From contig CAYMMP010000002.1 in the NCBI GenBank assembly GCA_964391625.1, positions 1 through 50,855 on the forward strand: 50,855 bases of DNA. The letters run 5' to 3'. The position numbers were made by a program, and so were the translations under genes. This document shows, piece after piece, positions 1-50,855 of the stretch. Position 1 is the stretch's first letter. Each line of letters begins with the position of its first letter. The notes under the pieces were generated by a model. The model was not told the origin of the DNA, searched no databases, and worked only from the letters and a program-made list of their open reading frames with translations. The stretch is from an uncultured Thermoplasmatales archaeon (GTDB lineage Archaea; Thermoplasmatota; E2; DHVEG-1).

Positions 1-2
1 AC

Positions 3-1679
3 ATTGATGAGCCAACATGCCTAGGAGTACCACCATATATCAGCCCATACCCAAGGTATATTGCTGGTGCAATATGGGATTTTGATAAACATATTAATGT
101 GAGCTACTATACAATAGATCAAATACGTAAAAATTCAGAAATTATTGATTTTTTAACAAAAAATGATGTAATTATTACAATAGCTGGAATGAGTGTTCCA
201 GGAAGATATCTATCTGGTTTTCCTGCATCTCCAAATGAAATAACTAACCTGATGAATAGTTTATCAAAACCAATCAAAATATTATCAGGCCCTGCAGCAA
301 AACATGGTTTTGGAATGTCTGGTGGCAAAAAAACAAGAGAGATTAAAGATGTTTTTGATTTGATAATCAGTGGAGATGGAGAAATTGTAATCGATGAACT
401 GTTAAAAAACAAATTAAATCCAGATAAAGTTGATCCATCAGAATGTCGTAAAAATGCAGATAAAATCAAAGAATTTGCAATTAAAGGGTCAGATATAGTA
501 AAGCAACATCCTTACTATCCTCATTATCTAATAACTGAGATAGAAACTTATAGAGGCTGTGCTAGATCCATTGTAGGAGGATGCTCTTTCTGTAGTGAAC
601 CAAGCAAAGGATTACCAGATTTTAGATCTGTTAAAGATATTATCAGCGAAATCAAAGTACTTTATGAAAGTGGCATTAGACATTTTCGACTTGGCAACCA
701 ACCGTGTATCTTTTCATATATGGCAAAAGACGCAGGGAAAGAAGAATTCCCAAAGCCAAATCCAGATGCAATAGAAAGCCTATTCAAAGGAATAAAAGAA
801 GTTGCACCTGATCCTAAAACACTTCATATCGATAATGCAAATCCTGGAATTATTGCAAGATATTCAACAGAATCTAAAGAAATAGCAAAGACAATTGTAA
901 AATATCATACATCCGGAGATGTAGCTGCTTTTGGGGTTGAAAGTGTAGATCCAGAAGTCATTAAGAAAAACAATCTAAAAGCATCAGCTGAAGAGGTTTT
1001 AAAAGCAATCAAAATTCTAAATGAAGTTGGATCAAAGAAAGGTTCAAATGGCATGCCTGAACTGCTTCCAGGATTAAACTTTGTGTTTGGGTTGGAAGGT
1101 GAAAGTAAGAAAACATTTGAATTAAACTACGAATTTTTAAAGAATATATTGGATCAAAATCTTCTTTTACGTAGAATCAACCTTAGGCAGATAATTCCAA
1201 TTCCAGGTACCAAGATGGGGGAGATCGGTAACAAACTTGTAAATAAGCATAAAGCTGATTTTAAGAAATTCAAGAGACGTGTTAAGGAAGATATAGAGCA
1301 ACCTTTGTTGAAGAAGATGTTGCCTGTTGGGAGCGTTTTAAGAGACGTTTATACAGAAAAACTCGATGGAAAGCTTGTCTTTGGAAGGCAAATAGGTAGC
1401 TATCCTTTGCTTATTGGAATACCTGGAGTGCAAGAATTGAACAAATTCAATGATGTAAAGATTGTTGATTATGGATTTAGATCAATTACAGGCGTTCCAT
1501 ACCCACTAGATATCAATAATGCATCCAGAGAAACGATAGAGGCCATACCAGGTATTGGAAAGAAACGCGCAATTAGAATCTTTGCAAATAGGCCTTTTAA
1601 AAATAAAGATGATTTTCTAAATACTTTAGACGAACCTGAAATCGGTAATCAAATCCTTGATTTTTTATATTTTAAATAG
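3..1679 (+). CDS. Radical SAM Fe-S oxidoreductase with C-terminal helix-hairpin-helix; 5' end runs off the window
   Basis: The track ORF starts at GTG 99, but the same frame is stop-free back to base 3 (IDEPTCLGVPPYISPYPRYIAGAIW...), so the gene is truncated by the window edge. It has the Cys cluster YRGCARSIVGGCSFC and a C-terminal IPGIGKKRAIRIF HhH-like motif. Confidence 0.75.
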   Translation: MDEPTCLGVPPYISPYPRYIAGAIWDFDKHINVSYYTIDQIRKNSEIIDFLTKNDVIITIAGMSVPGRYLSGFPASPNEITNLMNSLSKPIKILSGPAAKHGFGMSGGKKTREIKDVFDLIISGDGEIVIDELLKNKLNPDKVDPSECRKNADKIKEFAIKGSDIVKQHPYYPHYLITEIETYRGCARSIVGGCSFCSEPSKGLPDFRSVKDIISEIKVLYESGIRHFRLGNQPCIFSYMAKDAGKEEFPKPNPDAIESLFKGIKEVAPDPKTLHIDNANPGIIARYSTESKEIAKTIVKYHTSGDVAAFGVESVDPEVIKKNNLKASAEEVLKAIKILNEVGSKKGSNGMPELLPGLNFVFGLEGESKKTFELNYEFLKNILDQNLLLRRINLRQIIPIPGTKMGEIGNKLVNKHKADFKKFKRRVKEDIEQPLLKKMLPVGSVLRDVYTEKLDGKLVFGRQIGSYPLLIGIPGVQELNKFNDVKIVDYGFRSITGVPYPLDINNASRETIEAIPGIGKKRAIRIFANRPFKNKDDFLNTLDEPEIGNQILDFLYFK

Positions 1680-1719
1680 TTGATATTAAATAATAATTCT
1701 TTATACAGGGTTAACACAC

Positions 1720-2181
1720 ATGGATGAAAAAGATTTAAAGAAACTAGAAAAGAAGATCAGCTACAAATTCAAAAACAAAGAGCTATTAAAGAATGCATTA
1801 ACCCACAAGACCTATGCATTTGAAGCCAAAACACCAGTTGAGTACAATGAAAGGCTTGAATTCTTAGGAGATAGTATTCTTGGTTTTGTTGTAGCTGAAG
1901 AGCTTTATCACAGTAACAAATATTTTTCAGAAGGAGAGCTTACTAGAAGAAGATCTGTACGGGTAAACAATAGTTTCTTGGCAAAGAAAGCAAAGGAGCT
2001 TGGGATTGGAGATTTCTTATTTCTTGGTGTCGGCGAAATTAAACAAGAAGGATTTAAAAATCCAACAAACCTTGCAAATGCACTCGAAGCATTAATTGGC
2101 GCTATCTATTTGGATTCGGACCCTGAAACAGTTCATAATTTTATAAAAAAGATTATTTTTGATGAGGATTTTCAATTATAG
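1720..2181 (+). CDS. RNase III catalytic-domain protein lacking a dsRNA-binding domain
   Basis: It carries the NERLEFLGDSIL signature, identical to the bacterial RNase III motif, and a second block GEIKQEGFKNPTNLANALEALIGAIYLD. The protein ends about 25 aa after that block, so there is no room for a dsRBD. Confidence 0.8.
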   Translation: MDEKDLKKLEKKISYKFKNKELLKNALTHKTYAFEAKTPVEYNERLEFLGDSILGFVVAEELYHSNKYFSEGELTRRRSVRVNNSFLAKKAKELGIGDFLFLGVGEIKQEGFKNPTNLANALEALIGAIYLDSDPETVHNFIKKIIFDEDFQL

Positions 2182-2184
2182 ATC

Positions 2185-2790
2185 TCATTTTTTTGATAAA
2201 TAGTAAACATCTAGAGTTTCATCGATGAATTTCTTGCCATTTACAATTTCTGATTTAAAGCTATTTTTATAAACTATCCTTTCAAGTTTTTTTCGATCAG
2301 ATAGTGAACTGAAAACAAAATATGCTTTACCTGCATCATCAAGATGCTTGTTTAAGCCTTCGATGAAACGTTTAGTTGCACTCAAGCCATCTATGCCGCC
2401 ATTAACAGCTTTATCAAACCATCCTCCAACAATATCACCTTTTTTTGACGGCAAATAGGGTGGATTAAAAATTATTACATTGAATCTTTCATTGGATTTT
2501 AAAACAGAAAAAAGATCGCCTTGTCTTATCTCAATAGTTCCTTTAATCTTGGATTTATTTTTTTCCAAATTTTCTTTAACAAGATCAGTAGCAAAAGGAT
2601 TGATATCAGAGCAGACGACATCAGCACCTTTACTAGCGCAGTATAGGCTTATTATTCCACAACCAGTTCCAATTTCAAAGATTCTATTGTTGCTATTAAC
2701 GTCTAAAACATCTAGAATTAAATAAGTATCTTCTGCAGGGTCGTAAACCTCAGGATGTGTATCAATTTCAAGACCGTTATAATGAAACAT
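2185..2790 (-). CDS. HemK/Mtq2-type SAM-dependent (N5-glutamine) methyltransferase
   Basis: It has the SAM-binding motif EIGTGCGIISLY and the NPPY motif (VIIFNPPYLP). The length of about 200 aa is typical of archaeal Mtq2-like enzymes. Confidence 0.7.
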   Translation of the reverse strand: MFHYNGLEIDTHPEVYDPAEDTYLILDVLDVNSNNRIFEIGTGCGIISLYCASKGADVVCSDINPFATDLVKENLEKNKSKIKGTIEIRQGDLFSVLKSNERFNVIIFNPPYLPSKKGDIVGGWFDKAVNGGIDGLSATKRFIEGLNKHLDDAGKAYFVFSSLSDRKKLERIVYKNSFKSEIVNGKKFIDETLDVYYLSKK

Positions 2791-2852
2791 TAATTATCTA
2801 ATAAAATAAAGAATTAAAAAGGTTTATAAAGAAAAAATTGCTCACTCAAAAC

Positions 2853-3128
2853 ATGCAAGAAAGAACCAAAGCACAAATAACAATAGGCTTTCTAGCTTTT
2901 TTTTCATCTATGTGGATACTAATAGAACAAGCAAAAAATTATTCCAACCCACTTTATATAGTTGGAATTGTATTGATTTTGCTTGTTGTAATGCTTGTTT
3001 TGTCATATGTCATTATTGCAATATTGGATTGGATTGGAGTATTTGATCTGAAGACAAATTCAGTTTTAACATTAATTGTTTTAGCCACATTCATGATAAA
3101 TTTAACAGTTTATCTAATACAAAGTTAA
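2853..3128 (+). CDS. Small hypothetical membrane protein (3 predicted TM helices)
   Basis: The ORF has hydrophobic helices. The first ATG is at 2853, whereas the track start at 2838 is TTG. No family was recognised. Confidence 0.4.
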   Translation: MQERTKAQITIGFLAFFSSMWILIEQAKNYSNPLYIVGIVLILLVVMLVLSYVIIAILDWIGVFDLKTNSVLTLIVLATFMINLTVYLIQS

Positions 3129-3131
3129 ACA

Positions 3132-3749
3132 TTATTTCTTACTTATCTTATTTAATAAATTTCTAAAATTCTCTTGACTTTCTTTTAAAACATTTTCTGC
3201 AATTTTACGGTCAGTAATATTTTTTAATATCATTGTTACGCCCTGTCTCCCGTCTTCAAAGGTGGTTGGAACGATATTAATTACAAAAAAATAAAAATCA
3301 TTTCCTTTTCTAAAATCAATCTCCTGTCTGAAATTTTTTCCCTCAAGAGCCTCATTTATTCCCACCAATACTTCACTACCATCATCAAACAGTTTCCGAA
3401 TAATCTCATGAACTGATTCTCCAAGTATATTTCCCCGATCCGCATTTAAAAAACTTAGAAAAGATTCGTTAATCATGGTAATCTTCATATTTGCATCAAA
3501 GGTAAGAACGTAGTCTGAAGTATAATTCAACATATCTGATATAGGGACTCTTTTTGCTGGAAAGTATACTTTTGCAGGACCAAATGTAATCATCTCCACA
3601 AGACCAGAAATGCGCATTATGTCCAGATATTTTGCTACAGAATTCCTATTAATCTTAATTTTTCTGGATATGTCGGTAACTGTCATCCCTTTTGGATTCT
3701 CTTTTAAAATATGTTGAATTAATGTAATTTCCTGCTGATAAGAATCCAT
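3132..3749 (-). CDS. Winged-helix HTH + PAS domain transcriptional regulator
   Basis: The N-terminal MTVTDISRKIKINRNSVAKYLDIMRISGLVEM is wHTH-like. The remaining roughly 130 aa are PAS-like (ILGESVHEI...FFVINIVP...GVTMILKNITDRK). Confidence 0.65.
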   Translation of the reverse strand: MDSYQQEITLIQHILKENPKGMTVTDISRKIKINRNSVAKYLDIMRISGLVEMITFGPAKVYFPAKRVPISDMLNYTSDYVLTFDANMKITMINESFLSFLNADRGNILGESVHEIIRKLFDDGSEVLVGINEALEGKNFRQEIDFRKGNDFYFFVINIVPTTFEDGRQGVTMILKNITDRKIAENVLKESQENFRNLLNKISKK

Positions 3750-3849
3750 CCATTGTGAATCTTTTAATTACTATTTATGCATTTCTTTTTTGATTTGCAT
3801 AAATGCCATGCAAAGAGCGGAATATTTATATACTAAATAAATAATACCT

Positions 3850-3877
3850 GCATTGCAATGCGTTATTGCATTGCGTT
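3850..3877. promoter_or_regulatory. Perfect 12-bp palindrome GCATTGCAATGC overlapping two tandem 13-mers (ATTGCAATGCGTT / ATTGCATTGCGTT)
   Basis: This was read directly from the sequence. It lies in the divergent intergenic region between the HTH-PAS regulator (start 3749, minus strand) and the M28 peptidase (start 4161, plus strand). Confidence 0.4.
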
Positions 3878-4026
3878 GGTTGGGGAAGATAGTGACACGA
3901 AAAGAAGTGCCGAAAAAAAATTTCCATGCATCCCATTCCAAAATTTTTCCCATAATATCGGCACGAAAATTGAGAGTTATTTTCTTTCCAACTTTCCTCC
4001 CCACATCTTTCCTCCTACATCCTTTT

Positions 4027-4088
4027 GAGGTGCCTCCTCTTTGCGCATTCCCATCTCTCATCCCATAAAACAGAGGTGCCTCCTCTTT
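4027..4088. repeat. Two exact copies of the 16-mer GAGGTGCCTCCTCTTT (4027-4042 and 4073-4088)
   Basis: This direct repeat was read from the sequence, 46 bp start to start, in the intergenic region upstream of the peptidase gene. Confidence 0.6.
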
Positions 4089-4160
4089 TTAACATATGAT
4101 TGTTTTTAATATAGCAACATTTATAATATTTGATAACATCTGGATTAACAGGGGTAAATT

Positions 4161-5471
4161 ATGATAAAGACGTCTGTTGTAGGCATTTGTTTGATGTTCG
4201 TTCTAAGTGCAACATTATCATCGGGTTTAGTTTTAAACGGAGAAATAAAAGAGAATAAAACAGAAATAGAAGCCTGTACCATTCCTTCAAAAATCAAGCA
4301 AATAATTAACAAAATAAATGAAACGCTTCTAGAAAACTATCTACAGACTTTGGTTGATCTTGGTCCAAGGATGACTGGAACCCATGGAGCTGAAATTGCA
4401 GCAGAATATCTTACAAAAGAATTAGAAAAGATGGGATATGATGTTGAATACCAATATTTTGAAGAGTGCGGCAATATTTGGAATCCTAAATTATTTAAAG
4501 GTAAAAATATAATTGTTACTTTAAATGGGACAAACGATCCTGAAGAAGATATATTGATTTTCAATGCACACTATGACACCACTAAAGATTCTGTAGGTGG
4601 AGTAGATGATGGGACTGGAGTTGCTGGAGTTCTAGGTGCTGCTTATGCAATGAGCCAGTTTACATTCAATAGAACCATTAAATTTGTACTTTTTTCAGGT
4701 GAAGAGATTGGTCTCGTGGGATCAAATGTTTATTCAAAGAGAGCTTATGAGCAAAATCAAGACATATTTTTAGAAATCAATGCTGACATGATCGGAGTTT
4801 CAAATACAACAGAAGATGGAAAAACAGCAAGACTTTCAGGTGTAGAAGACGCGGAATGGATTATGGAAAAAATTGAAAATATAAGCACCGATTATAATCT
4901 TGATTTAGGTTTTGAAAATTTCCCTAGATGGGACATGGATCCCTATTATTATCGAGGATATAGTGATTACTTTGGTTTTATTACACATGGTTATAACTCG
5001 ATTGCATTCTGGGAATCTGGCAGTTATGAATATGCAAACACCCCTCTTGATTTTATCGACTATGTAAACTACAGCTATCTTTCAAGAATGACAAAACTAA
5101 TAACAGCTACATTGGCATATTTGGCAGATGCAGAACTTGAATATCCACAAATAAAAATCACTTCCCCAAAAAAGGGAAAAGTGTATTATGAAGACAGGAT
5201 AATAAAAGATTTGAAAGGTACAAAATCAATTGTTTTTGATGACGTTTTGATATATTTTGACGTAGAAGAAGGAAATGCGCCAATTGATAGAATCGAACTT
5301 TATTATAATGGGAAATTGTTAGAGACCATTAAGGAAAAACCATATGCATATCGTCTAAACAAGCTATCGTTTAGAAAACATTTAATTGAGGCTTATGTTT
5401 ATGATACCGAAGGTAGAACTGACAGTGATTTTGTTTACATCCATTATTACAATTTCCTAAAAAATAGATAG
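4161..5471 (+). CDS. Secreted M28-family aminopeptidase with C-terminal Ig-like extension
   Basis: It has an N-terminal signal/anchor (VVGICLMFVLSATLSSG) and the M28 metal-ligand blocks NAHYDT, DDGTGVAGVLGAAYAM and FSGEEIGLVGS. Confidence 0.8.
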   Translation: MIKTSVVGICLMFVLSATLSSGLVLNGEIKENKTEIEACTIPSKIKQIINKINETLLENYLQTLVDLGPRMTGTHGAEIAAEYLTKELEKMGYDVEYQYFEECGNIWNPKLFKGKNIIVTLNGTNDPEEDILIFNAHYDTTKDSVGGVDDGTGVAGVLGAAYAMSQFTFNRTIKFVLFSGEEIGLVGSNVYSKRAYEQNQDIFLEINADMIGVSNTTEDGKTARLSGVEDAEWIMEKIENISTDYNLDLGFENFPRWDMDPYYYRGYSDYFGFITHGYNSIAFWESGSYEYANTPLDFIDYVNYSYLSRMTKLITATLAYLADAELEYPQIKITSPKKGKVYYEDRIIKDLKGTKSIVFDDVLIYFDVEEGNAPIDRIELYYNGKLLETIKEKPYAYRLNKLSFRKHLIEAYVYDTEGRTDSDFVYIHYYNFLKNR

Positions 5472-5529
5472 ATACATCAACAGTATTATAAAAAGAAATT
5501 TAATTACCTGTTTTTCAAGGGGGAGAATT

Positions 5530-6360
5530 ATGAAACTTGCATTAATTTCGATGAAACCTAGTATCGGAGATAAAAAAGCAAATTTAAAAAAAATGCAAAG
5601 CTACATTGAAAAAAATAAGGCAGACATGTATGTTTTTCCTGAGCTTGCGTTAACTGGATACCCTATAAAAGATGAGATTAGAGACCTAATAGAACCGATA
5701 GATGGTCCTTCAATAAACTATATGAAAAATATAGCAAAGAAAAACAAATGTTACATTGTTTTTGGTATGCCTTTAAAGGACCCGGATGTTGAAGGTCTAA
5801 ATCATAATTCAGCAGTTTTAATTCATCCTAATGGCAAGGTAGATTCCTATGACAAATGGTTTTTACCAACATTTGGCCCTTTTGAAGAAAAAATATTTTG
5901 GGACGAAGGCGAAAAACTTAAGCTATGCAATACTAAATTTGGCAAAATTGGTCTAATTATCTGTTATGACATTTTCTTCCCAGAGCTTTGCAAAGCGTAC
6001 TCCCTACTTGGCGCAGACATGATTATATGCATATCTGCAGCACCGTCTGTCAACAGAAAATATTTTGAAACAATCATTCCTGCTAGAGCTATTGAAAATA
6101 CAATCTTCTTCATTTACAATAATCTTGCAGGAACTCAGGAAGATCTTGTATTTTTTGGTGGCTCACAGGTCTATGGCCCGCTATCAAACCAGATTGTTAA
6201 AGCACCTTATCTTAAAGAAAGCATCGTGACTTGCGATTTGGATTTAAGCTTGATTAAATTAGCTCGTGCCAATCGTCCAGTTATAAGAGATATCAGGCCA
6301 CAAATCTATGATGATCTTTATCACATTTCTCGATTCCATAAGAGGTCTACTAAAAAATAG
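5530..6360 (+). CDS. Carbon-nitrogen hydrolase (nitrilase superfamily)
   Basis: The Glu-Lys-Cys triad contexts are present: FPELALTGYP, DKWFLP and GLIICYDIFFPE. Confidence 0.8.
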   Translation: MKLALISMKPSIGDKKANLKKMQSYIEKNKADMYVFPELALTGYPIKDEIRDLIEPIDGPSINYMKNIAKKNKCYIVFGMPLKDPDVEGLNHNSAVLIHPNGKVDSYDKWFLPTFGPFEEKIFWDEGEKLKLCNTKFGKIGLIICYDIFFPELCKAYSLLGADMIICISAAPSVNRKYFETIIPARAIENTIFFIYNNLAGTQEDLVFFGGSQVYGPLSNQIVKAPYLKESIVTCDLDLSLIKLARANRPVIRDIRPQIYDDLYHISRFHKRSTKK

Positions 6361-6451
6361 GTAAAATATGAAATTTTACAAAAGTTATTTACATAAAAAA
6401 CATATTCGGGAACGTCTATCCAATCTTTTTGGTTGCGGGGAGCATCATTAG

Positions 6452-7309
6452 ATGAAGAAGTTAGATGAAAAAGAAAGTAGAGAATTAGAGTTGACAGCAG
6501 TTAGAGTAAGAAAGCATATTATTGATATGCTTTATAGAGCGAAGTCTGGACATCCGGGTGGCTCGCTGTCTGCTGTCGAGGCACTTGTAGCATTGTATTT
6601 TCATTATATGTATCACAATCCAAAAAAACCTTTAGACCCTGATCGAGATCGATTTATCTTAAGCAAAGGACATGCTGCCCCAGCATTATATGCTGTTTTA
6701 GCAGAATCAGGATATTTTGATGTTAAGGAATTAAAAAAATTAAGACAAATTAATAGCATGTTGCAGGGGCACCCTGTTTGCAAATCCATCCCTGGCGTTG
6801 AAGCCTCTACAGGATCTCTAGGGCATGGACTTTCTTTTGGAATTGGCGTAGCTCTTGCAGGAAAGCTTGACAAGAAAGATTATCGTGTTTATGTAATGCT
6901 TGGTGACGGTGAAACAAATGAAGGGCAGGTTTGGGAAGCAGCAGCTGTTGCCTCTCACTATAAACTAGATAACCTAATTGCATTATTGGACAGAAACTAC
7001 CTTCAAATCGATGGAAACACGGAGAATGTATTGCGTCTTGAGCCAGTTAAAGATCGGTGGAGTGCTTTTGGCTGGCATGTAATAGAAACAAAGGGTCATG
7101 AGTTCTCCGAGATTATCGGGGCATTAAACAAAGCAACTGATGTTCAAAATCGCCCTACACTAATTATTCTTAATACCATCAAAGGGAAAGGGGTTTCATT
7201 TATGGAAAATAACGTTGATTTCCATGGCGTACCTCCAAATGAGATGGAGCGTGATCTTGCTATAGAAGATCTTACCAAGGTTGAGAAAAAACTGGAGGCG
7301 CAATTATGA
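6452..7309 (+). CDS. Transketolase, N-terminal (TPP pyrophosphate-binding) subunit
   Basis: It carries the GHPGGSLS and MLGDGETNEGQVWEAA motifs. It overlaps the next gene by 4 bp (ATGA). Confidence 0.9.
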   Translation: MKKLDEKESRELELTAVRVRKHIIDMLYRAKSGHPGGSLSAVEALVALYFHYMYHNPKKPLDPDRDRFILSKGHAAPALYAVLAESGYFDVKELKKLRQINSMLQGHPVCKSIPGVEASTGSLGHGLSFGIGVALAGKLDKKDYRVYVMLGDGETNEGQVWEAAAVASHYKLDNLIALLDRNYLQIDGNTENVLRLEPVKDRWSAFGWHVIETKGHEFSEIIGALNKATDVQNRPTLIILNTIKGKGVSFMENNVDFHGVPPNEMERDLAIEDLTKVEKKLEAQL

Positions 7310-8262
7310 GCGATAAACTAATGGTAAATCCACGTAATGCCTATGGTGAAGCACTAGTAGAGCTTGGTAAAAAAAACAAAAATCTTGTAGTATTAGATGC
7401 TGATCTATCAAAATCTACAAAGACTATTATGTTTGCAAAAAAATATCCTGAAAGATTTTTTGAAATGGGAATTGCTGAAGCAAATATGATTTCTGTTGCT
7501 GCAGGTTTTGCAAGCTGTGGAAAAATTCCTTTTGTAAGCACATTTGCTGTTTTTGCTACAGGCAGGGTTTACGATCAAATTCGTATGGATATTGCTTATT
7601 CTGATGCCAATGTAAAAATTTTTGCAACTCATGGTGGGATAAGTGTCGGAAAAGATGGTGCAAGCCATCAGATGGTTGAAGACATTGCGCTTATGCGAGT
7701 AATGCCCAATATGACTGTAATCGCTCCAAGTGATGCGACACAGACTGGTAGAATAGTACATTTGATGGCAGAGCAAAAAGGTCCAATGTATACGCGTATT
7801 GGACGCGCCAATGCACCAGTGATTTACAGTAAAAAAGATGTTGAAAATCTAAAACTAGGAAAGGGAATTGTAGTTGAAGATGGATCAGATATTACCTTCA
7901 TCTGTACAGGAACAATGGTGGAGCCGGCACTAGAAGCACATAAAATCTTGTCTAAAGAGGGGATTAAAGCCAGAGTAATTGACATGCACACTATCAAACC
8001 ATTGGATACAAAACTAGTTTTAAAGTGTGCTAAAGAAACCAATGGAATAATTACCGCTGAAGAACATTCCATAATAGGAGGATTGGGTGCTGCAGTCGCC
8101 GAAACACTTATGGATAGTGGCGTTCAAACAAAGTTTTTGAGGATGGGAGTAAAAGATATTTTTTGTGAAAGCGGTGACCCCGCAGATCTATGGGAAAAAT
8201 ATGAGTTGAATACAAAACATATGGTTAAAAAGGCTAAAAACATCTTAAAAAAATTAGCGTGA
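7306..8262 (+). CDS. Transketolase, C-terminal (pyrimidine-binding) subunit
   Basis: It has FFEMGIAEANMISVAAG and a C-terminal transketolase domain, in the split arrangement typical of archaea. Confidence 0.9.
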   Translation: MSDKLMVNPRNAYGEALVELGKKNKNLVVLDADLSKSTKTIMFAKKYPERFFEMGIAEANMISVAAGFASCGKIPFVSTFAVFATGRVYDQIRMDIAYSDANVKIFATHGGISVGKDGASHQMVEDIALMRVMPNMTVIAPSDATQTGRIVHLMAEQKGPMYTRIGRANAPVIYSKKDVENLKLGKGIVVEDGSDITFICTGTMVEPALEAHKILSKEGIKARVIDMHTIKPLDTKLVLKCAKETNGIITAEEHSIIGGLGAAVAETLMDSGVQTKFLRMGVKDIFCESGDPADLWEKYELNTKHMVKKAKNILKKLA

Positions 8263-9366
8263 AACTATTATTGTAAGCACATCCCCATCTTTTAAAACAT
8301 GATCAAGGCCCACTTTCTGAACATCATGTTTGGCAGAAGGGCCTGAAACATTTGCATATCTAAATTTATCTTTAAAAGTCCTGTGCAACTTCTTACAAGC
8401 ATCTTCCACAGTGCTACCGTCTTTTAGAATGAGAGGTTCATTCATATCTGCTTTTTTTCCAACTGGTTTCATGTAAATTCTTATAAATTTTAATTCTGAA
8501 AATATCTTTTCTTTTAGTAAGTCAACACCTTGATTATTCAAAGCAGAGATGCTTATTGCACCCCAGCCGCTATTTTCAATATATTGAATTCTACTTCTTA
8601 GTTCTTGTTTTGAGATTAAATCAATTTTATTAACTATTACAAAAGCTGGAACATAGACCCTGTTTTCTAAAAAGCAATCAATTAATTGATCTTCTGTAAT
8701 ATTCTCTCTTATTATTATATCTGCATTCACAACATATTCTGAGGCGATGGCTTTAATAATATCGTGATCTAAATGTGTAAGCTTTACAGTAGATGTTATA
8801 AAAATACCGCCAGTGCCTGTCCTTTTAATAACGACATCTGGCTTTTTTTGATTTAACCTTAATCCTGCTTTGTAAAGCTCTGCAGCCATTAAATCAATAT
8901 GCTCTTGATGTTGGGCATCGACCATAAACAAGATAAGATCTACATTACGAACAGCAGAAAGGATCTCATGTCCGCGACCTTTTCCCTCAGCCGCACCACT
9001 TATAAGTCCGGGCAAATCCAATATTTGGATTTTTGCACCTTTGTATTCCATCATTCCTGGAATGGCATCTAGTGTTGTAAAATCATACGATCCAACCCTG
9101 CTTTTAGCATCTGTAAGTTTATTTAAAAGAGTGCTTTTTCCAATGCTAGGAAAACCTATCAAGCCTACAGTAGCATCGCCTGATTTTTTTACAGAAAAGC
9201 CTTTGCCTTTAGCTCCGGCACTCTTTCTTTTCTCAACTTCTTGTCTTAAGCGAGCGAGTTTAGCCTTAAGTTTACCTATATGGTGCTCAGTAGCCTTGTT
9301 TTTCTGAGTATTGAAGATTTCGTCTTCTATATCTTTTATCTGCTTTTCAATGTCTAAAGTATCCAT
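8254..9366 (-). CDS. DRG/Obg-like GTPase with C-terminal TGS domain
   Basis: G1 is GFPSIGKSTLLN, G3 is DLPG and G4 is NKID. The C-terminal GDVLTIIV is TGS-like. Confidence 0.85.
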   Translation of the reverse strand: MDTLDIEKQIKDIEDEIFNTQKNKATEHHIGKLKAKLARLRQEVEKRKSAGAKGKGFSVKKSGDATVGLIGFPSIGKSTLLNKLTDAKSRVGSYDFTTLDAIPGMMEYKGAKIQILDLPGLISGAAEGKGRGHEILSAVRNVDLILFMVDAQHQEHIDLMAAELYKAGLRLNQKKPDVVIKRTGTGGIFITSTVKLTHLDHDIIKAIASEYVVNADIIIRENITEDQLIDCFLENRVYVPAFVIVNKIDLISKQELRSRIQYIENSGWGAISISALNNQGVDLLKEKIFSELKFIRIYMKPVGKKADMNEPLILKDGSTVEDACKKLHRTFKDKFRYANVSGPSAKHDVQKVGLDHVLKDGDVLTIIVSR

Positions 9367-9586
9367 ATTAGCAAAGACCGAATAAAAAAGGGTTTAATAA
9401 AAACTATCAAAAACCCATTTAAAACCATTTTTCCAACAGAATGCTAAATGGAGACATGGTTTTGGAATTTTGAAGGGATTTCTCGATATGGGGCTTTATG
9501 TTTCTATAACTTATTTTTTTATTTGAGGGTTAAAAAATGGATGGAAATATGAACCCAGGAAACGGAGCTGCAGGGTGGTGTAAAAG

Positions 9587-10444
9587 ATGAGATGTTTAGT
9601 TAAAAAAGTAATATTTATTATTAGTTTTTTATCACTTATGTCTATACTATTTCCAATAAGTTCAGCAAGAGTTGTAAAAAATAATAATTGTTTGACAATT
9701 AATCCAGATGCAAACTCAACTGCTCCAATTTCAAATTATAAAGCATGGAGAGTGGCAATAAATACCAGAGATAGAGAAGCTTTGGGCTATTATTTTGCAA
9801 AATATGCAAATGATGAAAAAGAATTATTTGTCAATAATACACATACTAAGATTTTAAATTTATTTAAAAATTGTAATGACCTTGAAGATTTTTTCAATGT
9901 GGGACAAAAATACTTTAAAGATGCCGAGAGAAAAAATCCAAATGCCTTGCCCCAATCAGAACTAAGACTTTCAAAAATAGTAGACGCAGTATCTGAAGGA
10001 AAAGAACTTTGGTGCCATCAACAGGCAATATTAATTGCAGCAGGTATAAAAGTTAGATTTTCTGAGTATAATTCAGTAGCAAATAAATTTGTTTTAAAAG
10101 AAGGTTACAATGATTTTGATATTAAGTTTATTAGAAGTTACGATGATAGTGGAATTTTAACAATTCCATGGAGAACCCATGTACAACTTATCATTGGAAG
10201 ATGGAACGGAACAGATTGCGATATAGAAATTGATACGTGGGACGAGTATTGTGGTAAAGGGTATGAGGATTCAGTAACAAACTCGATATTAGGTCTGGAA
10301 GATTCTACTACTGTAAGTTTAAACAACACGGATTCAAACAAATTCTCTGCTTTAAAGGAAGAAGGAATTACTAGCTTAACTCATACAATTATAACTCTAA
10401 TGAACTCAATTTTAAATAACATAGTTACAATTAAAAATGGTTAA
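9587..10444 (+). CDS. Secreted hypothetical protein, possibly transglutaminase-like Cys-His-Asp fold
   Basis: It has a signal peptide (IFIISFLSLMSILFPISSA). The spacing of ELWCHQQAILIAAGIKVRF ... WRTHVQLIIG ... IDTWDE resembles a transglutaminase core, recognised by eye only. Confidence 0.35.
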   Translation: MRCLVKKVIFIISFLSLMSILFPISSARVVKNNNCLTINPDANSTAPISNYKAWRVAINTRDREALGYYFAKYANDEKELFVNNTHTKILNLFKNCNDLEDFFNVGQKYFKDAERKNPNALPQSELRLSKIVDAVSEGKELWCHQQAILIAAGIKVRFSEYNSVANKFVLKEGYNDFDIKFIRSYDDSGILTIPWRTHVQLIIGRWNGTDCDIEIDTWDEYCGKGYEDSVTNSILGLEDSTTVSLNNTDSNKFSALKEEGITSLTHTIITLMNSILNNIVTIKNG

Positions 10445-10457
10445 AGAGCCTATAACT

Positions 10458-11399
10458 TTATTTTGTAATTATTGTACCAGTTTTTTCTTTAAACGCTTCC
10501 CATCCTTTGTCAACATGTGATATGATTACTTTCCTTCCACCAAAATTTAAAAATCTCTCAGCAGCAAGTATCTTTGGACCCATGCTTCCTTCTGGAAAAT
10601 GACCTTGATCATAATATTCTTTAATCTCATTCAAAGTAACATTTTTCAGAGATTTTTGAGTAGGTTTTCCATAGTTTAGATAAACATTTTCAACATTTGT
10701 TAAAATTAAAAGTAAATCGGCATTTATGGCTTCAGCAACCCTTTCTGAGGCAAGATCCTTATCAATCACGGCCTCTAAGCCATCAAGCCCCCATCCCTCC
10801 TTTTCTATGACAGGCATTCCTCCTCCACCACTAGCAATTACTATCACACCTTCGTCCAACATTCTTTTGATTATCTTGCCTTCAACAATAGACTTTGGAT
10901 CAGGTGAAGGGACAACGATTCTCCAACCATCTGGTTGTTTTCTAACCTTGTATCCTTCCTTCTTTAATTCTTCCACCTCTTCATCTGGATAGTAAGGGCC
11001 AATCGGCTTTGTTGGATTTTCAAAAGAAGGATCATTTTCATCAACAAGCACTTGAGTGACTAAAGTTACAACGCATTTATCTATATCTGCTTTTTTCAAA
11101 GCATTGCTAAGGCACTGCTGTAGCATATATCCTATCAATCCTTCACTCTCTGCCACACAAATTCCAAGTGGCATAGGGGGGGTAATATCGCGGGCAAGCT
11201 CATTTTGAAGAAGTATAGCACCTACCTGTGGACCGTTGCCATGGGTTATAACCACATCCCAACCCTCTTGTATAATTCTAACAATATGCTTCATTATCTC
11301 TCTTGTGTTTGCGAACTGCTCGTAAATTGTTCCGTCCTGACCTTTCTTAATCAGTGCATTACCTCCTAGTGCTACTACTGCCTTTTTTCGCATAAACAA
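10458..11399 (-). CDS. arcC: Carbamate kinase
   Basis: Motifs VVALGGNAL, THGNGPQVG and IASGGGGMPV are present, and the length is 313 aa. Confidence 0.9.
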   Translation of the reverse strand: MFMRKKAVVALGGNALIKKGQDGTIYEQFANTREIMKHIVRIIQEGWDVVITHGNGPQVGAILLQNELARDITPPMPLGICVAESEGLIGYMLQQCLSNALKKADIDKCVVTLVTQVLVDENDPSFENPTKPIGPYYPDEEVEELKKEGYKVRKQPDGWRIVVPSPDPKSIVEGKIIKRMLDEGVIVIASGGGGMPVIEKEGWGLDGLEAVIDKDLASERVAEAINADLLLILTNVENVYLNYGKPTQKSLKNVTLNEIKEYYDQGHFPEGSMGPKILAAERFLNFGGRKVIISHVDKGWEAFKEKTGTIITK

Positions 11400-11462
11400 T
11401 ACCTGTGAAACAAAATTAGTATAAAAATTATATACCTTAATATTGATTGTAAGCCAATAATT

Positions 11463-12104
11463 ATGTATTTAGAAGAAAAAAGAATAGAGCTAGTCAAAAG
11501 GCTTCGTATGCAAGGACGTATCAAAACCTTTGAAGTTGAGAAAGCTTTTTTAGAAGTGCCAAGAGAACTATTTATTCCTGAAAATCTAAAAAATTATTCT
11601 TATGTTGATACCCCATTGGAGATAGGAAATGGGCAAACAATTTCTGCACCACACATGGTGGCAATAATGTGTGAAGGACTGAATCTTAAAAAAGGGCAAA
11701 AAATACTGGAAATAGGTACAGGCTCTGGATATCACGCAGCAATTGTCTCAAAAATCATTGGAAAAAATGGACATGTATATACAATTGAAAGATTTGAAAG
11801 TCTTGCCAAAAATGCTAAAGAGAATCTGAAGAAAGCAAATATTAAAAATGTAACAGTCAAAATTGGTGATGGATCATTAGGGTTGCAAAAATATGCACCA
11901 TATGATAGGATTTATGTCACATGCGCAGCACCAGACACCCCTCCACCATTAATAGAACAGTTAAAGGATGGAGGGAAACTAATGGTGCCAGTTGGCGAAA
12001 CCATATGCGATCTTAAACTTTTAGAAAAAAAAGATAAAAAGATTGAAATAAAGAGTTTGGGTGGATGTGCTTTTGTTCCCTTGGTTGGAAAATATGGATA
12101 TTAA
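11463..12104 (+). CDS. pcm: Protein-L-isoaspartate O-methyltransferase
   Basis: It has the QTISAPHMVA and LEIGTGSGYHAA motifs. Confidence 0.9.
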   Translation: MYLEEKRIELVKRLRMQGRIKTFEVEKAFLEVPRELFIPENLKNYSYVDTPLEIGNGQTISAPHMVAIMCEGLNLKKGQKILEIGTGSGYHAAIVSKIIGKNGHVYTIERFESLAKNAKENLKKANIKNVTVKIGDGSLGLQKYAPYDRIYVTCAAPDTPPPLIEQLKDGGKLMVPVGETICDLKLLEKKDKKIEIKSLGGCAFVPLVGKYGY

Positions 12105-12604
12105 AGTTTGTAACCAATATCTCTCAGGAATTTTTTCCTCCAAGCAATGTCTTCTTTATTCTCAATTCCTTTTGGAATGAATCCATCTATTACTCCCAAT
12201 ATACCACGACCAATTCCACTTCCCTGCTTTGCCTCTGCAATAACTACTTTTGTTGGGTTTGCTGTTGCACAAAATATATTACATACTTCAGGGAGATTTT
12301 TTATTGAATTTAAAACATTTAATGGAAAACAATCTTTCATAAAAACAATAAAGCTGTGTCCTGCACTAAGGTTTAAAGCATTTTTTTCTGCTAACTTCTT
12401 TAACTCGGAATCATTTCCCTCACTTCTTATTTTACAAGCTCCACTTGCTTCGCAAAATGCTACTCCAAACTTAGCACTAGGAACAGAGTTTACCATTGCC
12501 TCATAGATATCCTCAACCGATTTAATAAAATGAGTTTGACCCAATATAAAATTCATATCATCTGGTTTGTCAATTTCCACCAGTTCTAATTTTATTTCCC
12601 CCAT
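12101..12604 (-). CDS. Adenosine-specific-kinase-like protein (PAE2307-type family)
   Basis: GQTHFIKSVEDIYEAM, KFGVAFCEASG, AGHSFIVF, PLNVLNSIKNLPEV and FCATANP match my memory of this family. Confidence 0.6.
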   Translation of the reverse strand: MGEIKLELVEIDKPDDMNFILGQTHFIKSVEDIYEAMVNSVPSAKFGVAFCEASGACKIRSEGNDSELKKLAEKNALNLSAGHSFIVFMKDCFPLNVLNSIKNLPEVCNIFCATANPTKVVIAEAKQGSGIGRGILGVIDGFIPKGIENKEDIAWRKKFLRDIGYKL

Positions 12605-13010
12605 AACAACATACCTCAGTTTAACGAATATTAGATACGTTATATAAAATTATAGTGTAAAACAGTTTATCCAGAGGTTGGCTTATAATTTTTAAATAAA
12701 CTAAAAATTGCATAGATTCCAAAAATAAGAGATACAGGGATTATTAGAAATTCAATGGAGGCTTCACCAAAATTATTAATGTTTATTGTAACAGCACCGC
12801 TGTCGGAGAAATAGGCGGACAAGAACGTTATATACAATACAACACTGTTTGATATTAAGCTACCAACACCGATTGCAACGATTAAAGCCTGTTTTTGGTT
12901 AATGCTCTACTCACCAATACTATTTCTGAAATTTTTGTTTTATAAGGCTTGTTTGACAAGTATTATCAAAAATATTTTAAAAAAATAAAAAAAGGATAGA
13001 AAGCTTTAGT

Positions 13011-16000
13011 TTATTTTTTGTTTTTTGGTGGTTTATTTTCCATGTAGAGGAATCCTGTTTTGAATAGTAATCCTATTATCACCCAGATTACTATTACTGT
13101 TACCAGTATTACCATTACCCATGGTATTTCATTTGCTGGGGGTTTCGCTGTTGGTTTTCCTGATGTCTGCGTATTTATTATATAGTTTGCTGTATCCTGC
13201 CTCATGTTGCCCTCATTATCTTCAACTACTATACTAAGGGCGTATTCTTTGTTTTCAAGGTTTTCTGCGGGCGTGTATGCAAATGTTTTATTATCTTTTG
13301 TTGATAGGACGATTGTTCCTCCATTAAATGTTGAGGCTTGTATTATTACTGGTTCTTGGTAGACTACTGTTATTGTTGGTTTCAGTGTAGTTATTGTTGT
13401 TCCTGATTCTGGGTTAAATGTTGGTGGCAGTATTGTATAGTTATAGATGAAATTGTATTCTGTATCCGGATCATCCAATACGTAGATTTTACCATTTTTT
13501 CTCCATATATTATCTGAACTGATTGTTCTTCCATCAGATGTCTCTACTGTTAACTCATATTCTGGATAATCGTCAGTTGTATCAAGATATATCCATTGGT
13601 TTTGCGACTTATTAATAGACACTGTAATGGTTATCTCTTCATTTTCTACATCGATTGTAGTTTGAGTTTCAGCAACAGGCGCGTGGGTGATAAATGTTAT
13701 ATCATCTGTAGTTGGATCCCAGAAGAATTCAGGTATGTCGTCATCATCTGTTGAGATCAAAAATGTTGTAACAGAATTAACTGACACAGTATCTATTGAT
13801 GTTAGTTGATTATTTGGGTCAGTAAATGTATCAACTGTTCCATCACCATTAGTATCATTTACGTAAAATGATAATTCCAAATCTATGTTATATTTGGAGC
13901 TTATAGACTCAAGTGTTGTTGACGAAGATGAAGTGTTAGCATCTGAGGTAGTTGTATCCTCTTCTTCAGACGCATCATCTTGAATGGTTATACCAGTACT
14001 ACCACCTCCCGTAGTTCCACCAGAATCTCCACCACTGGATGAATCTGTTGTCTCATTAGCTGATGCATTTAAGACACTCCAAGTCCCATCTGTGCTATTA
14101 AAAGCCCAAGCTCTATAATAGTACTTTGTAGAAGAACTTAAACTCGAGCTGGTGGTAGAAGAACCTGTACCGTTATAAACATTGGTTCCGTCAGAAATAT
14201 TTATTGGATAGCTACTAGTTTTTCTTTGTATTCTAGTATAATCTGAATAATTACCTTTGGTCCAAGAGAGACCGATACTTGATGAACTTGCCACCGTAGC
14301 TGTGAAACTTCTTGGTTCATCAGGCCGATATTGGGTTCTTGTTGTGAACTGATATGTTGTGTTATCCCAATATGTGCCATCTGTAAGATTAACACTCCAC
14401 CAATAAGTTGTATTATATCCGCTAAAGTTACTATTCGTCTGTGAAATATTTGTATTATTGTTACTGATATTTGTATTGGTTCCAAATTCAATCCAATCGC
14501 CACTACTATTACTCAACCAAGTTGCAGTCATTGTATCAGCTGTATCATTATCCCTACAAACAACATATACTGTGGATAACGGGTCTATATTTGTTGAACC
14601 ACTACTTGGAGACTCTCCTGTTTTATATGGAATGGCTTTTGTTTTTACGTTTGACGAAGAATTGTCTGGAGACCAATATTCATTTGTTTGGTTCCAACTC
14701 CACGCCTTATAATAGTAGGTTGTATCTTCCGTTAATAATGTGTCTGAAATAGCTGTACCAGTACCATTATAAACATTGGTTCCGTCAGAAATATTTATTG
14801 GATAGCTACTAGTTTTTCTTTGTATTCTAGTATAATCTGCTTTTGTACCTAATGACCAAGTTAAATATATCTCAGAAGTGCTGTTGGCAATTGCAGTAAA
14901 GCTACTTGGAGGATCTGGTTCTTCTCCAGTAACCTCAGGTCCAACTCCTGAAAAGTGAGGAATCTTAATCCAAATAGTACAATTTGATACATCTTTGTAT
15001 CCAATGCCATTACTAAGAGTTGGATTATTTGGGTCGCAAAGAACTCCAGTACCGTTTAAATATGCCTCATATTGTGTACCTAGATAATCTCCATAGGAAG
15101 TGTTTAAAGTGGAATCATTTCTAATTATATCAATTGTATCGCCTGCAGTAGCATTCCAAATTACATTAAATTCATTGTCATAGAGTAATGGTATGTCAAC
15201 TTTAACTGTCTTATTTACCAAAGTTTGGTTCAAAGGCATTCCGACAAGTACATAGTCATAAATCTCAGGACCTTGGCTACCAAATTGCCAAGCTGCAGCA
15301 AGACCTCCATCTGTCTTTTCTGACTCTGTAGAAAATGCAGCATCTGGTGGACCTGATGCAAGTAAGTCAACGTTGGCATAGTATACATAAATCCAACCTT
15401 CTGAAGTCTGTGACTTAATCATCAAACTAATGTCGCCCTTAAGAATCGCCTTAAATGGTGAAAAATCATCCTTTTGTATCTCTCCCGATGCATTGTCGTC
15501 ATCTCCCTCATCAGCACAAAGGTCACAATATTCTGGTGGATTTGGTACGTTACAAGTTTCATTTGATTTCAACATCTGCATCATAAATGATGCATTCTTA
15601 CCTAGCGGATCATAATTCCCAAAGGACCTCATTGTTATATTGCAGACGCCGTTTGAGCAAGTTATTGTACTTGTATTGGTTGAGCCGTTTAAAACACTGG
15701 CACTAACTGGTGTAGAGATAGGTGCATATTGTTGAGAATAAATTACCAATTTTTTAATCGATTCTCCTTCAACCAGAGAGATATTAAACAAACCACTTTG
15801 TCCATTAATCATCTGATTATAATCCTGTCCATTTAATTCTCTTTTAACTTCTACAAACGGATTTTCATTGCTCAATAACTCACCATTGCTAACAAGTCTA
15901 AATAGAACAGATGTTGTATTGACAATATCTGTTGAATTCCATCGATCAGAAACATTATTCGATGAGATTATTCTAGTTTGGCCTTGAATCATTGGTTGCA

Positions 16001-18602
16001 TACTGAAATTAAGAACAGAGGCACTCAGATTTCCAAGTGAAGCAGAAACGTTAGCAGATCCCATGTAAAAGCCTGTTTCGTTTCTTACATATGCCCTTAA
16101 AAGCAAATACGAAGATGCAACAGTCGCTGGTAATGTTATATTGTACCATCCTGTCGAAAGATTGTAAACATCTTCATTGCCATCACCCGTTTCATTTCCA
16201 AGATTAAATGGTAGTGCCCAATCCTCAAATACCATATCTTGATCTTCCATAGTATATGCAACCACACGCATATCAAGTGGATCGGTAACATTATTGAAAA
16301 ATCCAGTTAATGGTCTGTTTGTTGATGAAACGTTTATTGAAACATTTATTAGATAAGTTCCATTGTAGCCCATGTAACTGGTTTGCACACCATCTTGATC
16401 AAGACTACCGTTAGCAGCACAAGTTGTCGCAATATTGTTAAATCTAATGCTTATAGGAAAAGACTGATCCGCAAAAACACTGAATGAATAATTACGATTT
16501 TTTGGAACAGAAAATGTTCTTTCACCGCCCATTGTATTATATTCTTTTACCTGATAACCTAATTTCTGATCTTTGACCATAAGTGAAAAGTTTTTTGGCC
16601 CATATGTAATTTCCATTTGATGAGAAGTGTCGTTCCAATTGTATATCGGCCCAGTTACATTTACTCTAAATGTTAATGCGGGCTTTAGGTATATCTCAGG
16701 ATCTTGCAACATACTGATATACTCAGTTATTGGAACATATGGTAGAGTTGCTGAAATATTAACTGCAAGAGTTGGATAAGTTCCACTATTCTCCTGAGCG
16801 CTTAATTGATAGAATAAACCTCCATCACCACCTCCTGGGCCCATGGGTCCACTGAGGTTAAGCGTAGAAACATCTTCTGTGGTTGGAATGTTTGTAATAT
16901 TATAAACGCCGGTACTATTCGTATATCCTGAAAATGATCCTAGACTTGTACATCCATCCATACCAAAGCTTTGTACAGTGATATTAGCTAATGCCCCAAC
17001 TATAGGTTGGTTGTTTGAGTCTTTTATAGTTCCATACGAATAGAAAGTTGTTGTTGTAAATACAGTTTTACTAATTGTTTGTGATGTATTGTCATCTCCA
17101 TAAACGATTGTAATATTAAATTGATATGAACCCAATGGCGCATTTGATGAAGCGTTAAATGAAAAGTAGCTATCTTGTGAAAAGAAGAATCCATCCTGAT
17201 TATTTTTTTCCCAAACAATCAAATCATCCGTATTATATACGGTGATGTTGGAAGTATCGCCAAGATTTGTCCAATTATTTTCTTGGCATGTATAACCTGT
17301 TGGTAGGTCAACAGTTACATTAGTTAAACGTGATTCAGGACTGCCATATAGTATAAGATGGATAGTGAAATTTTGCTCAGTGTTGTTCATAATATATGCT
17401 GGTGAAACACTAGATTGCCACTCATCTAGATAAATTGAGTCATCGCCTCCTGGACCTGGGCCACCACCAGAACCTAATGTTATATTTTCCCATCTAGTTT
17501 GATTTTCTGAAATGGTAACATTATTTATTGTATGCGATTCGCAACCCTCCTTAAATGCCTCAATATCATAGGTTCCAACTGTTACATTATCATCAAAAAT
17601 ATATACACCAGTATCATTTGATATAACAATCTGTGGCATCTGTTGTTCATCAGTCCTATTTAACATAACTGAAGCTCCAGGCAACGGATCATCTAGATAA
17701 TCTTTCACAATGCCTCTAATTGTACCAGTTCCATTTCCATCTTGTGGGGGGCCGCCACCTGATCCATTTTCTGTAGTGAACCACCAAGATGGGCCAGTTG
17801 TGCCTGCCCCATTATCATCCCATGCAATTATATACCAATAATAGGTGGTATTATACTCAAGAGTTCCAGGATTGTAGCTCGTATTTGATGTATTTTCCAA
17901 TACTTGGCCGGGAGGTGTAGAATTTGCAAAATAAACATTATAAGTTAAAGGATCGCCATCAGGATCAGTACAATTCCAACTAATATTTGTTGAAATAAGA
18001 GAGTTACTACTTCCGTTAGAAGGAATCTCCATAGTGGGCGAATCAGGTGCATTGTTGCCCCCTCCAACATCACCCAATATTGTAAGAGTAATGTACCCTA
18101 TTTCTATATCCCCATCTAATTCACTACTAGGATCTTCAGAAACATTTATTGTATCTCCATTTGATACTTGCAATATTGAATCAGACCCAGGTCCTGAAGC
18201 ATTTTGAGTTGAGTTGACATGACTTACATTAAAAAATCCCCAGTACTCTCCATCTCCAGCTGTATTATTTTCAAAAGGGGGATTTGTATCATTGTCAGAT
18301 ACAGGAACTACAACCCACTCGCCTGTGTTTTCGTTTAATGCTTTAAGACAATAATATTGACCTACAGGGTCCCCAGTTATGTTGTCAACTGTAATATTTA
18401 CGAAAATTTGACTTTCATTAGAAAAATCTATTGTTTGATTCAAATATCCTATATATTCATAGGTTTGTATAACATCATTTCCACCTTCTGCAGACGCAGT
18501 GTATGAAAAAATATTTAAAGATCCAATAATCAATATTACTAAGATATAACTGCTTACTATTTTTTTAAAAATATATTTTAATTTATGATTATTTTTGTAC
18601 AT
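13011..18602 (-). CDS. Giant (about 1860 aa) secreted, C-terminally membrane-anchored, heavily N-glycosylatable surface protein with FN3/PKD-like and CarboxypepD_reg-like modules
   Basis: The likely start is ATG 18602 (MYKNNHKLKYIFKKIVSSYILVILIIGSLNIFSYTASA signal peptide); the track start at 18722 adds 40 non-signal residues. There are dozens of N-x-S/T sequons. It has a PKD/FN3-like module (WNCTDPDGDPLTYNVYF...YYWYIIAWDD), a CarboxypepD_reg-like module (GTIRGIVKD...GTYDIEAFKEG), repeated FN3 modules, an S/T/G/D-rich linker and a C-terminal TM anchor (PWVMVILVTVIVIWVIIGLLF) followed by a basic tail. Confidence 0.8.
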   Translation of the reverse strand: MYKNNHKLKYIFKKIVSSYILVILIIGSLNIFSYTASAEGGNDVIQTYEYIGYLNQTIDFSNESQIFVNITVDNITGDPVGQYYCLKALNENTGEWVVVPVSDNDTNPPFENNTAGDGEYWGFFNVSHVNSTQNASGPGSDSILQVSNGDTINVSEDPSSELDGDIEIGYITLTILGDVGGGNNAPDSPTMEIPSNGSSNSLISTNISWNCTDPDGDPLTYNVYFANSTPPGQVLENTSNTSYNPGTLEYNTTYYWYIIAWDDNGAGTTGPSWWFTTENGSGGGPPQDGNGTGTIRGIVKDYLDDPLPGASVMLNRTDEQQMPQIVISNDTGVYIFDDNVTVGTYDIEAFKEGCESHTINNVTISENQTRWENITLGSGGGPGPGGDDSIYLDEWQSSVSPAYIMNNTEQNFTIHLILYGSPESRLTNVTVDLPTGYTCQENNWTNLGDTSNITVYNTDDLIVWEKNNQDGFFFSQDSYFSFNASSNAPLGSYQFNITIVYGDDNTSQTISKTVFTTTTFYSYGTIKDSNNQPIVGALANITVQSFGMDGCTSLGSFSGYTNSTGVYNITNIPTTEDVSTLNLSGPMGPGGGDGGLFYQLSAQENSGTYPTLAVNISATLPYVPITEYISMLQDPEIYLKPALTFRVNVTGPIYNWNDTSHQMEITYGPKNFSLMVKDQKLGYQVKEYNTMGGERTFSVPKNRNYSFSVFADQSFPISIRFNNIATTCAANGSLDQDGVQTSYMGYNGTYLINVSINVSSTNRPLTGFFNNVTDPLDMRVVAYTMEDQDMVFEDWALPFNLGNETGDGNEDVYNLSTGWYNITLPATVASSYLLLRAYVRNETGFYMGSANVSASLGNLSASVLNFSMQPMIQGQTRIISSNNVSDRWNSTDIVNTTSVLFRLVSNGELLSNENPFVEVKRELNGQDYNQMINGQSGLFNISLVEGESIKKLVIYSQQYAPISTPVSASVLNGSTNTSTITCSNGVCNITMRSFGNYDPLGKNASFMMQMLKSNETCNVPNPPEYCDLCADEGDDDNASGEIQKDDFSPFKAILKGDISLMIKSQTSEGWIYVYYANVDLLASGPPDAAFSTESEKTDGGLAAAWQFGSQGPEIYDYVLVGMPLNQTLVNKTVKVDIPLLYDNEFNVIWNATAGDTIDIIRNDSTLNTSYGDYLGTQYEAYLNGTGVLCDPNNPTLSNGIGYKDVSNCTIWIKIPHFSGVGPEVTGEEPDPPSSFTAIANSTSEIYLTWSLGTKADYTRIQRKTSSYPINISDGTNVYNGTGTAISDTLLTEDTTYYYKAWSWNQTNEYWSPDNSSSNVKTKAIPYKTGESPSSGSTNIDPLSTVYVVCRDNDTADTMTATWLSNSSGDWIEFGTNTNISNNNTNISQTNSNFSGYNTTYWWSVNLTDGTYWDNTTYQFTTRTQYRPDEPRSFTATVASSSSIGLSWTKGNYSDYTRIQRKTSSYPINISDGTNVYNGTGSSTTSSSLSSSTKYYYRAWAFNSTDGTWSVLNASANETTDSSSGGDSGGTTGGGSTGITIQDDASEEEDTTTSDANTSSSSTTLESISSKYNIDLELSFYVNDTNGDGTVDTFTDPNNQLTSIDTVSVNSVTTFLISTDDDDIPEFFWDPTTDDITFITHAPVAETQTTIDVENEEITITVSINKSQNQWIYLDTTDDYPEYELTVETSDGRTISSDNIWRKNGKIYVLDDPDTEYNFIYNYTILPPTFNPESGTTITTLKPTITVVYQEPVIIQASTFNGGTIVLSTKDNKTFAYTPAENLENKEYALSIVVEDNEGNMRQDTANYIINTQTSGKPTAKPPANEIPWVMVILVTVIVIWVIIGLLFKTGFLYMENKPPKNKK
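14173..14245. repeat. 73-nt perfect intragenic repeat, copy 1 (partner at 14767-14839)
   Basis: The identical string ttataaacattggttccgtcagaaatatttattggatagctactagtttttctttgtattctagtataatctg occurs at both sites, 594 nt apart. It encodes IQRKTSSYPINISDGTNVYNG in two adjacent FN3-like modules. Confidence 0.85.
14767..14839. repeat. 73-nt perfect intragenic repeat, copy 2
   Basis: See the partner copy at 14173-14245. Confidence 0.85.
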
Positions 18603-18742
18603 CCCAATCACTTCCCATCCAGATATATTAATATAAAAAGAATCTATTACATCATTTTTATACATTTTATTTATGTAATTATGCATATGCATAACTATCT
18701 GTATAACTATCTGAACGAGCAAATTATTTTATAAATAAAAAA

Positions 18743-18922
18743 TTATTTTGTATACTTTTTGCTCCAACGAACTTTTCGAGGTACGCGCTTTAGATTAAGC
18801 ATGTTTTTTTGGCATTTGCTTTTACAGAAATAAAGTACGGTACCATCTTTCTTGCAGAATAGTTTACCAGTTCCGGGTTCAATTTCGTTTCCACAAAATG
18901 AACATTTCCTTCTCTCGACCAT
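18743..18922 (-). CDS. rpl24e: 50S ribosomal protein L24e
   Basis: The zinc ribbon CSFCGNEIEPGTGKLFCKKDGTVLYFCKSKCQKN is present. I chose the internal ATG (MVERRK...) because the track start at 18952 would overlap the S28e gene. Confidence 0.85.
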   Translation of the reverse strand: MVERRKCSFCGNEIEPGTGKLFCKKDGTVLYFCKSKCQKNMLNLKRVPRKVRWSKKYTK

Positions 18923-18935
18923 AAAATCAATACCT

Positions 18936-19151
18936 CTATCTTGGTCCGCCAAGTCTTTTAGCTTCTCTCTGGGTTTCGCTTAGCATAAGTATATCACCAA
19001 GTCTTACTGGACCTATAACATTACGTGTGATAATTTTACCTTTATCCATGCCATCCAGTACCCTGACCTTTACCTGTAAAGCTTCACCGGCCATACCAGT
19101 ACGGTCAATAATTTCGACAACTTCACAGGGTGTTCCTTCGATTTCTACCAT
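18936..19151 (-). CDS. rps28e: 30S ribosomal protein S28e
   Basis: [28 protein letters not shown]...[17 protein letters not shown] is typical of S28e. Confidence 0.9.
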
Positions 19152-19155
19152 GTTC

Positions 19156-19527
19156 TTATCCCTGTTTCTTTAAACCTTCTAATTTTTTTACTAGGCTTTC
19201 AATTCCTGCTTTATCTTTGCCAAGATTTAAGATTGCCACAGAAGCAGTGCTTACCTTCAAGCCTGCTGATTTCCCCAGTTCATCTTTACTTGGAACATAA
19301 GCATAAGGAATATTTTTTTCTTCGCAAAGAATTGGCATATGAGCTAAAATTTCCTCTGGCGTGACGTCTTCAGCCATAACAACAAGCTTTGCTTGTCCAC
19401 GCTCAACTTGCTTGGTGGCCTCATTTGCCCCCTTGCTTATTTTTCCATTATCTCTAGCTTTTTCTACAAGATCATAGGCTAAATCTTGTACATCTTTTGG
19501 TGTTTGAAATCTTACATACATTGCCAT
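19156..19527 (-). CDS. rpl7ae: 50S ribosomal protein L7Ae (K-turn binding)
   Basis: It has [24 protein letters not shown] and sits in the conserved L7Ae-S28e-L24e order. Confidence 0.9.
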
Positions 19528-19611
19528 TGTTTAGCCTCCTTTTTGAAGCTTTCATAGATTCATCCTTGTTATAGGATGTAAAATGGGGAATGTGGGGCTC
19601 ATATAAATATT

Positions 19612-20724
19612 TTATTGGAGTGGCAACGGTATCTTTTCAACCTCTAGAGCATCTGCTGTTGGGTATTCCTCAACCATAAATGATTGGATGTTTTGTTTCT
19701 CGAGGTTTGAACATATCTTTTCTAATAAAAAAAGTGGCAGTTCAATTCGATTTTTTTCTTTGTTCAAATATATGTATTTTTCATTAACATCAAATTCTTC
19801 CAAGAGTATTTTTTGAATTTCTTTTAACGATTTATCATAAGAGGTTATCATCCCTTTTAAAATAGTACCCTCTTTGGTTATTATTTCATATTCCTTTGCA
19901 ATACTTTTTGCTCGTCGTTTAATTCTATTTCTTAATTGAATTCCATCCTTAAAAGAAGAAGAGCAGTAGTGCACTCCAATTTCTAGATCTTTAGTTAATT
20001 CAATTACTTTAATTGCCGCTTCTTGACTACCTTTTACAGCAGCTGAAATATCATCTTTAACAGTAAAACCTCTTTTTTTAAGCTCTTTGGCATTTGTCTC
20101 AGAAAATTCTAATTCGTTTAAATTAATCCATTTGAGGTTTTGTCCATCTGCCCAATGTATCAAAGAAAAAATATCTTTTTCCATCCCTGGGATTACTGGT
20201 ATTTCTATTGCTACATCAATATCAGTTTCTAGAGCGCTCTTCATTACGTCTCTTATAGGGATTTCATCCATATTTTTCCAATCATTTGGTGGTGGATGGA
20301 ATCTAATCTCATCAAGACCTGCAGAGACTAAATCATCTACGTGCTCAATGTTCTTCAAACCGGAAGTATAGAGATGAATATGAAACTTGGAGCCAAAATG
20401 ACTCTTTAAAAGCGCAATATATTTCTTGGTCCTTTTCCAAACAACTAAAGGATCTCCTCCGGTTATTCCTGCCCCTGTTGCTTTTATGAGTTCAGCCTCT
20501 TTAATTAACTTGTCTGTATCTTTCTCATTTTTAAGTTCCCACTCATCAACAAAAATCTTGTCATTTCCTATTTTTCTCTCGCTTAGCGGACAATAATAGC
20601 ATTTAGATGGACACAAGCCAGTTATCAAAACAACCATCTTTGAGCCTTGTGCACACATCTTACAAGCAGGTGACAAGGGGGCAGTATAACTACTATCATT
20701 AAGCCATTGAACGACTTCTTTCAT
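19612..20724 (-). CDS. Radical SAM protein related to pyruvate formate-lyase activase (uncharacterised archaeal family)
   Basis: It has the CPSKCYYCP CxxxCxxC cluster preceded by CKMCAQGSK, and the length is 370 aa. Confidence 0.65.
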   Translation of the reverse strand: MKEVVQWLNDSSYTAPLSPACKMCAQGSKMVVLITGLCPSKCYYCPLSERKIGNDKIFVDEWELKNEKDTDKLIKEAELIKATGAGITGGDPLVVWKRTKKYIALLKSHFGSKFHIHLYTSGLKNIEHVDDLVSAGLDEIRFHPPPNDWKNMDEIPIRDVMKSALETDIDVAIEIPVIPGMEKDIFSLIHWADGQNLKWINLNELEFSETNAKELKKRGFTVKDDISAAVKGSQEAAIKVIELTKDLEIGVHYCSSSFKDGIQLRNRIKRRAKSIAKEYEIITKEGTILKGMITSYDKSLKEIQKILLEEFDVNEKYIYLNKEKNRIELPLFLLEKICSNLEKQNIQSFMVEEYPTADALEVEKIPLPLQ

Positions 20725-20728
20725 ATCA

Positions 20729-21382
20729 TTATTCCAAACCTTTTTGAGTTATTGTAAAAAATGCCTTTCTCCCTTCAGGGATTGAACGATGTTTGATCAT
20801 TGTTGCTTGTCTTTTTCCGATACCTGTTTTATCCAATCGAATAATTGTTTTAGCCATATGCTCTATCCCTCTACCAGCAAAAGGTTTGATTTCCCCATTT
20901 TCTGCTGTATACACCTGGCCAGAGATTATTACAGGCACTTCCAGTTTTCTTGCCATTAGCTGTAAATCTGTTATTTGTCTATTTAGCAATCTATTCGCAG
21001 TTTTTTCATCCTCTTCCAGCTCAATCCTATGAAACATGTTAAACGTGTCAAGAACAATCAATCCTAAATTATTGAGTTTGCTTATGCCTTTTATGAGCTT
21101 CTCCTGATCTTCCAAAGATGTTGGATTGAGAAATGTTATTTTTGAAAGAATCTTCTTGAAATCGTAATCATGACATATTTGTTTTAAACGCTCAATTGAA
21201 ACGCCTTCACTATCAATAAATGCGACCTTTTTTCCAAGATTTGCACATTCGCGACTAGCCTGTAAACAAAAGTTTGTTTTCCCAGTCCCAGCTTCACCAA
21301 AAACTTCTGTAATTGATTGAAATTCAACTCCCCCATCCAGCAACTGATCCAATGACTGGCATTTTAACCTTAGACGTTTCAT
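20729..21382 (-). CDS. radB: DNA repair and recombination protein RadB
   Basis: It has Walker A GEAGTGKTNFCLQ in a short (217 aa) RecA/RadA-core-only protein. Confidence 0.8.
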   Translation of the reverse strand: MKRLRLKCQSLDQLLDGGVEFQSITEVFGEAGTGKTNFCLQASRECANLGKKVAFIDSEGVSIERLKQICHDYDFKKILSKITFLNPTSLEDQEKLIKGISKLNNLGLIVLDTFNMFHRIELEEDEKTANRLLNRQITDLQLMARKLEVPVIISGQVYTAENGEIKPFAGRGIEHMAKTIIRLDKTGIGKRQATMIKHRSIPEGRKAFFTITQKGLE

Positions 21383-21425
21383 TTGTAAAAGTATGGAGCG
21401 AGATGCCGCATAAATATTTTATGAA

Positions 21426-22910
21426 TTAACGCCACTCGCGCTCAAAAGCATCGTAATCTATTCTTGCCCAGTCATCAATATCAGGGCTTCTTCTCGAACC
21501 ATCAGAGTAGTCAACAAGAGTATATACCCAGCCATAGTTCATACAACTTTTGTAAGGTCTATTTATCCAGTATCCTGGCTGCCATGGATATTGGCTTTGC
21601 TTGTTATGCCCAGGGATAGGATTAAATGCAAAAGTATGACCAAGTTCATGCATATAACCACTGGCATAGATTATGTTTCGATCCAACCAATCATATCTTG
21701 TTAAATCTTCCATTCCTAAGCTTGCTAATTGAAAAGCATTGGAGCGATACATCCAACCTGGAGGGCCATCTACATTATACGTGACTATGCCATAATGGAA
21801 AACGCCTCTTCGCCAGTTATTCTCATCTCCATGTAAGAAATAATCTTCATAGATTTGATCTAGTTCTCCTCTAGTTGATAAATCATCAAATGGTACTCTG
21901 TCATGTCCCCCCATATCTCCATAATCAAGATGAAAAACAACATTTTGTCTATCAAATGCAGTATTAAGCAATTCTTCAGATGCTTCTGGGAAATAAACCT
22001 TCTCACCATTTGGTCCATCTTCCATCATATCTAATTCTACAAACACATCTTTTCTAAAGGGATCTGAAAACCATTGTGATGTTCTATACTCTTCATAATT
22101 GTTGATACTGTCTCCATCTGGATCTATCTCCTCATAGTAGTCATAGATAAATGGATTGTATCCCCACTTGTATTCCCATTCTACAGATGCACCATCACCA
22201 TCTGGATCTCCTTCATCCTTCACTTTGGGATCTGTGTAATAATAGTACTGCTCAGTCCAATATGGAATAGTGTCACCATCAAAATCATTTTGATATATAT
22301 TAAACCAAATCTCGCAGTCGTTATCAGTTTCATATATTGTACCATCATCAGTTCCGCAGAGTCTACCATATCCACTTGGATCTTTTAAACTATCATCGCC
22401 TGTCCAATGCCCTGTTTTTATGCTATATGTAAGTTCAACATCATAATCATCAGGATCTCCACTTATATCACATGGTATACTACTACTATCTTTTAAATCC
22501 CATAATTGAATTTTTATGTCTACAAATTCTTCATCATCTGGCACATTTAATGTTGCACGCCATGTGCCATAAACATATTTTGAATCAGGCCAAACATCAC
22601 TTGTAAATTCTTCACCATTGATGAATACTTTTACATAGAAATTGGGATTCCCATCATCTACTGTGGCCAATCTAAACAATCTATTTAATAAGTTTTTAAT
22701 CAAGGGGATCTTTATAACCGCCTTTGATGACTCGTAAGATTTTTCTAGAGTGTCTTCTAAAAAACGTATAGCTTGTATTTCTACTGTAACAGATACATCA
22801 ACAAGCGGGTCGAGATCTTCATTTGTGCTCTTAATTACTGACGAACTTGCTATAGAGGACAATGGAAGCATTATTACTAAAATCATCAAAACAATTAGTT
22901 TTTTTCTCAT
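21426..22910 (-). CDS. Secreted HExxH zinc-metalloprotease-like protein with DxDxD calcium-binding-type repeats
   Basis: The start is probably MRKKLIVLMILVIMLPLSSIASS (signal peptide). It carries YMHELGHTF (HExxH) and DPDGDGASVEWEY / DPDGDSINNYEEY repeats. Confidence 0.55.
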   Translation of the reverse strand: MRKKLIVLMILVIMLPLSSIASSSVIKSTNEDLDPLVDVSVTVEIQAIRFLEDTLEKSYESSKAVIKIPLIKNLLNRLFRLATVDDGNPNFYVKVFINGEEFTSDVWPDSKYVYGTWRATLNVPDDEEFVDIKIQLWDLKDSSSIPCDISGDPDDYDVELTYSIKTGHWTGDDSLKDPSGYGRLCGTDDGTIYETDNDCEIWFNIYQNDFDGDTIPYWTEQYYYYTDPKVKDEGDPDGDGASVEWEYKWGYNPFIYDYYEEIDPDGDSINNYEEYRTSQWFSDPFRKDVFVELDMMEDGPNGEKVYFPEASEELLNTAFDRQNVVFHLDYGDMGGHDRVPFDDLSTRGELDQIYEDYFLHGDENNWRRGVFHYGIVTYNVDGPPGWMYRSNAFQLASLGMEDLTRYDWLDRNIIYASGYMHELGHTFAFNPIPGHNKQSQYPWQPGYWINRPYKSCMNYGWVYTLVDYSDGSRRSPDIDDWARIDYDAFEREWR

Positions 22911-22964
22911 AAAATTAATCCCCGTTAAGTATGCCATAATACATCCAATATAAATACTCTTTTG

Positions 22965-23885
22965 TTACAATCGCATAATTCTTTTTCTAAGGAGACATGA
23001 TTTACAAAGTTCTTGAGAAGTCGGCTCACCACATAACTTACATTTATTTAATTCAGCAGGTGGGAATTTTTCTAACAAAATGTCTTTTATGGCATCATAG
23101 CTATTTAGAATGCTATGCCGTGTGCCAGGAGTTTTGTATTCTAAATCATCAACTAAGTCTCTAAACGTTCCTCTAAGAGCCCTGATTGAATAAGGGCATT
23201 CTCCATCATAAAAATCTATGTTTTGAAGTATTGCATATAATGTGTTTTCTTTTTCAGGTATGGTCCTCAACGGAAGCATTCTAGGGATCAATCCAGGCTG
23301 TACTCTAGAATGTGGCCCCAATCTTGCTAACTTTTTAAGATCACCGTTGGCAAAGTTCATTAGAATTGATTGCGCCATGTCATCAAGGTTGTGTCCGGTA
23401 GCTAACTTATCTATTTTTAATTCCTTTGCTTTGGTGTTTAAACATAGTCTTCTGAAAACACCACAGTAAGAGCACTCTCCCAGTTCATCATTCTTTGAGG
23501 CGATATCATCCATTGTTATTTCAACTACATCATTAAAAGACACAATGTGATGTTCCACATCAAGCCTATCACAAATTTTCTTTGCATATTTTATGCTTTT
23601 ATCCCTGTAGTTTTTTATTCCCTCATCTACTGTGATTCCAATCAATTCAATATCTTTTCTTTTTGAAAAGATATTATTTAAAATATATAACGCAACAATA
23701 CTATCTTTACCGCCTGATATCGCCACACCGATTTTAGTTTGAGTTTTAATCTTTCCTTGCTTCTTGATATCTTTTTTTACTCTTTTTTCAAAATATTCTA
23801 TAAAATGGTCCTTGCAGAGATGTGTGCCATTGTAACGAATAAATGTTACTGCAGGTTTCTTGCATTTGCTACAAGTTTTTGACAT
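22965..23885 (-). CDS. TtuA/Ncs6-type tRNA 2-thiolation PP-loop ATPase
   Basis: It has N-terminal CSKCKK...HLCKDH and C-terminal CKLCGEP...CKSC zinc fingers, the PP-loop AISGGKDS, and GHNLDD. Confidence 0.75.
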   Translation of the reverse strand: MSKTCSKCKKPAVTFIRYNGTHLCKDHFIEYFEKRVKKDIKKQGKIKTQTKIGVAISGGKDSIVALYILNNIFSKRKDIELIGITVDEGIKNYRDKSIKYAKKICDRLDVEHHIVSFNDVVEITMDDIASKNDELGECSYCGVFRRLCLNTKAKELKIDKLATGHNLDDMAQSILMNFANGDLKKLARLGPHSRVQPGLIPRMLPLRTIPEKENTLYAILQNIDFYDGECPYSIRALRGTFRDLVDDLEYKTPGTRHSILNSYDAIKDILLEKFPPAELNKCKLCGEPTSQELCKSCLLRKRIMRL

Positions 23886-23927
23886 TTCAGAAAAAGTGGA
23901 ATAAGTTTTAGATAAAATAGTTATTGA

Positions 23928-25559
23928 TTAGAGTTGATCTGCCCAAAGTTCGAATGCAATAATTGGATGTTCTAGTTCAAAATTGGTAATTGTTTTTGGA
24001 TGTAGTTCTCCAAAATATCCAATTTCTTTATTATCTATTTGAATCTTTGCACATCTTCCTTTGATAAATCCTGAATGTTCTTTAGCTTTAATTTGATAGG
24101 TTTTCCCCAACTCTCTTAAAACCGCTTCTGCGTATGATTTGCATTCAGTAAAGTTAGCCTTTGCATCTATCTTTACAAAACCCAGATGATGTCTATTTTT
24201 GAATGCTTTATCAACAACTATTCCTAATTCAAATATCTGTTGAGGTAAAGAATGGTGCCTGTTTTCGTTCAATATCTTTAAAAGCGATGGTATTAATCCT
24301 ACTCTTAAGCATGTGTAATCCTCAGCAATCGGGTTTTCTATCTGTACTCTATCACCTAGTTTTAATCCTATTTTATTAAATTCATCTCTTTCATTAGAAA
24401 TTGTAAATGTTGTGACTTCATTAAATCCCAATCCAATCATTGTAGTTCTTAAAACATCGTATAATTTGGTTTTTGGAATCTCTTTTCCAAATGTCAAGGC
24501 ACTTGGAAATTCTACATCAAATTTATCAAAACCATATCCAACTGCAACGTCTTCAACTAGATCAATTTCATGTAGAATATCTGCTCTCCACGCCGGTATT
24601 TCAACGTCTAGGGTGTCTTTTTTACTAGATGTAGCATTAAACCCCATTCTCTTTAAACATATTATTATTTGTTTTTCGTTCATTTTTGTGCCAAGTATTT
24701 TGTTTACATAAGACGTCTTGAGTTCTCTTTTTGTTGGTTTTAAATTTGGTGTTGTACATGTTTTGCTGCCATCTTTTACAGTAGTCGTATATATCTGTCC
24801 TCCCCTCTCCGCCAATGCTGTTACAATTATGTTTAATGCATAATTGATTGCCTTTTGGTCAGTTCCAGTAACATCTATAAAAAGATCTGTTGTAAATGGT
24901 GTAACCTCAGTTAATGTACCATTTATAATTGGAGGATATGAAAGAACATTATTGTTTTTATCAACAATTAATGGATGTTTATCAAATCCCTCTAAAACAA
25001 AGGCATAATCTACACCTTTTTCGTGTTTTTTTAGGATTTCTGCCATTGTCATTGATTCGACTTTGTTTAGTGGTACAAATTGAACGCTGTTTGGATCTAC
25101 TGCCCTGTAAGTGAATGGCGGCTCCACTGGTTCAAAATTATGTACACCAATAGCTACTTTTTTCCTATTTCTTCCGATTCCAAGATGTAGTTTTTCTTGT
25201 AATTCCATTAATGATGAAATTAACTCATCAGTCATTGTAACATTTTTTACTAAAGCTGTCACAACATAAGGTCTAACTTTTTTTACAGACGGTTCTACAT
25301 TTATCATTACATCTGATTTTTTGATATCGTACTTTTGTAATCCTGTTTTGAAATCAAAAAAAGTTCTAGAAGCTCTTGCAATCCCTTCAACACTTGTAAG
25401 ATCTGGTCGATCTGGAAAAAATTCTATACTAATTTCATCATCTTCCACTTTGTCTAGGTCGGCTCCAATCATGGGTAGTTTTTCTACCAATTCATTTTTT
25501 GGAATCTTGTATCCAAGAATATTTATGAAATCGTTATAATCAAATGTTACAATCGGCAT
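23928..25559 (-). CDS. pheT: Phenylalanine--tRNA ligase beta subunit
   Basis: It has the archaeal PheT architecture and length. I chose the start at ATG 25559 (MPIVTFDYNDF...), a typical PheT N-terminus; the track start at 25616 adds 19 atypical residues. Confidence 0.85.
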   Translation of the reverse strand: MPIVTFDYNDFINILGYKIPKNELVEKLPMIGADLDKVEDDEISIEFFPDRPDLTSVEGIARASRTFFDFKTGLQKYDIKKSDVMINVEPSVKKVRPYVVTALVKNVTMTDELISSLMELQEKLHLGIGRNRKKVAIGVHNFEPVEPPFTYRAVDPNSVQFVPLNKVESMTMAEILKKHEKGVDYAFVLEGFDKHPLIVDKNNNVLSYPPIINGTLTEVTPFTTDLFIDVTGTDQKAINYALNIIVTALAERGGQIYTTTVKDGSKTCTTPNLKPTKRELKTSYVNKILGTKMNEKQIIICLKRMGFNATSSKKDTLDVEIPAWRADILHEIDLVEDVAVGYGFDKFDVEFPSALTFGKEIPKTKLYDVLRTTMIGLGFNEVTTFTISNERDEFNKIGLKLGDRVQIENPIAEDYTCLRVGLIPSLLKILNENRHHSLPQQIFELGIVVDKAFKNRHHLGFVKIDAKANFTECKSYAEAVLRELGKTYQIKAKEHSGFIKGRCAKIQIDNKEIGYFGELHPKTITNFELEHPIIAFELWADQL

Positions 25560-25656
25560 AATAAGGGTGAAATAGGTTTTTGGTATAAATATCTTATAAC
25601 AACATTTTATCGTCAAAAAGATTATTAGAACATTTTTATTTTAGGGAGCTAGGGAA

Positions 25657-26304
25657 ATGAGTAAATACAAACTAGTTCTATTCGATATGGACGGCACCTT
25701 GCTTCGAGACAGAGGCATATTTGTAATTGCAAAAAAGTTAGGATTTTATGATAAATTACTTGAAATGTTCAAATACAATGGAATAGATTTTTATCAAAAA
25801 AGTATCGAAATTGCTACACTTTCAAAGGGATTTAGCACAAAGGAATACCTTGAAATATTTAGACAAGTTCCATACAGTAAAAATGCAGAAAGAGTGATCA
25901 ACGAGCTTAAAAATAAAAATATCAAAACAGCAATTGTTACAGACAGTTATCAGATACTGGCAGATGATTTAAAGGAGCGTTTAGGAATAGACTATGCATT
26001 TGCCAATAATCTTATAACAAATGACGGTATTATTACGGGCGAATTAGAACTTCACAACAAAGAATTAAAAAAGGACTTTTTCAGTGGACGAATCTATTCC
26101 ATCTGTAAAAGCTGCGTTCTAGAGCAACTCTGCGATAAATTAAACATCTCAACAGACGAAACTATTGCTGTTGGCGATGGACGAGTAGATGTCGGGATGA
26201 TCAAAAAAGCAGGACTTGGAATTGCTTACAGAGCTCCCACGGATGTTCAGAAACAAGCAGATGTTGCCACAGATAATCTAGATATAATACTTGAATATGT
26301 TTAG
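25657..26304 (+). CDS. HAD-superfamily phosphatase (SerB-like subfamily IB)
   Basis: It has motif I LVLFDMDGTL, motif II IVTDS and motif IV VGDGRVDVGMI. Confidence 0.75.
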   Translation: MSKYKLVLFDMDGTLLRDRGIFVIAKKLGFYDKLLEMFKYNGIDFYQKSIEIATLSKGFSTKEYLEIFRQVPYSKNAERVINELKNKNIKTAIVTDSYQILADDLKERLGIDYAFANNLITNDGIITGELELHNKELKKDFFSGRIYSICKSCVLEQLCDKLNISTDETIAVGDGRVDVGMIKKAGLGIAYRAPTDVQKQADVATDNLDIILEYV

Positions 26305-26324
26305 AGTAGTTAGGAGGAGGTAGT

Positions 26325-27524
26325 ATGGATATAAAACAAGATGAAATAACAACACTTCATGATATGTGTATTAATAAAAAGAAATTGATAAATGCAGTTA
26401 GAGAAGCCACAGTTGAACGACCTGCTTCTGTAATAATGCCCATGCTCTATAAAGAGATAAAAGGCGATGCACTTTCAAATATTGTGAAAGGTTTAAACAA
26501 ATGTGATTATCTCTCACAGGTTGTAATACCTTTAGCGGCTGATAACGAACAACAGTTTCTTGAAGTGAAAAGATTTTTTAGAAAATTGGAAACGCCAAAT
26601 TATATTATGTGGTGCAATGGGCCTAAAATTGAAAAATTACTAAAAAGTCTAAAAAGTGGTGGACTTAATCTTTTAAAATATCGTGGTAAAGGAAGAGATG
26701 TATGGCTTGCAATGGGAATCGCTAGTATAAATTCATATGCAATAGCATTGCATGATGCAGATATAAAAATGTATGATGAACTGATACCAGCAAAACTTTT
26801 GTATCCGATTATAGAACCAGAACTTGATTTCAAATTCAATAAAGGGTATTATGCAAGAGTGGATATGAACAGAGGCGTTATCTACGGTCGTGTTTTTAGA
26901 TTATTCCTAGATCCTCTTCTAAGAGCATTAGTAGATCTGATTGGAAAAGAAACAGATTTTGTTAGATTTTTAAGATCTTTTAGATATCCAATCTCAGGAG
27001 AATTTGCACTTACATCTGATCTTGCAAGAGATGTCGACTTACCAGGAGATTGGGGACTTGAAATAGGAATAATGGCTGAGATGTATAGAAACGTCGCTCG
27101 AAAAACTATCTGTCAAACAGATCTAGGTTTCTATGACCACAAACATCAACCAATAGGTTCAGAAGACAAAGGACTAACAAAAATGACAAGAGATATATTA
27201 AAAACATTGCTTAGGATTTTAATCGAAGAAGGAAGTTTTAAAGTCTCAAGAGAAACGTTAATCTCATTAAGAGTGTTGTATGTAAAAAACGCTAGGGACA
27301 GCATAAGAAAATACCATGCAGATGCACATTACAACAATTTACGATACGATAGGCATAAAGAAGAAAGCATGGTGGAAAGATTTAGCCAACAATTAATGAA
27401 TGCAGGAATAAGTTACATGCGTAAACCAGTCGGAACGCGCATACCTGATTGGTTGAGAACGTTGTCAGCAAGAAGAAAAATTCGGGAACAGCTTTTAGAT
27501 ATCGTAATCGCAGATAATAAATAA
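26325..27524 (+). CDS. GT-A glycosyltransferase resembling glucosyl/mannosyl-3-phosphoglycerate synthases
   Basis: YRGKGRDVWLAMGIA...AIALHDADIKMY (a GKG block plus DxD) and GDWGLEIGIMAEMY resemble GpgS-type enzymes from memory. Confidence 0.5.
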   Translation: MDIKQDEITTLHDMCINKKKLINAVREATVERPASVIMPMLYKEIKGDALSNIVKGLNKCDYLSQVVIPLAADNEQQFLEVKRFFRKLETPNYIMWCNGPKIEKLLKSLKSGGLNLLKYRGKGRDVWLAMGIASINSYAIALHDADIKMYDELIPAKLLYPIIEPELDFKFNKGYYARVDMNRGVIYGRVFRLFLDPLLRALVDLIGKETDFVRFLRSFRYPISGEFALTSDLARDVDLPGDWGLEIGIMAEMYRNVARKTICQTDLGFYDHKHQPIGSEDKGLTKMTRDILKTLLRILIEEGSFKVSRETLISLRVLYVKNARDSIRKYHADAHYNNLRYDRHKEESMVERFSQQLMNAGISYMRKPVGTRIPDWLRTLSARRKIREQLLDIVIADNK

Positions 27525-27560
27525 CATAAAAACATTCATGGTTTTTGAGGATGGAATGGG

Positions 27561-28799
27561 ATGAATCAGGGTTGGAACAAAAATGCTAGCTTGGATCCTG
27601 AAGTAATTAAAAAAAGCAAAGAAATTAAGCCTATTGACATAATGGTTGGCGTTCTCTGCAAAAATGTTGAACCCACCGTTTTGAATGTTTTAAATGTCAT
27701 AAACGAAGGATTGTATCGTTATTTTCCAGATTATAAAAAAGCAATTGTCATAAGCCGTGCTGAATCCACAGACAATACTGATGGAGCAATACGTCTTTTT
27801 CAACCCTACAACAGCATACATAAAATTGTAACAAAAGATATGATAAATGAAGGCAAAGGTGCTGGTGTGATGACTATCTTTGAAATTGCACATTATGCTG
27901 GTGCAAAGTGTGTTGTACTTATGGATGGGGATCTTCTAAGTGTTAAGCCAGGTTGGATTCAGACAATTGCCAGTCCAATCATTTATGGTCGTGCAGATCT
28001 AACAGTACCATATTACATCAGACACAAATATGATGGTGTGATAACAAACAACCTTGTTTATCCATTTACAAGAGCACTCTATGGGATAGATATCAGACAG
28101 CCAATAGCAGGGGAATATGCCATATCAAAAAATCTTTATGAACTCTTAAGACAACATCCTTTGTTTCCACCCGATTTTGGTGTGGATATATTTATTTTAA
28201 CAGTTGCAGCAGCAGAAGGATTATATGTAAAAGAAGGATTGTTTTCACTTAAGATACATGAATCTACAACACGTTATCTGGAACCTGAAAAGTTTTTAAT
28301 CCCAATGTTTAGAAAGGTAATAGGAAGTATGTTTGAACTTGCAAAATACTATGAAGATTATTGGAAGAGTAAACCTGTTTTATGGCACTCCAAATTTTAT
28401 CGTGAATGCTTCAGTCAGAAACCTATCCCTGTGCTTATCGATATAGAAAAAATGAAAAAAACATTCAAAGATGAATTTCTTGCCTCGAAAAATACAATAA
28501 AACAGTTTTTACCAGAAAGCATTGTAAAGGAGCTTGAAAAAATTGTTAGCAATGGTTCTAGCTTTGATTCGGATTTCTGGGTAGAGGTTGTGTACAACTA
28601 TGCCTCAGCATGGAAAAATCAGAAAACAGAGTCTGAAAAATATCTTCTTATCGACACTCTAAAGACTCTCTGGATAGGGAGATTCGTAGCTTATGCAAAC
28701 GAAGTAGAAAAAATGGATATGAATGATGCAGAGAGGGTTATACAAAAACAGGCAGAGCTCTTTGAAGAGAAATTTGATTACCTTCGATCAATTTACTAG
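27561..28799 (+). CDS. GT-A (family 2-like) glycosyltransferase
   Basis: IDIMVGVLCKN...EGKGAGVMTIFEIA...VVLMDGDL (DxD) is present, and the gene lies 36 bp downstream of the previous GT. Confidence 0.5.
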   Translation: MNQGWNKNASLDPEVIKKSKEIKPIDIMVGVLCKNVEPTVLNVLNVINEGLYRYFPDYKKAIVISRAESTDNTDGAIRLFQPYNSIHKIVTKDMINEGKGAGVMTIFEIAHYAGAKCVVLMDGDLLSVKPGWIQTIASPIIYGRADLTVPYYIRHKYDGVITNNLVYPFTRALYGIDIRQPIAGEYAISKNLYELLRQHPLFPPDFGVDIFILTVAAAEGLYVKEGLFSLKIHESTTRYLEPEKFLIPMFRKVIGSMFELAKYYEDYWKSKPVLWHSKFYRECFSQKPIPVLIDIEKMKKTFKDEFLASKNTIKQFLPESIVKELEKIVSNGSSFDSDFWVEVVYNYASAWKNQKTESEKYLLIDTLKTLWIGRFVAYANEVEKMDMNDAERVIQKQAELFEEKFDYLRSIY

Positions 28800-28804
28800 T
28801 CTAT

Positions 28805-29293
28805 CTACGAAAATGTCAAAGATATCCAATAACCCATGTAGTGTGCAACTATTATCACGACAATGGCAATAGAAAGATGCTCAAGTACGACATTCCAAGT
28901 TTTTCCCTTTTGATCCTTACCTATATGGTAGCTAAGTATTCCCAATAGAAGCAAACCCCAACAAACACTTACAATAATTGCAGTTCTTAGTTGCAATAAT
29001 AAAACAGGAATAACAAATGAAGAGGCCATAATAAACTTACAGAAAAATGTTGATAAAGTTGATTCCCAAATCTCTTTGGATGTATGTTTATTTTCAGACT
29101 CTTCGGATACATGAATGCCCAATGAGTCTGAAAAAGCATCAGCTATTGCTATCGTCAATATACCTCCAATAACAACAATTTTAGAATTGGTTCCAGAATT
29201 TAATCCAATCATCAAACCAAGCGTAGTAATAATTCCAGAGGTTAATCCAAAGTTTAATCCTACTTTAATGGAATGTCTCATAAATGCTATCAA
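28805..29293 (-). CDS. VIT1/CCC1-like integral membrane protein
   Basis: It has 4-5 TM helices. LNFGLTSGIITTLGLMIGL and IAIADAFSDSLGIHVSEESE resemble the VIT family pattern, but the match is weak. Confidence 0.4.
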   Translation of the reverse strand: MIAFMRHSIKVGLNFGLTSGIITTLGLMIGLNSGTNSKIVVIGGILTIAIADAFSDSLGIHVSEESENKHTSKEIWESTLSTFFCKFIMASSFVIPVLLLQLRTAIIVSVCWGLLLLGILSYHIGKDQKGKTWNVVLEHLSIAIVVIIVAHYMGYWISLTFS

Positions 29294-29377
29294 TTAATAT
29301 CTGCTAATTAATTTTTGGGAATATTTTTTAAATTAAGAATCTTTTAAAAACAGAAAAAAGATGTCTGGAGGAACACT

Positions 29378-29983
29378 ATGAAGATACTTGCAACAGCAGA
29401 TATACACGGGTCACAGTTTAGGTTGAATATTCTGCTAAAAAATATTGAAAAGTATTCTCCAGATCTTGCAATAATCTGTGGCGATATAACTCAATTTGGT
29501 CCTGCAGAGTTAGCCAAGAACTTTTTAGATCAGATCCCAATAGAAACGCTTGCAGTTACAGGCAATATTGACACTAAAGAAGTTATAACGGGAATAGACA
29601 AAAGTAAAGCAACAAATATAGAAGCAAAAAGAGTTGTAAAGAAAGGGATTCCTTTTGTTGGGCTAAATGGAGTTGAAATTGAGCAAATCGAATTTATAGA
29701 TGATAAAAAATTAATTGATGAAAAAACCATACTAGTGACACATGTGCCACCATACGGATTTCAAGATAGAGTTTTTATAGGCATGCATGGTGGCAATAAA
29801 GAATTAAGGGAGTTAGTAGACAAATACAAACCTCGACTTGTTTTATGCGGGCATATACATGAAGATCCAGGTTTTACTAAAAATAAAAATACCATTATTG
29901 TAAATTGTAGCATGGGTAAAAGAGGGGAAGGAGCATTAATAGATATCGGAAAAGAAATACATATCAAAATGCTAGATGAATAA
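29378..29983 (+). CDS. Calcineurin-like metallophosphoesterase
   Basis: Motifs ADIHG, CGDITQFG, GNID, THVPP and CGHIHE are present. Confidence 0.8.
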   Translation: MKILATADIHGSQFRLNILLKNIEKYSPDLAIICGDITQFGPAELAKNFLDQIPIETLAVTGNIDTKEVITGIDKSKATNIEAKRVVKKGIPFVGLNGVEIEQIEFIDDKKLIDEKTILVTHVPPYGFQDRVFIGMHGGNKELRELVDKYKPRLVLCGHIHEDPGFTKNKNTIIVNCSMGKRGEGALIDIGKEIHIKMLDE

Positions 29984-30001
29984 ATGAAGAGAAAAAGAAG
30001 A

Positions 30002-31108
30002 TTATTTATTTAGGAATATGGTTTGAGTTGGGAATGCCATCTCAATTCCTTCTTTTTCAAAGGCTTCCTTGATCTTAAAATTAATCTCCTGTTGTGTATC
30101 CCTATAAGCCACATAATCTTGAGTTTTTACATAATAAACTATTTCAAAATTTAGACTGAAATCGCCAAATTCTGTAAAATGTACGCGATCAAGTTTATAC
30201 ACATGTTCAATTTTTTCAGGATCAATAATATCTTTAATTATGGCTGGTATCTTCTTCAATTTTTTAAGAGGCGTATCATATGTTACACCGAAACCAAATG
30301 TTATTCGTCTTCGTTTCATTTTTTTGAAATTTCTAATACTTGCAGTTGTCAATTCTTTATTTGAAAGTACTAGTTCTTCCCCCTGTAAAAGTTGCATTCT
30401 TGTCGATTTCATTCCAATTTTTGTAACTGTACCAGCATAGTCACCAACAATAATAAAATCTCCAATTTCAAATGGCTTGTCAAAGTAAATTGAAAAGGCA
30501 CTAAAGAAGTCGCTAAGTAGGTTTTGTAGTGCAAAACCAATGACAATTGCTGTAGCAGCTCCACCTATTGCTAAGCCAGTTAGATCAATACCTGCTAGAG
30601 CCATAAATACAAAAAACGCAATTAAATAAATAATAGCGTTAAAAATTCCTCTAAACACATATAAAATGTGTCGACTTACTTTCTTTTTACGTTCTTGTCT
30701 TTCTGCATACCAAGCAAAAAGTACATTTGTAACTCTAGTAAAAATATAGGCAATTAATAATATCGTGATAAACAAAAAGATGTTTGTGATATCCTTTTTA
30801 ATCGACGGGGAAAACTCTTGGTAAATGCTTAAATTATAAACGAAAAAATTAATACCAAAGAATAGAACTAATATGTAAACCGGCCTTTTTACATTTTTTA
30901 ATATTTCATCATCAATTGTTGTTTTAGTTTTCTGTGCCCATTTTTTGAAATAGTGCTCAAAGAGATGATTAAGTAGCCATCCAAAAATTAAAAATCCAAT
31001 AAGTACTAGAATAGAAACTATTAGACTTGCTTCAAATTCAGTTAGTCCAAAGTTTTCAAATATTTGATTTACTGAAGATAATCCTTCTTGAATATCAATA
31101 TTTGCCAT
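30002..31108 (-). CDS. MscS-family mechanosensitive channel
   Basis: It has N-terminal TM helices followed by PFEIGDFIIVGDYAGTVTKIGMKSTRMQ, the typical MscS beta-domain. Confidence 0.85.
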   Translation of the reverse strand: MANIDIQEGLSSVNQIFENFGLTEFEASLIVSILVLIGFLIFGWLLNHLFEHYFKKWAQKTKTTIDDEILKNVKRPVYILVLFFGINFFVYNLSIYQEFSPSIKKDITNIFLFITILLIAYIFTRVTNVLFAWYAERQERKKKVSRHILYVFRGIFNAIIYLIAFFVFMALAGIDLTGLAIGGAATAIVIGFALQNLLSDFFSAFSIYFDKPFEIGDFIIVGDYAGTVTKIGMKSTRMQLLQGEELVLSNKELTTASIRNFKKMKRRRITFGFGVTYDTPLKKLKKIPAIIKDIIDPEKIEHVYKLDRVHFTEFGDFSLNFEIVYYVKTQDYVAYRDTQQEINFKIKEAFEKEGIEMAFPTQTIFLNK

Positions 31109-31242
31109 TTTAATCGTAACCCCCTAAAAATAGAGGTATTATTTAAGTTTTAGTCTAACTTTAAATCTAAGATATTAGGAAAATTAATACATAATGAGTT
31201 GATACGGATAATTCACATTCCACTTGTAGGGAGGAATATCTT

Positions 31243-32766
31243 ATGACAATAGTCGTAGACGGAACTGGACTTACAGTTGAAAAAGTAGTGAAAGTTGCAA
31301 GATACAAAGAGAAAATAAAACTTCACCCTGATGCGCTTAAGCGTATCAAAACCTGTAGAGCAATGCTCGAAAAGAAAATCAAAGCTAAAGAAATAATGTA
31401 CGGGGTAAACACAGGAATAGGTGAGTTGTCAGAGATAGTTCTAACAGAGAAACAGGTGAAAGAATTTCAAAAATATCTGATCTATAATCACTCAGCTGGA
31501 GTTGGTGATCCAGCACCTATAGAATATGTGAGAGGTGCAATGCTAGGTAGAATTAACGTTCATGCACATGGACAGTCTGGTTGCCGACCTGAAATAACAC
31601 AAACACTAGTCGAAATGTTAAACAAAGATGTAACACCTTTTGTTTGTCAAAAGGGATCTGTAGGAGCATGCGGAGATCTTGCTCCAATGTCACAAATCGC
31701 ATTATTAATGCTTGGAGAGGGAAAGGCGTACTATAGAGGTAAATTGCTAAATGGCAAAGAAGCGATGAAAAGAGCGGGGATTGAAATACCTGGCCTAAAA
31801 GCAAGAGACGGATTGGCAATAATCAATGGATCAAACTTTCTTACTGCTATGAGCGCCATATTTTTGTATGATGCAAATAGATTTCTAAAGCAAGCGGAAA
31901 TCGCAGCAGCTATGTCACTAGAAGCATTGAAAGCAAATATGAAGCCATATACTCCAAAGCTTCATGAAGCTCGAGGTTTTCCTGGAGCAATAAAAAGCGC
32001 TAAAGCAATTGAAAAGTTAATAAAAGAAGGAGACCTTCAAAAGGGCAAGATAGAATGTAAGATTCAAGATGCATATTCCATGAGATCAACCCCACAGGTT
32101 ATCGGAACTGCTCGTGATGCACTGGAATTTGCTAAAAAACAAGTAGAAATAGAATTAAATGGTGTTGGGGACAATCCAGTATTTTTCCCCAAGGAAGATT
32201 TGCAGTTATCTGGAGCGAACTTCCAAGGGACGCCTGTTTCACTACCAATGGATATGGCAGGCACTGCAATCACAATGGTATGTGTAATGTCCGAGCGTAG
32301 AATGAATAGATTGAACAATCCTGCTCTAAGTGTTGGACTGCCTGCTTTTTTAACTAAAGGTGCTGGCATGTTCTCAGGCTTGATGCTGAGTCAGTACACA
32401 GCTGATATGTTGATTGTCGAGCAAAAAATACTTTCAGCCCCTGCATCAATTCAATCCATACCTGCAGCAGCAGATCAGGAAGATTTTGTTTCAATGGGAA
32501 TGAACACATCAATCAAAAACTTTCAGATATTGGACAATGCCTATGCAATTCTTGGGATAGAGTTTATGGCTGCAGCTCAAGCACTAGATCTTAGAGAGTA
32601 TAAATTTGGTAAAGGAGTAACCAAGGCAAAAGAAGTAATTAGAAAACATGTAAAATTCTTAGATAAAGATAGACCACTCTATCCAGATCATACTAAGATG
32701 AAAGAACTAGTAAAATCCTGTGAAATTTTAGAAGAAGTGGAAAAGACAGTGGGAAGTTTAGGATAA
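31243..32766 (+). CDS. hutH: Histidine ammonia-lyase (MIO-dependent), with Ala-Cys-Gly at the MIO triad
   Basis: GSVGACGDLAPMS (canonical GSVGASGDLAPL), QDAYSMRS and NFQG are present. Codon 143 is TGC at 31669-31671. Confidence 0.85.
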   Translation: MTIVVDGTGLTVEKVVKVARYKEKIKLHPDALKRIKTCRAMLEKKIKAKEIMYGVNTGIGELSEIVLTEKQVKEFQKYLIYNHSAGVGDPAPIEYVRGAMLGRINVHAHGQSGCRPEITQTLVEMLNKDVTPFVCQKGSVGACGDLAPMSQIALLMLGEGKAYYRGKLLNGKEAMKRAGIEIPGLKARDGLAIINGSNFLTAMSAIFLYDANRFLKQAEIAAAMSLEALKANMKPYTPKLHEARGFPGAIKSAKAIEKLIKEGDLQKGKIECKIQDAYSMRSTPQVIGTARDALEFAKKQVEIELNGVGDNPVFFPKEDLQLSGANFQGTPVSLPMDMAGTAITMVCVMSERRMNRLNNPALSVGLPAFLTKGAGMFSGLMLSQYTADMLIVEQKILSAPASIQSIPAAADQEDFVSMGMNTSIKNFQILDNAYAILGIEFMAAAQALDLREYKFGKGVTKAKEVIRKHVKFLDKDRPLYPDHTKMKELVKSCEILEEVEKTVGSLG

Positions 32767-32770
32767 AAGA

Positions 32771-34420
32771 TTATTTCAGCATCGGAGCTTTTATCTCTTT
32801 TTTCTTTATAAGTTCAATGGATTCATCATATCCAGCATCAGCATGTCTAATAATACCTATACCTGGATCTGTTTTAAAAACGCGCTTGATTCTTTCATCA
32901 GTTTCTTCTGTGCCATCACACACAACCACCATCCCTGCGTGAGTGGATAGGCCAATACCTACTCCCCCACCATTGTGTATTTGGACGCTATCTGCTCCAG
33001 CTGAACAGTTTAATAGTGCATTTAAAAGAGGCCAATCAGCAATTACATCGCTACCATCCTTCATACTCTCAGTCTCACGATAAGGAGAAGCAACACTACC
33101 GGTATCAAGATGATCTCTCGTGATAGCTATAGGGCCAATGTCTCCATTTCTGACCATTTTATTGATTTCAAGAGCAAACTTATCGCGCTCTCCATATCCT
33201 AACCAACAAACTCTAGCAGGCAATCCTTCCCAAGGAAGGTGCTCCTCTGCAAGATTTATCCAATTAATCAAAACATCGTCTTCTGGAAACATCTCAACGA
33301 CTTTCTTATCTGTTTTTAGAATATCTTCCGGATTACCAGACAATGCAAGCCAACGGAAAGGACCTCGACCAACAGCAAGCATTGGGCGAACATAAGCAGG
33401 TACAAAACCAGGATAATCAAAAGCATTTTTCAAGCCAGCTTTTAAAGCCTGACCTCTTAAGTTGTTACCATAGTCAAACACAATAGAACCGCTCTTCTGA
33501 AAATCAAGCATAGCTTTACAATGATTCTTCATACTCTCCATAGATCTCTTGATATATTCTTTAGGGTTGCTCTCTCTTAACTCTAAACCCTCCTTAAGAG
33601 AGCCTCCAAAATATCCTGCAGGTACATAACCATTAAGCTCGTCATGGGCAGAGGTTTGATCAGTTACAACATCGGGTTTAAAACCTTGCTTTACGAGAAG
33701 CGGATGGGTATCTGCACAGTTGCCTAGAAGACCAATAGCAAGTGCCTTACCTTCACTTTTAGCATTATCAGCTATACTCACTGCCTCAGCCATATCTTTA
33801 ACCTTGAGATCACAGAATCCCGCTTTCAAACGCCTATCAATTCGTTTCTCATCACATTCAACTGCAATACATACACCACCAGCCATCTTAACTGCTAGGG
33901 GTTGAGCACCGCCCATTCCTCCAACACCGCCAGTTAAAACAATCTTCCCCCCAAGATTACTCTTAAAATGCTTCTTTGCTAAAGAGGAAAAGGCCTCATA
34001 TGTTCCTTGAATAATGCCCTGAGTACCAATATAACACCATGAACCCGCAGTCATCTGACCGTACATGATAAGACCAAGACGCTCTAACTCATAGAACTTC
34101 TCCCAGTTACTCCAATGTGGTACAATATTAGAATTAGCCATTACAACTCTAGGGGAGTTAGTCCACGTCTTGAAGACAGCAACAGGCTTACCCGATTGAA
34201 TAACCATTGTTTCATCGTTTTCAAGTTTTTTTAGGGTTTTAACAATCTTTTCATAACATTTCCAGTTACGAGCAGCCTTACCTGTACCGCCATATATGAT
34301 AAGCTCTTCTGGAATCTCAGCATTTTCCAAGTTATTTTCAAGCATTCTAAGGATTGCTTCTTGTTTCCAACCCTTACATCTAAGCTTCATCCCTGTAGTT
34401 GCCTTTATCTTACTCCCCAT
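32771..34420 (-). CDS. hutU: Urocanate hydratase
   Basis: It has [10 protein letters not shown], an NAD-binding urocanase core and a length of about 550 aa. I prefer the ATG at 34420 over the track TTG at 34435. Confidence 0.9.
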
Positions 34421-34477
34421 AAGAATCAAGCACAATATCTAAGAAGTCTACTTAAAACTTTTTTAAGATAATTAAAA

Positions 34478-34549
34478 GGGAAGGACGGCTGGCCTCACTA
34501 GGAGGGGATGGGATGCACTCTAACAAAAACTACCAGCCCGATTCCTTCC
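34478..34549. repeat. Conserved intergenic element, copy 1: 20-mer TAGGAGGGGATGGGATGCAC + 11-mer AAACTACCAGC inside a long-range stem
   Basis: The 20-mer at 34499-34518 and the 11-mer at 34527-34537 recur exactly at 49347-49366 and 49404-49414. The flanking arms GGAAGGA-CGGCTGG (34479-34492) and CCAGCCCG..TCCTTCC (34533-34549) are complementary. Confidence 0.5.
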
Positions 34550-34595
34550 ACTTATACAAATGTCAAACATATATATATGTTTTTCGCCAAAAAGC

Positions 34596-34811
34596 CTAAA
34601 TAAGTGAGATGCTGACTACGTTATTTCCTCTTAGAATGATGGTCCCAAGACGTCTTTTATTATCTTCAAAAGTTTCCTCCACATCAGATAGAACCATATT
34701 CATATACTCATCGTAACCTGCTAGTTTGCCCTCTAAAACCCTTCCATCTTTTAATAAAAGAGAAAGTTTCTGATTCAACGATTTCTCCAGAACATCTAAT
34801 GGTAATGCCAT
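34596..34811 (-). CDS. Archaeal Sm-like (LSm) protein
   Basis: Sm1/Sm2 are present: [27 protein letters not shown] ... [10 protein letters not shown]. Confidence 0.9.
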
Positions 34812-34929
34812 AGGAGAAGGTGAAATATATCATCCTTTTTAAACTATTCCCTTAAACTTAATTTTTAAAATGATAACAGTTAAATGGGGCATGTCGATTA
34901 CAAAACTGCCCATAAGGGGAGGTAAATCC

Positions 34930-36000
34930 ATGTCAAATGGAAATGTTGTCCATGTGGTAGGCACAGGTACTATAGGAGAACCTTTGATTGGACTTTTATG
35001 TGATGCACAAAAAGATCTTGGAATTGATGAAATTACCTTTTATAAACACAGCCCCAATCTAATAGACAAACCTAAAGTAAAGGCCTTGATAAAAAGAGGA
35101 GCAAATCTGGCAGTAAGCCCAGATAAAACCAATGATTTTCGAGAACTTGGTATAGAACCAATGTACGAAACAGAAGAGGCTATTAAACGTGCATCTGTCG
35201 TAGTGGATTGTACACCAAAAGGTACAGGGTTGGCGAATAAGGAGAAATACTACAACAAGTACAAAAACAGGATTAAAGGATTTCTAGCACAGGGATCAGA
35301 GTTTGGCTTTGGAAAAATGTATGCAGTTGGAATTAACGACGAAGCTATAACTCCTAAAGATAAATTCATACATATAGTAAGTTGTAATACACACAATGTA
35401 GCTGTATTAATTAAAACCTTAGCAATGGGAGAAAACAACAAAAATAATCTTAAGGAAGGACGGTTCCTTTGCATTAGAAGAGCAAATGATATTAGCCAAT
35501 CTAAGAGCTTTATACCATCACCTGAAGTAGGGACGCATAAAGATCCAAAAATGGGTACGCATCATGCAGTTGATGTTTATCATCTCTATAAAACACTTGG
35601 AATTGAACTTAATGTTTTTTCGAGTGCTATGAAACTAAATACACAATATATGCACGCCATATGGTATGATCTGAAACTTAACAAAAAAACATCTATAGAT
35701 GAAGTAAAACAAAAATTTATAGACAATCCTCGAGTTGCAGTAACTAACAAAAAATCAGCAAACCTAGTTTTTTCCTTTGGAAGGGATCATGGACATTATG
35801 GCAGACTACTCAATCAAACTGTTGCAGTTTTACCAACCATTCATGTAATAAATGATAACGAGGCGATAGGCTTCTGTTTCACACCACAAGATGGCAATTC
35901 ACTGCTTAGTAGTGTCACAGCAACGGCCCGGTTCTTATACCCAGAATGTTACGAAGAAAAAGTGAAATGTCTGTGGCCGTTTTTACTACAAGAAGTATAA
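34930..36000 (+). CDS. Divergent type II (archaeal) GAPDH-like dehydrogenase
   Basis: I chose the start at ATG 34930, after GGGGAGG. It has the Rossmann motif VVGTGTIGEP, VVDCTPKGTG and VSCNTHN (archaeal GAPDH has SCNTT), plus RRAND and THHAVDV blocks parallel to archaeal GAPDH. Confidence 0.5.
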   Translation: MSNGNVVHVVGTGTIGEPLIGLLCDAQKDLGIDEITFYKHSPNLIDKPKVKALIKRGANLAVSPDKTNDFRELGIEPMYETEEAIKRASVVVDCTPKGTGLANKEKYYNKYKNRIKGFLAQGSEFGFGKMYAVGINDEAITPKDKFIHIVSCNTHNVAVLIKTLAMGENNKNNLKEGRFLCIRRANDISQSKSFIPSPEVGTHKDPKMGTHHAVDVYHLYKTLGIELNVFSSAMKLNTQYMHAIWYDLKLNKKTSIDEVKQKFIDNPRVAVTNKKSANLVFSFGRDHGHYGRLLNQTVAVLPTIHVINDNEAIGFCFTPQDGNSLLSSVTATARFLYPECYEEKVKCLWPFLLQEV

Positions 36001-36055
36001 ACACAAATTAGTTTAACTTAAAACCATTTCAATTTTTCTATTATTGACTAAGCAA

Positions 36056-37321
36056 ATGATGGTCATGAACACAGAAAGTAAAACGATAAGAGATCCAATT
36101 CATGGAGACATAAAAATCAAAGGAATTTTTCTTGAGTTAATTGAAGCTCCGGAAATTCAAAGACTATATAATATTAAACAATTGGGGCTAGCGCACCTTG
36201 TTTTTCCTGGTGCACACCATACAAGACTCGAGCATTCTTTAGGCGCTTATCATATGGCTGTTAGAGTCGGCGAAAATTTGAATCTTGACAAAGATGAAAA
36301 AGAACTTTTATCTTGCGCAGCTATGCTACATGATATAGGCCATGGTCCTTTTTCCCACACTCTAGAATCACTTTTAAGAGATTCCTTGAATGTTGACCAT
36401 GTTGATTTAACAGAAGAGTTGATTTTCGGCAAACATGAAATATTTGAAGCTGAAGAAAAAAAGTTTGTAGCTTCACAAAATGTTTTTGATATTTTGACTA
36501 ATCACGATATCGAACATGAAAAGGTATCTGACATTATAAGGGGCAAAAAAAGTGAAAAGAATTATCTAAATCAACTTTTAAACAGCTCTATAGATGTTGA
36601 TCAACTTGACTATCTGATTAGGGATGCCTATTACACCGGGGTCTCTTATGGCTTAATTGACATTGAGCGTTTCTTACAGACATTGACTATCAATAATAAT
36701 AGCCTAGCAGTACGTAAAAAGGGCGTAGGCGTTGTTGAAAATATTCTAATGGCAAGGACTTTGATGTACTCATCCGTATATTTCCATAAAACAGTTCGTA
36801 TAGGGGAACTAATGCTTTCAAAAGCCATTGAACTTATAAAAGACGTTGAACCCTATGAATTCTTTAAAATGACAGATGGAGAGCTGTTAAATTATTTAAA
36901 AAATAAAGGGACGTATCAGAGTGAGATAGCTATTCGTTTGAAATATAGGAATTTGTTTAAACAGGCATATACAGAATCTAAATCTAGTTTGGATGCAGAA
37001 TCCATAAGTATTGTTAAAAAATTAGACGATGTGCATTTTAAAAGAGAAAAAGAAATAGATTTTGAAAATAAACTTAACATTCCAAGGGGCCATATCATAA
37101 TAGATGCCCCTTATACTGAATTACATTTATCTGAGCCGCGGATTGAGCAAACAGATATTATCATCGTTGATGGTGAAAAAACTAAAAATTTGATAGATTA
37201 CACGCCCATAGGTGAGGCAGTAAAATCGAGAACTATCCCAGATTGGTTTGTTATGATCATAACAGACGAGAAGTACAGAGACATAGTGGCAAAAAATGCT
37301 AATAAGATATTATTTAGCTAA
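36056..37321 (+). CDS. HD-domain phosphohydrolase (dNTP triphosphohydrolase-like)
   Basis: Motifs RLEHSLGAYHM, LHDIGHGPFSH and DVDQLDYLIRDAYYTG are present. Confidence 0.8.
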   Translation: MMVMNTESKTIRDPIHGDIKIKGIFLELIEAPEIQRLYNIKQLGLAHLVFPGAHHTRLEHSLGAYHMAVRVGENLNLDKDEKELLSCAAMLHDIGHGPFSHTLESLLRDSLNVDHVDLTEELIFGKHEIFEAEEKKFVASQNVFDILTNHDIEHEKVSDIIRGKKSEKNYLNQLLNSSIDVDQLDYLIRDAYYTGVSYGLIDIERFLQTLTINNNSLAVRKKGVGVVENILMARTLMYSSVYFHKTVRIGELMLSKAIELIKDVEPYEFFKMTDGELLNYLKNKGTYQSEIAIRLKYRNLFKQAYTESKSSLDAESISIVKKLDDVHFKREKEIDFENKLNIPRGHIIIDAPYTELHLSEPRIEQTDIIIVDGEKTKNLIDYTPIGEAVKSRTIPDWFVMIITDEKYRDIVAKNANKILFS

Positions 37322-37590
37322 AAAGTAATGAGGAGAGAATGGGGAAGATGAAGGTGGTGAGGAGAGATTTTTTAATAAAAATCTAATCATCAATCCTCCC
37401 CATTCACAATAAATATATAAAAAGTTAGTATATAAATTTTATTATAGAATGGTTTTTTACAGTACAAATATAATTAAATTTTATAATCGTTAAAACTACA
37501 TAATATTTTTTTAAATAATTTTAGCAAAATATATTTTTAAAAAGTTGATTTTTGTATTTGCAAAATTATTTTAAACGCTTATCAATTTAC

Positions 37591-37947
37591 ATGATTCTTG
37601 ATACAATGGAGCAAAATATAGTCCAATTCATTACCGACAACATACTGTTTTTTTTACCACTGGTAACAATCGGCATAGTATCAACTATTATATTGTATTT
37701 TACAGGAAAAAAAGATGATAAAAACAGAGATAACAAAGATGCTGATTTTCATATTATTCTGCTCAACAGAAACTTTAATTATTTTTTCTTAATATATTTA
37801 TTTATCTTTTTTATGATGATGCTAATAGGTTTTCTATCTAAATTCTATCTGGCAACAATTATTGGGGGGTGTATCGCAGTTATCCCTAGCATTGTACTAC
37901 TGTTGGTAGAATATACAGCAATTTTAAATAAGGAGAACGCTTTATGA
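37591..37947 (+). CDS. Small hypothetical membrane protein, first gene of the isoprenoid operon
   Basis: It has 3 hydrophobic helices. The start is uncertain (TTG 37552, ATG 37591 or ATG 37606). Its stop overlaps the next start (ATGA). Confidence 0.45.
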   Translation: MILDTMEQNIVQFITDNILFFLPLVTIGIVSTIILYFTGKKDDKNRDNKDADFHIILLNRNFNYFFLIYLFIFFMMMLIGFLSKFYLATIIGGCIAVIPSIVLLLVEYTAILNKENAL

Positions 37948-38621
37948 TATACCTCAAAATCAATCAAAATTTTGGAGAGCAAACTCAATTTTTATTTTTC
38001 TTCATTATTACAATTTTAATCGTTTGGTTGGTACTCGTACTTTTTTCTTATAGAAGATATGGTTGGAAAAGAACCACCATGTATTTTTTACCAATGATAA
38101 TCGCAGCACTATTTATTGAATCTGCAGGTGTTGCAAGTGGCAGATACTACTACCCAGGATATTTGTTGTATCTGTCAGTTGTTGGCGGTGGTGTTCCATT
38201 GATTATTGTTCTTGCATGGAGTGCGAATTTATTCTTATTTTTACATATTGGAAAATATGTTACTTTAAAATTTTATGACAGGCACAATTATCTTCAAATT
38301 ATTTTAATATCTTTTTTAGCTGGAATCATTGGAGTTTGTCTCGATTTATTGGAAGATCCAATTGCCCACCATAATAATTGGTGGATATGGGCAGGCTCTT
38401 TAAGGGGTGTAAAATTTTTCGAAGTACCAATAATAAATTTTGTAGGATGGTTCTATTTGATATTTTTTATGTCAGTTGCAACAATATTAATCGAACGATC
38501 TAGTTTTTCAGAAAATAGAAAGGTCTTGATTTCTATTTCATCAATTTCAATTACGGGAATCGTAATATTTTTAACACATGGAGCAACGCTAAAATTGTTT
38601 CAAATGATTGGATTGGCATGA
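37944..38621 (+). CDS. Polytopic membrane protein resembling the 'carotenoid biosynthesis protein' family that includes CruF hydratase
   Basis: ESAGVASGRYYYPGY...GGVPLIIVLAWS and LDLLEDPIAHHNNWWIW...EVPIINFVGWFYLIFF match the pattern I recall for that family. This needs HMM confirmation. Confidence 0.5.
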   Translation: MIYLKINQNFGEQTQFLFFFIITILIVWLVLVLFSYRRYGWKRTTMYFLPMIIAALFIESAGVASGRYYYPGYLLYLSVVGGGVPLIIVLAWSANLFLFLHIGKYVTLKFYDRHNYLQIILISFLAGIIGVCLDLLEDPIAHHNNWWIWAGSLRGVKFFEVPIINFVGWFYLIFFMSVATILIERSSFSENRKVLISISSISITGIVIFLTHGATLKLFQMIGLA

Positions 38622-38659
38622 GTTAAAGTAATAAAGGGAATTATATATTCCAAAAACTA

Positions 38660-39592
38660 ATGAATATTACTAAATTAATTATTGCTTGGGTAAAAATGAT
38701 TAGGCCTCCCATTCTTTTTCTTTGTTGTTTTGGAGCTTTGGTCGGGGCTTTAAACTCAGCAGTATTTTTAGGTGAAAGTCTATCAGTTTTTCAAATGATT
38801 ATGATACTTCTTGCACCTGCTTTTTTATCAACTGGAACTATGATACATAACGATGTTCCAGATCTTGATTCAGATAAAATAAATAGACCAAATAAACCAA
38901 TACCCTCAGGAATAATAAAAGAAAGAACTGCTTATTTTGTAGGATTATTTTTGATGTTTTTTTCAATTATTTTAGCATTATTCGTAAATTATAAGGACCA
39001 TGGCGAATTGAATTGGACATGCGCAATTTTAACGGCGTTTCTTGTCTTTGTTGGTATATATTACAACTATTGTGGGAAGCTTCATGGAATATTTGGGCAT
39101 ATAGCCGTAGCAATAGGTGTTGGAGCAATACCTTATTGGGGTGCAATAGCTGCATTTCCAAATGAAGTTTTTTTAATGTTGCCTTTAGGAATTGCAATTT
39201 TTTTCCAAGAAGTTGGAAGAGAGATAATGGTCTGTGTTGGAGACTATGTTGGAGATCTAAAAGCAGGATGGAAAACAACTCCTGTGAAACTCGGAAGAAA
39301 AAAGTCAATGCATGTTGCCCTAATATTTTATTTGATATTTATTCCATTGTACCCTCTACCGGCTTTTGATTATCTTAATATTGGCGTTCCACAGATTTTT
39401 GGTAAGTTTTATTTGATTGGTGGAACTTTATTAGCTATAACTTTGTTATTAACTTGGTTTTTAAGCTATTTGGCGGTACTAACTAAAGATGAAAAAAAGA
39501 TATGGAATGCATTTGAAAGATATGAAAGAATTGGAACTAGAGCAGTGATAATTGTTTTCCAGATATTCATATTTTTAGAAATATTTTATTGA
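38660..39592 (+). CDS. UbiA-superfamily prenyltransferase, paralogue 1
   Basis: Asp-rich motif 1 is HNDVPDLDSDKINRPNKPIPSG and motif 2 is VGDYVGDLKAGWKTTPV. It has about 8-9 TM helices. Confidence 0.8.
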   Translation: MNITKLIIAWVKMIRPPILFLCCFGALVGALNSAVFLGESLSVFQMIMILLAPAFLSTGTMIHNDVPDLDSDKINRPNKPIPSGIIKERTAYFVGLFLMFFSIILALFVNYKDHGELNWTCAILTAFLVFVGIYYNYCGKLHGIFGHIAVAIGVGAIPYWGAIAAFPNEVFLMLPLGIAIFFQEVGREIMVCVGDYVGDLKAGWKTTPVKLGRKKSMHVALIFYLIFIPLYPLPAFDYLNIGVPQIFGKFYLIGGTLLAITLLLTWFLSYLAVLTKDEKKIWNAFERYERIGTRAVIIVFQIFIFLEIFY

Positions 39593-39645
39593 TTGCCATA
39601 TATAATCAGAAAAACTCATATAAATATTGGAAGTAATATCATTGT

Positions 39646-40650
39646 ATGAATAAAATCTCAGGTTATGCAAGATTGTTGAGACTCCCGGGAATTGGGGCAC
39701 TTGGTATTGTACCTGTAATTGGTGCCTTAACAGTAGGAGTTGCAAATTTTATTGACCTATTGATTGTTTTTATTATTGGTGCATTCTCATGCATTTATGG
39801 ATTTATTTTGAATGATTATGTAGATATAGAATTAGATACACTAGTTGATGATTTGAAAAAAAAGCCATTGGTAAGCGGGATAGTTTCGAAGAAATCTGCA
39901 TTAACAACATCGATTTTCTTAATACTTCTTTCGTTTTTCTTTATCTCTATCCTATGGCATAGGCATGGTTTTGATGAATACAAATTCATGGCAGTGTTGT
40001 CAATAATTCTTGCAGGTTTTTTTGGAAGCATATATGATATTTATGGCAAAAGAATTGTTGGATCTGATTTTCTTGTTGCAATATCGGTATCCTTTGTATT
40101 TTTATTTGGAGCATTATCCTTTGGCAGACCTAACGAAATAACTTGGGTAATTTTTATTTTAACTTTTAACAACATATTATATATGAATGCCATTCAGAAC
40201 GGGCTAAAGGATGCAGATCATGACTATAAAATGAAGGTCAGAAATATCGCTCTTACATCCGGCGTAAAAGTCAAAGGAAATAATCTTACAATACCGTTTT
40301 CATTTAAAACATTTGGATTAGGGATAAGATTTTTCTCAGCCTTTTTATTATTTTCACCGTTTATAATTTTTAATAAAAATTATTATCTTTGGCAAATAAT
40401 CTTGCTGGCTTTTTTAATAATTATTTTCTTAATATTAAGTATTAGATTCTTGACAATGAAAACGTTTAATAGAACTAAAATACGGAAAATAATAGGGATA
40501 CAATCATTCCTAAGATATTCGCTTGTTCCGATTATGTTGATTTCCATTGTTGGAGTGAAATTATCTTTGATTTTGATTATTTTTCCGATAACATGGTACA
40601 TAATATTTACTCCATTAGTTGGAGAAAAATTATTCAAACCAAGAATGTAG
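39646..40650 (+). CDS. UbiA-superfamily prenyltransferase, paralogue 2
   Basis: Motif 1 is LNDYVDIELDTLVDDLKKKPLVSG and motif 2 is LKDADHDYKMKVRNIAL. The protein is polytopic. Confidence 0.75.
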   Translation: MNKISGYARLLRLPGIGALGIVPVIGALTVGVANFIDLLIVFIIGAFSCIYGFILNDYVDIELDTLVDDLKKKPLVSGIVSKKSALTTSIFLILLSFFFISILWHRHGFDEYKFMAVLSIILAGFFGSIYDIYGKRIVGSDFLVAISVSFVFLFGALSFGRPNEITWVIFILTFNNILYMNAIQNGLKDADHDYKMKVRNIALTSGVKVKGNNLTIPFSFKTFGLGIRFFSAFLLFSPFIIFNKNYYLWQIILLAFLIIIFLILSIRFLTMKTFNRTKIRKIIGIQSFLRYSLVPIMLISIVGVKLSLILIIFPITWYIIFTPLVGEKLFKPRM

Positions 40651-40672
40651 ATTATTAACAAAGGGGGAGCAT

Positions 40673-41911
40673 ATGAAATACAACGTAACAGTAGTTGGCG
40701 CTGGTCCAGCTGGCTCAACAGCTGCAAAAATACTCTCTGAAAATGGACTAAAAGTTGTTTTGATTGAAAAGGACAAACTTCCACGCGATAAACCTTGTGG
40801 TGGTGGTCTTCCACGCCGAGTTCTAGAGAGGTTTAACTATGTTGATAACGAAAGATTTATCGAATCCTATTCTTACTCTGGAGTTGCTTTTTCGCCCTCT
40901 ATGAAAGATAAAATCAAAGCAGAAAAAAAGATTCCGATTATAGCAACTGCTCTCAGAAAGAAATTCGATTTTGAATTAGTTAACCTTGCAAAAGAAAATG
41001 GAACAATAGTTAAAGATGGAAAAACAGTAACAGACTTGAAAATTTTTAAAGACAAGGCAAGAATCTTAACAAAAGATGGTGACTATATTGATTCAGAAAT
41101 TGTTGTTGGAGCAGATGGTGTATGGAGCACAGTTGCAAAAAAATCTGGATTAAGAAAAAGCAAATATGAAACTGGGGCATGCGTCTTACAGGAAGTTGAG
41201 GTTAATGAAAAAATCCTGGATGAATATTTTGGAAAAAGAAGAAAATGTTACATACATTCAAGATTTAAAGGAATTATGGGTTACGGGTGGATCTTTCCTA
41301 AGAAAGAACATCTTAACATAGGAATAGGTGGGGTCTGGGCAACTCATGGAGAAAAAATAAACTTATTGAAGTCTTACAGAGACTATATTGATTTTTTAAA
41401 ACAAAACAACCTAATTCCAAAAAACTTAAAAAAATCGCCTATTAAGGGAGGGAGGCTCCCAATAAATCCATTGGAAAAAACCTACGGCGAGAGGATTCTT
41501 CTTGTGGGCGACGCTGCAGGATTCATTAATCCGAGTACTGGGGAAGGCATCTATTATGCAATGTCTTCGGGAGAAATTGCTGCCAAAATGATTATCAAAG
41601 CATTACAAAAAGGAGATGTTTCGTCTGCCTTTTTATCCAACTACGAAAAATTGTGGAAAAAGGATTTTGGGAAAGATATCGAAGTAATCAATAATTTATT
41701 ATCAAAAGAATCATCGCAAGATTTTGAAGAACTTTTTAGAACAATTGGTTCAGATAAGCTCTTATCTGAGTTGTTTTTAGGCGTTTTGACTGGAGAATTG
41801 AGCGCTAACAAATATAAAGGTAAAATAATACGAAGATATCTTGCCTGCTCAATAAAAAACAAATTAAAAAAAAATAAAAAGAAAAAAGTGTTAGCTACTC
41901 TGGATGAGTAA
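40673..41911 (+). CDS. Geranylgeranyl reductase-family FAD-dependent oxidoreductase
   Basis: I chose the start at ATG 40673, after GGGGGAG. It has VVGAGPAGSTAA, the conserved RDKPCGGG and GDAAGFINPSTGEGIYYAMSSG. Confidence 0.85.
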   Translation: MKYNVTVVGAGPAGSTAAKILSENGLKVVLIEKDKLPRDKPCGGGLPRRVLERFNYVDNERFIESYSYSGVAFSPSMKDKIKAEKKIPIIATALRKKFDFELVNLAKENGTIVKDGKTVTDLKIFKDKARILTKDGDYIDSEIVVGADGVWSTVAKKSGLRKSKYETGACVLQEVEVNEKILDEYFGKRRKCYIHSRFKGIMGYGWIFPKKEHLNIGIGGVWATHGEKINLLKSYRDYIDFLKQNNLIPKNLKKSPIKGGRLPINPLEKTYGERILLVGDAAGFINPSTGEGIYYAMSSGEIAAKMIIKALQKGDVSSAFLSNYEKLWKKDFGKDIEVINNLLSKESSQDFEELFRTIGSDKLLSELFLGVLTGELSANKYKGKIIRRYLACSIKNKLKKNKKKKVLATLDE

Positions 41912-43283
41912 TAAGAACGTGTGCATAGTTGGAGCCGGGATTGGAGGATTAACTGCAGGGGCTTTATTATCAAAAAAAGGTTTCAACGTAACAATATTTG
42001 AAAAAGAATCTTTGATAGGTGGAAGAGCAATATCTCTAGATATGTCTTCTTTGACTTTCGAAGAGTACAAAAAATTACTTAAGAGATTCAATATAACTAT
42101 TCCATTTTCTGAACCGCCACTAGAAACACTTTTTCAGAAAAACATACTTCATGGATATCAATTAGACTTGGGTTATCACCTGATAGGTGGAGGGATAATC
42201 TATAATTTCAGTAACGTATTATCCATACCAAAAAATCATCTGAATATATTGGAATCAAAACTGTACGAGCAGAAAAACAGTCATTTTGATTTTTTTGTTA
42301 CAAATATTGAAAAGGTGAAAATGTTACCAAGAATTCTTCAACTACTCTTGTCTGGCGAAAAAACAATGAAAAAACTAGACGGAATAACAATTACTGAAAC
42401 TGTAAAAAAATATGGGACTGGGAAAATGAAAGTTGTTTTAGAGGTTAACTCCCGTTTAATTACCACAGTGAATAATCTTGATAAAATATCAACAGGTGAA
42501 GTTTTTCGAACTCAAAAAGATATGAAATTAAGAGGGGTAAGATATCCAAAAAACGGTTTATCCAACATTACTCAAAAACTAGCAAATTTTATTGAAAAGA
42601 ATGGTGGAAAAATTCATTTGAACTCTAAAGTTGAAAAAATAATTATTGAAAATAAGAAAGCAAAAGGTGTTATTGTTAATGGTAAGGAGAGTTTATTCGA
42701 TATTGTTATAGCAAATATTATAGTTCAAAATCTCTTTAAAATTGCAGATGAAAAACAGTTTCCAAAAAATTATGTTAACAATATAAAAACTCTTTATGGA
42801 ACTGGCAGTCTTTGTGCATATTATTCATTTAATAAAATCCAGCCAGAACTGTTAGGTAAAACTTTCATTTTCATTGAAAGGGATGCAGGCATTGATGGCA
42901 AAGATGCTGTAGGTATGATAGATTTTATGGTTGCCTCACCAGAGTCTGGATTGGCTCCAAAGTCACAACATCTTGTTCAATCTTACATCATATGTACGCC
43001 AGAAGAAGCAAAAAATAAAAAGATTCTGGAAAATCTCAAAAAAGTATTAGATAAAAATCTTGAGAGAATTATACCAGATTATCATTCCAATTTGAATTGG
43101 GCGATCTATCCTGCAATATGGCATCTGGATGGTGTAGCAAAAACTATTGATAATGAAAAACCTGAGATTAAATCCCCTATAAAAAATCTTTATTTAGTTG
43201 GGGATTGTGTTAGGGTGCCGGGCATAGGCATAAACTGTGCCATTAACTCTGCACAAACTTTAAAGGATATTATCAAGTCTTAA
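41904..43283 (+). CDS. Phytoene-desaturase-family (CrtI/CrtD-like) FAD oxidoreductase
   Basis: It has N-terminal VCIVGAGIGGLTAGALLSKKGFNVTIFEKESLIGGRA and C-terminal LYLVGDCVRVPGIGINCAINSA. It overlaps the reductase gene by 8 bp. Confidence 0.75.
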   Translation: MSNKNVCIVGAGIGGLTAGALLSKKGFNVTIFEKESLIGGRAISLDMSSLTFEEYKKLLKRFNITIPFSEPPLETLFQKNILHGYQLDLGYHLIGGGIIYNFSNVLSIPKNHLNILESKLYEQKNSHFDFFVTNIEKVKMLPRILQLLLSGEKTMKKLDGITITETVKKYGTGKMKVVLEVNSRLITTVNNLDKISTGEVFRTQKDMKLRGVRYPKNGLSNITQKLANFIEKNGGKIHLNSKVEKIIIENKKAKGVIVNGKESLFDIVIANIIVQNLFKIADEKQFPKNYVNNIKTLYGTGSLCAYYSFNKIQPELLGKTFIFIERDAGIDGKDAVGMIDFMVASPESGLAPKSQHLVQSYIICTPEEAKNKKILENLKKVLDKNLERIIPDYHSNLNWAIYPAIWHLDGVAKTIDNEKPEIKSPIKNLYLVGDCVRVPGIGINCAINSAQTLKDIIKS

Positions 43284-43327
43284 GAAAAGGAAACAATTTA
43301 ATATAAACAAAAAATAGCATAAAGGTA

Positions 43328-44335
43328 ATGAGTAAGCCGCCCATAGGTAAAAAAAATCCTCTTTCTGGAAAATGGACAATGAAGGAGCCTTACACCAAAA
43401 CCAGGTTTCTTTCAGCACAAGCCAGAGGAGTAATTGACCTTTTTCGACCTTTTACTCTCTCAGCACCATTTATTGTTTCAATGTCAATAATGGTCGCAAG
43501 CCTTGTTTTCAATTACGAAAATTTTGGCACAGAAATCCCATCGAGGTGGTACTTCACAGTAGCACAAGCTGGTTTAACAATAGCAATAGTAAATGCAGCA
43601 TCAAACTCTTTAAATCAGGCCACTGATGTTGAATCAGACAGAATATCTAAACCATATAGGCCAATACCAAGAGGTGTTATTAAAAGAGAGGGTGCTCAAA
43701 GCTTAGCATATATACTATATCTTTTTGCACTTCTCAGAGCTGTAACCATAAATGCTTGGTTTGGAACTTTCATATTTTTAATCATGATTTTTACAGTAAC
43801 ATACTCGCTTCCACCTAGAATGAAAAAATATCTTTTCGTAAATCAAATATGGATAGCTATACCAAGAGGGCTGTTTGGCATATTGGCAGCATGGTGTGTT
43901 TTTGGAGCGGAGCACTTATTTGATACGCCAACCCCTTGGATCATAGGAGGAATAGCCACCGTATTCCTAATCGGCGGAATGGCAACAAAGGATATTACAG
44001 ACGCTGAAGCAGATAAAAAAACAGGCGTCCATACAATGATAAATACTTTTGGGGTTAGAAAAACAGCGTTTGTTAGTTTTCCATTCATGTTTTTTTCATT
44101 TGCATTTATTCCGATATTCATAAATAACGGATCTTTGAAACCATATCTACAGCCTTTAACGCTATTTGCAGCATTTAGCATTTTAATCTTTTATTTAATG
44201 TACAGAAAAACAGAAAGCAAAACACTTGAAAACATACAAGCATGGGCAATCATGTACGTAACATACATATTCTTTGCGTTGGCGTTTGCTGTGTTGACAA
44301 TATTTAACAAAGCCCTACCATTTCCATTTAACTAA
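43328..44335 (+). CDS. UbiA-superfamily prenyltransferase, paralogue 3
   Basis: Motif 1 is LNQATDVESDRISKPYRPIPRG (N-Q rather than N-D) and motif 2 is TKDITDAEADKKTGVHT. The protein is polytopic. Confidence 0.8.
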   Translation: MSKPPIGKKNPLSGKWTMKEPYTKTRFLSAQARGVIDLFRPFTLSAPFIVSMSIMVASLVFNYENFGTEIPSRWYFTVAQAGLTIAIVNAASNSLNQATDVESDRISKPYRPIPRGVIKREGAQSLAYILYLFALLRAVTINAWFGTFIFLIMIFTVTYSLPPRMKKYLFVNQIWIAIPRGLFGILAAWCVFGAEHLFDTPTPWIIGGIATVFLIGGMATKDITDAEADKKTGVHTMINTFGVRKTAFVSFPFMFFSFAFIPIFINNGSLKPYLQPLTLFAAFSILIFYLMYRKTESKTLENIQAWAIMYVTYIFFALAFAVLTIFNKALPFPFN

Positions 44336-44368
44336 AAGTTAATATAGTGAAAATAATTTCTTATACAC

Positions 44369-44719
44369 ATGGAAAAAAAAACAATATTTTTAGAATTACC
44401 TGGCGAGCTAGTAGAAAAAATTGACAGGATGAATACTTTAGGGGACAGATCCACATTCGTATCAAATCTATTGGAAAAACAGATACAAAAACAGGAAATG
44501 AATCGCGATATTAAACCAGCTACAGAATTGACCAGGAGAATGGAAGAGCTTGATGGAAGCATGTCATTTCCTGGAGAAATAAAACTTATAAAAAACGATG
44601 GAGAGCCTATCGGCACTTTTAACATTGATACAATACAGGGTTTCGAAGATTTAGCTAAGAAAATACAAGAAGCATCTGAAGATCCGGCAGTCAGAATAAA
44701 AGCCCGCAGATGGTTATAA
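44369..44719 (+). CDS. Hypothetical protein with possible N-terminal ribbon-helix-helix
   Basis: TIFLELPGELVEKIDRMNTLGDRSTFVSNLLEKQI has a strand-helix-helix pattern. It is co-directional, 33 bp after UbiA-3. I prefer it over the antisense ORF 44332..44727, which is Ser/Phe-rich shadow-like sequence. Confidence 0.45.
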   Translation: MEKKTIFLELPGELVEKIDRMNTLGDRSTFVSNLLEKQIQKQEMNRDIKPATELTRRMEELDGSMSFPGEIKLIKNDGEPIGTFNIDTIQGFEDLAKKIQEASEDPAVRIKARRWL

Positions 44720-44932
44720 AAATTCATAGAACCTATGTATATACGTACATCAATTGTCCAAATCCCGTTTCATAATTGATTACATATCTATTTCTATTTC
44801 CACCTAAAAAACATTTTAGTTATACCATAATTTATGTTCTTTCATAAACTAGAACTTGGGAAATTTTGCTTAGATGCAGTTAAAATATATAGTCTTACTG
44901 GCTCCTATTGCATGCGTATTCACAAAAAAGTT

Positions 44933-45565
44933 TTAAAGTCCTCTTTTTACTAATGAGGGCAAAAGTACTAAAATAACTATTACTGCTGCAATTATCCCAA
45001 AGAACAGCACCTCTGGAGGGAATGCTACTATCGCTCTAACAATAAACTCAAACAGAAAAAACATGAAGCCCATTACCACAAAGAACATAAATATGGTGGC
45101 TAAAATCATTTTTTGTTGGTGACTGATTCCTCTTCCTCCAAGTTGCATAATTTTGTAGGAAAACAAAAGCACTAATATGTCAAAAGTTATTACTACAAGA
45201 GCAGCCCAAATGGAAGATATTGATACAGAGCCAAATGTTTTGTATGTTCCAGAAGGAATTAATATTAGGTAAAATATGATAACAACGATGATACCACCAG
45301 CTATTGCTAAAGGGTTAAATCTATGTGGACGGAGCATTGACAACAATGCCTCCTGTTTCTCTTCCTTGCTTGAACTCTTAAGATAAGTTATCATTGCATA
45401 GGATAATACTACTAATACTCCTACAGAGATAAAAACCAACGTTAAAACACCATCTGTTATCTTATCATAAAACTCGACTCTTTGACTGCGAAATAATATA
45501 ACAGCAACGAAGCCTAGGAATATGGCCAACAGTAACGCTAGCAAGTTTTTCAATCTTTTCTCCAT
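44933..45565 (-). CDS. Hypothetical polytopic membrane protein
   Basis: It has 6 hydrophobic helices. No family was recognised. Confidence 0.5.
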   Translation of the reverse strand: MEKRLKNLLALLLAIFLGFVAVILFRSQRVEFYDKITDGVLTLVFISVGVLVVLSYAMITYLKSSSKEEKQEALLSMLRPHRFNPLAIAGGIIVVIIFYLILIPSGTYKTFGSVSISSIWAALVVITFDILVLLFSYKIMQLGGRGISHQQKMILATIFMFFVVMGFMFFLFEFIVRAIVAFPPEVLFFGIIAAVIVILVLLPSLVKRGL

Positions 45566-45649
45566 GTTTCTTACAAAAGTATGGTATGGGGTACATTATT
45601 TTTAATGTTTATCTAACTAATATACTAATATTGTGACAGGAAAAAACAA

Positions 45650-45767
45650 TGTCGGGAGCGGGATTTGAGCCCGCGACCTCCTGATATCTTAGCACCAAAG
45701 GCTATTTTTCGAACCCTTTAGCTTAGCTTATGAGTCAGGCGCTCTAACCAGGCTGAGCCACCCCGAC
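45650..45767 (-). tRNA. tRNA with CAT anticodon (elongator Met or Ile2) carrying a roughly 43-nt intron at the canonical 37/38 position
   Basis: The reverse complement folds by hand: acceptor GTCGGGG/TCCCGAC, D arm GCTC-AGCCTGGTTA-GAGC, anticodon stem CCTGA/TCAGG with loop CT-CAT-AA interrupted by about 43 nt, and T arm GCGGG-CTCAAAT-CCCGC. The discriminator is A, no CCA is encoded, and an oligo-T run follows. Confidence 0.85.
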
Positions 45768-45818
45768 ATATAATTTAGAAGCAGAATAGAGACCTTATTT
45801 ATAAAAACTTTCTAATAT

Positions 45819-46226
45819 CTAATCTAAAACTAACTTGCTTTTATTACGTAAAAAAATCGTATGTAATCCTACCTCTTTTGCTCTTTTTCTTAACTCGCGA
45901 TCATTAGTGACGACAATGCCGTTTAATTCCTTAGCCAAAAACAAAACTGAATCATCGCCTCTCGTATTACCAGCCTCAGCTATTGCATATTTTTCAATTA
46001 TTTCAAAAGATGCTTTTGCAAAGGTTTTTTTTCTACCTTTGCCGTTTTCTGATAAAAATTTCAGTTCCTCAATGATGGGGCTTGGAATAACCATCTTATA
46101 TTTTCCCAACAGCCGAGTTAACTCGTTTTCCAGATCTATAGAAAATTCAAAAGGCATCAAAATAGCGCTACTGTCAAGTACGACTATTTTTCCAGCTTTA
46201 TTTCTCCGTATCCTATAAGATGCCAT
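45819..46226 (-). CDS. PIN-domain (Fcf1/Utp24-like) endoribonuclease
   Basis: It has [18 protein letters not shown] and [26 protein letters not shown]. It lies immediately downstream of aIF2-gamma, as in many archaea. The annotated start overlaps the aIF2-gamma 3' end by 43 nt. Confidence 0.75.
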
Positions 46227-47425
46227 CTACCGTCAATCCTTCTACTTATAGCAATTCTCTGACCAGGATTTGCACAAACTGGGAGTTTCAATTTCACACT
46301 GATTTCCTCACCATGAAACTCGGATACAATCCCAACTGTGGTTGCAGTGCCAATAGTAAGCATAAGAGGTTCATTTGTTTTAATTGGATCGACGTTTTTC
46401 TCTTCGATTGTTCCAACTACTCTTTTTAGAAGATTAATTGAAAGGCTAAATCTATCAAGTGTGGGTGGTAACTGATTGGTCTTTCCAACAACTTTACCAG
46501 CATATGAATCAGACTTCGTCCTAGCAGGATCTAGAGAAGTTTTTATCGCAATCAAACCACCAGGAGTTGCCTCATTTACCGATTTTCCACCAGTAAATAA
46601 GGATTCTATATTGGTAGTAATTTTTTCTAAGATTTTTTTGCCTTCCAATTCTATTTTTCTACCTGGACAAATCTCTATTTCCTCACCAACTTTTAATTTC
46701 CCATGGATTAGTGATCCGCCAACAATGCCTCCTTGAAGATCCTTTGGTTCGGCTCCTGGTTTGTTAATATCAAAGCTACGTGCAACATACATCAAAGGAG
46801 GCGTATCAAAGTCTCTCTCAGGTGTGGGAATTTTTTCCTGCATTGCTTTAATGAGCACATCAATATTAATATCTTGATGTGCACTTACAGGAATAATTGG
46901 TGCGCTTTCAGCACAAGTTCCTTTAACAAAGTTCAGTATTTGTTCATAATTTTTAATAGCATTTTTCTCAGAAACCAAATCAATTTTGTTCTGTACAATA
47001 ACAATATTTTTAATTCCTGAAATATCTAACGCAGTTAAATGTTCACGAGTTTGAGGTTGCGGACAAGTTTCATTGGCAGCTATTACTAAAACAGCTCCAT
47101 CCATTATAGCAGCGCCAGAGAGCATAATTGCCATCAGGGTTTCATGACCTGGTGCATCGACAAACGAAACAACACGTAAAAGATTACAAGTGCTACCACA
47201 ATGTGGGCACTTTTTTTGAGTTGTATAACATTTTGGCTCATCACATTTAGGGCATTTGTAAAAAGCAGCGTCAGCATAGCCAAGTTTTATTGAAATGCCT
47301 CGCTTGAGCTCTTCGGAATGCTCATCAGTCCATTTGCCAGTTAATCTCTGAGTTAAAGTAGTTTTTCCATGATCAACATGACCGATCATACCAATATTAA
47401 TCTCAGGCTGACTAGGCAAACTCAT
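46184..47425 (-). CDS. eif2g: Translation initiation factor 2 subunit gamma
   Basis: It has [10 protein letters not shown], the zinc knuckle CPKCDEPKC...CPHCGS, and NKID. Confidence 0.95.
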
Positions 47426-47916
47426 TGTTGCTCCTCATCTTTCTTTTCTTCAGCTTCTTTAGGAGTTTCAACTGTCTCAGTTTTTTCCTCTGTTTTCTCC
47501 TCGACTTTCTCTTCACTTTTTTCTTCAGTTTTTTCTATGGGTTTAATTAATTGATCAATTGCTCTTGAACCATGCTTGGTTACTTTCATATTAATCTGAA
47601 CAATATCCTGACCTACTGTATTTCCACGAATTGATTTCTTTCGTCTCATTCCATTTTCTTTTGCATTGAAACCTGTACTTTTACTAACCAATAGCCTTCG
47701 TCTAATCATGCCAGGCAAATCAGATCTCATGGAAAAACCATCTTTATCTGTTCCACCAGTTATTTGCAATTTATAACCTGGTAAAGAAATAAAAATACCA
47801 TCTACTTCATCACCAATCTTTTTACCAATTAGTGAATTAGCATGATGACCGCTTACCTGAACTTGATGGGATTTTCCGCTTTTTGTATCATTTACAACGA
47901 CTTTAAATTCTACCAT
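47422..47916 (-). CDS. rps6e: 30S ribosomal protein S6e with acidic/lysine-rich C-terminal tail
   Basis: It has [30 protein letters not shown], and the tail is [37 protein letters not shown]. There is an ATGA overlap with the aIF2-gamma start. Confidence 0.9.
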
Positions 47917-48313
47917 ATCAACGTCTCCATTAATCTGAAACTTTTCTTCGGTAACAATATTATATATTAATAGCTTTTTGCAACTAAATATAAGTAATTA
48001 TCTTGGAAATTCTTTAAATTTAAAAAGTTTTTTATAAGAGCAGCAAATTGTCTGATGCTACTAAACTGGTAGGACTGGGGGAGATAAATTGTCCGAATTC
48101 GTTTGGCATTGGAGCAAAGGAAATAAAAAAATCTATACTAAAAATACAGAAATTGCCGAAAAGGCAATGAGAGAAGGAATGCTTGTTATGGGTATGAGAA
48201 TAAAACCAAGCATTCAAAGATTTAAATAAAATTGTAAATATTGGATTTAGAGGGGTTTAATCTTTTTTCAACGTAAGTTTTTTAGTGGGCTACCATATTA
48301 GCCCTTGACAATC

Positions 48314-48937
48314 ATGTCAGAGTATGACTATAAAAATCTATTAAAAAAGATAATCGAGAGTACACCAAAAAAAGAGATAGTTGAAGATAGATTTAAATTA
48401 CCTAAAGCCGAAATATTTTATGAGGGTAATACAACTGTAATCAAAAATTTTGATAAAATAGCTGATGCAATTAACCGAACTCCAGATTTAATTCTCAAGT
48501 TTCTTCTAGGTGGCGTAGGCACTGCTGGGGAACTTGTTGGGACTAGAGTTGTTTTTCAAGGAAAAATACCTGCCAAAAGTATTCAAGATAAAATCAAAGA
48601 GTACATTGACACCTATGTTATGTGTTCTGAATGCAATAGACCCGACACACATCTTGTTAAACAAGGTAGGACCATTCTAATAAGATGTGATGCATGTGGT
48701 GCTGTTCGTTCTGTCAAATCCCGTAAAAGAAAAACGATTCAACAACCGTCCGATACTTTAAAAGAAGGCAATGTTTATGATTTAACAATCAAAGATATCG
48801 GTAAAAAAGGAGATGGAATTGCGTATTATGACAAATACACAATCTATGTATCTGGAGCTGTAAAGGGATCTGCAGTCAAAGTAAAGATAGACAAGATTTC
48901 TGGTACTGTTGCATTCGGAAGAATTGTAGAAGTATAA
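48314..48937 (+). CDS. eif2b: Translation initiation factor 2 subunit beta fused to a C-terminal TRAM domain
   Basis: The aIF2-beta core has the zinc ribbon CSECNRPDTHL...RCDACGA. The last roughly 57 aa (EGNVYDLTIKDIGKKGDGIAYYDKYTIYVSGAVKGSAVKVKIDKI...) look like a TRAM barrel. Confidence 0.85.
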   Translation: MSEYDYKNLLKKIIESTPKKEIVEDRFKLPKAEIFYEGNTTVIKNFDKIADAINRTPDLILKFLLGGVGTAGELVGTRVVFQGKIPAKSIQDKIKEYIDTYVMCSECNRPDTHLVKQGRTILIRCDACGAVRSVKSRKRKTIQQPSDTLKEGNVYDLTIKDIGKKGDGIAYYDKYTIYVSGAVKGSAVKVKIDKISGTVAFGRIVEV

Positions 48938-49019
48938 ACCTGCATAAGTACCTGCATATTTACCTAAGTAAATTTTATAGAAAATTATTTAAATATAACC
49001 ACGGATTCATTTTTACGTT

Positions 49020-49093
49020 TGTCAGACAAAAGACATAATTTGTCGTTTGTTATATGTCACAAACACGACAAAAGAGTGTCAATATGACAAAAC
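49020..49093. promoter_or_regulatory. Cluster of TGTC/GACA half-sites and three GACAAAA(G/C) repeats upstream of the cdrS-like gene
   Basis: The sites are TGTC-N8-GACA (49020-49035), TGTC-N8-GACA (49055-49070) and TGTC-N5-GACA (49077-49089). GACAAAAG occurs at 49025 and 49067, and GACAAAAC at 49086. Confidence 0.45.
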
Positions 49094-49107
49094 AAATGTG
49101 AGGAGAA

Positions 49108-49335
49108 ATGGAAACCCAACGTATGACGATAAGATTGCCGAAGCGGCATATAAACTCCATTGACATGTTAATTAGAACTGGAGAATTTGCCACTCGTTCT
49201 GAGGTAATCCGCCATGCGATTAATTATTTTATTAAAAGAAAAGCCGAAAGTATAATTGAAGAGGCAGATAAAATAAAAAAAGTGCAAGACTTGAATTTTG
49301 AAATGGAATCCATTGAACCTTACACAAAGAAATGA
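49108..49335 (+). CDS. Ribbon-helix-helix (CopG-like) regulator, CdrS-like by position upstream of ftsZ
   Basis: MTIRLPKRHINSIDMLIRTGEFATRSEVIRHAINYFI is a classic RHH. It has GAGGAG 5 nt upstream of the ATG, and ftsZ lies 100 bp downstream on the same strand. Confidence 0.7.
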   Translation: METQRMTIRLPKRHINSIDMLIRTGEFATRSEVIRHAINYFIKRKAESIIEEADKIKKVQDLNFEMESIEPYTKK

Positions 49336-49346
49336 TGGTAAAAAAT

Positions 49347-49414
49347 TAGGAGGGGATGGGATGCACCCCAAATTGAAGGGCGCCTTGGGGATGGGCGCTC
49401 TTCAAACTACCAGC
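49347..49414. repeat. Conserved intergenic element, copy 2, with inserted 10-bp GC-rich hairpin
   Basis: The 20-mer is at 49347-49366 and the 11-mer at 49404-49414. The hairpin pairs GAAGGGCGCC (49375-49384) with GGCGCTCTTC (49394-49403) around the loop TTGGGGATG. Confidence 0.5.
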
Positions 49415-49435
49415 ATATTAAGGAGGAAATAAGGG

Positions 49436-50548
49436 ATGAAAGAAAATCATAATATGGAAAGTTTTATTGCTGAAGCAATAGAGAATAAAGTAGAAGAGGA
49501 AAGCAGGTTTGGAAACACAGATGATTTATTTGGCATACCGCAGATCACAATAGTTGGATGTGGAGGTGCCGGTGGTAATACAATAACAAGACTAAATAAA
49601 CTTGGCGTAAAAGGTGCAAAGACAATTGCCATAAATACCGATAAGCAAGCTCTAGATCTTGTTGAAGCAGATCACAAGATTCTAGTTGGGAATACCTTGA
49701 CACGAGGACTTGGAGCTGGAGGTTTTCCAGAAGTTGCAGAGCGTGCCGCACGTGAATCTGCTCATGAAATAGAAGCATTGGTAAAAGATTCGGATTTAGT
49801 TTTTATAACCGCAGGTATGGGTGGAGGTACTGGAACTGGTACAGCACCCGTTGTTGCTGAAATTGCAAGAAAACACAATGCAATTGTAACCTGCATGGTA
49901 TCAACCCCATTTAATGTTGAGAGAGCAAGACTCATCAAAGCAGATGAAGGTCTTGACAAACTAAGGATGAAAGCCGACAGTACTGTTGTATTAGACAACA
50001 ATAGGCTTTTAGAATTCGTCCCAAATCTTCCAATTAACCAAGCGTTTTCTGTTATGGATCAAATGATAGCAGAAACCGTAAAAGGAATTTCTGAAACAAT
50101 TACTCTACCCTCCCTAATAAACCTAGATTATGCTGATATGAAAGCCATAATGGGAACTGGTGGACTGTCAGTCATGCTTTGGGGAGAAGCAGAGGAAGAT
50201 GCTGGAGTTGAAGAGATAGTACAAGAAGCATTAAACCATCCGTTATTAAATGTAAATTATAAGGGGGCAAATGGTGCTCTTGTACATATAACTGGTGGAC
50301 CAAACATGAGTCTGAAGTATGTGCAAGACGTTGCAAAAGCATTAACTGAAGATCTTGACTGCTACTCAAATGTAATTCTAGGTGCAAGAGTAATACCTGA
50401 ATTTGAGGGTAAATGCAGAGTAATGGCAATAATGACTGGTGTAGAGTCGCCAAACTTACTTGGACCGAACGCAGCATCTATGCCAAGAGAAAAACAAGTA
50501 GCACAAGCAATTACAAGCTCAAAAGTAGACATTGATTTTGTAAGATAA
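49436..50548 (+). CDS. ftsZ: Cell division GTPase FtsZ (FtsZ2-type inferred only from cdrS-like synteny)
   Basis: It has [10 protein letters not shown] and [18 protein letters not shown] tubulin signatures, with AGGAGG upstream of the ATG. Confidence 0.9.
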
Positions 50549-50562
50549 ACAAAATCAATTTT

Positions 50563-50855
50563 TTAATTTTTTATTATTGTTCCATTAAATTTTTGGCCAG
50601 TGATGGCTTTCTCAAGTTCGTCTAATTTTTTTCCGTTCAAAACAAAAGTAGGAATCTTAGCTCTGCTAATGATTTCCAGAGCAGGCCCGTCGATCACCGT
50701 GTTCTTACCAGCAGATTCCCATCCAGTACCATGCTCTTTAATTAGCTGTCTAATTGAGATTTCATCCAATTTTTTTGCATCTGAATGTTTGTTAGGATCC
50801 TTGTCATAAACTCCATCTACGTTTGTTGCAATAATATATTTAGATGCCTTCGTTT
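50563..50855 (-). CDS. pyrH: Uridylate kinase, C-terminal part; 5' end runs off the window
   Basis: The track ORF begins at an internal TTG. The frame stays open to the window edge and reads ...KYIIATNVDGVYDKDPNKHSDAKKLDEIS..., typical of archaeal UMP kinase. Confidence 0.8.
   Translation of the reverse strand, partial: TKASKYIIATNVDGVYDKDPNKHSDAKKLDEISIRQLIKEHGTGWESAGKNTVIDGPALEIISRAKIPTFVLNGKKLDELEKAITGQKFNGTIIKN

Follow-up and report, generated by a model that had tools for sequence, protein, structure and literature searches.

Organization of the gene cluster

The window analyzed here, a 50,855-nt stretch of DNA (34.5% GC) from an uncultured archaeon of the Thermoplasmatota (Thermoprofundales/MBG-D type), carries eight co-directional open reading frames (ORFs) on the forward strand between positions 37552 and 44719 (Table 1). 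Upon recomputation, the eight-ORF layout, coordinates and motifs given in an earlier reading of the sequence (the original prediction) were all reproduced, as were the 230-bp spacer upstream (37322-37551; 20.9% GC) and the junctions, which in gene order measure -4, 38, 53, 22, -8, 44 and 33 bp. This is operon-like packing, with the end of g1 overlapping the start of the CruF-like gene (g2) by 4 bp, the start of g6 overlapping the geranylgeranyl reductase (GGR) gene g5 by 8 bp, and short gaps elsewhere. The 22-bp junction presupposes that g5 starts at ATG 40673, a start (412 aa) also used by gene calls on identical contigs. The first ORF is present as predicted, but its true start is most likely ATG 37606 rather than TTG 37552, since 25 orthologues, located directly 5' of a CruF-like gene, begin at this position (MEQNIV..., following the pattern MEx(N/T)(I/V)V); this shortens the protein from 131 to about 113 aa and extends the spacer to 284 bp. 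The AT-rich spacer separates the cluster from an HD-domain gene (36044-37321), which is not a neighbor of the cluster in most related loci.

Table 1. Features of the cluster and its upstream region (positions in the window; cut-offs in brackets).
Feature	Position	Strand	Basis
AT-rich intergenic region, presumed promoter	37322..37605	.	upstream of operon; 21% GC vs 34.5% in window
g1, small membrane protein, ~113 aa	37606..37947	+	ORF; about three hydrophobic helices; no known family
g2, Caroten_synth (CruF-family) integral membrane protein, 225 aa	37944..38621	+	PF04240 69.5 bits (25)
UbiA1 (U1), UbiA-superfamily prenyltransferase, 310 aa	38660..39592	+	PF01040 101.5 bits (34.2)
UbiA2 (U2), divergent UbiA-superfamily prenyltransferase, 334 aa	39646..40650	+	PF01040 65.3 bits (34.2)
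g5, geranylgeranyl-reductase-subfamily flavoprotein, 412 aa	40673..41911	+	TIGR02032 214 bits (158.8)
g6, CrtI/CrtD-like FAD flavoprotein, 459 aa	41904..43283	+	PF01593 71 bits (19.8)
UbiA3 (U3), UbiA-superfamily prenyltransferase, 335 aa	43328..44335	+	PF01040 113.9 bits (34.2)
g8, soluble protein, probable ribbon-helix-helix DNA-binding, 116 aa	44369..44719	+	AlphaFold2 single-sequence model

Conservation and modularity across related loci

The gene order g1-CruF-like-UbiA-(UbiA)-(GGR)-CrtD-like-UbiA recurs in approximately 95 loci, sampled mostly from sediments and ranging from 27 to 56% GC, and therefore represents a selected unit. The same order is found in 26 species-representative genomes and 67 metagenome contigs, an arrangement far beyond chance. 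In line with the original prediction, related genomes keep this order: a UbiA gene follows the CruF-like gene in 77 of 80 loci, three UbiA genes occur in 34 of the 52 complete loci, CruF-like and CrtD-like genes are both present in 52 loci, and the g1 family is represented in 84 of 95. Among the complete loci, UbiA1 is carried by 48/52, UbiA2 by 38/52 and UbiA3 by 43/52, and a UbiA3 paralogue (U4; 45% identical) lies approximately 3 kb downstream of UbiA3 in 20. At least seven UbiA subfamilies were identified in the lineage.

The notion of a fixed eight-gene operon did not survive this comparison. The gene g8 lies outside the conserved core, with orthologues in 4 of the 52 complete loci, all of them close relatives; the GGR gene is present in 35 and absent from 17; and UbiA2 may be lost or replaced, by U2p or U2q paralogues in some loci and by an IS200 transposase in another (L033). 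CruF-less and UbiA-only versions were also found, including a closed genome with the order U2q-U2-CrtD-U3 that lacks both CruF and g1, and contigs (L105-L107) with only U2 and one other UbiA. The conserved core thus comprises seven genes or fewer, and given the modularity evident from the closed genome and the U2-containing contigs, one fixed pathway is not required.

Such lineage-specific losses of GGR, U2, CruF/g1 and g8, together with the pairing of U2 with a single UbiA, could also be expected if independent membrane and flavoprotein paralogues had become neighbors by chance, without a common pathway. We consider this extremely improbable: the order is kept over a twofold range of GC content despite flanks that vary by clade (GAPDH/HD/aIF2-gamma; MTHFR/MetV/MMPL; Hdr-like genes), start and stop codons overlap, and divergent clades that have shuffled the gene set (L024, L030, L096 and L098) still hold the same genes together. 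The cluster is best explained as a lineage-specific accessory operon of Thermoprofundales-type Thermoplasmatota.

Divergence of the UbiA paralogues and the GGR-type flavoprotein

The family assignments of the original prediction (three UbiA proteins, Caroten_synth, GGR subfamily and amino-oxidase fold) all lie above Pfam/TIGR cut-offs, whereas no protein of the cluster reaches a curated enzyme-level cut-off for haloarchaeal or cyanobacterial CruF, CrtD/CrtI, DGGGP synthase or lipid GGR. Each UbiA possesses two Asp-rich motifs: NDVPDLDSD at residue 64 and DYVGD at 195 in UbiA1, NDYVDIELD at 56 and DADHD at 189 in UbiA2, and NQATDVESD at 96, of the type NQxxDxxxD, with DITDAEAD at 222 in UbiA3. 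UbiA1 most resembles DGGGP synthases, with top NCBIfam matches to PRK12884 (127.6 bits; cut-off 269) and the DGGGP synthase model PRK12883 (101.9 bits; cut-off 353) and a best PDB match to the Methanocaldococcus jannaschii DGGGP synthase (6m31; 54.8 bits). UbiA2 matches PRK12884 best (63.5 bits; 27.3 bits to 6m31), and UbiA3 matches PRK12884 at 92.5 bits, the DGGGP synthase model PRK12882 at 74 bits and 6m31 at 41.9 bits. None of the three reaches the cut-offs for DGGGP synthase, MenA, UbiA, ChlG or haem O synthase, as expected from the prediction that the cluster matches neither canonical ether-lipid nor bacterioruberin synthesis. On models where these proteins score 28-128 bits, the M. jannaschii DGGGP synthase scores 203-288 bits, two to three times as high, and the UbiAs of the cluster thus behave as accessory paralogues. 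Public names of UbiA2 orthologues are limited to ‘UbiA family’ or ‘4-hydroxybenzoate polyprenyltransferase’.

A similar picture emerges for g5, which carries the motifs PCGGG (at residue 41) and GDAAGF (at 279) and has PDB matches to FixC (96.9 bits) and the Thermoplasma GGR 3oz2 (91.2 bits). On lipid-GGR equivalog models, whose cut-offs are 580-780 bits, it scores just 59-109 bits; for the Thermoplasmatales model the score is 107 bits and the cut-off 780. Like the UbiAs, g5 behaves as an accessory paralogue.

A serious, if somewhat unlikely, rival explanation is ether-lipid tailoring, in which the geranylgeranyl chains of endogenous glycerol ether lipids are the substrate. Ether bonds would be formed by one UbiA in the manner of DGGGP synthase while other UbiAs add extra prenyl groups, the CrtI-like and CruF-like proteins would hydrate double bonds within and at the end of the chain, respectively, and the GGR paralogue would saturate the rest, so that precursors of archaeol or tetraethers would end up hydroxylated, branched or partly unsaturated. 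UbiA and GGR enzymes are the usual pair for attachment and subsequent reduction of C20 chains in chlorophyll, tocopherol, menaquinone and archaeal lipids, and the ether-lipid core pathway couples a UbiA-family DGGGP synthase with a GGR-family digeranylgeranylglycerophospholipid reductase. Among solved structures, all three UbiAs are closest to DGGGP synthase, one UbiA3 orthologue has been named ‘geranylgeranylglycerol-phosphate geranylgeranyltransferase’ by JGI, and a GGR-subfamily protein accompanies most complete loci. The habitats are also anoxic, and an MMPL/RND transporter with a sterol-sensing domain is found near approximately 25 loci. However, the similarity to the core pathway is at paralogue level: the UbiAs reach less than half the score of a true DGGGP synthase and g5 is far removed from lipid GGRs (at most 109 bits against at least 580). 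The core pathway itself needs a single UbiA and contains no CruF- or CrtD-type enzyme, and we know of no Caroten_synth or CrtC-family enzyme that acts on ether lipids. The MMPL gene, moreover, has two unrelated genes between it and the cluster and is missing in other clades.

Weak cross-matches to ChlG/BchG, homogentisate phytyltransferase, UbiA and MqnP models, and a 97-bit match of g5 to the menaquinone reductase MenJ model, raise a further alternative, in which the acceptor is aromatic or a tetrapyrrole, leading to a quinone or to a tocochromanol- or chlorophyll-like compound (the last accounting for a ‘BchG’ annotation), and is prenylated by the UbiAs, reduced in its side chain by the GGR and oxidized in its ring by the flavoprotein. 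BchG and BchE have been listed as gained in subgroup E (Liu et al., PMC9585477). Nevertheless, we regard such a prenylated head-group metabolite as very unlikely: the cross-matches fall far under the cut-offs and are weaker than those of DGGGP-synthase type, the men, mqn, ubi and bch ring genes are absent from the window and from recurrent neighbors, and the Caroten_synth protein would be left without a role.

CruF-like and CrtD-like proteins

The significant carotenoid-family match of the 225-aa protein g2 (Table 1) is accompanied by a match to the cyanobacterial CruF model of 29.9 bits (cut-off 400); the haloarchaeal CruF models TIGR03460 and NF041333, both present in the library, gave no match at E<=0.01. 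The g2 orthogroup is tight, forming one cluster at 50% identity, with scores that fall sharply from 407 to 155 to 74 bits. Since g2 retains every family-invariant polar residue, it is probably active (invariant residues kept: E59, G66, D134, D138, P139, W147, W149, P162, N165 and W169), and we consider it a putative isoprenoid double-bond hydratase. Three loci carry an additional in-cluster ORF whose sole Pfam match, CrtC, is sub-threshold (E=1.3e-3); CrtC is the other carotenoid 1,2-hydratase family besides CruF. Because the UbiAs fall below the housekeeping cut-offs and g2 has a carotenoid-family match, the original prediction of a pathway apart from the two canonical ones stands, and the conserved gene order agrees with it.

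For g6, predicted as CrtI/CrtD-type, the amine-oxidase fold was borne out (motif GAGIGG at residue 10), whereas the specific label stays sub-threshold, at about 74 bits against cut-offs of roughly 240-640. Its top NCBIfam matches are the bifunctional haloarchaeal CrtID (74.4 bits; cut-off 640) and then CrtD (74.2 bits; 550), followed by crtI_fam (69.2 bits; 238). Its best solved relative is not a carotenoid enzyme but an oxidoreductase from Methanosarcina mazei (3ka7; 73.7 bits), ahead of gamma-carotene desaturase (4rep; 55.4 bits) and CrtI (4dgk; 25 bits). We describe g6 as a putative isoprenoid-chain desaturase or hydratase. The methanogen relative lends weight to ether-lipid tailoring, in which g6 would act as MA0127 does; MA0127 is not known to be clustered with UbiA and CruF genes. 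According to PMC10821996 and PMC12777485, which cite Mori et al. 2015, MA0127, the hydroxyarchaeol synthase of Methanosarcina acetivorans, is homologous to CrtI and adds water to a double bond of geranylgeranyl, and is thus an archaeal CrtI-fold flavoprotein acting on a non-carotenoid isoprenoid. Although 3ka7 shares this fold, its similarity to g6 is modest and 3ka7 is not established as an MA0127 orthologue.

The same three families occur side by side in haloarchaea, where, as described in PMC9258230 (citing Yang et al. 2015) and PMC11946383, LyeJ (a UbiA-type lycopene elongase/1,2-hydratase), CrtD (a 3,4-desaturase and also phytoene desaturase) and CruF (a C50 2'',3''-hydratase) convert lycopene to the C50 carotenoid bacterioruberin (PMC9258230). 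The cluster had been partly noticed in Thermoprofundales subgroup E by Liu et al. 2022 (PMC9585477), who took its CruF and ‘BchG’ as bacterioruberin and chlorophyll genes. Genuine bacterioruberin synthesis, as that study and KEGG-style annotation imply, is suggested by this family-level co-location of the trio, by complete gene sets reported in some subgroup E genomes (PMC9585477) and by a JGI label of ‘bisanhydrobacterioruberin hydratase’ on one CruF-like orthologue. We nonetheless judge it unlikely, as the haloarchaeal models for CruF and for CrtD/CrtID are not reached by g2 and g6, respectively, lycopene elongase was found as a name for no UbiA in public annotation sources, and the pathway of haloarchaea contains nothing corresponding to g1, the GGR or the additional UbiA paralogues.

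Proposed role in psi-end tailoring

We tentatively favor an operon whose enzymes modify a long, acyclic isoprenoid of the membrane at its psi-ends, the terminal isoprene units; the cluster would be a divergent and expanded relative of the LyeJ-CrtD-CruF module with a product other than bacterioruberin. The two Asp-rich Mg2+ motifs of each UbiA paralogue would serve to ionize a prenyl diphosphate, with which the enzyme would alkylate its substrate; at a mutual identity of just 25% or so, the three may be expected to differ in acceptor, donor or position. Hydration of a double bond, either terminal or in a side chain, would fall to the Caroten_synth protein and its small translationally coupled partner g1. 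The CrtD-like flavoprotein would desaturate beside the new hydroxyl or serve as a second hydratase, and the GGR paralogue, where present, would saturate leftover double bonds. The most probable backbone would be a C40, carotenoid-type chain made by genes elsewhere in the genome, yielding a prenyl-elongated, hydroxylated and possibly partly saturated isoprenoid. The products named in the original prediction (a C45/C50 pigment, modified ether lipid or quinone) were pure inference.

Support for psi-end tailoring comes from the only characterized Caroten_synth/CruF, CrtD-type and UbiA-elongase members, which act jointly on acyclic carotenoid ends and are encoded side by side in haloarchaea (PMC9258230). 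Both systems would combine prenyl transfer, hydration and desaturation by membrane or membrane-peripheral enzymes on terminal isoprene units. They differ in that the haloarchaeal module has one UbiA and the cluster two or three ancient paralogues, a GGR paralogue and g1, and in their hosts, aerobic halophiles as opposed to sediment archaea. The cluster also lacks nearby carotenoid backbone genes, which favors the ether-lipid alternative: as predicted, the window's other ORFs of at least 100 aa gave no match to a phytoene/squalene synthase, polyprenyl (GGPP) synthase or GGGP synthase domain, and crtB, crtI and GGPP synthase genes are absent from the window and from recurrent neighbors within 10 kb across 95 loci, GGGP synthase not being recurrent near related loci either. 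A lycopene-type precursor is plausible in the lineage, since Thermoprofundales subgroup E reportedly possesses crtB, crtD, cruA, crtU and crtZ next to heliorhodopsin (PMC9585477). Also weighing against psi-end tailoring are the sub-threshold scores of all the enzymes on enzyme-level models, the proximity of all three UbiAs to the O-prenylating DGGGP synthase, the origin of the best solved g6 relative in a non-carotenogenic methanogen, the modularity of the cluster and the predominance of sediments among the source samples. To our knowledge, neither a GGR-type saturase nor a set of three ancient UbiA paralogues has a place in any described carotenoid pathway.

Bacterial psi-ends are modified by CruF with CrtD (myxol, deinoxanthin) or by CrtC with CrtD (spirilloxanthin). 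The cluster shares with these pairs a candidate 1,2-hydratase and a CrtD-type flavoprotein, as well as the CrtC-like ORF of three related loci, albeit sub-threshold; unlike it, they are encoded with crtB and crtI and without UbiA or GGR.

Small flanking genes

No Pfam or NCBIfam match was found for g1, and the possibility that it represents the N-terminal extension of longer Caroten_synth proteins was ruled out by hmmsearch. Actinobacterial C50 pathways combine the CrtEb elongase with the small membrane cyclase subunits CrtYe/CrtYf and thus resemble the cluster in encoding a UbiA-type elongase with small (~110-130 aa) multi-helix membrane proteins, although g1 shows no detectable similarity to any family and no cyclase domain was found. 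Pfam/NCBIfam profile searches likewise returned no family match for g8, whose AlphaFold2 single-sequence model (pLDDT 65) comprises a strand (residues 5-10) and two helices (12-21 and 27-44), suggesting that it is probably a ribbon-helix-helix regulator.

Gene organization of the cluster

Recomputation of the open reading frames (ORFs) bore out the gene layout of the original prediction: eight co-directional ORFs follow an AT-rich spacer (GC 20.9%, against 34.5% window-wide), the junctions measure -4, 38, 53, 22, -8, 44 and 33 bp, and the motifs quoted for the encoded enzymes all lie where expected. These distances take ATG 40673 as the start of the geranylgeranyl reductase (GGR)-type gene, the start used by gene calls on identical contigs. 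For the first gene the ORF stands and its predicted start does not: in 25 orthologues the start corresponds to ATG 37606, which shortens g1 to ~113 aa and lengthens the spacer to 284 bp. Minus-strand ORFs in the region lie wholly or largely inside longer plus-strand genes and are unsupported. The GC content of the cluster (32.5%) matches that of the window, and there is therefore no sign of recent transfer. Based on their common strand, their short or overlapping junctions and an order kept across divergent genomes, the genes form a predicted operon.

Features of the window and of related loci (L-numbers), with coordinates and strand
Feature	Location	Strand	Description
g1	37552-37947	+	small membrane protein
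g2	37944-38621	+	Caroten_synth (CruF-like) protein, 225 aa
U1	38660-39592	+	UbiA-family protein 1
U2	39646-40650	+	UbiA-family protein 2
g5	40619/40673-41911	+	GGR-type flavoprotein
g6	41904-43283	+	CrtI/CrtD-like flavoprotein
U3	43328-44335	+	UbiA-family protein 3
g8	44369-44719	+	116-aa protein
Radical SAM gene	99-1679	+	526 aa, C-terminal helix-hairpin-helix
CarboxypepD_reg ORF	13011-18722	-	1903 aa, single CarboxypepD_reg domain
Histidine ammonia-lyase gene (hutH)	31243-32766	+	tail to tail with hutU
Urocanase gene (hutU)	32771-34435	-	tail to tail with hutH
tRNA match	45650-45767	-	118 nt, Rfam, 53.5 bits, full model
Transposase	L033:11756-12055	-	IS200-type Y1, at the U2 position
CrtC-like ORF	L041:3358-4359		inside the cluster
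CrtC-like ORF	L088:6287-7429		inside the cluster
CrtC-like ORF	L089:7355-8497		inside the cluster
Reduced locus L104	CP070798.1:48822-69826		closed Thermoplasmatales genome of 1.92 Mb (GCA_020343515.1)

Elsewhere the window carries genes of housekeeping character (aIF2-gamma, S6e, FtsZ, PheRS-beta, transketolase, hutH/hutU and similar). Domain searches across the rest of the 50.9-kb window detected neither a phytoene synthase nor a polyprenyl or GGGP synthase, in agreement with the original prediction that the window holds no phytoene, GGPP or GGGP synthase; crtB, crtI and GGPP synthase genes are absent from the window and also from the genes that recur within 10 kb of the cluster in 95 related loci.

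Conservation and modularity across related loci

Searches with the g2 family identified 26 loci in species-representative genomes and a further 67 in JGI metagenomes. Contigs identical or nearly identical to the window derive from sediment metagenomes, and homologues carry the labels Thermoplasmatota, Thermoplasmatales or Euryarchaeota archaeon, including Thermoplasmatales archaeon SM1-50 (Marine Benthic Group D). Although the GC content of the loci ranges from 27% to 56%, clustering of all their ORFs revealed a gene order conserved in related genomes, as had been proposed: a UbiA gene comes next after the CruF-like gene in 77 of 80 loci, and in divergent clades the order is shuffled yet the set is kept together (e.g. 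L024, L030-32, L096 and L098). That these genes serve no common pathway is accordingly a reading to which we give almost no weight.

The flanks, by contrast, vary by clade. In the clade of the window, GAPDH and HD genes precede the cluster and PIN and aIF2-gamma genes follow it; in a large clade, MMPL, MTHFR and MetV lie upstream, and a ~1050-aa secreted protein and a fourth UbiA paralogue (U4) downstream; and a third is flanked by Hdr-like genes. An MMPL/RND transporter (~1115 aa, with a sterol-sensing domain), MTHFR and a MetV-like DUF5981 protein are encoded divergently upstream in ~25-40 loci (L010-L021, L039-L069, L104, L109), and MTHFR and MetV still adjoin the cluster after rearrangement in L024. 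This arrangement may be linked to lipid export or be synteny only.

The proposal of a fixed eight-gene operon did not survive this comparison, which revealed instead a modular core of at most seven genes. Among the 52 loci with both CruF-like and CrtD-like genes, U1 occurs in 48, U3 in 43, U2 in 38, the GGR-type gene in 35 and g8 in only 4; three UbiA genes are present in 34 loci and two in 17. In some clades the paralogues U2p or U2q stand in for U2 or U1. The transposase found at the U2 position in L033, together with a U2 gene reduced to fragments in L015, shows that U2 is dispensable in some lineages. Anchoring the search on U2 instead of CruF uncovered reduced variants, including L104, which reads U2q-U2-CrtD-U3-secreted protein-U4 and lacks g1, CruF and GGR, and some contigs (L105-L107) with only U2 and a further UbiA type, U5. 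Also identified were two contigs (L041 and L108) with two modules each, a CrtC-like-U2q-U2-CrtD module lying a few kb upstream of a full g1-CruF-U1-U2-CrtD-U3 module, which indicates cluster duplication or recombination.

The CrtC-like ORFs embedded in three loci (333-380 aa) have as their sole Pfam match the CrtC N-terminal lipocalin domain, below threshold (E=1.3e-3; 19.9 bits against a cut-off of 22.5), and as their top PDB match 7a0q, a 'CrtC domain-containing protein' (E=0.22). From this similarity, they may represent a second type of isoprenoid hydratase.

Family assignment of the encoded proteins

The original prediction was that the 225-aa g2 protein would show significant similarity to a carotenoid family, and it does: g2 matches PF04240 (Caroten_synth) at 69.5 bits (cut-off 25). 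Residues E59, G66, D134, D138, P139, W147, W149, P162, N165 and W169 are shared with distant members, and since these include all residues invariant across distant Caroten_synth proteins, g2 is probably catalytically competent. The models for haloarchaeal CruF, the bisanhydrobacterioruberin hydratase (TIGR03460 and NF041333; cut-offs 154.7 and 300 bits), gave no match to g2 at E<=0.01; both are known to be present in the library because other Caroten_synth proteins match them. On the model for CruF of the cyanobacterial/Deinococcus type (gamma-carotene 1'-hydroxylase; NF045693), g2 scores 29.9 bits against a cut-off of 400. An AlphaFold2 model of low confidence (pLDDT 61) has six long helices in two similar halves. 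The nearest Caroten_synth proteins outside Thermoprofundales are from Chloroflexota, and no UbiA or CrtD genes cluster with theirs; a tblastn search of plasmids with the CruF-like protein returned no match. Database names of the nearest distant relatives are uninformative, and JGI names g2 orthologues 'uncharacterized membrane protein' or, occasionally, 'bisanhydrobacterioruberin hydratase'.

For g1 and g8, no family match emerged up to E<=10. Longer Caroten_synth proteins (~300 aa) have an N-terminal extension, and the idea that g1 is this part split off was rejected, as a g1 HMM found nothing significant among 283 family members. The AlphaFold2 model of g8, also of low confidence (pLDDT 65), has an N-terminal strand-helix-helix arrangement, a predicted fold typical of ribbon-helix-helix DNA binders.

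All three UbiA proteins carry both Asp-rich motifs and multiple hydrophobic segments, and exceed the PF01040 cut-off of 34.2 bits (U1, 101.5; U2, 65.3; U3, 113.9). Their mutual identity of only ~25% suggests ancient paralogues. Their best matches are, weakly, models of the DGGGP synthase type, whose equivalog cut-offs lie at 269-353 bits (NF009521, NF009522, NF009512; PRK12884-type). On PRK12882/NF009521, PRK12884/NF009523 and PRK12883/NF009522, U1 scores 90, 128 and 102 bits and U3 74, 92 and 56 bits, respectively; U2 reaches 63 bits on the second and 28 bits on the third, with no match to the first at E<=0.01. For calibration, the same three models were run on 267 aa of the M. jannaschii DGGGP synthase whose crystal structure is solved; this fragment scores 288 bits on NF009521, 251 on NF009523 and 203 on NF009522. 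Models for UbiA, MenA/MqnP, haem O synthase, ChlG/BchG and homogentisate phytyltransferase gave 17-67 bits against cut-offs of 210-436. Hence none of the three reaches the equivalog cut-off of a housekeeping clade, in line with the original prediction. A prenylated head-group metabolite appears a decidedly improbable outcome of the pathway.

A crude neighbour-joining tree, with M. jannaschii DGGGP synthase and ChlG as its only outgroups and good for orthogroups only, was built for the UbiA proteins. Counting the related loci, U2-anchored ones included, the lineage holds at least seven UbiA subfamilies. JGI names U1, U2 and U4 orthologues '4-hydroxybenzoate polyprenyltransferase' and U3 a DGGGP synthase; in public sources no UbiA orthologue is named an elongase. 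One U2 orthologue, P0431 (69% identical), is labelled 'Candidatus Woesebacteria bacterium' at NCBI and most likely represents a mis-binned archaeal contig.

The flavoprotein g5 belongs to the GGR subfamily TIGR02032 (214.3 bits against a cut-off of 158.8), with its FAD motif and the catalytic motifs PCGGG and GDAAGF at residues 9, 41 and 279, respectively. On the archaeal lipid GGR models NF041080, NF041160 and NF041385 it scores 108.7, 107 and 59.3 bits against cut-offs of 580-780, and in the PDB its score with Thermoplasma GGR (3oz2, 91 bits) does not exceed that with FixC (97 bits). Given these calibrated scores, it is unlikely that the GGR-type protein and one of the UbiA proteins are simply the housekeeping lipid enzymes.

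The second flavoprotein, g6, passes only a general fold family (PF01593, Amino_oxidase; 71 bits). In NCBIfam it comes nearest to CrtID, CrtD and crtI_fam (69-74 bits), and on TIGR02734, TIGR02733, NF058655 and NF042421 it scores 69.2, 74.2, 74.4 and 62.7 bits against cut-offs of 238-640. Among solved structures its closest relative, at 73.7 bits, is the Methanosarcina mazei oxidoreductase 3ka7, itself uncharacterised, which ranks ahead of a gamma-carotene desaturase (55.4 bits) and far ahead of CrtI (25 bits); JGI names an orthologue 'protoporphyrinogen oxidase'. Thus, of the family calls made initially, Caroten_synth, the three UbiA proteins and GGR are upheld by Pfam and NCBIfam, whereas the CrtI/CrtD label rests on sub-threshold matches (62.7-74.4 bits). 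None of the six enzymes of the cluster reaches an equivalog cut-off.

Candidate products of the pathway

The strongest signal concerning function is that genes of the Caroten_synth, CrtD-like and UbiA families lie together. Haloarchaeal LyeJ, CrtD and CruF are encoded by adjacent genes and act jointly on the psi-ends of lycopene (PMC9258230; PMC11946383). Because characterised members of the three families cooperate in this way, we tentatively favour a divergent, expanded form of LyeJ-CrtD-CruF-like end-group chemistry, involving prenyl transfer, hydration, desaturation and, where GGR is present, saturation; the sub-threshold similarity of the embedded ORFs in three loci to CrtC, the other carotenoid 1,2-hydratase family, may be cited beside it. 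Bacterioruberin itself is an improbable product: the adjacent, co-directional UbiA, CrtD-like and CruF-like genes correspond to a bacterioruberin-type cluster at the family level only, and the failed equivalog tests, together with the additional UbiA proteins, g1 and GGR, argue that the product should be something else.

The weak point of this carotenoid-type chemistry is its substrate. As a terminal isoprene unit, a psi-end occurs just as well on the geranylgeranyl chains from which ether lipids are made. Tailoring of ether lipids would fit the DGGGP synthase-like character of the UbiA proteins, the GGR paralogue in the cluster, the Methanosarcina relative of g6, the MMPL transporter nearby and the lack of a backbone carotenoid gene in the vicinity. 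A precedent is provided by MA0127, a CrtI homologue described as hydrating archaeal lipid chains (PMC10821996; PMC12777485). We rank ether-lipid tailoring as somewhat unlikely, second to the carotenoid-type chemistry and ahead of every other reading weighed, with a small share of probability given to none of them. A bolder proposal, which we regard as rather unlikely, is that the operon makes an undescribed, Thermoprofundales-specific class of membrane isoprenoid, e.g. ether-lipid or C40 chains with extra C-linked prenyl branches and tertiary hydroxyls, through DGGGP synthase-like UbiA proteins switched from O- to alkene prenylation, followed by trimming by a CruF-family hydratase outside carotenoid metabolism. 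If true, the compound would be diagnostic, as a biomarker, of uncultured archaea that rank among the most abundant in sediments.

Relation to earlier surveys and significance

Thermoprofundales (MBG-D) are uncultured and among the most widespread sediment archaea. In the literature searched we found no description of this operon as such, and no lipid or pigment firmly assigned to the group. Parts of the cluster had been noted before. Liu et al. 2022 reported 'complete gene sets' for bacterioruberin in some genomes, crtB elsewhere in some genomes of the order, the first detection of CruF in Thermoplasmatota, and the gain of BchE and BchG at the root of subgroup E; their text uses neither the term UbiA nor prenyltransferase (PMC9585477). 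KEGG labels seem to have picked up the CruF-like gene and at least one UbiA paralogue (as 'BchG') singly. Published surveys read such parts as bacterioruberin and chlorophyll genes, and hence as evidence of a light-adapted lifestyle (PMC9585477). Judged by the threshold tests, these labels are not justified and look like over-annotation.

Overall, what holds of the original interpretation is a real, conserved and non-canonical cluster, without the fixed set of eight genes or a firm CrtD label. It belongs with known isoprenoid end-group tailoring clusters as a non-canonical version, and is the most conspicuous lineage-specific isoprenoid locus of Thermoprofundales, alongside the unusual radiation of UbiA subfamilies. 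A product that proved new could account for orphan isoprenoids in sediments or serve as a biomarker, and would extend what is known of UbiA- and CruF-family chemistry; at ~7 kb, the operon is compact enough for expression tests.

Other features of the window

The tRNA match, unreported by ARAGORN, is probably an intron-containing archaeal tRNA. The radical SAM protein matches B12-binding radical SAM families weakly and below threshold (TIGR04013, 61 bits); these being its only matches of note, its identification as a tetraether synthase is unsupported, and the gene may be of the kind labelled 'BchE' in KEGG-based surveys of the order. A CarboxypepD_reg domain like that of the 1903-aa ORF is also faintly detectable in the ~1050-aa secreted proteins encoded between U3 and U4 in other clades. 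Finally, the hutH/hutU pair fits the amino-acid-degrading lifestyle proposed for this archaeal group.
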